Shown here in pieces: positions 1 through 64,000 of a stretch of DNA of 64,000 nt; the first letter of the stretch is position 1; the number at the start of each line of letters is the position of its first letter. The notes below the pieces were generated by a model. It saw only the letters and a list, made by a program, of their open reading frames with translations, was not told the origin of the DNA and ran no database searches. The translations under genes were made by a program, and so were the position numbers. Origin of the DNA: an uncultured Rhodobacteraceae bacterium (GTDB taxonomy: Bacteria > Pseudomonadota > Alphaproteobacteria > Rhodobacterales > Rhodobacteraceae). The stretch spans positions 5,889-69,888 of the forward strand of contig CANMTR010000013.1 of assembly GCA_947500825.1 (NCBI GenBank), written 5' to 3'.

Positions 1-615
1 GGACATGGACGCCGCGACCACGAGCGAGCCGGAGATGAGCGTGATGACGAGAAGCAGACGAAACTCGGGCGCGAACCGGGCCGCGATCCTGCGTCCCAGG
101 GGCTCTCGTTGGCCGGTCTGACCGGAGGCGTCGGGGCCCTCGACGATCAGGCACGAATAGGTGCGTTGCGGGACAATGTCTTTCCGCCATCCATCCGCGG
201 GGGACCAAAGGGCGCCGTGTCCGCGTGGTTGCGGCTCGACGAAGAGGATCCGGTCGCCGTCGAGCACCATGGTCCCGGGAGGCAGGGCGGGAAGGTCGGA
301 GCCGCGGTGCTTCTCGTGATGCGTGCCCAGACCCAGATTGCGCAACGTCGCGCGGATCTCCGTCAGGCCGAAGGCAGCGGGGAAATGCGGCGTCGCCCCG
401 GCGAATCTTCGGACGTTGACCGGCCAGCGGCGACAGCGGAGGACCTCCACCAGCGCCCGGGGTCCGGGGCCGGTAATGGCGAGGCCGCAGAAGCGGCCGC
501 TCTCCGTACCTTCCACGAGCGCGTCGTAGTCGAATTCCTCGATTGCCCGTTTATCGCCGCGCTGCCCGGCGTCCGAGGTGTCCAAACCGGCTTCGATTCG
601 TGCGCTGACCGCCAT
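1..615 (-). CDS. ABC exporter subunit, N-terminal part only (C39 peptidase-like domain followed by first TM segment); continues past window start
   Basis: Own translation of the minus strand from the ATG at 615-613, 2 nt after the stop of the 618..2255 gene. No in-frame stop down to position 1, and codon position 3 is G/C-rich. Reads MAVSARIEAGL...GRFCGLAITG...LLLVITLISGSLVVAASMS. A soluble domain of about 180 aa with a CGLA motif precedes a hydrophobic segment, as in C39 / C39-like domains of bacteriocin and T1SS exporters. Missing from the ORF track because it is truncated. Confidence 0.55.
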   Translation of the reverse strand, partial: MAVSARIEAGLDTSDAGQRGDKRAIEEFDYDALVEGTESGRFCGLAITGPGPRALVEVLRCRRWPVNVRRFAGATPHFPAAFGLTEIRATLRNLGLGTHHEKHRGSDLPALPPGTMVLDGDRILFVEPQPRGHGALWSPADGWRKDIVPQRTYSCLIVEGPDASGQTGQREPLGRRIAARFAPEFRLLLVITLISGSLVVAASMS

Positions 616-617
616 CG

Positions 618-2255
618 TCAATGACCCGACACCGGCGATGCGCTGGCTTCGACCAGCCGCCCGTCACGAATGCGAAAGTGACGATCGGCCAGCGGATGCC
701 CCTCGGGGCGATATGTGACGACGATCAGGATCACGTCCGGGCGCAGGTCGGACAGAAACTCCTCGAGCCGGGACGCAAGTTGTCGATCGAGGCCGAGCAT
801 CGCCTCGTCGAAGAGGATCACGTCCGGTTTCGACACCAAGCTCCCGATGATCAGGGCGCAATCCTGCACGGCCTTCGGCAGCGTCGCGGCCGTCTGGACC
901 GACATGGGTGTCGAGAACCCTTCCGCGAGGCCGGCGATGAAGGTTTCGATGCCGATCCGGTGCGACAGGTCGAAGGCGGCCTGGCGGTATTCACCGGGAT
1001 CGAACCGGGTCATGTTCTCCAGAAGCGTGCCCTCGAGCATGACGTGATCCGCCCCGAGACGGCCGATCCGGCGCGACAGGTCCATCGGATCGCAGTCTTG
1101 CAGAAGCCGGCCGTCAATCCGGACCTCGCCATCGGTGGGAATCAGGTGGCCGCAGATCAGCTCCAGGATCGCGGCGGACGCAGCGGCGTCGTGTCCGTCG
1201 ATCGCGATCGCGTCCCCTGAGCGGAGCGACAGGTCGACCTCGCGCAGGAGTGTCCTGCCGTCCTCGGACAGGGTGATGCCCGAGAGGTCGAGGTGCTCGA
1301 TCCGGTCCACGGCCGTGGTGCCGGTATGGCGGAGTGGGGCGCCCAGAAGCCGCGCGACGTCCTCGATATGGGAGCGCACGTCGCGCTCGCCCGCGATCAA
1401 CGCCTCGATGCGCAGGATCGGCTGGATGATCCGGTTGGTCAGCAGGATCGCGGCGGCCAGGCCGCCCATGGTCATCCGCTCGTCGATGACCAGGAACGAG
1501 CCGAGGCAAGCCATGACCACCGGCGAGACGAGGGAGATCGTGCCGGCGAGGCCCTGCGTGAAGCTGACCCGTTCCGCGAATTCGCGGGTCTGGGCCGCGT
1601 TGACCGACATGAGCCTTTCGTGGCGGCGCGCGAACTCGGGCTCTATCCCAAGCGCCTTGATCATTTCGATCCGGCTCAGGGTTTCGGACAGGAAGGCGTG
1701 GCGGCGGCCGCCTCTCTCCACCCGTTCGTGACCGAGAGCGATGATCCGGCGCCGGTGGCGCGCGACGACGGCGAGAGAGCCCAAGGCCAGGAGTGCCGCA
1801 CCGAGGCCCATGATCGGCGAGATCAGCACGATCACCCCTATGAAGAGGAGGACGAAAGGTATGTCGTAGAACGCGATCGCCACTTCGCCGCCGTAATGCC
1901 GGCGCACTCGCGCGATGGCGTCGAACTTGTCGAAAATCTCGTGGTGCCCCAGAAATCCTTCGTCGATGGCAGGATGGAGAACCCGCTGACAGGCCTGCCA
2001 GTGAGTCGAGAGGGCGAAGCGAACGGTCGAGAGGGCGACGATGTGGAACCGGGCCGTGCGGATCGCGAAATCCAATACGACGAAGATGAAGAGCCCGGCG
2101 GCAAGGACCGCCATGGTCTCGATCCCACGATTGGGCACGACCCGGTCGAACACATGCAGCAGCGCCACCGGCAGCGCGAGAGCGAAGACATTCGTGATCA
2201 GCGACGCCGCGATGATCGCCGGGTCGGATCTCATGCGCCGGATCTCTTCGATCAT
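618..2255 (-). CDS. Type I secretion-type ABC permease/ATPase-like protein with degenerate nucleotide-binding domain
   Basis: 545-aa ORF. The N-terminal 6-TM region resembles PrtD/HlyB (LITNVFALALPVALLHVFDRVVP). The C-terminal NBD fold keeps Walker B (ILFDEA) but has GHDAAASA in place of Walker A, LPKAVQD in place of LSGGQ, and TYRPEG in place of the H-loop. Confidence 0.8.
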   Translation of the reverse strand: MIEEIRRMRSDPAIIAASLITNVFALALPVALLHVFDRVVPNRGIETMAVLAAGLFIFVVLDFAIRTARFHIVALSTVRFALSTHWQACQRVLHPAIDEGFLGHHEIFDKFDAIARVRRHYGGEVAIAFYDIPFVLLFIGVIVLISPIMGLGAALLALGSLAVVARHRRRIIALGHERVERGGRRHAFLSETLSRIEMIKALGIEPEFARRHERLMSVNAAQTREFAERVSFTQGLAGTISLVSPVVMACLGSFLVIDERMTMGGLAAAILLTNRIIQPILRIEALIAGERDVRSHIEDVARLLGAPLRHTGTTAVDRIEHLDLSGITLSEDGRTLLREVDLSLRSGDAIAIDGHDAAASAAILELICGHLIPTDGEVRIDGRLLQDCDPMDLSRRIGRLGADHVMLEGTLLENMTRFDPGEYRQAAFDLSHRIGIETFIAGLAEGFSTPMSVQTAATLPKAVQDCALIIGSLVSKPDVILFDEAMLGLDRQLASRLEEFLSDLRPDVILIVVTYRPEGHPLADRHFRIRDGRLVEASASPVSGH

Positions 2256-2412
2256 CTTTCGTTCGTCCCGCGTCCCGCTATGGCCGACACGCGTTTAGCG
2301 CGACCTTCCATAAGGGGGGATTAAAGCGGCTTACCTCCGATCCGAGAGGCTGTGTGAAAAGTCGCCGGCCGGCCTGTTGGAGCCATGCTCTATCCGGAGA
2401 CGCAGAGGAACA

Positions 2413-2619
2413 GGGGCTGTTGCGTTGACCCTGTGCTGTGCGGAAGACCCCCGAAACCGGAGTTCGTAGATGTCGGGCAAGCAGCCGTTCGAGTATCACC
2501 GGTTTTCGGCCGTGATCATTCTCCGTGCCGTCCGGATGTACCTTCGGTATCCGCTGTCGTACCAGGATACCGCTGATCGGGGCTGTTGCACTGGCGAGCT
2601 TCGATCGCAGTTCAACTAA
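2413..2619 (+). pseudogene. IS6-family element remnant: left IR plus first ~37 codons of the transposase
   Basis: GGGGCTGTTGCGTTG at 2413-2427 closely matches the left IR of the IS6 copy at 7851. The ATG at 2470 gives MSGKQPFEYHRFSAVIILRAVRMYLRYPLSYQDTADR, which is the conserved IS6 transposase N-terminus. Homology then stops and a stop codon follows at 2617-2619. Confidence 0.7.
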
Positions 2620-2695
2620 GCGTCCGTGCTTCAGGCTGCACGGCGTGCTCCCTCCCAGTATCCGTGCTCAAGGTTCAGCAACGCCGCAGCCCCCG

Positions 2696-4121
2696 TCATC
2701 GCGCCTCCGCCTCGGCGGTCTCGAGCAGGGCGAATTCCTCCTCGGCCGTCTTCGCCACCAGGTGATGGCGCGAATAAAGAAAGAAATAGGCCGCGCCGAG
2801 GGCGAAAAGGACGAGCGTCAGCAGGAAGGCGCGCGGGTCGAAGGCGAAGACGCCGGTGAGCGCGATCAGCGACAGCACCAGCGCGATGCCCGATGTCACG
2901 GTGCCCCCCGGCGTGCGGTAGGGGCGGGCGAGGTCAGGCTGGGTCTTCCTGAGCTGGATGTGGCTCCAGGCCATCAGCGCGTAGGAGATCGTGGCGCCGA
3001 CCACCGCCATCGCCAGCATCAGGTCGCCCTGTCCCGAGAGCGAGGCGAGAAACCCCAGCACGCCGGGCACGATGAGCGCGCGGGCGGGCACCTTGCGGTC
3101 GTTGGTCACCGAGAGCGCGCGGGGCAGGTAGCCCGCCCGGCTCAACGCGAAGACCAGCCGCGAATAGCCGTAGATGATGGAGAAGAACGAGGCGACGAGC
3201 CCGGCGAGCGCCAGCACGTTGACGAGCGTGGCGAGCCACGCCGATCCCCACCGAGTCGAGCGCGTCCACCAGCGGCACGCCCGACTGGCCGATCATCTCC
3301 GCCCCGCCGGCCCCGGCGAGCAGGATCGTGACGAGCGTCGCGGTGAAGAGAAGGAGGATCATCGCCCCGATGATGCCGCGGGGCATGTCGCGGGCAGGAT
3401 CGCGGGCCTCCTCGGCGGCGAGCGGAACGCCCTCGACCGCGAGGAACAGCCACATGGCGAAGGGCAGGGCGGCCCAGACCCCGAAGATGCCGTGGGGCAG
3501 GAAGGTGGAGGCGCCCAAGGCGTCGCCGGGGGGAATGTCGAAGAGGTTCGCGGGGTCGAAATGCGGCACCAGCGCCAGAGCCGTGGCCAGGATCGCGAAG
3601 ACCGCGAGGCCGGAGATCGCCATCATCACCTTCAGCGCCTCGCCAACGCCGGCGAGGTGGATGCCCACGAAGACGGCGTAGAAGACGGCATAGACGATGG
3701 GCCCGTCGAGGCCGATCAGGCTTTCGACCGCCGCGCCGATGAAGATGACGATGGCGGCGGGGGCCAGCGCGTATTCGATCAGCACCGCGAGGCCGGTGAG
3801 GTAGCCGCCCGCCGGACCGATCGCCTGGCGCGCGAAGCTGTAGCCGCCCCCCGCCGCCGGGATCGCCGCCGACATCTCGGCGAGCGACAGGACCAGGGTG
3901 AAATACATCGTCCCCATCAGGATCGCGGCGATGACGAAACCGCCCCAACCGGCCTCTCCGATGCCGAAGTTCCAGCCGGCGAAGTCGCCCGAGATGACAT
4001 AGGAGACTCCGAGGCCCGCCAGCAGGACCCATCCAGCAGTGCCGCGCTGGAGCTGGCGCTTTTCCAGGTAGGAGCGGTCGATATCGCCGCCCTCGGGCCG
4101 TGACGTCGTCGCATCGCTCAT
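2696..4121 (-). pseudogene. eat: Ethanolamine permease (APC family), disrupted by a frameshift near 3230-3250
   Basis: Two overlapping minus-strand ORFs (2934..4184 and 2696..3217) carry the N- and C-terminal halves of one APC permease. The N-terminal frame is coherent up to ...LVDALDSVGIG. The other frame continues AWLATLVNVLALAGLVASFFSIIYGYSR. The start at 4121 lies 4 nt after the eutC stop. Confidence 0.8.
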
Positions 4122-4125
4122 GGGA

Positions 4126-4935
4126 TCATCCTTCTGATGGGGCGGCGAGGAAGCTTGTCGCGCGGTCGTCCTGGTCGATTTCACCGCCCGAGGAGCGGTC
4201 CTTGAGGGCGATGCCCGAGGTCTCGATCTTCGCGGCCTCCGACAGGAGCCAGGCGGCGCGGGCGGCGGCGCGGTCGTAGTCGAGCCCGGCGGCGCGCACG
4301 TTGGAGATGCAGTTGCGTCGCGCGTCGTGAAGCCCGGTTTCGGGGCCCCAGGTGAAGTAGAGGCCGAGGCTGTCGGGTGCGGACAGGCCCGGCCGCTCGC
4401 CGATCATCACCAGCACGGCGCGGGCCTTCAGGATCTCGCCCACATGGTCGCCGATGGCGACGCGACCCTGTTCCACGATGACGGGGCGCGACAGGGTTTT
4501 GCCCTCTACGTGGCCCAGGAAGGCGCGCAGGAAGGGGGCCACGTTGTTCTGCGCGGCGAAGGACGACAGCCCGTCGGCCACGACGAGGGCGAGGTCGGGT
4601 GGATCGCCCGCCGCCGCCTCCAGGGTTGCGGTGGACTCTGCGTCCAGTTCCTCCCCCTTGGGCGGGTTGCGGAGGTAGTCGTCGCGGCTCTCGGCCTGCG
4701 TATGCAGGATCAGCGGATCGCCCAGCCCCTCCACGCCCTTCAGGTCGTGGGCCAGCTGGCTCGCATCAAGCGGCAGGTGCACGGCGTCGCGGGCCTGGGC
4801 ATGGGCGATCTGGAAGGCCAGGAGCTCGCGCGTGGGCAGGCTGACGCCCACGCGCCCCAGCCCGATCCGGGCATCGGTGAAGCGGCGCGAGGAGCGCCAG
4901 GGATTCTCGGTCAGGATCTCGGGATCGTCAGGCAT
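4126..4935 (-). CDS. eutC: Ethanolamine ammonia-lyase small subunit
   Basis: 269-aa ORF with typical EutC sequence (RIGLGRVGVSLPT..., VVADGLSS, MIGERPGLS). Overlaps the eutB stop by 8 nt. Confidence 0.9.
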   Translation of the reverse strand: MPDDPEILTENPWRSSRRFTDARIGLGRVGVSLPTRELLAFQIAHAQARDAVHLPLDASQLAHDLKGVEGLGDPLILHTQAESRDDYLRNPPKGEELDAESTATLEAAAGDPPDLALVVADGLSSFAAQNNVAPFLRAFLGHVEGKTLSRPVIVEQGRVAIGDHVGEILKARAVLVMIGERPGLSAPDSLGLYFTWGPETGLHDARRNCISNVRAAGLDYDRAAARAAWLLSEAAKIETSGIALKDRSSGGEIDQDDRATSFLAAPSEG

Positions 4936-6331
4936 CCTGGGGCAGCCTCCTCAGCGAATTGGCGAAGCCCTCCGGCACGTCGGAGGCGAGGCGGAAGCCC
5001 GCATCGCTGTCGAGGATCGCCATGCCCGCGAGCCAGTCGTCGAATTCCGGCGTGGGGCGCAGATCCAGCGCCCGGCGCAGGTAGAGCGCGTCGTGAAACG
5101 AAGTCGTCTGGTAGTTCAGCATGATGTCGTCGGCGCCGGGAATGCCCATGATGAAGGTCACCCCCGCCACGCCCAGCAGCGTCATCAGATTGTCCATGTC
5201 GTCCTGATCGGCCTCGGCGTGGTTGGTGTAGCAGACGTCGCAGCCCATCGGCACGCCCATCAGCTTGCCGCAGAAATGGTCCTCCAGCCCCGCGCGCGCG
5301 ATCTCCTTGCCGTCGAAGAGGTATTCGGGGCCGATGAAGCCCACCACCGTGTTCGTGAGCAGCGGCTCGAAATGGCGCGCCACGGCGTAGGCGCGCACCT
5401 CGCAGGTCTGCTGGTCGAGCCCGTGATGCGCGCCCGCGGAAAGCTCCGATCCCTGACCGGTCTCGAAATACATGACGTTCTCGCCCACGGTCCCGCGCTT
5501 CAGCGACAGGGCGGCCTCGCGCGCCTCCGCGAGGTCCTTCAGCGAAAACCCGAAGGAGGCGTTGGCCTCCTCCGTCCCGGCGATGGACTGGAAGACGAGG
5601 TCCACCGGCGCGCCCGCCTCGATGCATTCCAGCGTGTTGGTCACGTGGGTCAGCACGCAGGACTGGGTGGGGATCTGGTACTGGTCGATGATGTCCGCCA
5701 TCAGGCGGTTGAGGCGGATCGCCTGGGCGACGTTGTCGGTCGCGGGATTGATACCGATCACCGCGTCGCCCGCCCCGTACATCAGCCCGTCGAGGATCGA
5801 GGCGGCGATGCCGTTCACGTCGTCTGTGGGATGGTTGGGCTGGATCCGGGTCGAGAGCCGCCCCGGCAGGCCCACCGTGCCGCGGAAGGCCGTGGTCACG
5901 CGGCATTTCCTCGCCACCAGGATCAGGTCCTGGTTGCGCATGATCTTGGCCACGGCGGCCACCATCTCGGGCGTCAGGCCCGGGCGGAGATCGGTCAGCG
6001 CCTCCTCGGTGGCCATGTCACTGAGCAGCCAGTCGCGGAAATCGCCCACGGTCAGGTGCGACACGGGGGCGAAGGCGGCCGCGTCGTGGGTGTCGACGAT
6101 CAGCCGGGTGACTTCGTCCTTTTCGTAAGGGACCAGCGCTTCGGAGAGGAAGGTCTTCAGCGGCAGGTCGGCCAGCACGGCCTGGGCGGCGGCGCGTTCC
6201 TCCGCCGTTCCGGCGGCGACGCCCGCCAACCGGTCGCCGGAGCGTTCGGGCGTGGCGCGGGCCATGACCTCGGCCAGCGTGGCGAAGCCGTGGGTGCGGC
6301 CGCCGATCGTGTGGCGGAACTTGTGGGACAT
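4928..6331 (-). CDS. eutB: Ethanolamine ammonia-lyase large subunit (AdoCbl-dependent)
   Basis: The ORF 4928..6445 contains the EutB sequence from MSHKFRHTIGGRTHGFATLAEVMARATPERSGDRLAGVAA. The start was chosen at the ATG at 6331, which gives a protein of about 467 aa. Confidence 0.9.
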   Translation of the reverse strand: MSHKFRHTIGGRTHGFATLAEVMARATPERSGDRLAGVAAGTAEERAAAQAVLADLPLKTFLSEALVPYEKDEVTRLIVDTHDAAAFAPVSHLTVGDFRDWLLSDMATEEALTDLRPGLTPEMVAAVAKIMRNQDLILVARKCRVTTAFRGTVGLPGRLSTRIQPNHPTDDVNGIAASILDGLMYGAGDAVIGINPATDNVAQAIRLNRLMADIIDQYQIPTQSCVLTHVTNTLECIEAGAPVDLVFQSIAGTEEANASFGFSLKDLAEAREAALSLKRGTVGENVMYFETGQGSELSAGAHHGLDQQTCEVRAYAVARHFEPLLTNTVVGFIGPEYLFDGKEIARAGLEDHFCGKLMGVPMGCDVCYTNHAEADQDDMDNLMTLLGVAGVTFIMGIPGADDIMLNYQTTSFHDALYLRRALDLRPTPEFDDWLAGMAILDSDAGFRLASDVPEGFANSLRRLPQDA

Positions 6332-6451
6332 CGGACGTCTCCGGGCCGGGTCGCGTTTCCTTAACAGAGCGCATTGCATGCCGCCGGGGAAAGCTTTTTC
6401 TCGGGTAGCCAGGCGGCGGACAGAGATCGCGCGAAAATCGGGCACCGAGAG

Positions 6452-7069
6452 TCAGGCGGTGGCGATCATCCGGGCTAGGGGGCCGATCTGCGCCCGCGCG
6501 CGGCTCCGCGACGCCTCCAACGCGTCCGTCTCGCTGCGGACGAAGTCGAAGAACAGCATGTCGAGCGCGTTGAAAACCAGCTCGCCTAGATCGTCGGCGG
6601 GCAGGTCCGCCCAGGCCCGGCCGTGCACCTGCAGTTCGGTCAGGAGCGCGCGGACCTGGCCTGCGAGGCGGGCATCGAGGTCGGCATGGGCGCGGCCGTT
6701 CGGCGTGTCGGGCCGCTCGATCGAAAGCACAATAGCCGCGCGCCACATCTCCTTGGAGAGATAATCGAGCGAGTGGTCGGAGTAGCCGAAGACCAGCGCC
6801 ATGACCGCCCGCTCCTCGTCGTCGGGGAGGAGGGACGCCAGGTCCGCACCCTGCGCTAGTACCTCATCGACTTCCAGCGCGACGGTGCTCATCAGGATGT
6901 CGCCCTTGTGCGAATAGTAGTCATAGCGCGTGCCAACCGAGAGATCCGCGCTAAAGGCGAGATCCTCCATCCGCACCGCGCGAAAGCCATTCTGCCGGAA
7001 CAGCGTCACTGCGGCGCCCAAGATTTGACGGTTCCGGTCGGCCTTCTGCCGCTCCCTTAACCCCGACAT
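6452..7069 (-). CDS. TetR/AcrR family transcriptional regulator
   Basis: 205-aa ORF with an N-terminal TetR HTH (RERQKADRNRQILGAAVTLFRQNGFRAVRMEDLAFSADLSVGTRYDYYSHKGDIL). Same strand as eutBC-eat and directly upstream of them. Confidence 0.85.
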   Translation of the reverse strand: MSGLRERQKADRNRQILGAAVTLFRQNGFRAVRMEDLAFSADLSVGTRYDYYSHKGDILMSTVALEVDEVLAQGADLASLLPDDEERAVMALVFGYSDHSLDYLSKEMWRAAIVLSIERPDTPNGRAHADLDARLAGQVRALLTELQVHGRAWADLPADDLGELVFNALDMLFFDFVRSETDALEASRSRARAQIGPLARMIATA

Positions 7070-7129
7070 GACTGCCCCTGTCGGGCACTGGTGCGCAAAT
7101 CACCTGATGGCCGGACTATCCCTTTCCGC

Positions 7130-7850
7130 GTGGGGGGACTTATCTCACGGGCTCTGTGAGGGATGCGGCCCTCCAGAACGGTGATACCGGCCTGGAACTC
7201 GGCGACCCGGGGATCGAAGTCCCTCGCCATGAGGCGCCGGCCCAACCCTTTGGCTGCGCGGACCTTCGGATCGCGCGAGGCATCTTCGTCACGATACGGC
7301 TCCGGCGGTGGTATCCGCTCCAGCCTCGCCAGGTCGCGCGGCCGAGGTGTTTCGATGGGCACCGCGCCTCGTTTCCGGCCCCTGCGCTTGGCGGAGACGC
7401 TCTCGATTTCCTCGTCGGCCGGGATCTGGCCGAGCAGGTCGGGTCGCACAGGCGCGCCGCCCATGTGACGTCCGGTGACCTCGACAGTTCGGACGTCCGG
7501 AGTTTGCTCGTTAATCCCAAGGGGGACCTTACGATAGGCGAGCCCTGTCGCGCCAATGGTCCGAGCGAGAATGGCGAACCCGTTCGGGGCGGGCATGCTT
7601 GCGGGCATGCCCCTCCGCCTTCGCCCTCCGCCGTGATGCCATTCGGCATCGTCCTCGGACCGGTGGCGGACCATGCCTCATTGTCCGCCAGTAGGTGCGC
7701 CGGGCCCCTGGAGCGACGTTAGGCAATGTTCACTGCCAGCGTCTTCCGGCGGCTGGAGAACGTGCCGAAATCCGAAACTGTCCAGGCCCGGCCAACAAGC
7801 CGCAGCAGGCTCTCCACGAAGCCCGTGGTCCGGCGCAACGCCACGCCGAT
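7130..7850 (-). pseudogene. IS5-family (DDE_Tnp_1) transposase gene, multiply frameshifted and 5'-truncated by the IS6 insertion
   Basis: Transposase-like segments are scattered over three minus-strand frames: ALRRTTGFVESLLRLVGRAWTVSDFGTFSSRRKTLAVNIA; KVPLGINEQTPDVRTVEVTGRHMGGAPVRPDLLGQIPADEEIESV; SKHLGRATWRGWSGYHRRSRIVTKM; LMARDFDPRVAEFQ. Homology ends exactly at the IS6 left IR (7851). Confidence 0.7.
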
Positions 7851-7851
7851 G

Positions 7852-8671
7852 GGGACTGTTGCGTTGCTGGTCCTCCAGGCACGGATACTGGTTCCGAAGT
7901 AGAGGGAGCCCGTCATGCGCGATCCGTTCAGAGGACATCGGTTTCCGCGTGAGGTGATCCTGCTGGCCGTGCGCTGGTGCTGCCGGTTTCCGCTTTCGTA
8001 CCAGGATGTCGCCGATCTGCTGGCGGAGCGCGGGATCACGGTGGACCGCGCCACGGTCGTCCGCTGGGTCCGGAAGTTCTTCCCCGATAGTGCCAGGCGC
8101 GCTCATGCCCACCGCGGCTGGCTCGGCCTGAACCGGCATGCGGCCGAAAGCTACGCCCGGGTTGGCGGTGAATGGCGATACGTCTCGCGACCAGTCGACC
8201 AGAAGGGCCAGTTCATCGATTTCCGCCTAACGGCCAGGCGGGATGCGAAGGCCGTCGAAGCCTTCCCGAAACAGGCCAGGCAAGGCGAGCGCCTCTATCC
8301 GCCGGTCTCCATCTGCACCGACAAGGTTCCGGGGGACCGCAAGGTTATCCAGGACCTGAACCACCGGCATGATCCGCATTTGGCCAGTACTCTGCACATC
8401 GACCGGAAATGGCGAGATGACCGCATCAAGGGCGACCACGCCGCGATGAAGCGCCTGCTCGGAACACGGCAATCGTTTCGCTCGCTGCGATCCGCCAAGG
8501 CGGCGCTCATGGCCGCCGAGGCAATCCGGACCATCGGGAACGGCCATGTCTCGAACAAGGGGCCAGAGGTCCGTAGAGAGGTCAACCTTGTCCGGAATTT
8601 GTTCAGCCATGCAGCCTAAAGTACGGACGCACAAGTGAACTGCGCTCGAAGTTAGCCAATGCAACAGTCCC
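7852..8671 (+). mobile_element. IS6-family insertion sequence (820 bp) with terminal inverted repeats
   Basis: Left end GGGACTGTTGC at 7852-7862. The right end GCAACAGTCCC at 8661-8671 is its exact reverse complement, and the repeat extends imperfectly to about 16 nt. It holds a single transposase ORF, and the size is typical for IS6. No 8-bp direct duplication is present (flanks cgccgatg and ggtgagaa). Confidence 0.8.
7915..8619 (+). CDS. IS6-family transposase (ORF intact, catalytic residues apparently substituted)
   Basis: 234-aa ORF MRDPFRGHRFPREVILLAVRWCCRFPLSYQDVADLLAERGITVDRATVVRWV..., colinear with IS26-type transposases. The motifs read HAAESYARV (expected DETYV), ICTDKVP (D kept) and DDRIKGDHAAMKR (expected NxxExDH). 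Confidence 0.8.
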   Translation: MRDPFRGHRFPREVILLAVRWCCRFPLSYQDVADLLAERGITVDRATVVRWVRKFFPDSARRAHAHRGWLGLNRHAAESYARVGGEWRYVSRPVDQKGQFIDFRLTARRDAKAVEAFPKQARQGERLYPPVSICTDKVPGDRKVIQDLNHRHDPHLASTLHIDRKWRDDRIKGDHAAMKRLLGTRQSFRSLRSAKAALMAAEAIRTIGNGHVSNKGPEVRREVNLVRNLFSHAA

Positions 8672-8754
8672 GGTGAGAACCCGATCCATCAGTCTCTTTA
8701 CTTTCGAACTACCGGCAGGGACATTTAGCGGCAGTTCAGGGCAATACCGACGCA

Positions 8755-9822
8755 ATGACCATATTTCCAACCTTCACGATGCGCCTGATACGTCGCGCGG
8801 CGCGTCATGCCGTGGGGGCGAGCTGGCGGTTCACCGCGTTCGTCACTGCGGGGCACGCGACAAGTGCCGCGGTGGGGCTCTTGCTTCTGGGGGAGACGGC
8901 TCTCGTAGCTTCGGTTACGCAGTTCGCCTACTTCTACATCGTCACCGGCTCATCGGTGGGCTATGGCGACTTCTCTCCGTCCAGCGATGCCGGAAAACTC
9001 TTTACTGCGCTCTGGGTCATTCCGGGCGCGATCTCGATCTTCGCCTTCGTCGTTGGCAAGATCATCGGCGAGGTCAGCATGGGGATGCGCAAGATCATGA
9101 ACGGCCATGGCGATTTTTCCGACAAGACCGGCCATCTGGTCATTATCGGGTGGGTCGAAGGACATACTGCCCGACTGCTCGAGGAAACCCGACACCTCCA
9201 CGGCGCCCGTGACGTTGTCATCGTGTCGAGCCATGACCTGTCGGGGGTACGGGCCGGTTGGGACTGGATCCGCGCCAGCTCTCTCGCCAGTGCCTCCGAC
9301 CTGCGTCGAAGTGGCATCCTGGGCGCGGATTTCATCGTGATCCTGGCGGAGAGCGACGACGAAAGCCTGACGGCCTCGCTTGCCATCGGGGCCATGGAGC
9401 TCCGGGGGCATTGCGTTGCCTTCTTTGCCGACCCGGCTCCGGCCGATCTGATCGAGACACATTGCCCGACGATCGAGACCGTGACCTCGAACACGATCGA
9501 GCAGGTTGCCCGCTCCCTCAGCGATCCTGGTGCCAGCGACCTCCTGCGGCGGTTGGTTTCGACCCGGGCCGGCGCGACGTTGTATTCCACGAAGATTTCG
9601 GCCCCCGGAGGGATCACCGTGCAGCAGGCGATGGCATCGCTTCTCGACCGATATGGCGCCACGTTGATCGGATACAGGCCATCCGACGGAGCCGATCCGA
9701 TCATGGCAATGAGACCGGACACCGAACTGGCGCGGGGCCAGACGATCTATTACATCGCCGGAACGCGACTTCCAGCCGAGGTCGATCTTGCTGCCACCCA
9801 GCCAAAAGGCGTGGCGGGCTGA
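8755..9822 (+). CDS. Two-TM potassium channel with C-terminal RCK/TrkA-N domain
   Basis: 355-aa ORF. It has TM1, a pore helix and filter (FAYFYIVTGSSVGYGDFSP) and TM2, followed by a Rossmann-like RCK domain (HLVIIGWVEGHTARLLEE). Confidence 0.8.
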   Translation: MTIFPTFTMRLIRRAARHAVGASWRFTAFVTAGHATSAAVGLLLLGETALVASVTQFAYFYIVTGSSVGYGDFSPSSDAGKLFTALWVIPGAISIFAFVVGKIIGEVSMGMRKIMNGHGDFSDKTGHLVIIGWVEGHTARLLEETRHLHGARDVVIVSSHDLSGVRAGWDWIRASSLASASDLRRSGILGADFIVILAESDDESLTASLAIGAMELRGHCVAFFADPAPADLIETHCPTIETVTSNTIEQVARSLSDPGASDLLRRLVSTRAGATLYSTKISAPGGITVQQAMASLLDRYGATLIGYRPSDGADPIMAMRPDTELARGQTIYYIAGTRLPAEVDLAATQPKGVAG

Positions 9823-10248
9823 GACAACGTATGAAAAGCCGCTGTTTCTCTGCCCTGGGTCAGGTTCCGGTCTGTGACCTGGGGATAGACATGGCTTGAC
9901 CCAGCTCCCCACGACAGGCCTGACCGGCGTCTGACGTGACTGGTCTCCCAAGTCTCTTCTTGCTTCACACCAGATGCCATGAGCGATGCTACCACGGAAC
10001 CTTCCGTCTTGCGGCACGGTCTGCCGTTACTTTCGCACAGCGCGGCTGAAAGCTAGCGCCGACCCGATCATACCGCGTGAGCTGAAGAACCACGCTTCAT
10101 CAAGCCAAATAGCCAATGACAACACGTAATTATTACATAATATTCATTCGGCGCCACAACCCTGTAGCCGCAAAGCTAGAATGTCCCACCACTGCAAAGT
10201 AGACGTGTCACGTTCCCCCCCCCGGGCGAAGAAGGTCGGAGCTTGGCC

Positions 10249-10680
10249 ATGAAACGAGTTCTGATGAGCGAGCGGAACTGAACCGCGGCGAAATACTGGG
10301 CTAGGTGGTGCAGCGGCGGGCGACGGTTCGGTCGGCGGACGAGGTGATGGATCTCGGTCCTCGCCAGGTTCATCGGTTCTTGAAGGCGTTTGAGGCCAAA
10401 GGTCCAGGGGCGATCCGGCACAAGGCCCGCGGCCGTGTGTCGAACCACAGGACAGGTCCCGCCGTGCGGGAGTACGCGCTGATGCTCCTACGTGAGCGTT
10501 ATCCGGATTTCGGCCCGACGCTGGCCGCCGAGAAGCTGGCGGAGAATCTCGGATTGAAGGTCTCCCGCAAGACGCTCCGCAAATGGATGATCGCGGGTGG
10601 CATCTGGCTGTCACGCAAACAGCGTCGGAGATTCAACCAGCCTCGCCTGCGCCAGGAATGGCTGATTCAGCCCTCCCAGC
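10249..10680 (+). pseudogene. ISNCY-like (HTH + rve type) transposase N-terminal remnant with frameshift and in-frame stop
   Basis: MKRVLMSER, then a frameshift, ELNRGEILG, then a TAG stop, then VVQRRATVRSADEVMDLGPRQVHRFLKAFEAKGPGAIRHKARGRVSNHR...RYPDFGPTLAAEKLAENLGLKVSRKTLRKWMIAGGIWLSRKQRRRFNQPRLRQEW. The catalytic domain is missing. Confidence 0.65.
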
Positions 10681-10765
10681 GACATTATTTTGCGAAGGGA
10701 TGCGAGGGATTCACGTCGTGGAGCGTTGCGGGTGTTCGAACCCGTGCCGAAAGCTTCTCCGGCCC

Positions 10766-11150
10766 GCTACCGCATGACGAACTGGACTGCTTAACGCGTT
10801 GCTACGCAAGCGGGCTCGTTGGCGGTGTGGTTCGATCATAACATGGCTTGGCATGGGGAGAAATCTGGCAAGCGGAGAGAGCCCGGAGCCTTCCCGGATA
10901 CCGCGATCCAGACCTGCCTGCCGCGGGAGCGCGAAGGGCGGCCCGAAAATGATTCGGGGCTCGTTTCAGCCATTGACGGGGAGAGCCCCGGATATGTTTG
11001 CTCACTCGATGCGCCAGACGGCTGAAGTCAGTCCAGGAAACTCCGACCTCTTCGAAGAACAACTTTCGTTGAGGCGGAGCACGCCTTTACCGGGTGGCGA
11101 AGCAGTCACCTTTGGATTAGGGCCTCTAAATATCAGGTCGCGGAGGTCAG
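10766..11150 (+). pseudogene. IS5-family transposase N-terminal remnant, frameshifted
   Basis: Fragments across several frames: YRMTNWTA / NALLRKRA / AVWFDHNMAWHGEKSGKRREPGAFPDTAIQTCL. They match the conserved IS5 N-terminus pattern (..NW.AYNEAL.RRGSLT.WFD..M.W....GKRGR...FSDAAIQTCL). The downstream part is degraded. Confidence 0.5.
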
Positions 11151-11251
11151 GCCTTCTGCGGCTTTTTCGTTCATCGTCTTTCCGCCTCATGAAGGACACA
11201 AATTTCAATAATTGCATGATTATAAAGACAAGATTGAATTCTAGCGGTACG

Positions 11252-12262
11252 ATGGTCATGGCGTCTTCGAAACCACAACTTCTCTCGATCATAGTGCCGG
11301 TCTTCAACGAGGAAGAGGCTATCGCACCGTTCCTCTCGCACGTTTTTCGCGTGACAGAGGGCCTCGAGAACGTGGAGTGCGAAATCATCTTCGTCGATGA
11401 CGGGTCGCGCGACGGTACGAGCCGTGCGGTTCGTGACGCCCACGCATCGAACCCTTCAGTTTGCCTTGTTCGCCTGAGCCGCAATTTCGGGAAGGAAGCC
11501 GCGCTGACCGCAGGCCTCGAGGTCTCGAGAGGGGACGCGGTTATTCCCATGGATGTGGACCTTCAGGATCCTCCCGCCCTCATCGCCGACTTCGTGAAAC
11601 ACTGGCGCGCGGGGTATGAGGTCGTCTACGGCCAGCGCGTGGACCGCGCCTCCGACACCGGCATGAAGAGCGGCTCGGCGGGGATGTTCTACACCCTGTT
11701 CAACCGCGTCTCCTCACTGGAGATCGAACCGAATGTCGGGGATTTCCGGCTGATGGACCGCCGGGCGGTGGATGCGACCCTGCAGCTGCGCGAGCGCAAT
11801 CGCTTCATGAAGGGCATCTTCGCCTGGGTGGGATTTCGCAGCCTGGGCGTTCCCTATTCCCGGCCTGCGCGCACGGTCGGCACGACCAAGTTCAATTACT
11901 GGAAGCTATGGAACTTCGCGCTCGACGGGATCACGAGTTTTTCCACCGTGCCCTTGCGGATCTGGACCTATATCGGCGGGACGGTGGCGTTGGCGGCGCT
12001 TCTCTACACGGCGACGATCGTGTTTCAGACGCTCCTGTTCGGCCGCGACGTTCCCGGCTACGCTTCGCTGATGGTGGTGGTGCTGATGCTGGGCGCGGTT
12101 CAACTGATCTCGCTCGGCATCATCGGCGAGTATCTCGGCCGCTTGTATATCGAGTCGAAACGGCGCCCGATTTATCTCGTTCAGGAACAGGTCGGTTTCC
12201 ATGCCAACCCCGACCAGTTTCACCGGGTCGGTGGCGAAGCCGTCGTAGAGGTCGGCGAGTAG
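11252..12262 (+). CDS. gtrB: Family 2 glycosyltransferase, GtrB/ArnC-like polyprenyl-phosphate sugar synthase
   Basis: Inside the ORF 10799..12262, the conserved part starts at MVMASSKPQLLSIIVPVFNEEEAI...VDDGSRDGT...NFGKEAAL...MDVDLQDPP and ends with two C-terminal TM helices. An A/T-rich stretch lies just upstream. Confidence 0.9.
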   Translation: MVMASSKPQLLSIIVPVFNEEEAIAPFLSHVFRVTEGLENVECEIIFVDDGSRDGTSRAVRDAHASNPSVCLVRLSRNFGKEAALTAGLEVSRGDAVIPMDVDLQDPPALIADFVKHWRAGYEVVYGQRVDRASDTGMKSGSAGMFYTLFNRVSSLEIEPNVGDFRLMDRRAVDATLQLRERNRFMKGIFAWVGFRSLGVPYSRPARTVGTTKFNYWKLWNFALDGITSFSTVPLRIWTYIGGTVALAALLYTATIVFQTLLFGRDVPGYASLMVVVLMLGAVQLISLGIIGEYLGRLYIESKRRPIYLVQEQVGFHANPDQFHRVGGEAVVEVGE

Positions 12263-12265
12263 GCG

Positions 12266-12652
12266 ATGGTCGGCTCCGTGAAGGAAATCGGCCGATTCGG
12301 CGTCGTCGGCGTAGGGGCTACCCTCGTGCATTTCGCGGTTCTGACCCTGGCCGTGGAGCAGACCCGCATTCCGCCTTCCCTGGCAAATGGCCTGGCGTTC
12401 CTTTGCGCGCTGAGCGTGACCTATCTGGGCCAGTCCCTCTGGGTGTTTCGCCACCGCAGCCGGCACGGTGCGGACCAACTGGCCCGCTTCGGCGTCTCCC
12501 TGGGGATCGGGATGCTGGCCAACGTCGCGATAATGGCAGTTAGCGTGCACGCGCTGGGGCTCGGATACAGGGTCGGCTTCGTCCTCGGCTTGATCCTGGT
12601 GCCGGCGCTGAGTTTCGTGATCAATCGATACTGGGTGTTCCGGCATGTCTGA
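12266..12652 (+). CDS. gtrA: GtrA-family membrane protein (putative polyprenyl-phosphate-sugar flippase)
   Basis: 128 aa with 4 TM segments. It has a typical GtrA N-terminus (IGRFGVVGVGATLVHFAVL) and C-terminus (SFVINRYWVFR). It starts 3 nt after the gtrB stop. Confidence 0.85.
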   Translation: MVGSVKEIGRFGVVGVGATLVHFAVLTLAVEQTRIPPSLANGLAFLCALSVTYLGQSLWVFRHRSRHGADQLARFGVSLGIGMLANVAIMAVSVHALGLGYRVGFVLGLILVPALSFVINRYWVFRHV

Positions 12653-14258
12653 TCTCCATTCCCGGACCCGCGCCGCCGACGCGTCGTGGATCGACTTGCG
12701 GCTCGCCGTTGGGCTGGTGGCGGCGGCGGCCCTGCTGCTGCGGCTCCATGGCCTGGGCGCGTTGCCCCTGTGGCTGGACGAGGCCTACAGTGCTTGGTTT
12801 TCCTCGCGGGATTGGTCGTATCTGTGGAGCGACGTTCCGCAGTTCGAGACGCACCCCTCCTTCTACTACTCGCTCCTGAAGCTCTGGCGCGCCTTTGGCG
12901 ACGACGAGGCAACCCTGCGCCTGCTCTCGGTTGTGCTCAATGTCGCGACGATCCCGCTCATCGCCGTGACGGCCCGGCTCTGCGGCGACCGCCATGCGGG
13001 CCGGCCGGCGTCCCTCGTGGCGGCGATCCTCTTCGCCTGTTCGGCGACCCAACTCCACGCAGCGCAGGAGGCTCGACCCTACGCGCTCATGACATTCGCC
13101 ATGGCACTGGCCCTGGCGTGCAGTGTTGCCGTCATGACAGCCGGCGCGCGCGCCCACGAACCCATGCGCCGGATGTTGATGCGAGACCGGCCCATGGTGC
13201 TGGCGTTCGTCGGCATCGGCGCCGGCCTCGCCCTGCTGGCCTGGAGTCACAATTTCGGTCCGGTTTTCGGCCTGATCCTCGCGGCCTGCCTGGTCGGTTA
13301 CTGGGTTTCCGTCGGCACGCCGCAAACCTTGTTCGTGAACTTCCTGATCTCCGCGGGGGTCGCGGCCGTGCTCTATGCGCCCAACATCCCCATCATCCTG
13401 ATGCAGACGCAGGCGATCGACAGTCAGGGTTTCTGGCTCTCCCCACCGGGGGCGAACACGATCGTCCGCGCGGCCGTCGCCATGCCCTTGGGTCTGTCCC
13501 CATACCAGGGGGCGCCGATAGCAGGTCTCGCAGCCCTTTCGGTGCTGACCACCCTCATCGGATTCGCGGGCCTTTTCCGGCAAGCGGTCCGTCCACCGCT
13601 GGCCGTGCCGGCCACACTGGTGGTCATGGGCATCGTGCCGGCCCTCGTATCCTTTCTCATAAGCCATCTCGGGCAGCCGGTCTTCCTGTTCCGCACGCTC
13701 CAGGCGTCCCAGGTTCCCGTCATGGTCTGCTTGGCCTTCGCGCCGTTCGCGTTCGGCTCCCCGGCGAGGTGGGGAATACTCGCTCTATTGACGCTCTTGG
13801 CGGCCTGTGCGCTGTGGTCGTTCCAGACGGGCAAACGTCCTTCGGCCGGAGAAGCTTGGCCGGAAATCGTCCGCACCATAGTGTCGCGCTCCGAAGCGAA
13901 GGTCCCCACCGTCCTCGTCTATCCCCCCGAGGCCGAACTTCCCCTGCTCTACTATACCGACCGGCTCGGCCTCGAACTCGATATCCGCACCGTGCCCGGG
14001 CCCTATCCCGCCCGAGGCTCCGAATATGCGTATCCCGCAGGCGGCGGCGGATCGCCGGGCATGACGCCGGCGATCCGCGACCAGGCGATGTCCATTCTCG
14101 CACAGGAGGCTGAGGCATGGTTCGTCACGCGTCGGCTCGACATCTACGATCCCACCGGCCTTCTGATGAGCGCGGTGGCGCGAGACTTTCCCTGCCTGAT
14201 CGACGACACGATCTCTCGTATCGAGCTTCGTCGTCGGGCGGGACCCGGGTGCTCTTGA
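12645..14258 (+). CDS. GT-C fold membrane glycosyltransferase (ArnT/PMT_2-like; GtrC-equivalent)
   Basis: 537 aa with many TM segments. The N-terminal motif LRLHGLGALPLWLDEAYSAW is typical of ArnT/PMT-family enzymes, and there is a soluble C-terminal domain. It overlaps the gtrA stop by 8 nt. Confidence 0.8.
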   Translation: MSDLHSRTRAADASWIDLRLAVGLVAAAALLLRLHGLGALPLWLDEAYSAWFSSRDWSYLWSDVPQFETHPSFYYSLLKLWRAFGDDEATLRLLSVVLNVATIPLIAVTARLCGDRHAGRPASLVAAILFACSATQLHAAQEARPYALMTFAMALALACSVAVMTAGARAHEPMRRMLMRDRPMVLAFVGIGAGLALLAWSHNFGPVFGLILAACLVGYWVSVGTPQTLFVNFLISAGVAAVLYAPNIPIILMQTQAIDSQGFWLSPPGANTIVRAAVAMPLGLSPYQGAPIAGLAALSVLTTLIGFAGLFRQAVRPPLAVPATLVVMGIVPALVSFLISHLGQPVFLFRTLQASQVPVMVCLAFAPFAFGSPARWGILALLTLLAACALWSFQTGKRPSAGEAWPEIVRTIVSRSEAKVPTVLVYPPEAELPLLYYTDRLGLELDIRTVPGPYPARGSEYAYPAGGGGSPGMTPAIRDQAMSILAQEAEAWFVTRRLDIYDPTGLLMSAVARDFPCLIDDTISRIELRRRAGPGCS

Positions 14259-14261
14259 GCG

Positions 14262-14282
14262 ACGCCGGGCCCGGGGTTTTTT
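14262..14282 (+). terminator. Possible intrinsic terminator after the GT-C gene
   Basis: A GC palindrome (CCGGGCCCGG, 14265-14274) is followed by T6 (14277-14282), 4 nt after the stop. The stem is short, so this is weak. Confidence 0.35.
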
Positions 14283-14539
14283 GCTTCAGGGACCGTGTTC
14301 ATGCAGAGCTCGTGGCCAGAGACTGACGATTGCAGCGATCGCGATGGTCGAAAATGAGGCTTCGGGGACAGGGTTCCACGGAGCGTCGCCCGTTCTCTCC
14401 TCCACGGCGCGGTTTTGATGCGCAAATAGGGTGAAGCCCGGGCTTCCCTTTCCCCCGAGACACTAGGAGCGCCTAACAGACAGTGTCCCCCGGCCGTCAC
14501 GTCGAGCGGGTATGACGATACATGAGCTCGTATCCGACG

Positions 14540-15250
14540 ATCTTTGAGCGGCGATGGCGCCGCTTCTTCCGACGCCCGGCGGGGCGTCGCGTTCGCCCCG
14601 AGATCCGTCATTCTCCGCGAGATTCTGCGCCGAAAGGCGTTCGGCTACCTTGGGATGACCTGCTGGCGCGGGATTCAGGGCCGGGACCGCGCCAAGGTGC
14701 CGGACCAACTGCATCGGGTTCCGCCGGAGCGATTGCACCGGGCGGAGAAGCTCGACTGGTCGCGAACCCCGATCGAAAGCGCCTCGATCGGCGCCGAAAG
14801 GGGAGGTGCCGCGACGGGGCCATTCCGACGGACAGGAGCAAGCCGGGGACGAGGCGCCATGCCGTCACCGACCGGCATGCTCGGCCCGATCCTCACCGGG
14901 GCGAACCGTCACGGCGGCATGGCCCGGGCGCCCGCCTTCAATTCTATTACGGGCGTAGGCCCCGGCCGCCGGGGACCGCCCTGAAAGCGCCCCGCCAACA
15001 AGCCCCCGACGGCCGGAGATGCCGTCTGGCATGCCGCACCCGGAACATCGCGCCACGCCTTGCCCGGAAGAGTATCGACAGGTCCGCCCATCCCGGTCGG
15101 CCGGGGGACGTTCCCCTGTCCCAATTCATCGGGCACGTCTTCTCGAACGCGCATCCGGTCGCGCGGGACCACCGGATGATCCAGACCAAAACCGCGACGG
15201 GACGTCGTGGGCGAACGCCGCAGGCTGCAGTCGCCGACCGCTACCGTGTC
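14540..15250 (+). pseudogene. IS5-family (IS427/IS1031-like) transposase, multiply frameshifted
   Basis: Fragments across frames: GYLGMTCWR; LPWDDL; KLDWSRTPIESASIGAERGG; PTDRSKPGTRRHAVTDRH; ILTGANRHG; RNIAPRLARKSIDRS. Their order matches that group of transposases. No intact ORF exists. Confidence 0.6.
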
Positions 15251-15458
15251 TGCCGCGCGGGAACGTCCGGCCCCTGTCCGTCGTGCAACTGGGCGCATGC
15301 TCAAACCCCGTGCCGGTTCGGTGGTTGCCTCTGCTGGGGTTTCGACGAAGAACACGAAGCGCCAGTCCCAAGATGCGTCCGGGCGCGAAACCATCGCGCG
15401 CGCGGACGGCGGCTGCCGCTGGACACCCCCCCTTCCCTCTCGACTGCGCCGACCACGG

Positions 15459-16811
15459 TCAAACCGCGCGCGGTCTTTTCGCGAGGTTCAGCCCCGCCTC
15501 GATCAGCGCGATGGCGACGAGCGACAGACCGACCAAGGGGAAGAAGAGGCCGGCCGCCACCGCCATCACCAGAACCGCACGCGGGATACGCCAGTCCGAG
15601 GGCACCGCCGGGGCGCCGAGCGATCCCGCCGGGCGCCGCTTCCACCACATCACGACGGCCGAGACCGCCATGACCACCATCGCGACGCACGCGACGAGCA
15701 GCACGACCTGATTCGCCAGGCCGAACTGCTGGCCCATGTGGATCGAGTTGCCCCATTCCGCCAGCCACCCCAATCTCCCCAGATCCGCCACGCCGAGGTC
15801 GAGCAGCACGTCGCCGGTATACTGGTCGAGATGGATCACCCGCTCCTGCGAGATATCGTGGGGATAGACAGAGGCAGTGAAGACGCCCTCCGCTCCCGCC
15901 GGCATGGCAACCTCGTAACCCGGGTGAAGGCCCGCCGCCTCCACCGTCGCGACTACGTCGTCGAGCGCGGCCGGAATGCCCTCGGACATGCCCGACATTG
16001 GCATCCCGTGATGTTCCATGATCCACGGCGTCTGCTCCATCACCGTGCCGGCAGGAACGTCGGAGGTCGGCAGGTTCGACCAGTAGCCGTCGGTCATGCC
16101 CATCCCCGCGGCGTAGGACAGGTCGTAGAAATATTTGCCCCAGACACCCGTCCAGGGGAGCCCGGTCAGGGCGAGGAACAGGACGAACCCCGTGGCGTAG
16201 ATGCCGGTAACCGCATGGATATCGCGCCACAGGGGGCGTCCGCGCGTCCGGCGCGGGGCCATCACGCCGACTTTGCGGCCACGTGGCCACCACAGATAGA
16301 CGCCGGTCGCCACCAGCAATACCATCCAGCCCGCGACGGCCTCGACGATCCGGTTGCCCCACCAGCCGACATATTCGAGCGAGTGCAGCTTGCGCACCAG
16401 CCACATCGGGGTCGACCCCGACGGCCCGGCATCCCAGGCCGAGCCGACCACCGCGCCGTCGTAGGGATTCACGTAGACTGTGTCGGTCGTCCCGTCCTCG
16501 CCGGCGATCTTCACCTGCGCCGTGCGGTCGGGAGCGGGGGGCGGGACATAGGCGACGAGGGAGCCGGGATGAGTTTCCAGCGCCGCCCCAGTGATCTCCG
16601 AAGGGGCGAGCGCCTGCGTCTCTGACGGAGTGACGAAACGGCGTCCGGAATAGGCCGCGTCGTTGATCTCGTCCTTGAAGAGATAGATCGCGCCGGTGAC
16701 GGCGATCAGGATCACGAAGGGCAGGACGATCAGCCCGGCGAAGAAATGCCAGCGCCAGACGGCACGGTAGAGCGCGGAGGACCGCTGCGGGGTCGGCGTC
16801 GTGGTGGTCAT
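15459..16811 (-). CDS. PepSY-associated TM helix domain protein (PiuB-like)
   Basis: ORF 15459..16925. The start was chosen at MTTTTPTPQRSSALYRAVWRWHFFAGLIVLPFVILIAVTGAIYLF. Typical PepSY_TM architecture, with repeated TM pairs and periplasmic loops. Confidence 0.85.
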   Translation of the reverse strand: MTTTTPTPQRSSALYRAVWRWHFFAGLIVLPFVILIAVTGAIYLFKDEINDAAYSGRRFVTPSETQALAPSEITGAALETHPGSLVAYVPPPAPDRTAQVKIAGEDGTTDTVYVNPYDGAVVGSAWDAGPSGSTPMWLVRKLHSLEYVGWWGNRIVEAVAGWMVLLVATGVYLWWPRGRKVGVMAPRRTRGRPLWRDIHAVTGIYATGFVLFLALTGLPWTGVWGKYFYDLSYAAGMGMTDGYWSNLPTSDVPAGTVMEQTPWIMEHHGMPMSGMSEGIPAALDDVVATVEAAGLHPGYEVAMPAGAEGVFTASVYPHDISQERVIHLDQYTGDVLLDLGVADLGRLGWLAEWGNSIHMGQQFGLANQVVLLVACVAMVVMAVSAVVMWWKRRPAGSLGAPAVPSDWRIPRAVLVMAVAAGLFFPLVGLSLVAIALIEAGLNLAKRPRAV

Positions 16812-17404
16812 GACAAGGGGTCCAGCTTGGAGGTTGCGTTTCGCCACCGTCTCTCGGACGGCCAGAAGGGTTTCATGCGTCGACGCCGCGTGGCCTAGCC
16901 GGGCGTTCCGATTCCGGGAAGGCACGTCGCGAAGACCGCGAGAGGTTCAAACGTGGATCGCCCGAGGCATGATAGCGGCGCAATGTTGCCCGCGCGTCGC
17001 GCGCCGATCCCTGCCGGGGCATGCCCGTCCGATGCGAAGGAGCAGTGCCTTGGGGCGGAAGGGATCGGACGTGTATGACGCGCGCGTGCACAGACGTAGG
17101 GATCGCCGAACCGCGTCAGGCAGGAAGGCCTGGCGGTTCATGGATTCGGACACCTCGCCGCCTTCCGTCGGCAGCTTGCCGTTCGCAAGCGCAATACCCT
17201 TAAACGAGGGACAAGGTCCTTCTCGTCCGGCGGCCCGCTCCACCCTCGAAACACACTCCGCCGGTCTCGCCATGGCGCTCGATATCCCGAAGGCGGGGCG
17301 GGGCGAAGATTCGCTGCGCCTTCGCCGATACCGTCCGCCCGCGATACGAGTGGCCGATCCAAACCCTCGAACCGTCTTACTTGCCGCGGGCGGCAAATAC
17401 TGCC

Positions 17405-17580
17405 AGTGATCGTGGCGTCGGTTTCCTTCGGGAAAGAAAAAGGGAATCCGTTCCGGCTCCGGCCGGGAAACGGAACTGCCCCCGCAACTGTAGGCGGCGA
17501 GCGCCTGTCGACGTGCCACTGGGATCACCCCGGGAAGGCGAGAGGTGCCGCGACCCGCCAGTCAGGAGACCTGCCGACGG
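17405..17580 (+). promoter_or_regulatory. Cobalamin (B12) riboswitch
   Basis: Conserved core AAAGGGAATCCG...GGAAACGGAACTGCCCCCGCAACTGTAGG, then GTGCCACTGGG...CCGGGAAGGCG, then the B12 box GCCAGTCAGGAGACCTGCC (about 17557-17575). It lies about 115 nt upstream of the binding-protein gene. Confidence 0.85.
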
Positions 17581-17694
17581 ACATGAAACCACGACCGGAC
17601 GGGGTGTGCCGGGGCGGGAAACCTGTCGCGTCCGTTCGGTCGCCCATCGTTTCACGTCTCGTCCCGAACGGTCACATCTGACGGGACGGATCGG

Positions 17695-18705
17695 ATGAGA
17701 CAGACCCTGATCGCTGCCAGCCTTCTGGCCGGTCCCGCGCTGCCGCTGCATGCGCAAGAGACGGCATACCCCCTGACGCTGACCAATTGCGGCGTCGAGA
17801 TCTCGTTCGACGCGAACCCGGGCAGCATCGTGACCATCGGCCAGTCCGCGACGGAGATCCTGTATTCTCTCGGTCTCGCCCAGAAGGTCGCGGGCACCTC
17901 CGTCTGGTTCAACCCGGTCCTGCCGGACTACGCCGAGGCGGACGCCGACATCGAGCGGCTGGCCGAGAACGACCCGAGCTTCGAGAGCGTCGTGTCGAAG
18001 AAGCCGGGCCTGGTCGCCGTCCAGTACGAATGGCACGTGGGAGAGACCGGCATCGTCGGCACCCGCGGAATGTTCCACGATATCGGCATCCCCACCTACA
18101 TCCTTCCGGCCGATTGCGATACCAAGGACAACTCGACCGGCGGCGACGGCACCCGGACGGGCGCCTTCGAGACGGATTCCGTTTACAGGGGCATCCGCGA
18201 GCTTGCGCGGATCTTCGACGTGCAATCCGCGGGGGAGGACCTGGTCGCGGAACTGGAAGCGACCGAGGCGGACGCGATCGCCCGCGCGAAAACGCTCGAT
18301 CTGCCCGAGGACCTGTCGGCCGTGTTCTGGTTCTCGTCCCCCGACCTGGAGACCGATCCCTATATTGCCGGGCGTCTCGGCGCGCCGGGCTACATGATGT
18401 CGGAGCTCGGGATCGAGAACGTCGTCGACTCCGACGAGGAATGGCCGCTGGTTGGCTGGGAAAGCGTCGCGCGCGCCGATCCCGACGTGATCGTCGTCGC
18501 CCATATGGACCGCCGCCGCTTTCCCGCCGACGACATCGAAAGAAAGCTCGACTTCCTGCGCACCGATCCGGTCGCGAGCCGGATGACGGCCGTGCGGGAG
18601 GGGCGGATCGTGCAGATGGATGCCCACGCGATGAGTGCCACCATGAGGTCGATCCATGGCCTCGAGGCCCTGTCGAGGGCGCTCTCGAAGATGTCCTTCG
18701 AATGA
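17695..18705 (+). CDS. Periplasmic binding protein, BtuF/FecB (cluster A) family
   Basis: 336 aa with a signal peptide (MRQTLIAASLLAGPALPLHAQE). Typical class III SBP sequence. Sits downstream of the B12 riboswitch. Confidence 0.9.
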   Translation: MRQTLIAASLLAGPALPLHAQETAYPLTLTNCGVEISFDANPGSIVTIGQSATEILYSLGLAQKVAGTSVWFNPVLPDYAEADADIERLAENDPSFESVVSKKPGLVAVQYEWHVGETGIVGTRGMFHDIGIPTYILPADCDTKDNSTGGDGTRTGAFETDSVYRGIRELARIFDVQSAGEDLVAELEATEADAIARAKTLDLPEDLSAVFWFSSPDLETDPYIAGRLGAPGYMMSELGIENVVDSDEEWPLVGWESVARADPDVIVVAHMDRRRFPADDIERKLDFLRTDPVASRMTAVREGRIVQMDAHAMSATMRSIHGLEALSRALSKMSFE

Positions 18706-19760
18706 CGACGGCGGTCGTGCCTTCGCGGATGCCGAGGGGCAGCGCCATTTGCCTCGCCCCCCTGGTCCTGGCGGCGGCCGTCCTGGCTGGGACGGCAATC
18801 GGCGAGACGCGTCTGCCGCTCGCCACCGTGCTGCGGACGCTGGCCAACCATCTGTGGGGCGCGGGATATCCCGTGGACGGTATCGAGGCGGGGATCGTGT
18901 GGAGCTACCGCCTCCCGCGGGCCATCGTGGCGGCCTGTTGCGGGGCGGGACTGGCCCTGACCGGCGTCGTCCTGCAGGCGCTCCTGCGCAACCCGCTGGC
19001 CGACCCCTACCTCATGGGCCTGTCGGCGGGGGCCTCGACCGGGGCGGTCCTGGTGACGGTCGCGGGCGTGGGGGGCGGTGCCATCTCTATGTCGCTCGGG
19101 GCGCTGACCGGGGCGCTCGTCGCCTTCGGCTGTGTGGTCGCCCTGGCCCGTGCGGTCGGCGGCGGGGCGGGCGGCGGCCGCGAAACCCAGGCCGCCGCGG
19201 CGATCATCCTCGCGGGCATCGCCGGGTCGCAGCTGTTCAATGCCCTGACGGCGTTCACCATCGCGCGCTCCGCCAATGCCGAGCAGGCGCGGGGTATCAT
19301 GTTCTGGCTGATGGGCAACCTCTCCGGTATCCGGTGGGAGGACGTCGCCGCCTGCACCCTGGTCTCGCTCGTGGGTGTGGGCTTGTGCCTTTGGCACCGG
19401 CGCGGACTCGATGCCTTCGCCTTCGGCGCGGACAGCGCGGCCTCCCTGGGCGTCAACGTGCCGGTCCTGCGCGGCACGCTCGTCACCGCCACCGCGATCA
19501 TGGTCGGGGTGCTCGTCTCCAAGGTCGGCGCCATCGGCTTCGTCGGACTGGTCGTGCCCCACGCCATGCGGTTCCTCGTGGGCACCCGGCACGACCGCCT
19601 CGTGCCCGCCTCCGCCCTCGCGGGGGCCGTGTTCCTCGTGGCCGCCGACGTGGTCAGCCGCGTGCTGGTGCCGGGACAGGTGCTGCCCATCGGCGTCGTC
19701 ACGGCCCTGGTGGGCGCGCCGGCCTTCGCGCTGATCCTCGTGCGGGGTGCGCGGCGATGA
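18702..19760 (+). CDS. FecCD/BtuC-family ABC permease
   Basis: Starts at an ATGA overlap with the SBP stop. Reads MTTAVVPSRM...RLPRAIVAACCGAGLALTGVVLQALLRNPLADPYLMGLSAGAS...IGFVGLVVPH. Confidence 0.9.
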   Translation: MTTAVVPSRMPRGSAICLAPLVLAAAVLAGTAIGETRLPLATVLRTLANHLWGAGYPVDGIEAGIVWSYRLPRAIVAACCGAGLALTGVVLQALLRNPLADPYLMGLSAGASTGAVLVTVAGVGGGAISMSLGALTGALVAFGCVVALARAVGGGAGGGRETQAAAAIILAGIAGSQLFNALTAFTIARSANAEQARGIMFWLMGNLSGIRWEDVAACTLVSLVGVGLCLWHRRGLDAFAFGADSAASLGVNVPVLRGTLVTATAIMVGVLVSKVGAIGFVGLVVPHAMRFLVGTRHDRLVPASALAGAVFLVAADVVSRVLVPGQVLPIGVVTALVGAPAFALILVRGARR

Positions 19761-20518
19761 AGGTCGGCGTCCACGGCCTTTTCGCACGCATCCATCGTGC
19801 ACCGCTCCTCGAGGATGTGTCGTTTCACCTCTCCCAAGGGGAGCTCTTCGGACTCGTCGGTCCCAACGGGTCGGGAAAATCCACCCTCCTGCGATGCCTG
19901 GCCGGACTGCGCCGCCCTTCCTCCGGGCGGGTCCTGGCCGACGGCGCAGACCTCGCCCGGCTGCCTGCCCGGACCCGTGCGCGGCGCATCGCCCTCGTCG
20001 AGCAGCACGCCGACACCATGGACAGGCTGACCGTCCGCGAGGCGGTGGAGCTGGGCCGGACGCCCCACCTCTCGCCGCTTCGAGGGTGGAGCGCGGCAGA
20101 TGCGGCCGCGGTGGAGGCCGCCCTCGCCGCGGTGGAGATGGCGGACTTCGCCGCGCGCCACTGGCATACCCTCTCGGGTGGCGAGCAGCAGCGCGTCCAT
20201 ATCGCCCGGGCGCTCGCTCAGACCCCCGACCTTCTGCTGCTCGACGAGCCCACGAACCACCTCGACATCCGCCACCAACTCTCCCTCATGGCCCTGGTGC
20301 GAGGACTGCCCATTACCCGCGTCATCGCCCTGCACGACCTGAACCAGGCGATGGCCTGTCACCGGGTCGCGGTTCTGCACCGAGGGCGGCTCGCCGCGGT
20401 CGGACCTCCCGGCGACGTGCTGGCCGAGGACATGCTGGCGCGTGTCTTCGGCGTTGCCGGGTCGAGCCGGGAAGACCCGGACGGGTCGCGGCACTTGCGC
20501 TTTTCACATGCTCTCTGA
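19757..20518 (+). CDS. ABC ATPase, BtuD/FepC-like
   Basis: Starts at an ATGA overlap with the permease stop. Walker A GPNGSGKST, signature LSGGEQQR, Walker B LLLLDEPT. Confidence 0.9.
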   Translation: MKVGVHGLFARIHRAPLLEDVSFHLSQGELFGLVGPNGSGKSTLLRCLAGLRRPSSGRVLADGADLARLPARTRARRIALVEQHADTMDRLTVREAVELGRTPHLSPLRGWSAADAAAVEAALAAVEMADFAARHWHTLSGGEQQRVHIARALAQTPDLLLLDEPTNHLDIRHQLSLMALVRGLPITRVIALHDLNQAMACHRVAVLHRGRLAAVGPPGDVLAEDMLARVFGVAGSSREDPDGSRHLRFSHAL

Positions 20519-21072
20519 CGCAGGGCTTGCGCCGTGGCGCGGACGGAGTTCACCTCCCGAGGCCATCGCCGCCCGCCGCCGCCATCGACGGGCGACGGAC
20601 CGGCACGGTCTTCCGGGACGGTGCGCGCCATCCCTCACCAAGAAACCGGACGTGGACTCGTGCAAGGCGCATGGCACCAGGACATTTCCCGGCCGCGCAG
20701 GTTGTCGTACGGTCGCTCGCCTTCGACGTGCCCCGGGCGCATCGACGCCGACGCCACCGCGTGTTAGCCCCTGTGCATCCTGCTGTCCGCGTCATGTCAG
20801 GGTCCTGGCAGGCCCTTTCGGGAAGGGGGCCATTTCGGGTTTGCGGCCACGCGCGGCCCTGCTCTTGCAAGTTCGAGCAAAGGGGTTGGTTCTGCGGAGC
20901 GCCCGGCAAAGGGATTCGTCACCCGCAGGCAGACGATGAGCCACGGCATTTCGTTTCCCCGCCCATCTTGACCCATGACGGCAATGGCCGCGACGGTTTC
21001 CGTTGCGGTATGGCGCGGGCAGGGATCGTGCAATCCGGGCGAGACGGCCCGGCGTGAAGAGTGGAGTGAGTT

Positions 21073-22182
21073 TTGGGAGAATGCGACGTCCTTGTCACGG
21101 GCGGCGCCGGATATATCGGAAGCCACGTATGCAAGGCGCTGGCCGAGTCCGGGTACACGCCGATCACCTACGACGACCTGTCGATCGACAACCGCCGTGC
21201 CGTGCGTTGGGGGCCGCTCGAAGTCGGCGACATCCGCGACCCCGCGCGCCTGAACGAGGTCTTCCTGCGCCACAGGCCGGCAGGTGTCCTGCACTTCGCG
21301 GCGTTGTCGCTCGTGGGCGAGTCGATGATCGATCCCGCCCGCTACTGGAACCTCAACCTCCAGGGCGCGCAATGCGTGTTCGACGCGGCCCGGCGGCATG
21401 GCGTTCGCGGCCTCGTCTTCTCCTCGACCTGCGCGATCTACGGCATCCCGGCGTCAGTGCCGATCGATGAGGACGCGCCCACCAACCCGGTCAATCCCTA
21501 CGGCGCGACCAAGCTCGCCGCCGAACGGATGCTGGGCGATTACGGTGCCGCCTACGACCTTCCGCATTTGATCTTGCGGTACTTCAACGCGGCCGGCGCC
21601 GACCCGGAGGTGGAGATCGGCGAACGGCGCGACGTCGAGACCCATCTCGTGCCACTGGCCATCGACGCCTCTCTGGGCCGGCGCGGGCCCTTGCGTGTCA
21701 TGGGCGACGACTACCCCACCCCCGACGGCACCGCGATTCGCGACTACGTCCACGTGGCGGACCTCGCGCGGGCCCATGTCGCCGGGCTGGAAAAACTGTT
21801 CGCGGGCGCGGCCTCCCGGACGCTCAACATCGGGACGGGCCGTGGAACCTCGGTGCGCGAGATCCTGGACGCCGTGGAGGCCGCGACCGGGCACGAGGTG
21901 CCGACCGTCGCCGCCCCGCGCCGGCCGGGCGACCCGCCCGAGCTGGTCGCGAACGCGGCCCGCGCCAGGGACGTCCTGGGGCCCGACCACCTGCCGCGGT
22001 CCGACATCGACACGATCGTCCGCACCGCGCTGGCCTGGCACCGGACCCTGGAAGACCCCACGCCGCCCGGGGGCGGGCCGGGCGGGGCGGAGGCTCACGC
22101 CACCCGGTCGGTGTTCTCGTCCGAGGCGGCGGTGGGCACGAGCGCGCGCACCACGTCGCGCATCGGCAAGGTCCCGACCTGA
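21073..22182 (+). CDS. galE: UDP-glucose 4-epimerase
   Basis: TTG start. Contains VLVTGGAGYIGSH, YGATK and RYFNAAGA. The roughly 40-aa Pro/Gly-rich C-terminal tail overlaps the convergent proV by 88 nt. Confidence 0.85.
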   Translation: MGECDVLVTGGAGYIGSHVCKALAESGYTPITYDDLSIDNRRAVRWGPLEVGDIRDPARLNEVFLRHRPAGVLHFAALSLVGESMIDPARYWNLNLQGAQCVFDAARRHGVRGLVFSSTCAIYGIPASVPIDEDAPTNPVNPYGATKLAAERMLGDYGAAYDLPHLILRYFNAAGADPEVEIGERRDVETHLVPLAIDASLGRRGPLRVMGDDYPTPDGTAIRDYVHVADLARAHVAGLEKLFAGAASRTLNIGTGRGTSVREILDAVEAATGHEVPTVAAPRRPGDPPELVANAARARDVLGPDHLPRSDIDTIVRTALAWHRTLEDPTPPGGGPGGAEAHATRSVFSSEAAVGTSARTTSRIGKVPT

Positions 22183-23150
22183 CGGCCGTCCTGCATCACC
22201 CGGAAGGTCGGCGTCGTGTCGCCGCCCGCCTGGGCGATGACCTCCTCCAGCGTGGCGTCGGCGTCGACCTGTCCGGACGCCTCGCCCGCGGCATCGGTGC
22301 CGGGGCGCATCACCGTGCGGGCGCGCAGGACGCGGGCGCGATTGATGTCGGCGATGAAGTCCACGATGTAGGGATCGTTGGGGTTGGTCAGGATGTGCTG
22401 CGGCTCGCCCTGCTGCACGACCTCGCCGTCTTTCAGGATCACCAGGTGATCGGCGAGCTTCAGGGCCTCGTCCAGATCGTGGGTGATGAAGACGACCGTC
22501 TTCTGCAACTCCTTCTGCAGTTCCAGCAGCAGGTCCTGCATGTCGGTTCGGATGAGGGGGTCGAGCGCCGAGAAAGCCTCGTCCATCAGCATGATGTCCG
22601 AGTTCGAGGTAAGAGCCCGGGCGATCCCCACGCGTTGCTGCATGCCCCCGGAAAGCTGGTGGGGATATTGCGGCCCCTGCCCCTCCAGTCCCACGCGGTC
22701 GAGCCAGCGCGTCGCCTCAGCCTCGTAATCCGCCTTCTTTCGCCCTTCGACGATCCAGGGCGTGGCGGCGTTCTCCAGCACCGTGCGGTGGGGCAGCAGC
22801 GCGAACTTCTGGAACACCATCGACATGTCCCGGCGCCGGATGCGGCGCAGACGTTTCGCGCCGTATTCCATGATGTTCTCGCCGTTCACCCGCACCTCGC
22901 CCGCGGTCGGGTCGATCAGGCGGTTGAGGTGGCGGATCAGCGTCGACTTGCCCGACCCCGACAGGCCCATGATGACGGTGATCTCGCCGTCCGTCATGTC
23001 GACATTGATGTCGCGCAGGCCCAGGACATGGTTGTGTTTCTCCAGCAGCTCGCTCTTGCGCATGCCATCGCGGACATGGGCCAGCGCCCTCTGGGGGTCC
23101 TCGCCGAAGATCTTGTAGAGGTCGCGCACGGCGATCTTGGTGTCGGCCAT
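22095..23150 (-). CDS. proV: Glycine betaine/proline ABC transporter ATPase
   Basis: Within the ORF 22095..24146, the real start is MADTKIAVRDLYKIFG. Walker A GLSGSGKST, signature LSGGMQQR, Walker B MLMDEAFSALD, and a CBS-like C-terminus. Confidence 0.9.
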   Translation of the reverse strand: MADTKIAVRDLYKIFGEDPQRALAHVRDGMRKSELLEKHNHVLGLRDINVDMTDGEITVIMGLSGSGKSTLIRHLNRLIDPTAGEVRVNGENIMEYGAKRLRRIRRRDMSMVFQKFALLPHRTVLENAATPWIVEGRKKADYEAEATRWLDRVGLEGQGPQYPHQLSGGMQQRVGIARALTSNSDIMLMDEAFSALDPLIRTDMQDLLLELQKELQKTVVFITHDLDEALKLADHLVILKDGEVVQQGEPQHILTNPNDPYIVDFIADINRARVLRARTVMRPGTDAAGEASGQVDADATLEEVIAQAGGDTTPTFRVMQDGRQVGTLPMRDVVRALVPTAASDENTDRVA

Positions 23151-23161
23151 GTCCCGGCTCC

Positions 23162-24193
23162 TCAATTCTTCTGCGCGGCGTTGACGCGGGCGAGCGCCGC
23201 CTTGGTCGAGCGGTCGAGGATCACCGCGAGGATGACGATTCCCAGCCCCGAGACCAGGCCCACGCCCAGCTCCAGGTTGCGGATGCCGCGCAGCACCAGC
23301 ACGCCCAGGCCCGGCGCCGAGACGAGGCTGGCGATGACCACCATCGCCAGGCTCATCATGATGGTCTGGTTCACCCCCGCCATGATGTTCGGCAGCGCCA
23401 GCGGGATCTGCACGCCGAAAAGCTTCTGCCGGTCGGTCATGCCGAAGGCGTCGGCGGCCTCGATCACCTCCGGGTCGACCAGGCGGATGCCCAAGTTCGT
23501 CAACCGGACCACCGGCACGATGGCGTAGAGGATGATCGCGATGCCGTAGAGCTTGGGCTCGGTCACCGAGAACAGGAAGATCAGCGGGATCAGGTAGACG
23601 AAGGGCGGCAGGGTCTGCAGCATGTCCAGGACGGGGATCATCACCTTCTGAAGCCTGTCGGAGCGCGACATGGCGATGCCGATGGGCACCCCGATCGCCA
23701 CGCAGATCGCCGCGCAGACGGCGATGACCGCCAGGGTCTGCATCGCGTAGTCGTAGTAGTCGATGAACGCCAGCGCCGACAGCGAGCCCACCACGAAGGC
23801 CAGGAGCCCCACCGAGCGGCTGACGGCGAATATGACCACCGCCAGGAGCGGGATCATCACGAACCACGGCGTCGCCTGGAAGATCTCCAGCGCCCATCTG
23901 AGCGTCCAGCTCAGGGGCTGGGTGATCGGATCGAGCACGTAGGACAGGGTGTCCTTGACGCCGAGGAATGCCTCCTCGAGTCCCTGGGTCACCTCCCGCG
24001 ATTGCGGAAACGCCGTACAGGCGTCGTTCAACGCGTCCATCGAGGGGAACGGCGTCTGCCACACGCTGCGCTCGGGCTGCGAGCCGGTCTGGCTCAGGAG
24101 GTCCCCCATGGACATGGGCGCGCCACCCTCTCCGGCTCCGTCGCACCAGCCCCGCAGGCCGAGGGTGTCGAACACCCAGTCATAGGTCGCCAT
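23162..24193 (-). CDS. proW: Glycine betaine/proline ABC transporter permease
   Basis: 343-aa multi-TM ORF with a ProW-like EAA loop region (EAADAFGMTDRQKLFGVQIPLALP). Confidence 0.9.
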   Translation of the reverse strand: MATYDWVFDTLGLRGWCDGAGEGGAPMSMGDLLSQTGSQPERSVWQTPFPSMDALNDACTAFPQSREVTQGLEEAFLGVKDTLSYVLDPITQPLSWTLRWALEIFQATPWFVMIPLLAVVIFAVSRSVGLLAFVVGSLSALAFIDYYDYAMQTLAVIAVCAAICVAIGVPIGIAMSRSDRLQKVMIPVLDMLQTLPPFVYLIPLIFLFSVTEPKLYGIAIILYAIVPVVRLTNLGIRLVDPEVIEAADAFGMTDRQKLFGVQIPLALPNIMAGVNQTIMMSLAMVVIASLVSAPGLGVLVLRGIRNLELGVGLVSGLGIVILAVILDRSTKAALARVNAAQKN

Positions 24194-24268
24194 CGTGGTC
24201 CGTCCTGTCGGTGATCTTGCTTGTTGGGGGCGGCCCGTGCGGGGCCGCCCCTGTCTTCTTGGGGCCGG

Positions 24269-25237
24269 TTACTGCTCGAGAACCTGGCTCAGGTTCTCGC
24301 GCGCCGCATCGTTGATCCAGCCCGACCAGGTGTCCTGGTTGTTGGTCAGGAAATAGACGGCACCTTCCTCGCCCGAGGCGGAGTTCTCCTCCATCCAGGC
24401 CACGATCCCGTTCATGGTCTCCACCTCGAAGGACATGTTCGAGAGGAACTCGGCCAGATCTGGGTGCTGCTCGGAGAACTCGGTCGTCACGGCCGTCGCG
24501 ACCGGCGCATCCGGGAAGGAGGTGCGGCCGACATCCTCGGCATCGGGATTCTGCGCGGCGCTGTAGGCTTGCTCGTCGTACTCGCCGAGATCCACCTTGG
24601 TCATGTCATACTGCCCGAGGAGGGATGTCGGGGCCCAGTAGTAACCGAACCAGGGCTCCTCGCTCTCGTAGGCGGAGGCCATGGAGGTGGCCAGCGTCTC
24701 GCCCGAGCCGTGGTCGAATACCTCGATGCCGGCATCGGCCACCCCGAAGGCGGGCAGCAGGTTGTCGTTCACGACGCGGCAGCCCCACCCTTCGGGGCAG
24801 TTGTGGAACATGCCGCCAACCAGATCGGGGTTATCGAGGACGCCCTCGATGGTGGTCAGCTCGGGATGCTCCTCGGCCAAGTAGGTGGGAATCCACCACC
24901 CGTCGATGGCGCCGGGCACCAGGACGGGCCCCAGCTCCTCCACGCGTCCTTCCTCGATGAGCCGGTCGTAGACATCGCCGGTCAGGTTGACCCAGAGTTC
25001 GGTGACGATGTCGGGCTCGCCATTCTCGGCGACGGAGGTGACCGACGGCACCGTGTCGGACGGCACGATCGACACGTCGCAGCCGTAGCCCTGCTCCATG
25101 ATGAAGTTGGCGACGTTGGTTACGACCGAGGCCGAGGCCCAGTTCATCTCGGTGATGGAGACCTCGCCGCAATCGTCCTGCGCCATGGCGGGCGCGGCGA
25201 GCATCGTCAGGGCGGTGGTGAATGCGAGTTTTCTCAT
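24269..25237 (-). CDS. proX: Glycine betaine/choline-type periplasmic binding protein
   Basis: 322 aa with a signal peptide (MRKLAFTTALTMLAAPAMAQ). OpuAC-family sequence (ITEMNWASASVVTNV...). Confidence 0.85.
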   Translation of the reverse strand: MRKLAFTTALTMLAAPAMAQDDCGEVSITEMNWASASVVTNVANFIMEQGYGCDVSIVPSDTVPSVTSVAENGEPDIVTELWVNLTGDVYDRLIEEGRVEELGPVLVPGAIDGWWIPTYLAEEHPELTTIEGVLDNPDLVGGMFHNCPEGWGCRVVNDNLLPAFGVADAGIEVFDHGSGETLATSMASAYESEEPWFGYYWAPTSLLGQYDMTKVDLGEYDEQAYSAAQNPDAEDVGRTSFPDAPVATAVTTEFSEQHPDLAEFLSNMSFEVETMNGIVAWMEENSASGEEGAVYFLTNNQDTWSGWINDAARENLSQVLEQ

Positions 25238-25462
25238 GTCGTTTCCCTGTTCTTTGTCTTTTTTGCGATGGCGAGGGCCCTAATGCGTGGGCCTCCGCCG
25301 GATCGGCATGAATCTGCACAATTCGCACCGAGGTAACAACCCGAAGGCCCCGCCGCCGCCGGTCAAGGGCGCGGCATTCCTTAACCCATTTTGCAAGTTT
25401 CGGCACGCATCACGCTGATACCTTAGGGATTTTCAGCTCTTCACAATATGCAACCGGATCGC

Positions 25463-26350
25463 TTACCCGGCCGGCACAATGTCGCGATAATGCGCTGAAA
25501 TCGCCCCCGGTGTCGTCAGCCAGACCTCCGATCCCGCACGGTCGCGCAAGGTCGTGAGCGCCCGCTCGAGATGGCCGAACCTGTGGGCCTGGCCCATCAG
25601 GTAAGGGTGAAGCGCCACGCCCATCACGACCGGGCGGCGGGCACATTCCCGACGGTGCAGCTCGAACGCCGACAGGATCATGTCGCAGAACGCCTCCGCC
25701 TCCAGAGCGCGGCCCATGATCTGGGGAACGTCGTTGAGCTCCTGCGGATAGGGCACCGACAGGATCGGTCCCGCATCCGTGCGCATCCACACGGGCTGCT
25801 CGTCGTGGGCCCAGTCCAGCAGATAGTCGTAGCCCGCCCCGGCAAGCAGGTCCGGCGTGCGCCGCGATTCCGAGATCAGGGGCGCAAGGTAACCCGCCGG
25901 CGCCCGGCCCGTCGCGGCTTGCAGCCGGGTGCGGGATCCTTCGAGCACGGAGCGTTCCTCATCGGCGGACAATGCGCCTGGCGGTTGGGAATTGGCATGA
26001 CCGTGGGCCACGATCTCGTCGCCCCGCGCCGTGAATCGCTCCACGATCTGCGGGGCCTCGTCGGCGACGGCATCGTTGAGCAGGCCCGCCACCGGCATCT
26101 CCAGCCGGTCGAGCAGGTCGAACATGCGCCAGATCCCGACGCGGTTGCCGTAGTCGCGCCAGCTGTAGTTCATCACGTCCGGTGCGGGCTTGCCCTGGGC
26201 CAGGACGGCGCCCGCCTCCGCGTCGAACGAGAACCACTCGACGTTGACGCCGATATAGAGCGCCAGGCGCGCCCCTCCCGGCCAGTCGAAGTCGGGGCGT
26301 TCGGTGATCGGGCTGAAATCGTATCGGTCGTGGTGGACGATATGGGCCAT
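25463..26350 (-). CDS. Polysaccharide deacetylase (CE4)/PuuE-like family hydrolase
   Basis: Within the ORF 25463..26644, the start was chosen at MAHIVHHDRYDFSPITERPDFDWPGGARLALYIGVNVE. It has the EIVAHGH motif and is about 295 aa, typical for this family. Confidence 0.75.
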   Translation of the reverse strand: MAHIVHHDRYDFSPITERPDFDWPGGARLALYIGVNVEWFSFDAEAGAVLAQGKPAPDVMNYSWRDYGNRVGIWRMFDLLDRLEMPVAGLLNDAVADEAPQIVERFTARGDEIVAHGHANSQPPGALSADEERSVLEGSRTRLQAATGRAPAGYLAPLISESRRTPDLLAGAGYDYLLDWAHDEQPVWMRTDAGPILSVPYPQELNDVPQIMGRALEAEAFCDMILSAFELHRRECARRPVVMGVALHPYLMGQAHRFGHLERALTTLRDRAGSEVWLTTPGAISAHYRDIVPAG

Positions 26351-26516
26351 CTGCGGCTGCCTCCGGTCTGCGAAATCTCGGGGAGGAACAGGCGAGTGGC
26401 CGGGGGGTTCTGCGGCCTTCCGTCCGCTTGACCCCGGCATCCGCCCTGCGCTAGGCGCGCCGCCTTCGACCCGCGGGCCGGCGCCGCGCGGCCCCCCGCT
26501 CCAGAGACGTAGGGAC

Positions 26517-28076
26517 ATGATGACCGTATCCACCGACCGCGGCGGCCCCCCCGCCCGTGCCAGATCCGTCGACCTGCCGCTTCTCGCCGTCACGGGGGGC
26601 TTCATCGCGTTGTTCTGCGCCGTGGCGGTGATCGACATGGACACGCTCTCGGGCCTGGTCGACGGGGCCTTCGCCCTTTCGGCGCGGTATTTCGGCCTCT
26701 ACTGGCAGGTGCTCCTGCTGGCCACCTTCCTGATCGGGCTTGCGATCTGCCTGTTGCCGGGCGCGCGCACGCGACTTGGCGGCGCGGCGGCACCCGATTT
26801 TCCCGCCTTCCAGTGGGGTGCGATGATCATGTGCACGCTGCTGGCGGGCGGTGGCGTGTTCTGGGCGGCGGGCGAGCCCATCGCCCACTACATGACCACC
26901 CCGCCCCTCTTTGGCGACCTCTCGGGCCAGCCCGAAGCGCGGGCCGAGGCGGCGCTGGCGCAATCCTTCCTGCACTGGGGGTTCCTGGCCTGGGCGATCC
27001 TGGGCGCGCTGGGAACGGTGGTCCTGATGCACTATCACCACGACTACGGGTTGCCGCTGGCGCCGCGCACCCTGCTCTATCCCGTGTTCGGGCGGCACGC
27101 GATCGAGGGTCCGCTGGGCATCGCGGCGGACGCGTTCTGCATCGTGTCGGTGGTGGCCGGAACGGTGGGTCCGATCGGGTTCCTCGGCCTGCAGATGTCC
27201 TATGGGCTGAACGCGCTCTTCGGCATTCCCGACAGCTTCGCCACCCAGGCCGCGGTGATCGTGGCATTGGTGGGGATCTACTCCGTCTCGGCCGTGACGG
27301 GCCTGTCGAAGGGGATCCGGATCCTGTCGCAATTCAACGTGATCCTGGTGCTTTGCCTGCTGATCTTCATGCTGGTGGCGGGGCCGACGGCGGAGATCTT
27401 CGGCAAGTTCGGGGGCGGCTTCGCGACCTATATCGGCAACTTCTTCGGGCTGGCGTTGCAGCGGGGAGAGGCGGGGATCTTCGGCGCGCCGGGCTGGCTG
27501 GGCTGGTGGACGGTGTTCTTCTGGGGATGGTTCATCGGCTACGGGCCGCTGATGGCGGTGTTCATCGCGCGGATCAGCCGGGGCCGGTCGATCCGGTCGA
27601 TCATCATCATGCTGTCGATCGTGGCGCCGGTGGTGACGAACTTCTGGTTCACCATCATCGGGGGTGCGGGGATCGCGTTCGAGCAGGCCGATCCGGGCGT
27701 GATCTCGGGCCCGTTCGAGGGGCTGGACCTGCCTGCGGGGCTCCTGGCGATCACCCAGGCGTTTCCGGGCGGGTTCGCGCTGTCGATCGCGTTCCTGGTG
27801 CTGACCATGGCCTTCGTGGCCACGACGAGCGATTCCATGAGCTATGTCATCGCGCGGGCGATGAGCGCGGGAGAGCCCTCGGGGGCCCTGCGGGCCGGGT
27901 GGGGCGCGGCCATGGGGGTGATGGCGCTGATCCTGATCTCGCTGGGATCGGGGAGCGTGGGAAAGCTGCAGAGCTTCATCGTGGTGACGGCGGTGCCGGT
28001 GTCGCTGGTGCTGCTGCCGACCCTGTGGGAGGCGCCCCGGATCGTCTGGTCGCTCGGCCGCCGCAAGGGGGCCTGA
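26517..28076 (+). CDS. BCCT-family (betaine/carnitine/choline) transporter
   Basis: Within the ORF 26304..28076, from MMTVSTDRG. Contains 12-TM BCCT signatures (FQWGAMIMCTLLAGGGVFWAAGEP, WWTVFFWGWFIGYGPLMAVFIARISRGRSIR). Confidence 0.85.
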   Translation: MMTVSTDRGGPPARARSVDLPLLAVTGGFIALFCAVAVIDMDTLSGLVDGAFALSARYFGLYWQVLLLATFLIGLAICLLPGARTRLGGAAAPDFPAFQWGAMIMCTLLAGGGVFWAAGEPIAHYMTTPPLFGDLSGQPEARAEAALAQSFLHWGFLAWAILGALGTVVLMHYHHDYGLPLAPRTLLYPVFGRHAIEGPLGIAADAFCIVSVVAGTVGPIGFLGLQMSYGLNALFGIPDSFATQAAVIVALVGIYSVSAVTGLSKGIRILSQFNVILVLCLLIFMLVAGPTAEIFGKFGGGFATYIGNFFGLALQRGEAGIFGAPGWLGWWTVFFWGWFIGYGPLMAVFIARISRGRSIRSIIIMLSIVAPVVTNFWFTIIGGAGIAFEQADPGVISGPFEGLDLPAGLLAITQAFPGGFALSIAFLVLTMAFVATTSDSMSYVIARAMSAGEPSGALRAGWGAAMGVMALILISLGSGSVGKLQSFIVVTAVPVSLVLLPTLWEAPRIVWSLGRRKGA

Positions 28077-28094
28077 AGCCGGAAAACCGCTGTC

Positions 28095-28112
28095 GGACTC
28101 CCGTCGGAGTCC
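28095..28112. terminator. Hairpin between the convergent BCCT and gph genes
   Basis: GGACTCC cgtc GGAGTCC: a 7-bp stem with a 4-nt loop. No T-tract. Confidence 0.3.
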
Positions 28113-28131
28113 CGGCGGAGTTCCGGAGCAG

Positions 28132-28782
28132 TCAGGACAGGGCCGCCCCGATCAGGCCCGGCAGGTCGGCGAAGTCGTCGAAACAGGCCCCGGCGGCCAC
28201 GCCCCGAGGGACGCCCTCGGAGTACCCGCGCGCGTGGAACAGGAACGCCACCCCCGCGCGCGCCGCCGTCTCGGCGTCCACGTTGCTGTCGCCCACGTAG
28301 AGGCGCGGGCCCTGGCCCAGGCCCTCGAACGCGGCGTGGAGCGGCGCGGGATCGGGCTTGCGGACGGCGAGCGTGTCGCCCCCCACCAGGGCGGCGAAAC
28401 GGTCCGACAGGCCGAGATGGCCCAGAACCGCGCGGGACGGCCCCTCGGGCTTGTTGGTGCACAGGCCCAGGGCGTGGCCCTCGCCCGCGAGGATGTCGAG
28501 CGCGGCCAGCGCGCCCGGATAGGGCCGGGAGAGGTGGACCGCGTCCTCGTAGCGGTCGAGGAAGGCGGCCACGAGCCGGTCCTGCTCCGTGGCGGGGATG
28601 CCGCGGGCGGCGCGCATCCGGTCCACGAAGACGGCGACGCCCGACCCGACGAAACCCCGCGCCTGGGCCATGGAGACGGGCTCCCGCCCCTCGTCGGCCA
28701 GGAGGCCGTTGGCCACGGCGTGGAGGTCGGGGAGCGTGTCGACCAGGGTGCCGTCCAGGTCAAAGACGATCCGCGCGGTCAC
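28132..28782 (-). CDS. gph: Phosphoglycolate phosphatase (HAD superfamily)
   Basis: 216 aa with the FDLDGTLVDT motif. Overlaps the rpe stop by 4 nt. Confidence 0.85.
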   Translation of the reverse strand: MTARIVFDLDGTLVDTLPDLHAVANGLLADEGREPVSMAQARGFVGSGVAVFVDRMRAARGIPATEQDRLVAAFLDRYEDAVHLSRPYPGALAALDILAGEGHALGLCTNKPEGPSRAVLGHLGLSDRFAALVGGDTLAVRKPDPAPLHAAFEGLGQGPRLYVGDSNVDAETAARAGVAFLFHARGYSEGVPRGVAAGACFDDFADLPGLIGAALS

Positions 28783-29477
28783 GCCATGGCCCCGGTGGCC
28801 GACAGGGCGGCGCGGCGGATGGCCTCGATGTTGCGCCCGTAGGCCGCGGGCTCGTCGACCGAGCCGCCGCGGAACACGGCCGAGCCCGCCACCAGCACGT
28901 CTGCGCCTGCGCGCGCCACCAGCGGCGCGGTGGCCTCGTCGATGCCGCCGTCGACCTGGATATGGACAGGCCGGCCGCCGATCATGGCGCGCAGGCGGCG
29001 GACCTTGTCGCCGGTGTCGATGAACTGCTGGCCGCCGAAACCGGGATTGACCGTCATCACGCAGACGAGGTCGGCCACGTCCAGGAGCGGCTCGACCGCC
29101 TCGGCCGGGGTGCCGGGATTGAGGGCCACGCCCGCGCGCATGCCGCCCGCCCGGATCGCCTGGAGCGTGCGGTGGATATGGGGGCCGGCCTCCACATGGG
29201 CGGTGAGGATGTCGGCGCCGGCGGCGGCGAAGGCGGCGATGTGGGGGTCCACCGGGGCGATCATCAAATGCACGTCCATCACCGTGGTGACGTGGCGCCG
29301 GAAGGCGGCGACGGCGGGCGGCCCGAAGGTGAGGTTGGGCACGAAATGGCCGTCCATCACGTCCACGTGGACCCAGTCGGCGCCCTGGTCCTCCACCGCG
29401 CGGATCTCGCGCCCGAAATCGGCGAAGTCGGCGGACAGGATGGAGGGGGCGATGCGGATCTTGCGCTCGAATGTCAT
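28779..29477 (-). CDS. rpe: Ribulose-phosphate 3-epimerase
   Basis: Within the ORF 28779..30227, from MTFERKIRIAPSILSADFADFGREI...HVDVMDGHFVPN...MTVNPGFGGQ. Confidence 0.9.
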   Translation of the reverse strand: MTFERKIRIAPSILSADFADFGREIRAVEDQGADWVHVDVMDGHFVPNLTFGPPAVAAFRRHVTTVMDVHLMIAPVDPHIAAFAAAGADILTAHVEAGPHIHRTLQAIRAGGMRAGVALNPGTPAEAVEPLLDVADLVCVMTVNPGFGGQQFIDTGDKVRRLRAMIGGRPVHIQVDGGIDEATAPLVARAGADVLVAGSAVFRGGSVDEPAAYGRNIEAIRRAALSATGAMA

Positions 29478-29500
29478 GGGATCTCCTTCGTGGCGGGCGG

Positions 29501-29977
29501 TCAGTTCTGCCCGCCTTGCGTCTGTCCGTCCTGCTCTCGCCAGGCCGTGCGGAAGGCCCGCTGCCAGGCGGAATAGATGTAGGTGGCCGACCAGGTGAGG
29601 ACCATGAAACCGCCCAGGGACTGCATCAGGCTGATCAGGCGGACGGGGCCGTCCGTGGTGATCGAGGTATAGCCCAGAGACGTGAACTGGATGCCGGAAA
29701 AATAGACCAGGTCGCCCCAGCCCCCGGAATAGGCCGGCCCCGAGAGGCCGCCCAGCCAGTCGAACGCGGGCAGCGACAGGAGCACGCCGTAGGCCGCCGC
29801 CCAGGCCAGGATCTCGGCCGTGTGGAGGGCGAGGAGGCCCATGAACACGCCAAGGATCGTCCAGTTCGGATTGCGCCGGTCGTAGCCGCTCAAGAGCTCC
29901 AGACCGCGCAGGGCGAAATGGTGCGCCACCCCCATGCTCGCCACGAGCGCCAGACCGATCACGAGTGCCACGGGCAT
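29501..29977 (-). CDS. Small 2-TM ion-channel-like membrane protein (Ion_trans_2-like, non-canonical filter)
   Basis: Start chosen at MPVALVIGLALV. The pore-like segment FSGIQFTSLGYTSITTDGP lies between hydrophobic helices. It lacks GYGD. Confidence 0.55.
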   Translation of the reverse strand: MPVALVIGLALVASMGVAHHFALRGLELLSGYDRRNPNWTILGVFMGLLALHTAEILAWAAAYGVLLSLPAFDWLGGLSGPAYSGGWGDLVYFSGIQFTSLGYTSITTDGPVRLISLMQSLGGFMVLTWSATYIYSAWQRAFRTAWREQDGQTQGGQN

Positions 29978-30168
29978 CCTTCCTTCGTTTCCGGGGGCCC
30001 CTGTCGCATGGCGCGCGGCAAAGGCCCACCCCCCGCCGGAGGGCGCGCGGGTCACGGGGATTGATCCGCGGCACGATGTGGCCTAAAGGCGCGCGCCGCC
30101 CCTCCACACGGTCCGCGACGGACACCGCCCATGACGCATGTGGGCCAAGAGCACAGGACGCTTTTCCC

Positions 30169-30753
30169 ATGATGGACTGGATCAGTTCCCACGTCTCGGT
30201 CCTGCAGTTGGGCGTGAGCGTCATCACGGCGGCGATCTGGGTGGTCTATCTCCAGATGCTGGTGATGAGCGTGCGCCGCCAGCGCCGGACCGTGCTGACC
30301 ATCAACCGCGGCGCCGGCGACGGCTTCGCCGCCCGGATCATCGTGTCGAACCTGAGCTACGAGCCCGTCTATCTGCGCGACATGATCCTGGTGCTGCACA
30401 CCGACAAGGAGCGGGTGGTCCGCAATGTCACCGACCTCAAGGAGCTGGGCCAGGACGACATGTCGAAGGAGCTCGAGGGGACGGTGCAGGGACCGCTGGG
30501 GATGGGCGACCATATCGACGTGGGCTCGTTCAACGGGGCGCTGAGCCGGGTGGACGACCGCGTGCGTCCCGCCCAGGGAACGATCACCCGGATCGAGGTG
30601 GTGATCGTGGCGGCGCGCGAACGGGTCACGGGGGTGCGCCGGCGTTACGACGTGGTGCGGGGCGACAGGGGCATGCTGGCCCTGGAACCGGTCGACTACC
30701 GGGTGGAGACGCTGTCGCAGCGGGCCTGCCACAAGGTGCTGCGCGAGATCTGA
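30169..30753 (+). CDS. Hypothetical membrane-anchored protein
   Basis: Start at MMDWISSHVSVLQLGVSVITAAIWVVYLQMLVM (one TM), followed by a soluble domain of about 160 aa. No motif recognised. Codon position 3 is G/C-rich. Confidence 0.5.
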   Translation: MMDWISSHVSVLQLGVSVITAAIWVVYLQMLVMSVRRQRRTVLTINRGAGDGFAARIIVSNLSYEPVYLRDMILVLHTDKERVVRNVTDLKELGQDDMSKELEGTVQGPLGMGDHIDVGSFNGALSRVDDRVRPAQGTITRIEVVIVAARERVTGVRRRYDVVRGDRGMLALEPVDYRVETLSQRACHKVLREI

Positions 30754-30859
30754 GCCATGCGGCGGGTGCAATGCCGCACTGCGGCAAGACGCGTTGCGCG
30801 GGGCCGGGCCGGACCATAGGTTGGTGGTGAGGGCCAGACCCGCCCCACGGAGATCCGAG

Positions 30860-31081
30860 ATGGCCGAGACCCGGACCGCCCCCAGACAGCACCCCGCCGG
30901 ACCGGCGGAGCTGCGCGAGGCCGCCCGCCGGCGCTTCCACGCCTATTTCCGCATCCATGCCGACCTGATGCGCCTCGACGCGCGGTGCCTGTCGCGCCAG
31001 GGCCTGTCGCGCCGCGACGTGGCCGACGTCGCGCATGCGCGCGCCTTCGGGCCCGGGGTGCCGGAGACGGGCGCGGCCTGA
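30860..31081 (+). CDS. Small DUF1127-like protein
   Basis: 73 aa. The MRLDARCLSRQGLSRRDVADVA segment resembles the DUF1127 L..LDDR.L.DIGLSR.D pattern. Confidence 0.4.
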   Translation: MAETRTAPRQHPAGPAELREAARRRFHAYFRIHADLMRLDARCLSRQGLSRRDVADVAHARAFGPGVPETGAA

Positions 31082-31167
31082 TCCCGCGCTGTCGCGCGCC
31101 GTCCCCTCCCGCCGGCTGATTTGACGCCCGCGCGGCCTATGTGGCGCTCCCGAAGGGGGACCGCACC

Positions 31168-32382
31168 ATGACAGGACCGCTCGAGGGCATCCGCATCGTC
31201 GATCTGACCACGATGATCTCGGGGCCGCTGGCCACGATGACGCTGGCCGACCAGGGCGCGGAGGTGATCAAGATCGAGCGCCCCGGCGGCGGCGACCATT
31301 CGCGCCAGGTGGCCGACAGGCGCGGCGGCATGGCGGCCTCGTTCCTCAACAACAATCGCGGCAAGCGCTCGGTCGCGCTCGACCTCAAGGACCCGCGCGG
31401 CGTGGAGGCCGCCCTGCGGCTGGTCGAGGGGGCGGACGTGTTCGTGCAGAACTTCCGCCCCGGCGTGGCCGAAAGGCTGGGCCTGGGCGAGGAGGCGGTG
31501 CGGGGCGCGGCGCCCGACATCGTCTATGCCTCGATCTCGGGGTTCGGAGAGGCGGGCGACTGGGCCGGGCGGCCCGTCTACGACCCGCTGATCCAGGCGA
31601 TCTCGGGCCTCGCGGCGGTGCAGGGGGGAGAGAGCGGACGGCCCCGTCTGGTGCGCACGATCCTGCCCGACAAGGTGACCGCGATCCAGGGCGCGCAGGC
31701 GATTACCGCAGCACTCCTGGGGCGGATGCGCACGGGGCGGGGCACCCATGTGCGCCTGTCGATGCTGGAGACGGTGGTGGCGTTCCTGTGGGCCTCGGAC
31801 ATGGCGGGGCAGACCTTCGTGGGCGACGAGGCGGCCGACGCGCTCGAGCCGGATGCGCCCGCGCAGGACTACGTGGAGCTGATCTATCGCACGGCAGACG
31901 GGTTCATGGCCGTCTCGGCCCATACCGACAAGACCTGGGCGGGGCTGTCGCGCGCCGTGGGGCGGCCCGACTGGCTGGAGGATCCGCGCTTCGGCGACGT
32001 GGCCGCGCGCGAGGTCAACAAGGCCGCGCGGCTGGAGCTGACCCAGGAGGCGCTGGCGGGCGACACCACCGACAACTGGCTCGCCCGCCTCTCGGACGAG
32101 GACGTGCCCTGCGCGCCCGCCCTGTCGCGGGGCGGGATGGTCCGCCACCCCCAGGTCGCAGCGATGGGCATCGTCGCCGAGCTCGACCACCCCCAGGCGG
32201 GGCGCATCCGCCAGGCCCGGCCCCCTGCCCGCTTCGACGCGGCGCTTGGCCCCGGGCGGCCCGCGCCGCGGCTGGGGCGCGACACGATCTGGGCGCTGGA
32301 GCGGGCGGGATACGCAAAGGCGGAGATCGACGCCCTGATCGCGGCGGGCGTCGCCACGGGAGTACAGGAGGCAGACGAATGA
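31168..32382 (+). CDS. Family III CoA-transferase (CaiB/BaiF)
   Basis: MTGPLEGIRIVDLTTMISGPLATMTLADQGAEVIKIE...NRGKRSVALDLK. A GGGGGA Shine-Dalgarno sequence lies upstream of the ATG at 31168. Confidence 0.85.
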   Translation: MTGPLEGIRIVDLTTMISGPLATMTLADQGAEVIKIERPGGGDHSRQVADRRGGMAASFLNNNRGKRSVALDLKDPRGVEAALRLVEGADVFVQNFRPGVAERLGLGEEAVRGAAPDIVYASISGFGEAGDWAGRPVYDPLIQAISGLAAVQGGESGRPRLVRTILPDKVTAIQGAQAITAALLGRMRTGRGTHVRLSMLETVVAFLWASDMAGQTFVGDEAADALEPDAPAQDYVELIYRTADGFMAVSAHTDKTWAGLSRAVGRPDWLEDPRFGDVAAREVNKAARLELTQEALAGDTTDNWLARLSDEDVPCAPALSRGGMVRHPQVAAMGIVAELDHPQAGRIRQARPPARFDAALGPGRPAPRLGRDTIWALERAGYAKAEIDALIAAGVATGVQEADE

Positions 32383-33098
32383 TCGAGTTCCACTACGCGC
32401 CTACGCCCAACGGCTGGAAGGTCGCCATCATGCTGGAGGAGGCCGGGCTCGACTACGAGCTGCGGCTCATGAGCCTGTCGGACGGCGACCAGTTCGACCC
32501 CGCCTTCCTGGCGATCAGCCCCAACGCCAAGATGCCCGCCATCCTCGACCGCGACCCCGGACCGGGCTGGGGCGACGCGCCCGTTCCCGTCTTCGAATCG
32601 GGGGCGATCCTGCGCTACCTCGCCGACAAGGCGGGCCGGTTCGGCGCCGGAGGGGACAAGCGCGCCGCGAAGGAGATGGACGAGTGGCTGTTCTGGCAGG
32701 TGGGCAACCAGGGGCCCATGGGCGGGCAACTGAGCCACTATGCCAATTACGCGCCAGAAGGGGACCGGGACTACGGGTTCGACCGCTATCTCGGCGAATA
32801 CGACCGCAATCTCGGGGTGCTGGAGGCACGGCTGGAGGGGCGGGAGTGGATCATGGGCCACGAGTATACCATCGCCGACATGATCGCCTTTCCCTGGGCG
32901 TTCATCGCCAAGCCGCTGGGGGCCTCGCTCGACGGGTTTCCACGGGTGGCCGCGTGGCGCGGGCGGATCAAGGAGCGCCCGGCCGTGCAAAGGGCCATCG
33001 ACCTGCACAAGGATGCCCAGAACCGCGGGCAGCACCGTGTGGAGAACAACGACGTGCTGTTCTCCCAGTCCTCCAGATCCCTGTCGCGGGGGCGGTGA
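32379..33098 (+). CDS. Glutathione S-transferase (Nu/YghU-like)
   Basis: Starts at an ATGA overlap with the upstream stop. MIEFHYAPTPNGWKVAIMLEEAGLDYEL...NAKMPAILD...ESGAILRYLA. Confidence 0.85.
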   Translation: MIEFHYAPTPNGWKVAIMLEEAGLDYELRLMSLSDGDQFDPAFLAISPNAKMPAILDRDPGPGWGDAPVPVFESGAILRYLADKAGRFGAGGDKRAAKEMDEWLFWQVGNQGPMGGQLSHYANYAPEGDRDYGFDRYLGEYDRNLGVLEARLEGREWIMGHEYTIADMIAFPWAFIAKPLGASLDGFPRVAAWRGRIKERPAVQRAIDLHKDAQNRGQHRVENNDVLFSQSSRSLSRGR

Positions 33099-33207
33099 GG
33101 CCGCGAAAATGCCGCCGTGGCGGATCGACGCCGCCCGCCGATGACGTTATCGTCACCTCCGAAACGCCCGCCGGGGTCCGTCCCGGCGCGACAGGGAGGA
33201 AGACACG

Positions 33208-34218
33208 ATGAGACATATCGCACTCGCCACCGGACTGGCGCTGGTCGCGGCCGGCGCGGCCCAGGCGCAGACCAACCTGCGCTTCCAGTCCTCCGACCCC
33301 GCCGGCAACCCCAATTTCGAGTTGCAGCAGGGCTGGACCGAGACGGTCGAGGAGATGACGGACGGCGAGATCACGATCGATCTGCTTCCCGTGGACTCCA
33401 TCGTCGCCCATTCGGAAACGATGGACGCGATCTCGGCCGGCATCCTCGACGGCCACATCACCGACACGTCCTACTTCGCGGGCAAGGACGCGGCCTTCGG
33501 GCTGATCGCCAACCCCGTGGGCGCGTGGTCGGACCCCCAGGAGATGTTCGACTTCATGGAGAACGGGGGCGGCTACGAGCTGATGAACGAGCTCGAGAAC
33601 CCCTACGGGCTGCAGTTCGTCGGCGCGACCACGCCCGGGCTCGAGGCCTTCGTCTCGTCGGTGCCGCTCGACGGGGTGGACGACCTTCAGGGGCTGAAGC
33701 TTCGCGCGCCCGAGGGGCTGGTCCAGCGCGTCTTCGCCGCCGCGGGCGCCGCGCCGGTGAACCTGCCCGGCTCGGAGGTGTTCACCGCGCTCGACAAGGG
33801 CACGATCGACGCGGCCGACTACAACGTTCTGTCGACCAACCACGCGCAAGGCCTGCACGACGTGGCGCCGCACCCGGTCTATCCCGGCTTCCACTCCATG
33901 CCGCTGATCGAGATCTCGATGAACAAGCAGACCTGGGACGGCCTGTCGTCCGAGATGCAGGAGACCCTGCGCGAGAGCGTGCGCCAGTTCCGCGAGACCC
34001 AGATCGAGACGGTCCAGGAGGCCAACGAGGCCACCGCCGAGGAGATCCGCGCGGGCGACGAGGTGACGATCCACGACTGGTCCGACGAGGAGCGGGCCAA
34101 GTTCCGAGCCATCGCCACGGGCGAATGGGAGCAGGTCGCGGGCCAGTCCCAGAACGCGCAGAAGGTCTATGACACGCTGACCGCGTATCTCGAGGAGGAG
34201 GGCATGCTGTCACAGTGA
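33208..34218 (+). CDS. dctP: TRAP transporter solute-binding protein (DctP family)
   Basis: 336 aa with a signal peptide (MRHIALATGLALVAAGAAQAQ). DctP-type sequence. Confidence 0.85.
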   Translation: MRHIALATGLALVAAGAAQAQTNLRFQSSDPAGNPNFELQQGWTETVEEMTDGEITIDLLPVDSIVAHSETMDAISAGILDGHITDTSYFAGKDAAFGLIANPVGAWSDPQEMFDFMENGGGYELMNELENPYGLQFVGATTPGLEAFVSSVPLDGVDDLQGLKLRAPEGLVQRVFAAAGAAPVNLPGSEVFTALDKGTIDAADYNVLSTNHAQGLHDVAPHPVYPGFHSMPLIEISMNKQTWDGLSSEMQETLRESVRQFRETQIETVQEANEATAEEIRAGDEVTIHDWSDEERAKFRAIATGEWEQVAGQSQNAQKVYDTLTAYLEEEGMLSQ

Positions 34219-34228
34219 CGGATGCCCT

Positions 34229-34254
34229 GGCCCCGCCCGTCCGCGGGCGGGGCC
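34229..34254 (+). other. Perfect 11-bp stem hairpin in the dctP-dctQ spacer
   Basis: GGCCCCGCCCG tccg CGGGCGGGGCC, located 10 nt after the dctP stop. No T-tract follows. Confidence 0.6.
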
Positions 34255-34463
34255 GTATGTGAGCGGATGCGGATACCCCGGGGGGAATGGCGATGACGCG
34301 CGAGAGAGGCGAGGACCAGGCCCAGGCCGGTCCCTCGGCGGAGGACGACGCCCCCCTGCGGGACGGTGATGGCACGTCCCTGCGGGACGGTGACGGCGCG
34401 CCCAATGGGAGCGACGACGGCACGCCCGTCCGGGAGGCCGCGGGCCCGATCCCCGAGGCGGGA

Positions 34464-34955
34464 ATGCTGGGCCGGATCGTGGACAAGGGCGGCTGGATCT
34501 TCGCCGCCGGGATCTTCGTGGCGATGCTGATCCTGATCCAGGAGATCGTGCTGCGCTACGTGTTCAACAACCCCACCTCCTGGGCGCACGAGACGACCGT
34601 GTTCCTGTGCGGCGCGGCCTTCGTCTATGGCGGGCTGTTCTGCGCGGCGCGCAACGAGCATATCCGCGTGGTGCTGATCTACGACGCGGTGCCGCCGCGG
34701 GTGCGGCGTGTCTTCGACGTGATCATCTCGGCCGTCTGCGCCCTGGCCTCGGCCTTCTTCGCCTATGCGGCGGTGCTGATGGTGCAGCGCGCGGCCTTCC
34801 GCCCCGACGGCACGTTCCGGCTGGAAAGCTCCGGCTCGGCCTGGGACCCGGTCTATCCGGGCGTCCTGAAGATCTTCCTCATGGGGGTCCTGTTCGTGCT
34901 GACCGCGCAGTTCCTGATCATGGCCGTGAACTATGCCCGCGGGGTGCGCAGATGA
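34464..34955 (+). CDS. dctQ: TRAP transporter small permease (DctQ)
   Basis: The ORF is open from 34287. The ATG at 34464 has a GAGG 6 nt upstream and gives a typical 163-aa DctQ (MLGRIVDKGGWIFAAGIFVAMLILIQEIVLRYVFNNPTSWAHE). The 59-codon upstream extension is acidic and low-complexity. Confidence 0.75.
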   Translation: MLGRIVDKGGWIFAAGIFVAMLILIQEIVLRYVFNNPTSWAHETTVFLCGAAFVYGGLFCAARNEHIRVVLIYDAVPPRVRRVFDVIISAVCALASAFFAYAAVLMVQRAAFRPDGTFRLESSGSAWDPVYPGVLKIFLMGVLFVLTAQFLIMAVNYARGVRR

Positions 34956-36268
34956 GCTTCTTCGGATCGCTCTCGGGCATGCCCATCGCCGACGCGACGC
35001 TCCTGATGTTCGGGATGCTGATCGCGCTCCTTGTCACGGGCATCCCGCTGGCCTTCGTCACGCTTCTCGTCGCGCTTTTCTTCGCGCTCGGGTGGTTCGG
35101 GCCGATGGCGGTGCCGCTCATCACCTCCCGCGTGTATTCCTTCGTCAACTCGTTCGTCTTCGTCTCGGTGCCGATGTTCGTGCTGATGGCCGCGATCCTC
35201 GACCGGTCGGGGATCGCGCGCGACCTCTTCGACGCCATGCGCCTCGTGGGCGGGCGGCTCAGGGGGGGCGTGGGCATCCAGACGATCATCGTGGCGGTGA
35301 TCCTGGCGGCCATGTCGGGCATCATCGGGGGCGAGATCGTGCTCCTGGGCCTGATCGCGCTGCCGCAGATGCTGCGCCTGGGCTACGACCGGGACCTGGC
35401 CATCGGCGTCGTGTGCGCGGGTGGCGCGCTGGGGACCATGGTGCCGCCCTCGATCGTGCTGATCATCTATGGCCTGGCCGCGAACGTCTCCATCGGGGAC
35501 CTGTTCCTGTCGGCCTTCGTGCCGGGGCTGATGCTGGCGGGCTTCTACGCCACCTATGTCGTGATCCGGGGCTGGTGGAACCCCAACGCGGCGCCCGCGC
35601 TCGAGGGCGAGGACGTGCCCATGGCCGAGAAGCTGCGCCTGCTGAAGGGGCTGGTGCTGCCGATCCTGGTCGTGGCCGCGGTGATGGGCTCCATCTACGG
35701 CGGGATCGCGAGCGTGACCGAGGCCTCGGCCGTCGGCGTGGCGGGCGTGCTGCTGTCGACCCTGATCCGGGGGGAGCTGACCTTCGACCTGGTCAAGGAC
35801 GCCTCGATGCGCACGCTGCAGACCGTGGGCATGATCGTGTGGATCGGCATCGGCGCCTCGGCCATCGTGGGCGTGTTCAACCTGATGGGCGGGATCGACT
35901 TCGTCTCGGGGCTGCTGACGGGCATCAGCGACAACCGCTACGTCGTGCTGCTGACGATGATGGGCATCCTGTTCGTGCTGGGCATGTTCCTCGACTGGGT
36001 GGGGATCGCGCTGCTAACGATCCCGATCTTCATCCCCATCGTGCGCGAGCTCGGCTTCGACCCGGTGTGGTTCGGGGTGCTGTTCGCGCTCAACATGCAG
36101 GTGAGCTTCCTGTCGCCCCCCTTCGGACCGGCCGCGTTCTACCTCAAGTCGGTGGCGCCGCCCGATATCGGGCTGGGCGAAATCTTCAAGGCGCTGCTGC
36201 CCTTCATCGGGCTGCAGATCCTGGCCCTGGCCATCGTGCTGATCTTTCCCGGGATCACCGGGCGGTAG
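34952..36268 (+). CDS. dctM: TRAP transporter large permease (DctM)
   Basis: Starts at an ATGA overlap with the dctQ stop. 438 aa, multi-TM, DctM-type sequence. Confidence 0.9.
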   Translation: MSFFGSLSGMPIADATLLMFGMLIALLVTGIPLAFVTLLVALFFALGWFGPMAVPLITSRVYSFVNSFVFVSVPMFVLMAAILDRSGIARDLFDAMRLVGGRLRGGVGIQTIIVAVILAAMSGIIGGEIVLLGLIALPQMLRLGYDRDLAIGVVCAGGALGTMVPPSIVLIIYGLAANVSIGDLFLSAFVPGLMLAGFYATYVVIRGWWNPNAAPALEGEDVPMAEKLRLLKGLVLPILVVAAVMGSIYGGIASVTEASAVGVAGVLLSTLIRGELTFDLVKDASMRTLQTVGMIVWIGIGASAIVGVFNLMGGIDFVSGLLTGISDNRYVVLLTMMGILFVLGMFLDWVGIALLTIPIFIPIVRELGFDPVWFGVLFALNMQVSFLSPPFGPAAFYLKSVAPPDIGLGEIFKALLPFIGLQILALAIVLIFPGITGR

Positions 36269-36271
36269 GTC

Positions 36272-36658
36272 TTACCAGATCCGCTCGGGCGGGCCCTCGG
36301 GCAACGTGTCGAGGGTCGCGTCCTTCGACACGAGCGCCGTGCGGTGGAGAAGGGCGGTGGCCACGATCAGCCGGTCGAACGGGTCGCGATGGGCCCAGTC
36401 GAAGCTGCCCGCCCGCTCCATCACGGCGCCGGTGGCGGGCAGCACCTCGATCCCCATCGCCTCCAGCCGCCGGGCGAGGCCAGGGCGGGCATGGGGGACG
36501 ACCTCGGGCCATTTGCCGATCCCCGCCTTGTAGGTGATCTCGTAGAGGCTCGCCGCGCTGATCGCGCGGGGGCCGGCGGCGATGGCGTCCCGGGCGGGGC
36601 GCGAAAGGAGGTCGGGCGCCATCAGCGCCCAGATCGCGACATGGGTGTCGAGGAGCAT
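36272..36658 (-). CDS. vapC: PIN-domain toxin (VapC family)
   Basis: 128 aa. MLLDTHVAIW...DPFDRLIVATAL supplies the acidic PIN residues. Lies downstream of a small antitoxin gene. Confidence 0.85.
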   Translation of the reverse strand: MLLDTHVAIWALMAPDLLSRPARDAIAAGPRAISAASLYEITYKAGIGKWPEVVPHARPGLARRLEAMGIEVLPATGAVMERAGSFDWAHRDPFDRLIVATALLHRTALVSKDATLDTLPEGPPERIW

Positions 36659-36664
36659 GGGCGC

Positions 36665-36892
36665 TCAGAGGCCCATCCCGTCCAACGTCGCCTCGTCGGT
36701 GGGATCGGCCATGCGCTCCAGCCCGGTGCCGCGCGCCTCCCAGGCGCCGAAGGGAAAGGCCGTGGCGGTGCGGGCGGGAACGCAGTCGATCACCGGCTTG
36801 CCGTTGCGGCAGATGGTGACGCTCTCGCCGCGTTCGACGGCGGCGACGAGCTTGGAGAACTGGGTCTTGGCGTCGTGGATGTTGAACTGCAC
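36665..36892 (-). CDS. Phd/YefM-type antitoxin
   Basis: 75 aa. MQFNIHDAKTQFSKLVAAVERGESVTICRNGKPV. There is a 6-nt gap to vapC. Confidence 0.8.
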   Translation of the reverse strand: MQFNIHDAKTQFSKLVAAVERGESVTICRNGKPVIDCVPARTATAFPFGAWEARGTGLERMADPTDEATLDGMGL

Positions 36893-36968
36893 GGGTCTGC
36901 CTCCGGGGCCGGGTAGACCAACCTAGTCTGTCCGGCCCCGGCGCGTCAAGATCGCTGGCGCGTCAGGG

Positions 36969-38759
36969 TCATTGGCCGAGGGCGATGCCCTCGCGGCGGG
37001 GGTCGGCGCCGCCGCGCAGGGTCTCGCCGATCTCGATCGCGTGGAGGCCCGAGGTCAGGTCGCGCACCTCGGTTTCGAAGCCCAGCTCCTGCAACGGACC
37101 GGCGAGCTCCTCCATCGGCGTGCCCGCCTCGAGGTCGAAGGTGCCGAAGCGGTTGACGGCGTGGGGGGCGCCGAGGGCCTCCTGAACGTTCATGCCGAAA
37201 TCCACGTGGTTGATTATGGCCTGGGCCACGTAGCCGATGATCCGGCTGCCGCCGGGCGACCCGATGGCCAGGACCGGCGCGCCGTCCTGCATCACGATGG
37301 TGGGCGACATGGACGAGCGCGGCCGCTTGCCCGGCTCCACCCGATTGGCGATGGGGCGGCCGTCCTCGTGGGTGGCGAAGGAAAAGTCCGTCAGCTCGTT
37401 GTTCAGGAGGAACCCGCCCGGCGCCATGAGCCGCGAGCCGAAGCCGTTCTCGATCGTGGTGGTCATGGAGAGCACGTTGCCGTCCGCGTCCACGATGGAG
37501 ACGTGGCTGGTGGAGGGCAGCTCGATCGACCGGTCCGGGGCCCAGTCCATGGCGTGGGACCATTCGGGATCGCCGGCCGAGACCTCGGGCAGCGCGTCGT
37601 CGCCCGCGAGGAGTTCGGCGCGGGAGGCGAGGTAGTCCGCGTCCACCAGCCCCTCGGTGGGCATGGGGACGAAGTCGCTGTCGGCCATGTAGAGGCCCCG
37701 GTCGGCGAAGGCGAGGCGCGAGGCGTCGCCAAGAAGACGCAGCGCCTCGGGATCGTCCGGGGCGAGGCTGGCGATGTCGGTGTTGTCGAGCATCCCCAGG
37801 ATCTGGCCCACGGTCAGCGCGCCCGAGGACGGCGGACCCATCCCGCAGACGTCGCGGCCGCGGTAGGCAGCGCAGACGGCCGCGCGTTCGACAGGGGCGT
37901 AGATGGCGAGGTCGGTCATCGACAGGACACCCGGATTGCTCTCGGCCCCCTGCACGATGTCGACGATGCCCTGGGCGATCTCGCCCGTGTAGAAGGTGCC
38001 CGCGCCCTCGGTCGCGATCGCCTCCAGCGTGTCGGCATAGGCGGTGTTGGTCAGGGTGTCGCCCGCCGCGATGGCCTCGCCGCCGGGGTAGAAGTAGTCG
38101 GCGGTGGCGGAGAAGCGCGTCAGGCGGTCGCGGTCCTCGTCCACCAGCCCGGCGAGGCGTGGCGAGACGGCGAAGCCCTCCCGCGCGAGCCGCGTCGCGT
38201 CGTCGAAGAGGCCGGCCCAGTCGAGATTGCCCCACTTGTCATGGGCCATCTGCATGAGCGCGGGCGTGCCGGGCGTGCCCACCGAGCGGCCGCCCACGAC
38301 ACCCTCGTAGAACTCCAGCGGCTCGCCGTCCTCGTCCTGGAAAAGTTGCGGCGTGGCGTCGAGGGGCGCGGTCTCGCGCCCGTCGAGGGTGGTCAGCGCA
38401 CCCTCTTCGGCGTCGTACCAGACCAGGAACGCGCCACCGCCCAAGCCGGAGGATTGCGGCTCCACCAGGCCCAGGACGGTCTGCACCGCGACCATGGCAT
38501 CGGCGGCCGACCCGCCGGCCTCGAGCACCTTGGCGCCGGCCTCCACCGCGACGGGGTTGGCGGCGGCGACCATCCAGTCCTGGGCCTCCACCGGCTCCCC
38601 GGCCTCCTTGCGTTCGAGCGCCGCGCGGACGCGCTCGGGAAGGTCGGCGAACGCCTCCGCGCCGGTCTCTGACGCGGCCTCGGGATCGACGGCGTCGGCG
38701 CTCTGCTGGGCGTGGAGCGGGTGCGCGGCAAGGACGAGGACCGGCAGGAGATAGCGCAT
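36969..38759 (-). CDS. ggt: Gamma-glutamyltransferase
   Basis: Within the ORF 36969..39209, from MRYLLPVLVLAAHPLHAQ (signal peptide). Contains GGSAADAMVA and the autoprocessing site STSHVSIVD. Confidence 0.9.
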   Translation of the reverse strand: MRYLLPVLVLAAHPLHAQQSADAVDPEAASETGAEAFADLPERVRAALERKEAGEPVEAQDWMVAAANPVAVEAGAKVLEAGGSAADAMVAVQTVLGLVEPQSSGLGGGAFLVWYDAEEGALTTLDGRETAPLDATPQLFQDEDGEPLEFYEGVVGGRSVGTPGTPALMQMAHDKWGNLDWAGLFDDATRLAREGFAVSPRLAGLVDEDRDRLTRFSATADYFYPGGEAIAAGDTLTNTAYADTLEAIATEGAGTFYTGEIAQGIVDIVQGAESNPGVLSMTDLAIYAPVERAAVCAAYRGRDVCGMGPPSSGALTVGQILGMLDNTDIASLAPDDPEALRLLGDASRLAFADRGLYMADSDFVPMPTEGLVDADYLASRAELLAGDDALPEVSAGDPEWSHAMDWAPDRSIELPSTSHVSIVDADGNVLSMTTTIENGFGSRLMAPGGFLLNNELTDFSFATHEDGRPIANRVEPGKRPRSSMSPTIVMQDGAPVLAIGSPGGSRIIGYVAQAIINHVDFGMNVQEALGAPHAVNRFGTFDLEAGTPMEELAGPLQELGFETEVRDLTSGLHAIEIGETLRGGADPRREGIALGQ

Positions 38760-38971
38760 GGGAGCCTCCGTGAGTGATGGGACCGACAACCTGTGGCAGA
38801 TCGCCGCGCGGGCAAGTGACGGGAGCGGCGTGCGCCGGTATCGCGCGGCGTAAAGGTCTGCCGGGGCAGGATGCGGGGGCCGGTGGAGCCGCGCAGAGGT
38901 GGCGGCTCCCGGTCCGGGGGCGCGCCGGGACGGACGGGGACCGATCCCCGCCGTCCCGGCGCTGGCCGCCC

Positions 38972-39397
38972 TCAGCCCTGCAGGTCGAGGACGAGGTGGG
39001 TCTGGGTCGTGACGGCCGCGACCTTGCCGTCCTCGCGGGTGAGCGTGATCTGGAGAACGATGGTGGTGCGCCCGGCATGGAGCGGCACGCAGGTGGCGGT
39101 GAGCGTGTCGCCCAACGCAACGCTGCGCAGGAAGTTGGTCTTGGCCTCGACGGTGGTGTTGGAGCGGTCCTCGGGAATGTTGATGAAGGCGGCCGTCCCG
39201 GCGGCGCAATCGGCCAGGGCCATGATCGCGCCGCCGTGCAGGACGCCGTTGCGATTGGCGTGCTGCGCGGTCACCTCCATGCGGCAGACCACGCGGTCGG
39301 GGGCCACATGCAGGACCTCGACCCCGCAGGCCTCGCCGAAGGCCGATTGCGCCGGCACGGCCGAGAGCGGGCGGGCGCCGTCCGACCCTTCCATCAC
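38972..39397 (-). CDS. PaaI/hotdog-fold thioesterase
   Basis: 141 aa. Contains NRNGVLHGGAIMALADCAAG, typical of the PaaI family. Confidence 0.8.
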   Translation of the reverse strand: MMEGSDGARPLSAVPAQSAFGEACGVEVLHVAPDRVVCRMEVTAQHANRNGVLHGGAIMALADCAAGTAAFINIPEDRSNTTVEAKTNFLRSVALGDTLTATCVPLHAGRTTIVLQITLTREDGKVAAVTTQTHLVLDLQG

Positions 39398-39580
39398 GCG
39401 GTCCCGCGAAGACGGGGGGCGGGGGGGCGATGGCAGGTCATCGGCGGTCCTTCCTCATGCTGCATGCGCGCCCCTCATAGAGGCCCCGGGACGGTGAGGT
39501 AAACGCCGCTCCCCCGGCAGGCCATTGCACGGGCGCGGTCCTGCGGTAATCTGGGCCGCGGTCCGGCGGGGGAGACGGCC

Positions 39581-41386
39581 ATGGAACCGATCGACTACCT
39601 GGTCGCGCTGGAGCCCTGGGCGGCCCTGTCGCCGGGCGACCGCGCGCGGCTGGCCGGCGCGCTGGAGCGGCGCGACTTCGCCGCAGACGACGGCCTCTTC
39701 GAGGCGGGCGAGATGCCGCCCGGCGTGTTCGTGCTGACCTCGGGGCAGGTGCGGGTCACCGACGGGAGCGGAGCCGTCCTGTCGGAGATCGGGCCCGGCG
39801 CGGCGGTGGGGGGACGGCGCCTGCTGCGCGACGCGCCCAACCCGCTTTCGGCCCGCGCGATCGAGGGCGGCAGCGCGCTGGTCGTGCCCGCCGGGCTGTT
39901 CCGCGAACTGGCGCGGGACTATGCGCCCGTGCGCGACTTCTTTCGCATCGACGCGCCGGCCAGGACGCGGCCGCGCAGCCTGGTCACCACGCGGGTGGCC
40001 GAGCTGATGACGCCCGGCCCCCTGGCCGTACCGCCGGCGACCACCGTGCGCGCCGCCGCGCAGGCCATGCGGAAGGCGGGCGTGTCGTCGGTACTGGTGG
40101 GCGAGGACGGCGCGCTGGCCGGCATCCTGACGGTGCGCGACGTCTCCTCCCGGGTGACGGCGGAGGGGCGCGACCCCGCCTGCCCCGTGCGGGAGGTGAT
40201 GACCGCCGACCCGGTGGCGCTGCCGCCCGGGGCGCTGGGATCGGACGTGCTGCACCTGATGATGGAGCGCGGGATCAGCCACGTCCCCATCGTGGACGGC
40301 GGCCGGATCGTGGGCGTGGTCAGCAAGACCGACCTCACCCGGGTGCAGGCGGAAAGCTCGGGCGAGGTGATCGGGGACGCGGCCGCCGCGGGCGACGTGG
40401 CGGAGCTGGCGCGGGTCACCGCGCGCATCCCCGACCTGCTGGCGCAGCTCGTGGGCGCGGGCAACCGCCACGAGGTCGTGACCCGCTGCGTGACGGACGT
40501 GGCCGACGCGGTGACGCGCCGCCTGCTGGCGCTCGCGGAGGCGAAGCTGGGCCCGCCGCCCGTGCCCTATCTGTGGGCCGCCTGCGGCAGCCAGGGGCGG
40601 CAGGAACAGACCGGCGTGTCGGACCAGGACAACGTGCTGATCCTGTCCGACGACGTGTCCGAGGCGGACGACGCCTATTTCGCGGACCTGGCGCGGATCG
40701 TGTCTGACGGCCTTCATGCCTGCGGATACGTCTATTGCCCCGGCGACATGATGGCGACGAACCCGCGCTGGCGCCGCCCTGCGACGGACTGGCGGCGCTA
40801 CTTCCTGGACTGGATCGCGCGACCGGGCCCGGAGGCGCGGATGCTGGCCTCGGTCATGTTCGACCTGCGGCCCGTGGGCGGGGCGCGGGACCTGTTCGAG
40901 GGGCTGGCGGGCGAGACGCTGGAGGCCGCCGCGCGCAACTCGATCTTCGCCGCGCACATGACGGGACAGGCGCTGACCCACCAGCCGCCCCTGGGCTTCT
41001 GGCGGGGGCTCGCCACCAGGCGCTCGGGCGCCCATCGCGACACGATCGACATGAAGATGTCGGGGGTAGTGCCGATCATCGACCTGGCGCGCATCTACGC
41101 GATCCGGGGCGGTCTGCCCCCCGTCAACAGCCGCGCCCGGATCGAGGCGGCGCGACAGGCCGGGACGGTCTCGGGCAAGGGGGGGCGCGACCTGCTCGAC
41201 GCCTACGACGTGATCGCGGAGGCCCGGCTGGAGCACCAGGCCGCCCAGATCCGCGAGGGGCACGCGCCCGACAACTTCATGGCGCCGGGACGGCTCAGCC
41301 CGTTCGAGCGCAGCCACCTGCGCGACGCGTTCCTGGTGGTCAGGACCATGCAATCGGCCGCCGGGCAGCGCCGGGGCGTGCTGTGA
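39581..41386 (+). CDS. cNMP-binding + CBS pair + DUF294 nucleotidyltransferase signalling protein
   Basis: 601 aa. N-terminal cNMP-binding-like region (GVFVLTSGQVRV...IGPGAAVGG), then two CBS motifs, then a pol-beta-type NT motif (ACGSQGRQEQTGVSDQDNVLIL), then a DUF294_C-like tail. Confidence 0.8.
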   Translation: MEPIDYLVALEPWAALSPGDRARLAGALERRDFAADDGLFEAGEMPPGVFVLTSGQVRVTDGSGAVLSEIGPGAAVGGRRLLRDAPNPLSARAIEGGSALVVPAGLFRELARDYAPVRDFFRIDAPARTRPRSLVTTRVAELMTPGPLAVPPATTVRAAAQAMRKAGVSSVLVGEDGALAGILTVRDVSSRVTAEGRDPACPVREVMTADPVALPPGALGSDVLHLMMERGISHVPIVDGGRIVGVVSKTDLTRVQAESSGEVIGDAAAAGDVAELARVTARIPDLLAQLVGAGNRHEVVTRCVTDVADAVTRRLLALAEAKLGPPPVPYLWAACGSQGRQEQTGVSDQDNVLILSDDVSEADDAYFADLARIVSDGLHACGYVYCPGDMMATNPRWRRPATDWRRYFLDWIARPGPEARMLASVMFDLRPVGGARDLFEGLAGETLEAAARNSIFAAHMTGQALTHQPPLGFWRGLATRRSGAHRDTIDMKMSGVVPIIDLARIYAIRGGLPPVNSRARIEAARQAGTVSGKGGRDLLDAYDVIAEARLEHQAAQIREGHAPDNFMAPGRLSPFERSHLRDAFLVVRTMQSAAGQRRGVL

Positions 41387-41392
41387 GCGCCC

Positions 41393-42778
41393 GTGCGACG
41401 TAGGCTCGCCCTGGGCGCGGCCGCCGCGGCGCTGGGGCTGGTGGCGGCAGCCGCCGCCGGTGCGGCCCTGGTGCTGAACGGGCCGGGCGGGGGTGGCGGC
41501 GCGGTCGTGGCCCAGGCGGGGGCCACCGCCTTCGGCGGCGTGCTGGTGGTGGCGGCGGCCTGGCGCTGGCTGGACGCGCGGGTCGCCCTGCCCGCCGAGC
41601 GGCTCGCCGCCGAGTTGCGCGCGCGCTGCCACGGGGGCGTGACCGGACCGCTGGAGGCGGAGGCCTGGGGCGCCATGGGCGACCTCGGCCCGGCGACCTC
41701 GGCGCTGGCCCTGCAACTCGCCCGCGAACGGGCCGACCGGGAGGCGCGCCTGCGCGCGGCGACCGAGGCGCTGGAAGCCGAACGCCGCGACCTGGTGGAG
41801 ACGCTGTCGGAGATCCCGGTGGCGATCCTGGTGGTGGACGGCGACGACCGGCTCAGGCTCTACGACCGGCAGTCGAGCCATGCCCTGAGCGCGGTGGCGA
41901 CGCTGGCCCTGGGGCGCTCGATCTTCGACTACCTGGAGCGGGAGGCGGTCGGCGACGCGCTGGCCGCGCTCGATGCCGGGCCGGCGGGCGGCTTCGTCGA
42001 CAGGGACCTGCCCAAGGCGGACGGGTCGGGGTGCTTGCGCGCGCGGGTGCGGCGGCTGTCGGGCGGGCGCGGGTTCGTGCTGGCAATCGAGGCGGGAGAC
42101 GCGATCCCCGCCGAGCGGCCGCTGGTCTTCGACTTCTCGGCCCTTCCCGAGGACGGCGGCGCGGTGATGGAGCGCCCGCTGGCGGACCTGACCTACGTGG
42201 TGGTGGACACCGAGACGACCGGGCTCGACCCCGCGCGGGACGCGCTGGTCCAGATCGCGGCGGTCCGGGGGATGAAGGGGCGCCGCATCGCTGGCGAGAC
42301 CTTCGAGACGCTGGTCGATCCGGGCCGTCCGATCCCCGGCGCGGCAAGCCGCATCCACGGGATCACCGACGAGCGGGTGGCGGGCGCGCCGGGGCCGATC
42401 CCGGCCATCGCGGCGCTGCACCACTTCGCCCGGGGCGCGGTACTGGTGGCGCACAACGCGCCGTTCGACCTGGCCTTCCTGCGCCGGCAGGGGGCGGGCA
42501 TCCGCTTCGACCACCCGGTGCTCGACACGGTGCTGCTGTCCGCGGCCGTCTGGGGACAGGGCGTGCCCCACACGCTCGACGCCATCGCCGAGCGGCTGGA
42601 GGTGGACCTGCCCGCCGGCCTGCGACACACGGCGCCGGGCGACGCCCAAGCCACCGCCGACGTCCTGTTCCGCCTGCTCGGCATCCTGGAGGGGCGCGGT
42701 GTCGCGACCTTCGGCGACGCGGTGGGGGCCATGCGGCGCCACGAGCGCCTGTTCAGGGACCCGAACCGCGACGCCTGA
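41393..42778 (+). CDS. Membrane-anchored sensor-like protein with C-terminal DEDDh (DnaQ-like) 3'-5' exonuclease domain
   Basis: GTG start 6 nt after the upstream stop. Hydrophobic, Gly-rich N-terminus with a central PAS-like region. Exo motifs VVVDTETTGLD, LVAHNAPFDLAFL and HTAPGDAQATADV. Confidence 0.75.
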   Translation: MRRRLALGAAAAALGLVAAAAAGAALVLNGPGGGGGAVVAQAGATAFGGVLVVAAAWRWLDARVALPAERLAAELRARCHGGVTGPLEAEAWGAMGDLGPATSALALQLARERADREARLRAATEALEAERRDLVETLSEIPVAILVVDGDDRLRLYDRQSSHALSAVATLALGRSIFDYLEREAVGDALAALDAGPAGGFVDRDLPKADGSGCLRARVRRLSGGRGFVLAIEAGDAIPAERPLVFDFSALPEDGGAVMERPLADLTYVVVDTETTGLDPARDALVQIAAVRGMKGRRIAGETFETLVDPGRPIPGAASRIHGITDERVAGAPGPIPAIAALHHFARGAVLVAHNAPFDLAFLRRQGAGIRFDHPVLDTVLLSAAVWGQGVPHTLDAIAERLEVDLPAGLRHTAPGDAQATADVLFRLLGILEGRGVATFGDAVGAMRRHERLFRDPNRDA

Positions 42779-42781
42779 GGA

Positions 42782-44797
42782 TCACACGAGCTTGCGCGGG
42801 ATGCTCTCGCGCCAGGAGACGTCGCGCACCACTTCCTCGCCCTCGGTGGCGCGCAGGCTGGCCTCGATCTCCCACGAGTCCCGCGTGGCCCAGAGCCGGG
42901 TCTTGGTCACGGTGACCACTTCCCAGTCCTCGCGGCGCATGACGTGGGTCCAGGTGACCTGCCCCTCGGCGGAGAGGACGTCGTCGGGCAGGACGGAGTA
43001 GGTCTCCACCCCTTCGGCGGAATGGAACAGGTCCTGCCCCTCGATATGGGCGCCGCCCTCGTGATCGCGCACGTGGACGGTGATGCGGCCCGTGTCCATG
43101 TCCTGGGAGACCGACCATTCGGACTGGGGCGGCTCCTCCATGGTCTGGGGCAGCGGCGCGGCCGCGCGGGGCGGGCCGAAATCGCCGGGCTTGGACGTGC
43201 CGGGCTCGCGCACCGGCAGCGACAGGGCGGTGCCCTCCAGGTGAACGCGCATGGTGACGGGCTCGGGCGTCGGCCAGGCCAGCGGGAAGTAGCTGGTGGA
43301 GATGCCGACCCTGATCCTGTGGCCTTTGCGGAAGGTCTGGGCCACGTGCTTCATCGGCACACGCACGGTGTAGGTGCGGCCCGGCTCGAGCGCCTCGGGC
43401 TCGGCGTGGCTGTCGCGGTGGGTGAGGTTGAAGAGCCCGTAGCTGACCCGCGTGGCCGCGCCGCCCGGCGCCACGTCGCTGAGGCGCACGGCCACCTGGG
43501 CCACGGGGCGGTCCACCTCGAAGGTGAGGTTCAGGCTCGGATCGCCCGCGATCTCCACCGCCGTCTCGAGGGGGTCGGTCTGGAACGTGATCGACCCGGC
43601 GTCGTCGTGGCGCTGGTCGCCCGGCTGGTCTCCGGGATGGGCGTAGGAGCACCACTTGCCGCCATGCATGCCCACCCACAGGGGCGAGGAGATCTCGACC
43701 GAGCCGGTGCCCGCCTCGGCCCCGGCGCGCAAGCCGCCATCGGAGCCGAGCGCGTAGTCGGTGCGGGTGACGTTGGGCGAGGGCCAGGCGCCTTCGGTGA
43801 TCCAGCGCCCGTCGCGGTAGTCGTAATGGGTCGCCGGCTCGGCATGGTCCTGCATGTAGAGACGCAGGGGCGGCTCCTCCATGATGCCGGTGTCGCGGCC
43901 CTTGAGCCACTGGTCCCACCAGCGCGTCTCCTCGGTGAGCCAGTCGATGGCGGGCCCGGGCTCGCCCAGGTGGGGATACTTGTGCGACCAGGGGCCGACG
44001 ATGCCCTTGGCGGGGGATTCGAGGTTCTCCACCAGGCGGAACACGGCGCGGCAATAGCCGTCGGCCCAGCCCGAGACGGCATAGACCGGCACCTGGATGT
44101 CGGCGTAGTTCTCGCAGACCGAGCCGTGGCGCCAGTAGGCGTCGCGATGCTGGTGACGCAGCCACTTCTTCAGCCACAGGCCGGCGCCGTCGAGCCTGTC
44201 CTCCCACATGCCCCGCCAGCGGTCGCCCACGTGGATGGGGTCGGGCGGCAGGGTGTTGATGCCGAACATGATCGACGCCCAGGAGAGCTGGTCCACCAGC
44301 ATGGTGCCGCCCATCCAGTGGATGTCGTCGGCATAGCGGTCGTCGGTGGAGCAGATCGTGACCACGGCCTTGAGCGCGGGGGGCCGCAGGGCGGCGAGCT
44401 GCAACCCGTTGAAGCCGCCCCAGGAGATGCCCACGATCCCCACGCCGCCGTCGCACCAGTCCTGCTCGGCGAGCCAGGCGATCACGTCGCAGCCGTCCCG
44501 CAGCTCGACCTGGGTATACTCGTCGGTCATCACCCCTTCGGATTCGCCGCAGCCGCGCAGATCGACGCGGACATAGGCGTAGCCCTGCCCGGCAAGCCAC
44601 GGCGCGCGGGCGAAGTCGCGTTCCAGCGTCTTGTCGTTCTTGCGATAGGGGATGTATTCGAGGATCGCGGGGACGGGATTGTCCTTGGCGTCCTCGGGCA
44701 TCCAGATGCGCGCGGCGAGCTTGGTGCCGTCCTCGACCGGGATCTCGAAATGCTCGATCTCCCGGACGTTGCTGGTCAGGTCGTGGTCGATCTTCAT
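42782..44797 (-). CDS. CocE/NonD family (peptidase S15-like) alpha/beta hydrolase
   Basis: 671 aa. IPYRKND, nucleophile elbow GISWGG, and a C-terminal PepX_C-like beta domain. Confidence 0.85.
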   Translation of the reverse strand: MKIDHDLTSNVREIEHFEIPVEDGTKLAARIWMPEDAKDNPVPAILEYIPYRKNDKTLERDFARAPWLAGQGYAYVRVDLRGCGESEGVMTDEYTQVELRDGCDVIAWLAEQDWCDGGVGIVGISWGGFNGLQLAALRPPALKAVVTICSTDDRYADDIHWMGGTMLVDQLSWASIMFGINTLPPDPIHVGDRWRGMWEDRLDGAGLWLKKWLRHQHRDAYWRHGSVCENYADIQVPVYAVSGWADGYCRAVFRLVENLESPAKGIVGPWSHKYPHLGEPGPAIDWLTEETRWWDQWLKGRDTGIMEEPPLRLYMQDHAEPATHYDYRDGRWITEGAWPSPNVTRTDYALGSDGGLRAGAEAGTGSVEISSPLWVGMHGGKWCSYAHPGDQPGDQRHDDAGSITFQTDPLETAVEIAGDPSLNLTFEVDRPVAQVAVRLSDVAPGGAATRVSYGLFNLTHRDSHAEPEALEPGRTYTVRVPMKHVAQTFRKGHRIRVGISTSYFPLAWPTPEPVTMRVHLEGTALSLPVREPGTSKPGDFGPPRAAAPLPQTMEEPPQSEWSVSQDMDTGRITVHVRDHEGGAHIEGQDLFHSAEGVETYSVLPDDVLSAEGQVTWTHVMRREDWEVVTVTKTRLWATRDSWEIEASLRATEGEEVVRDVSWRESIPRKLV

Positions 44798-44885
44798 GAT
44801 GGGGCCGCCGGGTGAGTGGTATCGCGGCCGAAGGCTATGGCGCGGCGCCGCGGCCTTGTCCAGTGGCCGCGGCGTGTCGCCCTGG

Positions 44886-46184
44886 CTATTCGGCGATGTC
44901 GGTGAACTCGAAGTTGAGCTTCTTCATCACCTGCTCGTAGTCCCACAGGAGCTTGGAGTGCTTGGACGCGCCCATCCATACGGACGCCACCGCGAAGGAA
45001 TAGGCGTCCTGCTCGGGCAACTCCGACAGCCTCATCCCCTTGCGGGCATGGACGCCGATACGGGTGCCCTCGACCTGTTCCTCGGCGACCTGGGTCTCGG
45101 CCCTGCTGGGCACGCGCGCCACGGTCGCGTCGGAGAAGAACACGCGGTAGAAGAACTCGGCCGCCACGTTCCTGGAGCCTTCGCGGTGGGGCATGTCGGG
45201 CTTGCGCCCGAGGCCCAGATCCACCGTGACCTGCTGGTGGCTGACGCCGTCGACCATCTCGAACAGGTCGCAATGGGACTGGGAGACGCGGGTGTTGATC
45301 TCCAGGAGCCAGATCTTGTCCTGCACCTCGTCCCAGTAATACTCGATGTTGAACGCGGAATTGTCGAAGCCGATATGGCTCATGATCGTGCGCGTGATCT
45401 CCCACATCTTGTCCTGCACCTTCTGGGGCAGGAACGACGGGTAGAGGTAGTAGAAGAAGCTCAGGACCTGCGGGTAGCGGATGGAATCCACGGTGCCGTA
45501 GGGGACGACCTCGCCGCCGTGGACGTAGCCCTCGACGGTGCACTGGCGCCCGCCGATGACCTGCTCGGCCATGCAGTAATGCCCCTCCACCGCGCGGATC
45601 TCGTCGGGGAGGTCGGCCTGGGCCAGGACGTGGTCGAAGGGCTCGCCGATGGAGCGGATCTCGCTGCGGAGCTTTTGCGTCGCGTAGTCGAAATCCTCGG
45701 GGCTATCGATGCGGAACCCCAGCCGCGAGCCGGAGGACTTGATCGGCTTGACGAAGAACGGGAACCGCAGGTCGGCGGCCCCGATCTTGGCCAGCGCCTC
45801 GTCGTCGAACGGGTCGAACGCGGTGAACTTCGGGATGTGGTCCGGGACCGCCTCGCGCATGACCGACCGCGACCAGTACTTGTGCTCGCATTTCAGGAGC
45901 GCCTCGAGCGAGGCCTGCGGGGTGCCGTACTTCTTGCACAGGATCGGCAGGATCGTGGAGACGGGAAAGTCCATGTAGCCCACGATCGCGTCGATCGAGC
46001 CGTCGAAGGCGTCGAGCGTCTTCTCCGCCTCGGCGATCATGGCGGGAATGTCGAACTCCTGCGTGTCGTAGACCAGGGCGGGGTCGATCAGGCCGTGGAA
46101 CTCCACGTCTTCCACGCCGCGCAGGCGACGCAGGCGCTCGGCGTTCAAATCGTTCAAACCGACGACGAAGACGTTCTTGGTCAT
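44886..46184 (-). CDS. ATP-grasp family ligase, substrate unknown
   Basis: Start at MTKNVFVVGL, with GGAGG upstream. ATP-grasp hallmarks: FFVKPIKSSGSRLG, EQVIGGRQCTVEGYV and LLEINTRVSQSH (the E-x-N Mg site). Confidence 0.8.
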   Translation of the reverse strand: MTKNVFVVGLNDLNAERLRRLRGVEDVEFHGLIDPALVYDTQEFDIPAMIAEAEKTLDAFDGSIDAIVGYMDFPVSTILPILCKKYGTPQASLEALLKCEHKYWSRSVMREAVPDHIPKFTAFDPFDDEALAKIGAADLRFPFFVKPIKSSGSRLGFRIDSPEDFDYATQKLRSEIRSIGEPFDHVLAQADLPDEIRAVEGHYCMAEQVIGGRQCTVEGYVHGGEVVPYGTVDSIRYPQVLSFFYYLYPSFLPQKVQDKMWEITRTIMSHIGFDNSAFNIEYYWDEVQDKIWLLEINTRVSQSHCDLFEMVDGVSHQQVTVDLGLGRKPDMPHREGSRNVAAEFFYRVFFSDATVARVPSRAETQVAEEQVEGTRIGVHARKGMRLSELPEQDAYSFAVASVWMGASKHSKLLWDYEQVMKKLNFEFTDIAE

Positions 46185-46257
46185 GTGAGATCCTCCCACG
46201 GGACGTTGAGGCACGGCCCCGACCGGGCCGTGCGTCTGGTTCGAAACGGAAAAGACC

Positions 46258-48900
46258 TCACGTCTGCGCGAGTTCCGCCGGACGGGGAAAGCTGCGCCCT
46301 TTCAACATGTCCGTGGTGCCGGCGATGTCGTCGACCAGCAGGAGCAGGAAGTCGCCCGTCTCGGCGTCGGACATGGCGCGGTCCACCGCGGCGCTCTCCT
46401 CGGGCACCGTCTCGACCCGGCAGTCGTTGTCGGCCGTGGCGGCCCCCTCGTGGATCAACGCGGCCGTCTCGCCCGCCCCGCGTCCGCGGCTGTCGCTCTC
46501 GTAGACGTAGAGGATGTCGCACATCTTCGCCAACTGGGCGCCGAGCGCGCGCAGGTCCTCGTCGCGGCGGTTGCCCGGCGCGGTGGAGACGCCGATCCGG
46601 CGCTTCTGCCCCAGGCCCCGGACCAGCGGCTCCAGCGCCACCAGCGCAGGCACGTTGTGGCCGTAGTCGATCAGGCACTTGAGCCCGTCGGCCTCGAAGT
46701 AGTTCGTCCGCCCCGGCATCTGCGCCGGCGTGGGGTGGAACGTGGCCAGTCCGTTGTGGATGTCGGTGAGGTCGAGCCCGTGGGCCAGCGCCACCGCCGC
46801 CGCCGCCATGGCGTTCTGCACGTTGAAGGGGGCGTGCCCCTCGAAGGCGATGGGCACGTCGTTGACCTCGATGATCTCGGCCTCGACCCGGCCCCGGCGC
46901 ATGATGATGCGCCCGTTCTTGACCGTCACGACCATCCCCAGGTTGCCCAGGTGCTCGGCCAGGTCCGGGTTGTCGGGGTTCATCGTGATGTAGATGATCT
47001 CGCCCCGCGCCCAGTAGGTGCCGTGTTCCATCACCAGCGGATCGTCGGCGTTGAGGACGCAGTAGCCCCCCTCGCGCTTGACCGCGTCCACCACCACCGT
47101 CTTGCAGCGCGCCAGTTCCTCGAGCGTGTGGATGTCGCGCTCGCCCAGGTGGTCGGAGGCGATGTTGAGGAGCACGCCCACGTCGCATTCGTCGAAGCCC
47201 AGGCCCCGGCGCATGATGCCGCCGCGCGCCACCTCGAGCACCGCGTGCTCGACGGTCGGCTCGCGCAGGACCGCCTGGGCGGCCGCCGGGCCGGAGTAGT
47301 CACCCTTCAGGATCACGTGGTTGTCGATCTCCACCGTGCCGGTGCAGCCCAGGCCCACGGAATTGCCCGCCTGGCGCAGGATGTGGGCCGAGAGGCGGGT
47401 CGTGGTGGTCTTGCCGTTGGTGCCGGTGATCGCGGTGATCGGGATGCGGCCGTTGTCGGTCGGGTCGGGGAACAGCATGTCGACCACGTGCTCGCCCACC
47501 GGCCGGGCATGGCCGTGGGTGGGCGACATGTGCATGCGGAAGCCCGGGCCCGCGTTGACCTCCACCACGCCCGCCGGTTGCTCGCTCAGGGGCTTGGAGA
47601 GGTCCTCGGCCAGCAGGTCGATGCCGATGATGTCGAGGCCCACGAGGCGGCCGATCCGCTCCATGGTGAACTTGACGTCGGGGTGGACCTCGTCGGTGAG
47701 ATCGGTGGCCGTACCCCCGGTGGAGATGTTTGCCGTCGATTTCAGGAAGGCGATCTCGCCCTGGGGCAGGACCGTGTCGAGCGTCAGGTTGGCCTGTTCG
47801 AGCATCCGCAGGCTCTGCTCGTCCACGTTGATCTGGGTGAGCAGGTTCTCGTGGCCGACACCGCGGCGGGGGTCCTGGTTCTCCACGTCCACGAGCTCGC
47901 GGATGGTGGAGCGGCCGTCGCCCACGACGTGGGCGGGCCGGCGCCGGGCGGCGGCGACCAGGTGGCCGTCTATCACCAGCATGCGGTGATCCTCGCCCTT
48001 GATGTAGCTTTCCACGATCACGGCCTGCTCGGCGTCGCGGGCGCGCGCCACCGCCGCCTCGTAGCCCGAGCGCAGGTCGTCGCGGGTGTTGATGTCGGTG
48101 GTCACCCCGCGGCCGTGGTTGCCCGAGAGGGGCTTGGTCACGACCGGGAACCCGATCCAGTCGGCGGCGGCTTCCGCGTCCTCGTAGGAGTAGCAGATCT
48201 GGCCCTGGGGCACGGGAATGCCCGCGTCGCCCAGGACCTGCTTGGTCCAGTCCTTGTCGTCGGCGATGGAGTGGCCGATGATCCCCGTCCCGCTGGTCAC
48301 GGTGGCCTGGAAGCGGCGCTGCTTGGCGCCGTGGCCGAGCTGGGTGTAGCTCGTCCCTTCCATCAGGTTGTAGGAGGGGATGCCGCGCGCCCTGGCGGCA
48401 TTCACGATCGCGCCCGTCGAGGGGCCGAGCGCGTTGGCGTCGCGCACCTGCTTGAGCCGCGCGATATGAGGCGCGAGGTCGACCGGGTCGCCGTCGTAAA
48501 GCTTCTGCACGATGTCGACGGCGGCCTCGCCGGCGGCGAGGCCCGTGGCCTCGTCCCGGTAGCGGTAGACGACGTTGTAGATGCCCGGCTCGTAGCTGTC
48601 GACGGTCTTGCCGTAGCCGACCGAGAAGCCGACCATGTTCTGCAGCTCGATGGCCACGTGCTCGACCATGTGGCCGGCATAGGTGCCCGACCGGACGCGC
48701 TGGAGGAAACCGCCCGGCTCGCCCACCGAGCAGCGATGCTCGTAGACCTCGGGCATCAGCGCCTCGAGCGCCTCGGCGATGCCGGCGACCTTGTCGCTCG
48801 GCCGCTCCTCCAGCTCCTCGATGTCGAGGCGCATGTAGATCGCCACGTACCGGCTATAGTAGTTCGGCCCGCGCAGCGCGCGGTGTTCAATTATGCGCAA
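46258..48900 (-). CDS. cphA: Cyanophycin synthetase
   Basis: 880 aa with a TTG start. Has the N domain (MRIIEHRALRGPNYY), an ATP-grasp G domain and a Mur-ligase-like M domain (ITGTNGKTTT). Confidence 0.92.
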   Translation of the reverse strand: MRIIEHRALRGPNYYSRYVAIYMRLDIEELEERPSDKVAGIAEALEALMPEVYEHRCSVGEPGGFLQRVRSGTYAGHMVEHVAIELQNMVGFSVGYGKTVDSYEPGIYNVVYRYRDEATGLAAGEAAVDIVQKLYDGDPVDLAPHIARLKQVRDANALGPSTGAIVNAARARGIPSYNLMEGTSYTQLGHGAKQRRFQATVTSGTGIIGHSIADDKDWTKQVLGDAGIPVPQGQICYSYEDAEAAADWIGFPVVTKPLSGNHGRGVTTDINTRDDLRSGYEAAVARARDAEQAVIVESYIKGEDHRMLVIDGHLVAAARRRPAHVVGDGRSTIRELVDVENQDPRRGVGHENLLTQINVDEQSLRMLEQANLTLDTVLPQGEIAFLKSTANISTGGTATDLTDEVHPDVKFTMERIGRLVGLDIIGIDLLAEDLSKPLSEQPAGVVEVNAGPGFRMHMSPTHGHARPVGEHVVDMLFPDPTDNGRIPITAITGTNGKTTTTRLSAHILRQAGNSVGLGCTGTVEIDNHVILKGDYSGPAAAQAVLREPTVEHAVLEVARGGIMRRGLGFDECDVGVLLNIASDHLGERDIHTLEELARCKTVVVDAVKREGGYCVLNADDPLVMEHGTYWARGEIIYITMNPDNPDLAEHLGNLGMVVTVKNGRIIMRRGRVEAEIIEVNDVPIAFEGHAPFNVQNAMAAAAVALAHGLDLTDIHNGLATFHPTPAQMPGRTNYFEADGLKCLIDYGHNVPALVALEPLVRGLGQKRRIGVSTAPGNRRDEDLRALGAQLAKMCDILYVYESDSRGRGAGETAALIHEGAATADNDCRVETVPEESAAVDRAMSDAETGDFLLLLVDDIAGTTDMLKGRSFPRPAELAQT

Positions 48901-49750
48901 CGTTCCGCTCCGTCTTCGAAGCCCCGAGCTCTTGCGGAGTCAGGACCCGCCGGTCCGACAGGGAATATCCGTACCCGTCGACCAGCGCATGCATGATGAC
49001 GTTGGAAACGCTCACCGCCTCCCCGTCGTGTAAATCGTAAACATTGGAGCCGGTTATCTGGGAACTGTCAACGATGACCACGTGACCGGGGCCGAAGCTG
49101 TGCACGATTCCGTCCGAGAACAGCACCGCCGCGTCCTCCCCCAGCCCGATGCCGATATATTCGGGATTCGTCGCCCCCACCTCCATCAGCCGCGAGAAAC
49201 GCCCGCGCTCGAGGAAGTGGGTGTCGATGATGACGTTGTCCTGCACGAGGCCGAAGCCCGCGCTCATCTTCACCGCGCCCTTGCGCAGGGAGTCGTCGGA
49301 GGGGCCGCCATATACCATCGTGGCCGACTGGCACGCGGCACCAGCACTGGTGCCGGCCACCACCGCGCCCGCCTCGCGGCGGCGGCGGATGGCGTCGAGG
49401 GTCCGGCAGCCGCCCATCGTGTTGGTGAGCCGCATCTGGTCGCCGCCGGAAATGAAGACCACGTCGCAGCGGTCGATCATGTCCACGAACTTCTGCTCGT
49501 CGGCATGGGCGCGGGTCCGGATGCGCACGTCGAGCGTCTCGGACGCGCCGAGCCGGGCGAAGACGTCGGCATAGCCCGGGAACACGTCGTCGGGGACGCT
49601 GCTCGCGGTGGTGATGACCCCCACCACGGGGGCGTCCGCGTCCGACATCTCCAGCACCTGTTGCAGGATGACGGCCTCGGCCGTCTTGTCTTCGGCACCG
49701 CCGATGGCGACGAGCGGTCCTTGTCGGGTTATCTTCTCGGTCATGTTCAA
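48887..49750 (-). CDS. cphB: Cyanophycinase (peptidase S51)
   Basis: 287 aa. VAIGGAEDK, FISGGDQ, nucleophile motif AGTSAGA. Overlaps the cphA start by 14 nt. Confidence 0.9.
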   Translation of the reverse strand: MNMTEKITRQGPLVAIGGAEDKTAEAVILQQVLEMSDADAPVVGVITTASSVPDDVFPGYADVFARLGASETLDVRIRTRAHADEQKFVDMIDRCDVVFISGGDQMRLTNTMGGCRTLDAIRRRREAGAVVAGTSAGAACQSATMVYGGPSDDSLRKGAVKMSAGFGLVQDNVIIDTHFLERGRFSRLMEVGATNPEYIGIGLGEDAAVLFSDGIVHSFGPGHVVIVDSSQITGSNVYDLHDGEAVSVSNVIMHALVDGYGYSLSDRRVLTPQELGASKTERNVAHN

Positions 49751-49932
49751 CTTTCAGAGGCCTCGTGCCGATCGCGTCGGGGTCGAACCTAGCCTCCCGG
49801 CGCACGGGATCACAGGCCATTTCCGCGCCGCGACCGCGCTGCTACATGCGGAACACACATCCGCCCGAAATTGTGACCTCAGGCGCCCTTCCGCGCCGGG
49901 AGACGGGCGGGACCGCGAAGGGAACGGCGACG

Positions 49933-50889
49933 ATGACATACTCTCTGGCGATCCACGGCGGCGCGGGCGTGATCCCGCGGGACGCGATGGACGCGGACGG
50001 CGAACGCGACCACAACGCCGCGCTCGCGCGCATCCTCGAAGAGGCCGAGGCGGTCCTGCGGGACGGCGGCGACGCGATGGAGGCGGTCACGGTCGCGGTC
50101 TGCGCGCTGGAGGACGAACCGCTGTTCAACGCCGGGCACGGCGCCGTCTACACCGCCGCGGGCCGGCTGGAGATGGACGCGGCCGTGATGGACGGGGTGG
50201 GCCGCCGCGCCGGCGCGGTCGCCGGCATCTGCGGGCCGCGCAATCCGATCCTGGCCGCGCGCGCGGTGATGGAGCGCACCGGCCACGTGCTGATGGTGGG
50301 CGAGGGGGCGCTGGAGATCGCGCGCGACGCTGGCCTCACCTTCGAGGACCCGAGCTATTTCCGCACCGAGCAGCGCTGGCAGGCGCTCAAGGAGACGCTG
50401 CGGATGATGGAGGACGGCACGCTCGACGACGACCCCTCGCGCCGCCACGGCACCGTGGGCGCGGTGGCGCGCGACCGCGCCGGGCACCTGGCGGCGGCCA
50501 CCTCGACGGGGGGCATGACCGCCAAGCGTCCGGGCCGCGTGGGCGACAGCCCGATTCCCGGCGCGGGCACCTTCGCTGACGACGCCACATGCGCGATCTC
50601 GGCCACCGGCGACGGGGAGGCCTTCATCCGCTGGGCGGCAGCGCACGAGATCGACGCGCGGATGCGGCTCGCGGGGCGCTCCTGCGCCGAGGCCGCCCAC
50701 GGCGTGGTGATGACGGACCTGGCCCAGAACGGCGGCTCGGGCGGCCTGATCGCGGTGGACCGCGACGGCCGGATCTCCCTGCCCTTCAACTGCGAGGGGA
50801 TGTACCGGGGCTGGGCCATGGAGGACGGCCCCCGCGGCACCGCGATCTACGGCCCCGTGGAGGACCCGGCCCCGGCCACCGGGACGTAG
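49933..50889 (+). CDS. iaaA: Isoaspartyl dipeptidase / L-asparaginase (Ntn hydrolase)
   Basis: Within the ORF 49765..50889, from MTYSLAIHGGAGV. Autoprocessing Thr in HGTVGAVA. Divergent from cphB. Confidence 0.88.
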   Translation: MTYSLAIHGGAGVIPRDAMDADGERDHNAALARILEEAEAVLRDGGDAMEAVTVAVCALEDEPLFNAGHGAVYTAAGRLEMDAAVMDGVGRRAGAVAGICGPRNPILAARAVMERTGHVLMVGEGALEIARDAGLTFEDPSYFRTEQRWQALKETLRMMEDGTLDDDPSRRHGTVGAVARDRAGHLAAATSTGGMTAKRPGRVGDSPIPGAGTFADDATCAISATGDGEAFIRWAAAHEIDARMRLAGRSCAEAAHGVVMTDLAQNGGSGGLIAVDRDGRISLPFNCEGMYRGWAMEDGPRGTAIYGPVEDPAPATGT

Positions 50890-51092
50890 CCGCGGCGGCG
50901 CTTGAGCGCGAGGCGCTCGGCGGCCAGCCGCTCGGCCTCGGCGCGGGTGGCGACGGTGTGCTGGATCGCGCGGGAAGCCCCGCCGATCCGGCCCCATTCG
51001 CGCCGGACCGCCCATTCCCCGAACAGGGTCGGTCGGATCTCGACCGAGTAGAAGCGCGCCATGCGGCGGACGTGGTCGATCCTGTGGAGCAT
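50847..51092 (-). CDS. Stand-alone WGR-domain protein
   Basis: Start at MLHRIDHVRRMARFYSVEIRPTLFGEWAVRREWGRIGGASR...RRRGY. 81 aa. The 3' end overlaps the convergent iaaA by 43 nt. Confidence 0.65.
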   Translation of the reverse strand: MLHRIDHVRRMARFYSVEIRPTLFGEWAVRREWGRIGGASRAIQHTVATRAEAERLAAERLALKRRRGYVPVAGAGSSTGP

Positions 51093-51190
51093 CGCGGGGT
51101 CCCCCCTGCCCGGCCTTGCGCCGGGCAATCTTGACAGCCTCGGGAAAAGTATATCACGGCTGGGCAAATGCCATCGCACCGGATGCCCCC

Positions 51191-52543
51191 ATGGCCGACC
51201 TGACACCGATCGACCGGCTGGAGGCCGACCACCCGGAGGTGGACGCCGTCTTCGCGTGCATCTGCGACCTGAACGGCGTGATGCGCGGCAAGCGCCTGCC
51301 CGCCGACCAGATCGACAAGGTGCGCGAGGGGGGGCTGCGGATGCCGCTCTCGCTGCTGGGCATGGATATCTGGGGCGAGGACGTGGAAGGCTCGGACCTG
51401 GTGTTCGACACCGGCGACGCAGACGGGATCTGCGAGCATACCGGGCGCCCCTTGAGCCTGCTGAACTGGACGGCGCGGCCCACCGCCTTCGTCCAGCTCT
51501 GGACCCGGCAGGAGGACGGCCGCCCCTTCCCCGGCGATCCGCGCCGGGCGCTGGCGGCGGTGGTCGCGCGTCTCGCGGCGATGGGGCTGACGCCGGTGGT
51601 GGCCACCGAACTCGAGTTCTACATCGTCGATCCCAGCGGCGCCGCGCCCGAACCGCCCTGCTCGCCCGTCACCGGCAAGCGGCTCGATTCCGACGGGGCG
51701 CTGTCGCTCGACGAGCTGCAGCACTTCGACGCGCTGCTCAACGAGATCTACGACGGGTGCCGGGCCCAGGACATTCCCGCCGACAGCGCCATATCGGAGA
51801 ACGGCGCGGGACAGTTCGAGATCAACTTCGCCCATGCCGCCGACCCGCTGAAGGCCGCCGACGACGCGGTCCTGTTCAAGAGGCTGGTGCGCGGGCTGGC
51901 GCGCAAGCACGGCTTCGCCGCCACCTTCATGGCCAAGCCCTACGGCGACCGGGCGGGATCGGGGATGCATGCCCATGTCTCCCTGGTGGACGGGGACGGG
52001 CGCAACGCCTTCGACGGCGACAACGCGGAAGGCACGCCGCTGCTGCGCCACGCCGTCGCCGGGCTCCTGCGGACCATGCAGGAGAACGCGCTGGTCTTCG
52101 CGCCGCACGAGAACTCCTATCGCCGGCTGCTGCCCGGCGCCCACGCGCCGGCCGCCGTCGCCTGGGGCTACGAGAACCGCACGGTGGCGATCCGCATCCC
52201 CGGCGGGCCGTCGGCCGCGCGGCGCATCGAGCACCGGGTCGCGGGCGCGGACGCCAACCCCTACCTGGTGCTGGCCGCGATCCTGGGCGGCATGGCGCTG
52301 GGGATCGAACGGGGATGGGAGCCGCCCGACCCGGTGACGGGGGACGCCTATTCCCTGCGCCTCGACCGGCTGCCGCCCGACTGGGCCTCGGCCATCGACG
52401 CGTTCTCGGGCGGCCGCCACGTGGCCGACATCCACGCGCCCCGGCTGGTGCGGATGTTCGAGCAGACCAAGCGCCAAGAGCTCAGGCGCTTCACCCGCCA
52501 CGTGACCGATTTCGAGTACCATTCCTACCTGGAGGTCGTGTGA
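51191..52543 (+). CDS. Glutamine synthetase-like gamma-glutamyl-polyamine synthetase (PuuA/PauA-like)
   Basis: Starts at MADLTPID. Type III GS-like catalytic region (ELEFYIV, NGAGQFEIN, GSGMHAHVS, YENRTVAIRIP). Confidence 0.8.
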   Translation: MADLTPIDRLEADHPEVDAVFACICDLNGVMRGKRLPADQIDKVREGGLRMPLSLLGMDIWGEDVEGSDLVFDTGDADGICEHTGRPLSLLNWTARPTAFVQLWTRQEDGRPFPGDPRRALAAVVARLAAMGLTPVVATELEFYIVDPSGAAPEPPCSPVTGKRLDSDGALSLDELQHFDALLNEIYDGCRAQDIPADSAISENGAGQFEINFAHAADPLKAADDAVLFKRLVRGLARKHGFAATFMAKPYGDRAGSGMHAHVSLVDGDGRNAFDGDNAEGTPLLRHAVAGLLRTMQENALVFAPHENSYRRLLPGAHAPAAVAWGYENRTVAIRIPGGPSAARRIEHRVAGADANPYLVLAAILGGMALGIERGWEPPDPVTGDAYSLRLDRLPPDWASAIDAFSGGRHVADIHAPRLVRMFEQTKRQELRRFTRHVTDFEYHSYLEVV

Positions 52544-53844
52544 TGCGCCCCTCCTACGCCGGCGGCGGCGAGCATGCCGCGAGCCACTACGCCGCCACCG
52601 CCAACCCCGCCCCGGAGCGACCGAGGCTGGAGGGCGACCGCGAGGTGGACGTCTGCGTCGTGGGCGCGGGCTTCTCGGGCCTGTCCACGGCCCTGCACCT
52701 CGCCGAGGCGGGCCATTCGGTGACCGTGGTGGAAGGCGCGCGGGTGGGCTGGGGCGCTTCGGGGCGCAACGGCGGGCAGCTCGTCAACGGGCTCAACGCT
52801 GGGATCGACGTGTTCCGCCACCGCTTCGGCGCCGACACCGCGCGCTTCGTCGCCGGGCTGGTGCTGGAGGGGGGCGACATCATCCGCGACCGGGTGGCGC
52901 GCTACGGGATCGACTGCGACCTGAAGGACGGCAACGTCTTCGCCGCGCTGACGGGCAAGCACATGGCGGGGCTGGCGGCCAAGCGCGACCTGTGGGCGAG
53001 CCACGGCCTCGACAACCTGGACCTCCTGGACCGCGACGCGATGCGCGAGCACGTGGCGAGCGATGTCTATGTCGGGGGGATGCTCGACCGGCGGGGCGGG
53101 CACCTTCACCCGCTCAACCTCGCGCTCGGCGAGGCCGCCGCCATCGAGGGGCTGGGCGGCACGATCCACGAGCACTCGCCGGTCACGCGGGTGGAGGCCG
53201 ACGCGGCCCGCCCGACGATCCGCACCAAGCACGGCCGGATCACGGCCCGGACGCTGGTCCTGTGCGGCAACGCCTATCTGGGCCGGGTCGTGCCGAGCCT
53301 GACCTGGCGGGTCATGCCCGTCTCCACCCAGATCATGGCGACCGAGCCCCTGGGAGAGGAGCGCGCCCGCGCCCTGATGCCCGCGGACACCTGCGTGGAG
53401 GACGTGCGCTACATCCTCGACTACTACCGCATGTCGGCCGATCACCGGCTGCTGTTCGGGGGCGGAACCGTCTATGGCGGCAGCGAGCCGCGCGACATCA
53501 AGCGCAAGCTGGTGCGCGCCATGGACCGGGTCTTTCCCTCGCTCGGGGACGTGGGGATCGACTATGCCTGGTCGGGCAACTTCGCGCTGGCCTTCACCCG
53601 GGTGCCGCAGCTCGGCCGGATCGGGGACAACACGTACTTCGCCCACGGCTATTCCGGCCACGGCGTCTCGGGGTCGCACCTGTTCGGACGCATCCTGGCC
53701 CAGGCCATCGACGGCGACCTGTCGCGCTTCGACACCTTCGCGGGGCTGCCCTGGCTGCCCTTTCCCGGGGGGCGCGCCCTGCGCGTTCCCTATTCCGTCC
53801 TGGGGTCGTGGTGGTACGCCGCGCGCGACCGCCTGGGCGCCTGA
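52543..53844 (+). CDS. FAD-dependent oxidoreductase (PuuB/gamma-glutamylputrescine oxidase-like)
   Basis: Starts at a TGATG overlap with the upstream stop. Dinucleotide fold motif DVCVVGAGFSGLSTAL. DAO family. Confidence 0.8.
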   Translation: MRPSYAGGGEHAASHYAATANPAPERPRLEGDREVDVCVVGAGFSGLSTALHLAEAGHSVTVVEGARVGWGASGRNGGQLVNGLNAGIDVFRHRFGADTARFVAGLVLEGGDIIRDRVARYGIDCDLKDGNVFAALTGKHMAGLAAKRDLWASHGLDNLDLLDRDAMREHVASDVYVGGMLDRRGGHLHPLNLALGEAAAIEGLGGTIHEHSPVTRVEADAARPTIRTKHGRITARTLVLCGNAYLGRVVPSLTWRVMPVSTQIMATEPLGEERARALMPADTCVEDVRYILDYYRMSADHRLLFGGGTVYGGSEPRDIKRKLVRAMDRVFPSLGDVGIDYAWSGNFALAFTRVPQLGRIGDNTYFAHGYSGHGVSGSHLFGRILAQAIDGDLSRFDTFAGLPWLPFPGGRALRVPYSVLGSWWYAARDRLGA

Positions 53845-53859
53845 CACCGGAGAGACCCG

Positions 53860-54939
53860 ATGCCCCCCCTGATCCCCGCCACCCTCCTGATGCTGGCCCC
53901 GCTGGCCGCGCAGGCGCAAGACACGCTCAACTTCTACAACTGGTCGGACTACATTGCCGACGGCACCCTGCCCGGCTTCGAGGAGGCGGCCGGGATCGAG
54001 GTGAACTACGACGTGTTCGATTCCAACGAGGTGGTCGAGGCGCGGATGCTGACGGGCAACACCGGCTACGACCTGGTGGTGCCCTCGCTCGAGTTCATGG
54101 CGCGGCAGGCCCAGGCGGGGGTGTTCCAGCCGATCGACAAGAGCCGGATCTCCACCTACGGCAACCTCGACCCCGAGATCCTGCGCATCGTGTCGGGCAA
54201 CGACGCGGGCAACACCTACGGTGTGCCGTACATGATGTATTCCATCGGGCCGGGCTACAACGTGGAGATGGTGTCCGAGCGGCTGCCCGACGCGAACACG
54301 GACAGCTGGTCGCTGGTCTTCGACCCCGCCAACGCCGAGGCGCTGGCCGATTGCGGCATCGCGCTGCTGGACTCGCCCTCGGAGATCACGGCCGCGGCGC
54401 TGAACTACCTGGAGCTCGACCCGACCTCGGAGGACGCGGGCGATCTGGAGCAGGCGATGGAGCTGCTGGAAGGTATCCGGCCGCACATCCGCTACTTCCA
54501 TTCCTCGCAATACATCAACGACCTGGCCAATGGCGACATCTGCCTCGCCGTGGGCTATTCGGGCGACATCCTGCAGGCCAAGGAGCGCGCGGCCGAGGCC
54601 GGACAGGGCGTCGACATCCGCTACGTCATCCCCGAGGAGGGAGCGCAGCTCGGCTTCGACATGATGGTGATCCCCGCCGACGCGCCCAACCCCGGTGCCG
54701 CGCATGCCTTCATAGAATACTTCCTGCAGCCCGAGGTGACCGCCGCGATCTCCGACGCGGTGTTCTACGCCAATGCCAACAAGGCCGCCACGCCGCTCGT
54801 CTCGGCCGAGGTCAGGGATGATCCCGGCATCTACCCGCCCGAGGCGACCCTGTCCCGGATGTACTCGGCCGAGCCTCACTCGGCCCGCTACGACCGGGCG
54901 CTGACCCGCGCCTGGACCACGCTCAAGACCGGGCGCTGA
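53860..54939 (+). CDS. potF: Putrescine/spermidine ABC transporter substrate-binding protein
   Basis: 359 aa with a signal peptide. LNFYNWSDYI is a PotD/PotF hallmark. Confidence 0.88.
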   Translation: MPPLIPATLLMLAPLAAQAQDTLNFYNWSDYIADGTLPGFEEAAGIEVNYDVFDSNEVVEARMLTGNTGYDLVVPSLEFMARQAQAGVFQPIDKSRISTYGNLDPEILRIVSGNDAGNTYGVPYMMYSIGPGYNVEMVSERLPDANTDSWSLVFDPANAEALADCGIALLDSPSEITAAALNYLELDPTSEDAGDLEQAMELLEGIRPHIRYFHSSQYINDLANGDICLAVGYSGDILQAKERAAEAGQGVDIRYVIPEEGAQLGFDMMVIPADAPNPGAAHAFIEYFLQPEVTAAISDAVFYANANKAATPLVSAEVRDDPGIYPPEATLSRMYSAEPHSARYDRALTRAWTTLKTGR

Positions 54940-54947
54940 GGCACGCC

Positions 54948-56036
54948 ATGTCCGAGGCCCCCTTCGTGCGCATCGAGGGCCTGACCCGGCGCTACGGCGC
55001 GGTGCGGGCGGTGGAGGACGTGAGCCTCGACATCGCCCGCGGCGAGCTGTTCTGCCTACTGGGGGGGTCGGGCTGCGGCAAGTCCACCCTGCTGCGGATG
55101 CTCGCGGGCTTCGAGACGCCGACGGCGGGGCGGGTGGTGATCGACGGGCGCGACATGGCGGGCGTGGCGCCGCATGCGCGCGACACCAACATGATGTTCC
55201 AGTCCTACGCCCTGTTCCCCCACATGAGCGTCGCGCGCAACGTGGGCTACGGCCTGCGGCGCGCGGGGCTGTCGCGACACGATACCGCGGCTCGCGTGGA
55301 CGAGATGCTGGACCTGGTGCAGATGGCCCCCCTCGCGCGCCGCAAGCCCGACCAGCTCTCCGGCGGGCAGCGCCAGCGGGTGGCGCTCGCCCGCGCGCTG
55401 GCGCGGCGCCCGAAGCTTCTGCTCCTCGACGAGCCGCTGGGCGCGCTCGACCGCAAACTCAGGGAAGAGACCCAGCTCGAGCTGAAGAAGATCCAGTCCA
55501 GCACCGGCGTCACCTTCGTCGTGGTCACCCACGACCAGGAGGAGGCGATGATCCTGGGCGACCGCCTGGGCGTCATGCGCGACGGGCGGATCGAGCAGGT
55601 GGGCACGCCGGTGGAGGTCTACGAGCATCCCCGCTCGCGGTTCGTGGCCGGGTTCATCGGCACCGCGAACCTCCTGGACGGCACCATCGCCGAGGACGCC
55701 CGCGACCACGCCCGTATCGCCTGCCCGGAAGCGGGCCTCGACATCCACGTGGGCCACACGGTGGCGGGCGCGAAGGGCGAGGCCGTGTGCGTGGTCCTGC
55801 GCCCAGAGAAGATCGCCCTGGGGGCACAGGCCGAGGGCTTGCCCAACCGCGTCGAGGGACGGGTGGAGCAGGTCGTCTACAACGGCAACCTGTCCATGTT
55901 CCACGTCAGCCTTCCCTCGGGCACGCGCCTGCGCGCGGCCCGCGCCAACACCGTGCGCGGGGTGGACGCGCCCGGCCCGGGCGAGGCGGTGACGCTGGGC
56001 TGGCCCGGCTCGGCGGCGGTGGTGCTGCCCGCATGA
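54948..56036 (+). CDS. potG: Polyamine ABC transporter ATPase
   Basis: Walker A GGSGCGKST, signature LSGGQRQR, Walker B LLLLDEP, and a TOBE-like C-terminus. Confidence 0.9.
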   Translation: MSEAPFVRIEGLTRRYGAVRAVEDVSLDIARGELFCLLGGSGCGKSTLLRMLAGFETPTAGRVVIDGRDMAGVAPHARDTNMMFQSYALFPHMSVARNVGYGLRRAGLSRHDTAARVDEMLDLVQMAPLARRKPDQLSGGQRQRVALARALARRPKLLLLDEPLGALDRKLREETQLELKKIQSSTGVTFVVVTHDQEEAMILGDRLGVMRDGRIEQVGTPVEVYEHPRSRFVAGFIGTANLLDGTIAEDARDHARIACPEAGLDIHVGHTVAGAKGEAVCVVLRPEKIALGAQAEGLPNRVEGRVEQVVYNGNLSMFHVSLPSGTRLRAARANTVRGVDAPGPGEAVTLGWPGSAAVVLPA

Positions 56037-56893
56037 GGCGGCTCGTGGCCCTCGCCCCCCTCCTGTGGCTGGGCCTGTTCTTCCTCGCGCCCTTCGCGGT
56101 GCTGCTGAAGATCTCCCTGTCGGAGCCCGCCATCGCGCAGCCCCCCTACCTGCCGCTGGCGGAGTGGGCCGACGGGATCGCGACGGTCACGCTCAACCTG
56201 GGCAACTACATCTTCCTGGGCGAGGACCCGCTCTACCTGCTGTCCTACCTCAGCTCGGCGCGCATCGCGGCGGTCTCGACGCTGATCACGCTCCTGATCG
56301 GCTATCCCATGGCCTACGTCATCGCCCGTGCGCGGCCCGGACGGCAGGGCGTGCTGCTGATGCTGGTGATCCTGCCGTTCTGGACCTCGTTCCTGCTGCG
56401 CGTCTATGCGTGGATCGGCATCCTCAAGGGCAACGGCATCCTCAACAACCTGCTGCTGTGGCTGGGCCTGATCGACGCGCCCCTGGTGTTGATCCAGACC
56501 GAGCTCGCGGTGCATCTGGGCATCGTCTACACGTACCTGCCGTTCATGATCCTGCCGCTCTACGCCTCGCTGTCGCGGCTCGACGGCGCGCTGCTGGAAG
56601 CCGCGGCCGACCTCGGCGCGCGGCCCCTGACCACCTTCGCCACGGTCACCCTGCCCCTGTCGCGCCCGGGCATCGTCGCGGGCTCGATGCTCGTCTTCAT
56701 CCCGGCGGTGGGCGAATACGTCATCCCCGCGCTCCTGGGCGGACCGGACACGCTGATGATCGGCTCGGTCCTGTGGAACGAGTTCTTCCTCAACCGCGAC
56801 TGGCCGGTGGCCTCGGCGGTGGCCATCGTCATGGTGGTGGTGCTGGCGCTGCCCATCGCGGTCCTGCGGCGCGCCCAGGGCGGTGACGCATGA
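56033..56893 (+). CDS. potH: Polyamine ABC transporter permease
   Basis: Starts at an ATGA overlap with the upstream stop. MRRLVALAPLLWLGLFFLAPF... with EAAADLGARP in the EAA loop. Confidence 0.88.
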   Translation: MRRLVALAPLLWLGLFFLAPFAVLLKISLSEPAIAQPPYLPLAEWADGIATVTLNLGNYIFLGEDPLYLLSYLSSARIAAVSTLITLLIGYPMAYVIARARPGRQGVLLMLVILPFWTSFLLRVYAWIGILKGNGILNNLLLWLGLIDAPLVLIQTELAVHLGIVYTYLPFMILPLYASLSRLDGALLEAAADLGARPLTTFATVTLPLSRPGIVAGSMLVFIPAVGEYVIPALLGGPDTLMIGSVLWNEFFLNRDWPVASAVAIVMVVVLALPIAVLRRAQGGDA

Positions 56894-57669
56894 TCCGCCT
56901 CGCGGCCACCCTGGGCTTCGCGTTTCTCTACGCGCCCATCCTGAGCCTGGTGGTCTATTCCTTCAACGAAAGCCGTCTCGTCACCGTCTGGGGCGGTTTC
57001 TCGACCCGCTGGTACGGCGCGCTCCTGGCCGACGAGCAGATCCTCGACGCCGCCCTGATCAGCCTGCAGGTGGCGGTCGCCTCGGCCACCATCGCCACGG
57101 TGATCGGCACCCTCGCCTCGCTGGCCCTGGCCCGCCACGGGCGGTTCCGGGGCCGGTTCCTGCTGGGGGGCATGGTCACCGCGCCGCTCGTCATGCCCGA
57201 GGTGGTGGTGGGCCTGTCCCTACTGTTGCTGTTCGTGGCGATGGAGCAGGCGGTGGGCTGGCCCGCGGGGCGCGGCTTCGTAACCATCGTCATCGCCCAC
57301 GCCACCTTCGGCGCGGCCTTCGCGGCGGTGGTGATCCAGGCCCGGATCGGCGCGCTCGACCGCGCGACCGAGGAGGCGGCGGCGGACCTGGGCGCGGGGC
57401 CGGTGCGCGTGTTCCTCGACGTGACCCTGCCCGGCCTCGCACCGGCCCTCGTCTCCGCCTGGCTCCTGGCCTTCACCCTGTCGCTCGACGACGTGGTGAT
57501 CGCGAGCTTCGTCACCGGGCCGGGCGCCTCCACCTTGCCCATGGTCATCTTTTCCAAGGTGCGCCTGGGCGTGTCGCCGGAGGTCAACGCCCTGGCCACG
57601 CTGGTGATCGCCGTCGTGTCGCTGGCGACCGGCCTCGCCGCGTGGCAAACCATGCGAACGCGGCGATGA
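56890..57669 (+). CDS. potI: Polyamine ABC transporter permease
   Basis: Starts at an ATGA overlap with the upstream stop. 259 aa with EAAADLGAGP in the EAA loop. Confidence 0.88.
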   Translation: MIRLAATLGFAFLYAPILSLVVYSFNESRLVTVWGGFSTRWYGALLADEQILDAALISLQVAVASATIATVIGTLASLALARHGRFRGRFLLGGMVTAPLVMPEVVVGLSLLLLFVAMEQAVGWPAGRGFVTIVIAHATFGAAFAAVVIQARIGALDRATEEAAADLGAGPVRVFLDVTLPGLAPALVSAWLLAFTLSLDDVVIASFVTGPGASTLPMVIFSKVRLGVSPEVNALATLVIAVVSLATGLAAWQTMRTRR

Positions 57670-57832
57670 CATCCCGCCGCGAGGCGCGGCCTCGGCAGTC
57701 CGCCGCGGGGGCGCGGCCTCGGCATTCCGCCGCGAGGGCGCGGCAATGAGATCCCGCCGCGGCGGCGCGGCGATGAGATCCCGCCGCGGCGGCGCGGCGA
57801 TGAGATCCCGCCGCGGCGGCGCGGCGATGAGC
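57657..57832. repeat. Tandem array of about 6.5 copies of a 27-bp unit beginning inside the potI stop region
   Basis: Units start at 57657, 57684, 57711, 57738, 57765, 57792 and 57819 (the last partial). The last three full units read GCGCGGC[A/G]ATGAGATCCCGCCGCGGCG, and two of them are identical. Units 2-3 are a variant, GCGCGGCCTCGGCA[G/T]TCCGCCGCG[G/A]GG. Each junction creates the 12-nt palindrome CCGCCGCGGCGG. Confidence 0.9.
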
Positions 57833-57897
57833 CCCCGTTGCGCGGGCCGGGCGTTGGGCGCATAACGGCCGGGCAATCCCGACCTTATCTCTCGGCA

Positions 57898-59409
57898 ATG
57901 CCCATGCCCCGCCTCCTGCCGCTCCTCCTGCCCGCCGCGCTTCTCTGCGCGGGCGCCTGGGCCGCGGGTGCGGGCCGCCCCGACCTGAGCGAAGAGGACC
58001 GCGCCCGCGTCGCCACCGTGACGGCGCCCGCCGCGCAGTTCGACGCGCCGGAGAAGTTCGAGACGATGCAGGGCGGCGCGGGGACCGCCACCGGGGCCGC
58101 GAACCGCGACGCCTTCTCCCACCCCGCCGCCAACCTCACCTTCGCCCAGGAGGAGACGTTCAAGCTCGGCAACGCGCTTTTTCGCAAGCAATGGGTCGCG
58201 GCGCCCGCCTCCACCCGCGCCTCAGACGGGCTTGGGCCGCTGTTCAACGCGCGGGCCTGCCAGAACTGCCACCTGAAGGACGGGCGTGGCCATCCCCCCG
58301 CCGCGGGCGAGCCGGCGGTGTCGATGCTCCTGCGCCTCGCCCGGCCGCCCGCGACGGCGGACGAGGCCCGGCGCATCCGCTCCTTCCTCGCCCCCGCGAT
58401 TCCCGACGACACCTATGGCGGCCAGCTCCAGACGGCCGCCGTGCCGGGCCTCGCCCCCGAAGGGGACGTGGCCATTACCCACGAGACGATCACCCGCACC
58501 CTGGGCGACGGGACCGAGGTCACACTCGAAAAGCCCTCCTACAGCGTGGAAAACCTCGCCTACGGTCCGCTGGACCCCCATGTCACCCTGTCGCCACGTG
58601 TGGCCAACCCGATGATCGGCATGGGGCTGATCCAGGCGATCCACCCCGCCGACCTGATCGCCCTGGCCGACCCGGACGATGCCGACGGCGACGGCATCTC
58701 CGGGCGCATGGCGCTGGCCCGCGGCCATACCGACGCCCGGCCGCGGCCCGGCCGTTTCGGCTGGAAGGCCCAGTCGGGCAGCGTGCGCGAGCAGAGCGCG
58801 GAGGCCTTCGCGGGCGATATCGGCATCTCCTCGCCCGAGATCCCCCTCCCCCAGGGCGACTGCACCGAGGCGCAGGAGGCATGCCTGACCATGCCCGACG
58901 GCGAGCAGGCCGAGCTGGGCCGGGGCGAGGCGCCCGAGCAGGTGATCGACCTCGTCACCTTCTACGCCGAAAACCTCGCCGTGCCCGCGCGACGCGACGT
59001 GGACGACGCGGAGGTCCTGCGCGGCAAGCGGGCCTTCTACGAGGCGGGCTGCGCGTCGTGCCATGCGCCCAAGTTCGTGACCCGCCGCGACGCGGACGAG
59101 CCCGCCCATGCCTTTCAGCTCATATGGCCCTATTCCGACTTCCTGCTGCACGACATGGGACCGGACCTTGCCGACGGGCAGGCGGTTGGCGTGGCGAGCG
59201 GTTCGGAATGGCGCACCCAGCCCCTGTGGGGGATCGGCCTGACCGAAGTCGTCTCCGGCCATACGCGCTTTCTCCACGACGGCCGCGCCCGCACCCTCGA
59301 GGAGGCGATCCTGTGGCACGGGGGCGAGGCCCTGCCCGCCCGCGAACGCTACGCCGACCTGCCCGGGCCCGAGCGCGCCGCCCTGATCCGTTTCCTGGAG
59401 TCCCTATGA
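57898..59409 (+). CDS. Di-haem c-type oxidoreductase (DUF1111 family)
   Basis: Starts at MPMPRLLPLLLPAALLCAGAWA (signal peptide). Two CxxCH motifs (CQNCH, CASCH). Confidence 0.85.
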   Translation: MPMPRLLPLLLPAALLCAGAWAAGAGRPDLSEEDRARVATVTAPAAQFDAPEKFETMQGGAGTATGAANRDAFSHPAANLTFAQEETFKLGNALFRKQWVAAPASTRASDGLGPLFNARACQNCHLKDGRGHPPAAGEPAVSMLLRLARPPATADEARRIRSFLAPAIPDDTYGGQLQTAAVPGLAPEGDVAITHETITRTLGDGTEVTLEKPSYSVENLAYGPLDPHVTLSPRVANPMIGMGLIQAIHPADLIALADPDDADGDGISGRMALARGHTDARPRPGRFGWKAQSGSVREQSAEAFAGDIGISSPEIPLPQGDCTEAQEACLTMPDGEQAELGRGEAPEQVIDLVTFYAENLAVPARRDVDDAEVLRGKRAFYEAGCASCHAPKFVTRRDADEPAHAFQLIWPYSDFLLHDMGPDLADGQAVGVASGSEWRTQPLWGIGLTEVVSGHTRFLHDGRARTLEEAILWHGGEALPARERYADLPGPERAALIRFLESL

Positions 59410-60470
59410 GAACCCTGCTGGCCCTCGCCCTCTGCGCCGCGCTGCCCGCCCATGCCCAGTCGCCCGAACCGCAAGCCACCCGCGCCGCGCTCGGCGCCGC
59501 CGCCGACACCATCGCGCGAGGCTACGACGCCTTCGCCGAAGCGGCGGACGGCCTCGTCTCGGCGACCGACAGGCTCTGCGGCGCGCCCGGCCCCGAAACG
59601 CTCGCCGAGGCGCGGGACGCCTTCGCCGGAGCGGTCCGCGCCTGGTCGCGGATCGAGACGGTGCGCTTCGGCCCCGTCCTGTCGGACAACGCGGCCGAGC
59701 GGATCTTCTTCTTCCCCGACCGGCGCGGCATCGGGCTGCGCCAGGTCCAGGCGGCGCTGGCGAGCGCGGACGAGGGCGTGACCGACCCCGCGACGCTGGC
59801 GACGCGCAGCGTCGCGCTCCAGGGGCTGGGGACGGCCGAATACCTCCTCCACGGCACCGGGGCGGAGGCACTGGAGGAGGCGGGCAACGCCCATCGCTGC
59901 GCCTTCGCCGGCGCCGTCGCGGACCGGGTCGCGGCCACGGGCGGCGAGGTCGCCGAGGCCTGGGCCGCCCCGGACGGCATCGCGCAGCGCTTCGCCGCGC
60001 CCGAGCCCGCCTACCCGGACTTCCAGAGCCGGGACGACTCGCTGCGCGCCCTGATCGGCGTCTTCACCAACGGGATCGAAGGCGTACGCGACGCCCGCCT
60101 CGCCCCCTACGCCGCCCAGGGCGCCGACACGGCCATGCCCCAAGGCGCGGCCTGGACCCGCTCGGGCCTGACCGCCGACGCGCTGGCCGCCAATGTCGAG
60201 GGGCTGGAGCGGCTCTTCGCGGGGGCGGAGATCGACACCCTGAACGCCGAGGCCCGGGGGCCGCTCTGGGACGAGATCGCCTTCGAGTTCGACAATCTCG
60301 GCACCCTCCTCGCAGCACTCGCCGCCGATCCGGCGCCGCCTGCCGACGAGCGCGACGACATCGCCACCGCCGCGTCCTTCTCCATGGCGACCCTGCGCGC
60401 CACGTTCGGTGGCCGCATGGCCCCCGCCCTGGGGCAGACGGCGGCCTTCTCCGTGTCGGACGGCGACTGA
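59406..60470 (+). CDS. Imelysin-like (peptidase M75 fold) periplasmic protein
   Basis: Starts at an ATGA overlap with the upstream stop. Signal peptide MRTLLALALCAALPAHAQ. Helical imelysin-like sequence lacking an obvious HxxE. Confidence 0.7.
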   Translation: MRTLLALALCAALPAHAQSPEPQATRAALGAAADTIARGYDAFAEAADGLVSATDRLCGAPGPETLAEARDAFAGAVRAWSRIETVRFGPVLSDNAAERIFFFPDRRGIGLRQVQAALASADEGVTDPATLATRSVALQGLGTAEYLLHGTGAEALEEAGNAHRCAFAGAVADRVAATGGEVAEAWAAPDGIAQRFAAPEPAYPDFQSRDDSLRALIGVFTNGIEGVRDARLAPYAAQGADTAMPQGAAWTRSGLTADALAANVEGLERLFAGAEIDTLNAEARGPLWDEIAFEFDNLGTLLAALAADPAPPADERDDIATAASFSMATLRATFGGRMAPALGQTAAFSVSDGD

Positions 60471-61528
60471 TGCCGCTGATCGGACGCCGCACGCTGTTGC
60501 GCTCCTTCGGCGCCGGGCTTGCCCTCGCGCCGTTCCGCGCCGCCGCGGCGGAAGGCCCCCTCTTCGCCACCGCCTTCGTCGCGGGGGCGTCCCACGGCAT
60601 CGCCATCCTCGACCGCGACGGGAAGGTCCTGCGCCGCCTGCCCCTGCCCGGGCGCGGCCACGACGTCTGCCAGGGGCGGGGCTGGCTCGTGGCCTTCGCC
60701 CGCCGTCCCGGCGCCTTCGCCCTGGCCATCGACCCCGCCGGCACCCGCGAGCCGGTCGCCTTTTCGGCCCCTCCGGGGCGGCACTTCTACGGCCACGGGG
60801 TATTCACGCCCGAGGGCCTCCTCGCCGCGACGGAGAACGACTACGAGGCCGCGCGCGGCGCGCTCGGCCTCTACGATCCGTCCGACGGGTTCGCGCGGGT
60901 GGGCGAATGGTCCACCCACGGGATCGGGCCCCACGACCTGGCGCTGATGCCAGGCGGGCGGCGGCTGGTGGTGGCCAACGGCGGCATGGACACCCATCCC
61001 GATTACGGCCGCGAGGTGCTGAACCTCGCTACGATGGAGCCCTCGGTGGTGTTCCTCGACGCCGCCGACGGCGCGCTGCTCGAGCGTCACGTCCTGCCGC
61101 CCGCCTGGTCGCGTCAGTCGACCCGCCACATGGACCTGCTCCCCGACGGCTCGGTCTTCGTCGGGTGCCAATGGCAGGGCGCGGCGGCCGCGTGCCCGCC
61201 GCTCCTCCTGCGCTTTCGCCTGGGCGAGGGGCACGCGGCCCTGCCCCTGGGCGACGCGGAGCGCGCTTTCGCGGGCTATGTGGGATCGGTCGCCGCGAAC
61301 CCCGCCCGGGGCACGGTCGCGCTCACCTCGCCCCACGGCGACGTGGCGGCGGTGGTGGACGGGGCCAGCGGCGAGCTGCTGCATTTCGAGACCCAGACCG
61401 ATGTCTGCGGCGTGGCCGCGGACGGCGCGGGCTTCGTGCGGTCCACCGGCACCGGCGCCTTCGGGCCCGCGCGGCACGCGGGGCTCGCGTTCGACAACCA
61501 CATCCTGCCGCTTCGCGCGCACGATTGA
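60470..61528 (+). CDS. DUF1513 beta-propeller-like protein with Tat-type signal
   Basis: MPLIGRRTLLRSFGAGLALAPF (twin-arginine), then HGIGPHDLALMPGG..LVVANGG. Its start overlaps the upstream stop. Confidence 0.75.
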   Translation: MPLIGRRTLLRSFGAGLALAPFRAAAAEGPLFATAFVAGASHGIAILDRDGKVLRRLPLPGRGHDVCQGRGWLVAFARRPGAFALAIDPAGTREPVAFSAPPGRHFYGHGVFTPEGLLAATENDYEAARGALGLYDPSDGFARVGEWSTHGIGPHDLALMPGGRRLVVANGGMDTHPDYGREVLNLATMEPSVVFLDAADGALLERHVLPPAWSRQSTRHMDLLPDGSVFVGCQWQGAAAACPPLLLRFRLGEGHAALPLGDAERAFAGYVGSVAANPARGTVALTSPHGDVAAVVDGASGELLHFETQTDVCGVAADGAGFVRSTGTGAFGPARHAGLAFDNHILPLRAHD

Positions 61529-61611
61529 CGGGGTCCGCCCCGCCCGCTACCCATCGGGTAAATCCCGACGTATTTTATCACCCTTTCCGATCCCAGCCGA
61601 AAGGATCCCCC

Positions 61612-62880
61612 ATGTCCCCGCTCCGCCCCGCGCTCCTCGCCGGCATCGCCGCCCTGCCCGCCGTGGCGCAGGAGACCCCGGACAGGGCCGCGATCGTTGC
61701 CGGATACGCCGACCTCGCCCGGGCCGGATACGCGGATTCGTTGGACACGGCGCGCGCGCTGGACACGGCGATCGAGGCGCTCCTGGACGATCCCACCGAC
61801 GCCACGCTCGCCGATGCCCGCGACGCCTGGCGCGCCGCCCGCATCCCCTACCAGCAGACCGAGGCGTTCCGCTTCGGCAACCCGGTGGTCGACGCATGGG
61901 AAGGGCGGGTGAATGCCTGGCCGCTCGACGAGGGGCTGATCGACTATGTCGACGCCTCCTACGGGGGCGGAAGTGACCTCAACACCCTCTATACCGCCAA
62001 CGTCATCGGCGCCGAGGAGATCAATGTCGGCGGCGAGACCGTGGACGTCTCCGAGCTCACGCCCGGATTGCTGCAGGACGGCCTGCAGGAGGCCGGCGGC
62101 GTGGAGGCCAACGTCGCCACGGGCTACCACGCGATCGAGTTCCTGCTCTGGGGCCAGGACCTGAACGGCACAGAGGCCGGCGCGGGCGACCGTCCCGCCA
62201 CCGACTTCGCCGCCGGGGAGGCCTGCACGGGCGGCAACTGCGGGCGCCGGGCGGATTACCTCGCCGCGGCCTCGGACCTGCTCGTGTCGGACCTGGAGGA
62301 GATGACGGCCAACTGGGAGGAGGACGGCGCGGCCCGCGCGGCGCTGACCGAGGCCGAGCCGGCCGCCGGGATCTCCGCCATGCTCACGGGGATGGGCTCG
62401 CTCTCCTACGGAGAGATGGCGGGCGAGCGGATGAAGCTGGGCCTTCTGCTCCACGATCCCGAGGAGGAGCACGACTGCTTCTCCGACAACACCCACGCGT
62501 CGCATTTCTACGACGTGGTCGGCATCCGGAACGTGTATCTGGGCCGCTACGAGGGGCCGACGGGCGACATCACCGAGGGCCCGTCCCTGTCCGGCCTGGT
62601 CGCCGCCACGGACAGCGGCCTCGACGAGGAGATGCGCACCCGCCTGGATGAGACGGTCGCGGCGATGCAGGCGATCGTGGATGCGGCGGAGGACGGCGAG
62701 GCCTACGATCAGCAGATCGCGGCCGGCAACGCCGAGGGCAATGCCCGCGTCCAGGCAGCCATCGACGCGCTGATCTCCCAGACCCGCTCCATCGAGCGCG
62801 TCATCGCCGAACTCGACCTGGGCGGCGTCACGATCCAGGGCTCCGACAGCTTGGAGGAGGCCGGCGCCGTCTTCGAGTAA
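61612..62880 (+). CDS. Imelysin / iron-regulated protein A-like (peptidase M75)
   Basis: 422 aa with a signal peptide. Imelysin motif GYHAIEFLLWGQD (HxxE), plus CTGGNCG and EEEHDCFSDN segments. Confidence 0.8.
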   Translation: MSPLRPALLAGIAALPAVAQETPDRAAIVAGYADLARAGYADSLDTARALDTAIEALLDDPTDATLADARDAWRAARIPYQQTEAFRFGNPVVDAWEGRVNAWPLDEGLIDYVDASYGGGSDLNTLYTANVIGAEEINVGGETVDVSELTPGLLQDGLQEAGGVEANVATGYHAIEFLLWGQDLNGTEAGAGDRPATDFAAGEACTGGNCGRRADYLAAASDLLVSDLEEMTANWEEDGAARAALTEAEPAAGISAMLTGMGSLSYGEMAGERMKLGLLLHDPEEEHDCFSDNTHASHFYDVVGIRNVYLGRYEGPTGDITEGPSLSGLVAATDSGLDEEMRTRLDETVAAMQAIVDAAEDGEAYDQQIAAGNAEGNARVQAAIDALISQTRSIERVIAELDLGGVTIQGSDSLEEAGAVFE

Positions 62881-62901
62881 GCCCGGCCGAGCCGCACGGA
62901 C

Positions 62902-62925
62902 GAAGGGGCGCCGCGGCGCCCCTTC
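62902..62925. terminator. Perfect 24-nt palindrome between convergent genes (bidirectional terminator candidate)
   Basis: GAAGGGGCGCCGCGGCGCCCCTTC is its own reverse complement. It lies 22 nt after the imelysin stop and 88 nt from the convergent gene's stop. Confidence 0.5.
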
Positions 62926-63012
62926 TCATGACGATGCGGGTTTCGGTGCCGCAGCTCCCGCGAAGACGCGGCACGGCTCCGCGACCGGGCCGTCCCGACC
63001 TGTCGGGCGCCC

Positions 63013-63438
63013 CTACTGGATGGTGACGGAGACGCGCTGGCTATCGCCCCGCGCGCCGGGGATGCGGATCTCGTACTGCCCCGGCACGATGGCCAGGAAC
63101 TCGATCTCCATGGTGCCCTGCTGGTCGAACTCCACCGATTCCAGGCCGAAGGGACGTACTTCCAGCCCGTTGATGACGACCTCGTTCACCCAGATCGCGC
63201 GGAAGAAGCCCGGGCCTTCCAGCGCCAGCTCGCCGGTGCCGTCGGCGGTGATCTCCAGCTCGTAGACCTTGCCCGATTCGAGCGTGATCGGCCCCTCGGC
63301 GATGGGCTGGCCCACGGACAGGGTCAGTCCCGGCATCTCGCCCGTGTTGTCGGCCGACAGGATGCCGGCGAAGCCGTAGTCGTGCGCCGCCACCGGGCCG
63401 GCGGCCAGCGCCGCCATCAGGGTCAGGATCCGTCTCAA
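63013..63438 (-). CDS. Secreted small beta-sandwich (cupredoxin-like) protein without obvious Cu ligands
   Basis: TTG start in a TTGA overlap with the upstream stop. Signal-like (M)RRILTLMAALAAGPVAA. The C-terminus PGQYEIRIPGARGDSQRVSVTIQ resembles the last cupredoxin strands but has no Cys/His/Met triad. Confidence 0.55.
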   Translation of the reverse strand: MRRILTLMAALAAGPVAAHDYGFAGILSADNTGEMPGLTLSVGQPIAEGPITLESGKVYELEITADGTGELALEGPGFFRAIWVNEVVINGLEVRPFGLESVEFDQQGTMEIEFLAIVPGQYEIRIPGARGDSQRVSVTIQ

Positions 63439-64000
63439 GTCGCGTCCTCCGTGTCGCCATCCATGTCGGGTTGAACCACGACGCCCCAGGGCTGCTGGCC
63501 CACCTCGATCGAGCGGATCGCCTCTTCGGCCTCCACGTCGATCACGGTGACGTCGTTCGAGTTGCCGTTCGTGGTGATGAGGTACTGCTCGTCGGGCGTG
63601 AAGGCGAGCTGCCAGACCCGCTGGCCGACGATGATGTAGTCGAGCACCTCCAGCGTCTCGCCGTCCACCACCGCCACCCGGTTCGCCGGACCCAGCGCCA
63701 CGAAGACGCGGCTGCCGTCGGCCGTCACCTTCACCCCCACGGGCTGGAGCCACTCGGGCAGCACCCCGGGCACCTCGAAGGTGATCTTGTCCACCAGCGT
63801 CGGCGTGCCGTCCTCGGCGATGTCCATCACGCTGACCGTTCCCCCGATCTCGGACGAGACGTAGAGGCGGGTGCCGTCCTCGGTGTACTGGGCGTAGCGG
63901 GGACGCTGGTCGACCAGGACGTTGTTCTCGATCTCGTAGGTCTCGGTGGAGATGAAATGCGCCATGTTCGTGGTTTCTGACGTATTGACCACGTAGGCGC
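63435..64000 (-). CDS. YVTN-family beta-propeller repeat protein, C-terminal part (gene continues past window end)
   Basis: Repeated blades: DGTRLYVSSEIGGTVSVMD, DGSRVFVALGPANRVAVVD, DEQYLITTNGNSNDVTVID. Confidence 0.75.
   Translation of the reverse strand, partial: AYVVNTSETTNMAHFISTETYEIENNVLVDQRPRYAQYTEDGTRLYVSSEIGGTVSVMDIAEDGTPTLVDKITFEVPGVLPEWLQPVGVKVTADGSRVFVALGPANRVAVVDGETLEVLDYIIVGQRVWQLAFTPDEQYLITTNGNSNDVTVIDVEAEEAIRSIEVGQQPWGVVVQPDMDGDTEDAT

Follow-up and report, generated by a model that had tools for sequence, protein, structure and literature searches.

In its current description, cyanophycin metabolism comprises a single synthetase, either CphA1 or CphA2, together with cyanophycinases and dipeptidases of three kinds. 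Among the described gene clusters, the one in Roseivivax halodurans, whose IaaA has been characterised (PMC10206079), has the same core layout as the locus presented here, with cphB overlapping cphA and iaaA divergent from both, and its S15 orthologue (P0291) is 71% identical to ours. However, accounts published so far of cphB-cphA clusters with iaaA or iadA deal with synthetase, cyanophycinase, and dipeptidases only and leave the ATP-grasp gene unmentioned. In another genome, a cocaine-esterase-like gene beside cphA1-cphB was put forward as a candidate dipeptidase (Sharon & Schmeing 2023; PMC10206079). Beyond this passing mention of an esterase-like gene, our literature search found no account of what a ligase-hydrolase pair does in cyanophycin metabolism, which bears out the original prediction that no function had been described for one.

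The window analysed here is a 64,000-nucleotide stretch of DNA from an uncultured Rhodobacteraceae bacterium, and its five genes of interest lie where they were first placed, four on the minus strand and one divergent. The cyanophycinase (S51) gene cphB (48887..49750, minus strand) overlaps by 14 nt the gene of the CphA1-type cyanophycin synthetase, cphA (46258..48900, minus strand; 880 aa), which is followed after 73 nt by a gene for a stand-alone ATP-grasp ligase of the L-amino-acid-ligase type (44886..46184, minus strand; 432 aa) and, after a further 88 nt, by one for an S15 (CocE/NonD) serine hydrolase (42782..44797, minus strand; 671 aa). Divergent from cphB is iaaA (49933..50889, plus strand), for an isoaspartyl aminopeptidase/asparaginase. 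The coordinates reproduce the predicted overlap and both gaps, and the translations contain each of the motifs reported earlier (GTSAGA, GTVGAVA, FFVKPIKSSG, LLEINTR, and GISWGG). This arrangement is no chance juxtaposition, since it is seen again in about 50 other genomes with differing flanking genes.

The three canonical members are readily assigned. CphA scores 1117.2 bits against the NCBIfam equivalog model TIGR02068 (cutoff 850), and its Pfam matches (Cyanophycin_syn, RimK, and Mur_ligase_M/C) cover the N, G (ATP-grasp), and M (Mur-ligase) domains. Here, we noticed that its translation contains C-SVGEPGGFLQRVRSGTYAG-HMVEH, an intact form of the N-domain Cx19HxxEH primer-generating site, which predicts primer independence (PMC9262961), and the window's CphA would accordingly need no added primer. 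CphB likewise exceeds its model (TIGR02069, 213.8 vs. 126.6) and carries the nucleophile motif GxSAG as GTSAGA; its likelier start is the ATG at 49744, and the 14-nt overlap with cphA is kept in about 50 of 60 loci. IaaA matches Asparaginase_2 (PF01112; 1.8e-99) and has the autoprocessing threonine motif HGTVGAVA. Since its score stays below the NCBIfam beta-aspartyl-peptidase equivalog cutoff (NF007589, 312.4 vs. 567 bits), it is, as far as the profiles go, a member of the family whose equivalence to E. coli IaaA is unsupported by NF007589. Some 44 related loci have iaaA at the corresponding place; like all of our loci, they were drawn from the two lists of best 80 matches, which are biased samples.

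For the ATP-grasp protein, the start codon is an ATG with GGGAGG in front of it, the mechanical open reading frame extending to a GTG at 46214 (442 aa). The only Pfam families matched were ATP-grasp_4 and, in its C-terminal part, CPSase_L_D2, and no NCBIfam model reached its cutoff. Against the window's CphA, BLASTP gave no significant similarity (E = 0.18 over 54 residues), which agrees with the earlier view of a protein unrelated in sequence to the G domain of CphA. A CphA2-type dipeptide polymerase was rejected on the same result, as the similarity to the N and G domains of CphA that it should have was not detected. In contrast to its distance from CphA, the AF2 model (pLDDT 95.6) shows the three-domain ATP-grasp fold nearest to solved L-amino-acid ligases, the best Foldseek TM scores going to BL00235 (PDB ID: 3vot; 0.72/0.76), BacD (0.68-0.70), and RizA (0.64/0.71), and the family profile matches BL00235 at E = 4.5e-18. 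Thus, the profile and Foldseek classification proposed with the original prediction gives weight to its guess of an L-amino-acid ligase. Moreover, Lys146, Glu295, Asn297, and Arg299 are at least 90% conserved among 69 sequences, and these form the ATP-/Mg-binding set expected of such ligases, namely the KP-loop lysine, the E-x-N site (in LLEINTR), and the arginine. With L-amino-acid ligases as its closest solved relatives by both profile and TM score, small-molecule ligase chemistry would be the best fit for this protein.

Alternatively, the protein could be a carboxylase of the biotin or urea type that, together with the hydrolase, uses ATP to cleave a compound of the amide or guanidine kind. 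Databases label some entries "acetyl-CoA carboxylase biotin carboxylase subunit" or "urea carboxylase", the lowest Foldseek E-values belong to biotin carboxylases, and the C-terminal half weakly matches a urea carboxylase model. Yet the NCBIfam scores fall far under their cutoffs (TIGR02712, 28.6 vs. 1303.85; NF009471, 18 vs. 686), the top profile match and top TM scores go to L-amino-acid ligases, and no biotin-carrier or carboxyltransferase gene lies among the conserved neighbours, all of which makes a carboxylase highly improbable. In fact, besides cphA, cphB, and iaaA, the sole neighbour of the ATP-grasp gene conserved across clades is the S15 gene.

The product of that gene matches Peptidase_S15 (PF02129; 1e-67) and PepX_C (PF08530; 4e-44) in Pfam and belongs to the CocE/NonD family by TIGR00976 (252.9 bits vs. 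a cutoff of 66.3). Membership of the Xaa-Pro dipeptidyl-peptidase (PepX) subfamily was rejected, as both HMM cutoffs were missed (NF003780, 89.9 vs. 642 bits; NF003782, 41.6 vs. 711 bits). Its AF2 model (pLDDT 83) combines an alpha/beta-hydrolase core with a PepX_C jelly roll and has a further all-beta domain at the C-terminus (residues ~540-671), with cocaine esterase as the top Foldseek match (24% identity; target-normalised TM 0.75). Ser125, Asp246, and His272 are invariant in alignments of 24 and 43 homologues and make up a Ser-Asp-His triad, whose residues we take to be the counterparts of Ser117, Asp259, and His287 in CocE. At the level of sequence, then, both proteins of the pair retain their catalytic residues. 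Among the cph-linked loci from the best-80 lists, S15 and iaaA occur together in 37, S15 alone in nine, and iaaA alone in two, and because of this co-occurrence the hydrolase hardly seems to stand in for IaaA.

More conspicuously, the two extra genes form an evolutionarily conserved unit of their own. An S15 gene lies in the flank of the ATP-grasp gene in 88 of the 102 loci from the best-80 lists having at least 3 kb on both sides, and the adjacency is kept from 33% to 87% ATP-grasp identity, in either gene order (S15 then ATP-grasp in 36 loci, ATP-grasp then S15 in at least 28). Stop and start codons overlap in several pairs, two assemblies encode an ATP-grasp::S15 fusion of 1115 aa, and another variant has a doubled ATP-grasp gene followed by S15; in some relatives, other genes are inserted between the two. 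Pairwise identities of the two proteins are correlated across 112 loci from the same lists (r = 0.84). Most of the family is found away from cyanophycin genes: no cph gene occurs within 8-10 kb at most pair loci, including those of Streptomyces rimosus and Anaerohalosphaera lusitana, and further unlinked pairs occur in a Spirochaetia MAG, in Halomonas (H. korlensis has cphA on a separate contig), and on many metagenome contigs with names suggestive of soda lakes or salterns. Since the pair is conserved in itself and mostly away from cph genes, it is an autonomous module recruited to cph loci, as opposed to an accessory dedicated to cyanophycin.

Its link to cyanophycin genes is nonetheless strong and is found in two ATP-grasp clades that are distant from each other and differ in gene order. 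The colinear order cphB-cphA-ATPgrasp-S15 is present in about 50 loci from the best-80 lists, covering Rhodobacterales, Aurantimonas, Chelativorans, Devosiaceae, and Aquibaculum, and these alphaproteobacterial loci share no other conserved neighbour, their flanks being unrelated. The median gap from cphA to the ATP-grasp gene is 70 nt, and the ATP-grasp and CphA identities are closely correlated (r = 0.98; 69 loci, best-80 lists). In the distant clade, which comprises metagenome contigs resembling soda-lake samples, all five gene families are kept, with cphA divergent from cphB-ATPgrasp and S15 either after cphA or before iaaA; its ATP-grasp and CphA proteins are 44-49% and 42-49% identical to those of the window. 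A single recruitment followed by repeated loss may be an alternative origin of the two linked clades. In addition, cphB-cphA-ATPgrasp occurs without S15 in Desulfobacterota, Trueperaceae, and Ferruginivarius, and Billgrantia has cphB-cphA-amidohydrolase divergent from the pair. Thus, of the proposal that the pair belongs to the cyanophycin locus, the phylogenetic tie has stood, while the notion of a dedicated accessory has not.

This distribution also bears on whether the pair has to do with cyanophycin at all. It could, for instance, make and degrade some small amide, such as a compatible solute of the dipeptide type, and have come to lie beside cph through co-transfer or a shared nitrogen- or salt-responsive regulation. 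In most clades the pair stands alone, and it occurs among housekeeping genes; many carriers are halophiles or, by organism or sample name, come from saline or soda-lake sources, and S15 appears to have its own promoter, with unrelated genes insertable between the two. However, cph adjacency is kept over three phyla with non-conserved flanks and comes up again in the rearranged architecture of the distant clade, where CphA is only 42-49% identical; the ATP-grasp and S15 genes each turn up in operon-like units that include cphA, cphB, or iaaA; and we estimate chance adjacency within 10 kb of a ~4 Mb genome at roughly 0.5% per genome. A function wholly apart from cyanophycin therefore seems unlikely to us. 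We give similarly little credence to a bolder proposal, in which the pair would be a widespread autonomous system making and degrading a nitrogen-rich small peptide (an Asp-Arg-type dipeptide or short oligomer) as a soluble buffer, store, or compatible solute beside insoluble cyanophycin, that is, a second, cphA-independent route of amino-acid storage repeatedly wired into cph loci and possibly favoured in saline habitats.

As for its control, a promoter-like motif, TGGACA-N17-CATA (44836..44862, minus strand), lies ~35 nt 5' of the S15 start codon and is the sole match in the 64-kb window, against 0.04 expected. The strict motif recurs in the ATP-grasp/S15 gap of 25 related loci, compared with two matches in 2.8 Mb elsewhere; its conserved form reads TGGAC-N17-GATA, and it stays before S15 where other genes intervene. 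We infer that it acts as a promoter, and its conservation makes separate control of S15 plausible. Upstream, the 73-nt spacer between cphA and the ATP-grasp gene includes a GC-rich stem-loop of 9 bp (46211..46233, minus strand), and folding of the spacer gives -38.2 kcal/mol (z = -3.4). Equivalent hairpins of unrelated sequence occur in nine of 10 related spacers, which share no conserved sequence motif, and in one locus (L001) the hairpin is followed by UUUU. The functions of hairpin and promoter are both predictions. Co-transcription of the pair with cphBA had been suggested as a check; the hairpin 3' of cphA, the predicted promoter of S15, and the intervening genes in relatives make a simple single transcript doubtful. 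Own promoters combined with no association with cphA had been named as the outcome that would speak against a cyanophycin link; S15 does have a predicted promoter motif of its own, but an association with cphA was found in the loci sampled.

Our working interpretation, held tentatively and with somewhat less than even confidence, is a complete cyanophycin locus with an attached ligase/S15 module that runs a make-and-break cycle on small Asp/Arg-type peptides. The ligase would use ATP to join small substrates of the cytoplasmic Asp/Arg pool via an acyl-phosphate intermediate, candidates being Asp and Arg in free form or the beta-Asp-Arg dipeptide that CphB releases, giving a soluble dipeptide or short peptide. 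S15, as an exopeptidase or amidase suited to this product, would cleave it again, so that the cycle buffers amino acids entering and leaving cyanophycin, and expression of S15 from its own promoter would let synthesis and breakdown be switched separately. Such substrates would be independent of the polymer, as the frequent lack of cph genes near the pair suggests. Some observations go against this interpretation: most pair loci have no cph gene within 8-10 kb, so that the primary substrate of the module may be unrelated to cyanophycin, no sequence feature points to Asp or Arg as substrate, the ligase can evidently do without this hydrolase in the S15-less cphB-cphA-ATPgrasp loci, and a fusion of ligase and hydrolase would cycle futilely if it were not regulated.

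The pair might instead act directly on cyanophycin or its oligomers, with the ATP-grasp enzyme re-ligating beta-Asp-Arg (in CphA2-like recycling or priming) or adding and capping residues, and S15 trimming chains or caps or serving as a "cryptic" isoaspartyl dipeptidase. The tight linkage of the ATP-grasp gene 3' of cphA or of cphB would suit this, as would its retention with cphB-cphA even after loss of S15, the published dipeptidase proposal for the esterase-like gene (PMC10206079), the aminopeptidases and dipeptidyl-peptidases among S15 relatives, and the many invariant acidic S15 residues, which could bind arginine. Even so, we consider direct action rather unlikely and do not favour decoration of the polymer: no relationship links the ATP-grasp protein to the G domain of CphA, the window's CphA retains Cx19HxxEH and should need no additional priming, most family members are far from any cph gene, S15 accompanies iaaA and does not replace it, and the literature searched contains no natural side-chain-extended or capped cyanophycin.

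The recurring extra enzymes probably mark an undescribed step in the cyanophycin pathway, because both adjoin cyanophycin genes in dozens of species. A conserved pair with intact catalytic residues in the cph loci of more than 50 species and the rearranged second architecture in a distant clade both point to a missing step, such as recycling, buffering, or modification of Asp/Arg units, or to a parallel pathway. The pair offers two concrete enzymes for assay with many orthologues, one of them in the Roseivivax halodurans cluster, from which IaaA has already been purified. Moreover, the wider family (pair-only loci, fusion, and doubled ligase) lacks functional annotation, and one assay could therefore annotate hundreds of protein clusters. 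Should the ligase make a defined dipeptide or modify cyanophycin, it could be of use in biotechnology for enzymatic dipeptide synthesis or tailored cyanophycin.

Compared with known systems, the ligase shares with BL00235, YwfE/BacD, and RizA a three-domain ATP-grasp fold and a similar size (TM 0.64-0.76), but identity is at most 16%, and those ligases belong to antibiotic or other pathways and have no S15 partner. Likewise, S15 has the fold and triad (GISWGG, SGWADGY, and GPWSH) of CocE, alpha-amino-acid ester hydrolases, a thaumarchaeal aminopeptidase, and PepX, but is only 24% identical to CocE and, unlike known CocE/NonD hydrolases, has an extra C-terminal beta domain and an obligate ATP-grasp partner. 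The CphZ/AotO dipeptide hydrolase resembles the pair in distribution, clustering with cph in some genomes while occurring much more widely where cphA is missing from the genome or locus (PMC9974463), whereas CphZ is an M14-type metallo-enzyme and ours a serine hydrolase of the S15 family with a ligase as its partner. CphA2, the cyanobacterial beta-Asp-Arg re-polymerase, is also ATP-grasp-based, encoded with cyanophycin genes, and devoted to reusing degradation products, and by analogy such reuse is a possible role for our ligase; however, CphA2 has N, G, and M domains and is paralogous to CphA1, whereas the window's enzyme has no detectable CphA similarity and occurs in non-cyanobacteria. Finally, ligase and hydrolase couples that act on one bond include the fused glutathionylspermidine synthetase/amidase and Ddl or VanA with DdpX or VanX. 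In these, as proposed for our pair, the genes of an ATP-dependent amide ligase and a small-amide hydrolase are coupled or even fused, which there allows fast control of a metabolite pool; the families and substrates are unrelated, and the likeness would be one of logic only.

In the window, the five-gene layout, its motifs and its spacing were as given in the original prediction, judging from the ORFs, their translations and a reading of the sequence. On the minus strand, cphB (cyanophycinase; 48887-49750, with a GTSAGA motif and 213.8 bits for TIGR02069 against a cutoff of 126.6) overlaps by 14 nt with cphA (cyanophycin synthetase; 46258-48900, 880 residues, 1117 bits for TIGR02068 against 850, and the Pfam domains Cyanophycin_syn, RimK and Mur_ligase_M/C). 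This is followed after 73 nt by the gene for a 432-residue ATP-grasp protein (44886-46184, minus strand), whose ATG start is preceded by GGGAGG, and after a further 88 nt by that for a CocE/NonD (peptidase S15) hydrolase, hereafter S15 (42782-44797, minus strand; GISWGG motif; 252.9 for TIGR00976 against 66.3; Pfam Peptidase_S15 and PepX_C). The isoaspartyl aminopeptidase gene iaaA (49933-50889; Asparaginase_2 at 2e-99; GTVGAVA motif) lies on the plus strand. The flanking genes, which encode a DEDD exonuclease, a DUF294/CBS protein and a GS-like enzyme, have no cyanophycin connection. Here, the DUF294/CBS/cNMP-binding nucleotidyltransferase (39581-41386) and the exonuclease, which carries a long N-terminal extension (41393-42778), form a gene pair that is syntenic in the comparison loci L001-L003 and L056, and the same stretch (36969-42778) includes a gamma-glutamyltranspeptidase gene (36969-38672, minus strand). 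Beside iaaA, at 51116-56036 on the plus strand, is a gene set resembling polyamine uptake and catabolism (puu/pot-like), with a GS-like gamma-glutamyl-amine synthetase (GGputSyn model below its cutoff), a DAO-type FAD oxidoreductase, an SBP_bac_8 binding protein and an ABC ATPase with TOBE_2. This set is common only to the window and its closest relative, L001.

Using the ATP-grasp protein to scan a single genome from each species, we kept the best 80 of 594 relatives (66-87% identity), whose neighbour genes, typed by tblastn with the window's proteins, fell into three patterns. In about 50 of these best 80 loci, from Rhodobacterales, Aurantimonas, Chelativorans, Devosiaceae and Aquibaculum, the genes are colinear as cphB-cphA-ATP-grasp-S15, with a divergent iaaA in about 44 of the roughly 50. 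Desulfobacterota, Trueperaceae and Ferruginivarius have cphB-cphA-ATP-grasp without S15, and ten Halomonas and two Rhodovibrio-type loci have ATP-grasp and S15 with no cph genes within 10 kb. In Billgrantia saliphila, the pair is divergent from cphB-cphA-amidohydrolase. CphA is common among Halomonadaceae, and in H. korlensis, the only genome examined genome-wide, cphA and the pair are on different contigs. All-against-all clustering of 1030 neighbouring ORFs gave no conserved neighbour beyond the five genes, save for a Halomonas-specific synteny (a TelA-like gene and a BCCT transporter, as read from sequence), and because nothing further is conserved, the cyanophycin/pair block moves as a module. 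A plasmid search returned no cph-linked copy, with relatives only in Streptomyces, Sphingobium and Paraburkholderia. In two loci of close relatives, a gene is inserted between ATP-grasp and S15, namely that of a BLUF blue-light sensor in L001 (11311-11958, minus strand) and a membrane-protein ORF in L005 (11339-12103, minus strand).

Among more distant relatives (393 clusters at E <= 1e-30 when representative proteins were searched exhaustively), those of 33-64% identity have S15 adjoining ATP-grasp and no cph genes, and the stop and start codons of the two genes frequently overlap. Such cph-free carriers include Anaerohalosphaera lusitana, a Spirochaetia MAG, Streptomyces rimosus and several metagenome lineages; ATP-grasp relatives at about 30% identity are without S15. 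In one lineage, the two proteins are fused as a single 1115-residue protein, found in L081 and L173 (328-3675 in each), Logan assemblies whose run numbers are adjacent and which may therefore stem from the same study; the fusion suggests that the two enzymes form a complex. In another lineage, L174 and L175 (8001-12731) encode an 881-residue protein of two tandem ATP-grasp modules, followed by an S15 gene, which suggests two successive ligations. A metagenome scan seeded with distant members added 80 loci (again a 'best 80' list), with sample names mostly suggesting soda lakes or salterns. In a large metagenome clade of 38-44% identity, S15 is immediately upstream on the same strand (36 loci), while a clade of 44-49% identity has all five families together in a rearranged form, with cphA divergent from cphB-ATP-grasp. 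In this rearranged clade, whose CphA is only 42-49% identical to that of the window, S15 comes directly after cphA (L158 and L164) or before iaaA on the opposite strand (L152, L155, L161, L166 and L167). Beside S15 in L155, and divergent from it, we noticed a gene (12623-13717, plus strand) with an ArgZ-like C-terminal domain of the arginine dihydrolase family, which may indicate a connection with arginine catabolism. Pair carriers are very often halophiles or, by sample name, of saline or soda-lake origin (records L093-L172 and L057-L080), as with Halomonas, Rhodovibrio, Desulfohalobiaceae, Salar de Ascotan MAGs, Anaerohalosphaera and the SL_*KL sediment samples. This trend may be an artefact of biased 'best 80' lists, and Streptomyces rimosus runs counter to it.

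Across the 102 loci flanked by 3 kb or more on each side, S15 is present in 88, cphA or cphB in 63, both in 53 and neither in four. In pairwise identities, the ATP-grasp protein correlates closely with CphA (r = 0.98, 69 loci) and CphB (0.97), and with S15 at 0.84 (112 loci); these counts and correlations rest on the 'best 80' lists rather than on random draws. ATP-grasp and S15 form a conserved pair. In two ATP-grasp clades that are distant from each other and differ in gene order, the pair has become associated with cyanophycin genes, and a single recruitment to cyanophycin loci followed by repeated loss is a possible alternative history. That the pair serves a function unrelated to cyanophycin, being co-located through co-transfer or co-regulation, we regard as rather unlikely.

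For the ATP-grasp protein, Pfam and NCBIfam gave a match to the generic ATP-grasp_4 only, and no NCBIfam cutoff was reached. As had been claimed, its sequence is not related to the G domain of CphA (BLASTP E = 0.18). The AlphaFold2 model, built with 69 family members as input (pLDDT of 95.6), has its top Foldseek TM scores in the PDB with the L-amino-acid ligases BL00235 (0.72/0.76), YwfE/BacD (0.68-0.70) and RizA, while biotin carboxylases gave comparable E-values but lower TM scores. A PDB sequence search with the single protein returned nothing significant; with the family profile, BL00235 is the best solved relative by a wide margin (E = 4.5e-18), followed by urea amidolyase, carbamoyl-phosphate synthetase and BacD. 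As BL00235 is the top match by both profile and TM score, the earlier guess of an L-amino-acid ligase is supported. Some source names suggest a biotin or urea carboxylase, though this is highly improbable, since the HMM scores of 18-29 bits are far under the cutoffs of 686-1304 and the partner genes are absent from the conserved neighbours. The ATP- and Mg-binding residues Lys146, Glu295, Asn297 and Arg299 are nearly invariant in the family.

The S15 protein shares 24% sequence identity with cocaine esterase (TM score of 0.75, normalised to the target), and is less like an archaeal S15 aminopeptidase and alpha-amino-acid ester hydrolases. Ser125, Asp246 and His272 are invariant in the alignments, and the model shows an additional all-beta C-terminal domain. 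Its pLDDT falls below 50 only at residues 52-55, 83-92, 152-157 and 245-247, which coincide with invariant motifs round the active site (among them GESEG...DEY, DDRY and the region of the catalytic Asp) and, going by the model, may be mobile substrate-binding loops. Inspection of the N-termini revealed a signal peptide in neither protein, and both look like active enzymes. Replacement of IaaA by S15 was considered and rejected, as the two co-occur in cph-linked loci (both in 37, S15 only in nine, iaaA only in two). Some Roseovarius genomes have two S15 paralogues (69% and 63% identity to the window protein), seen as P0311 and P0384 on one 4.31-Mb contig.

The 14-nt cphB/cphA overlap is kept in about 50 of 60 loci, and the median spacers are 70 nt from cphA to ATP-grasp and 77 nt from ATP-grasp to S15. 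No conserved sequence was found in the first spacer among related loci. A GC-rich hairpin, at 46211-46233 in the window, is predicted there in nine of the ten cases folded (z of -2 to -3.7), followed by a U-run in L001, and given these hairpins, cphB-cphA transcription is probably attenuated before ATP-grasp. The second spacer contains a conserved motif, TGGAC(A/T)-N17-(G/C)ATA, whose sole match in the window is at 44836-44862 (0.04 expected), and which occurs in this spacer of 25 related loci against two matches in 2.8 Mb elsewhere. It is still upstream of S15 (as TGGAC-N17-GATA) despite the insertions in L001 and L005, and we infer that it is the S15 promoter. A sigma-54 site was rejected on inspecting the sequences, as the spacing misfits. 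A consensus promoter scan of 42500-50200 found nothing, because its -10 rule excludes CATAGC. The original prediction, that a pair co-oriented with cphBA could decorate or re-process cyanophycin or its dipeptides or make a second small peptide, stands in part: the association with cph genes is genuine, yet the pair is an autonomous module and is probably not simply co-transcribed.

As to function, we tentatively favour a separately regulated make-and-break cycle on small substrates of the Asp/Arg pool, beside the polymer. Here, the L-amino-acid-ligase-type enzyme would spend ATP joining such substrates, either free amino acids or beta-Asp-Arg, and the S15 enzyme would cleave its product. Primer supply for CphA as the main idea was set aside, being weakened by the Cx19HxxEH primer-generating site that the window's CphA retains.

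Published cyanophycin bioinformatics covers cphA1, cphA2, cphB, cphE, cphI, iaaA, iadA and cphZ. One paper (PMC10206079) suggests that a gene 'weakly homologous to cocaine esterase', adjoining a cluster of cphA1 and cyanophycinase, may encode a dipeptidase. Direct action of the pair on cyanophycin or its oligomers, by re-ligation, capping, trimming or dipeptidase activity, seems to us somewhat doubtful. In the literature searched, cyanophycin is nowhere tied to an ATP-grasp enzyme that is stand-alone or paired with an esterase, in agreement with the earlier statement that no function had been described for such a pair. Because the proteins fall in known superfamilies, nothing here is categorically new. 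The conserved pair, which also occurs fused and with a doubled ligase and has repeatedly been integrated into cyanophycin loci, is an undescribed variant of the cyanophycin cluster, and it also delimits a protein family without an assigned function.
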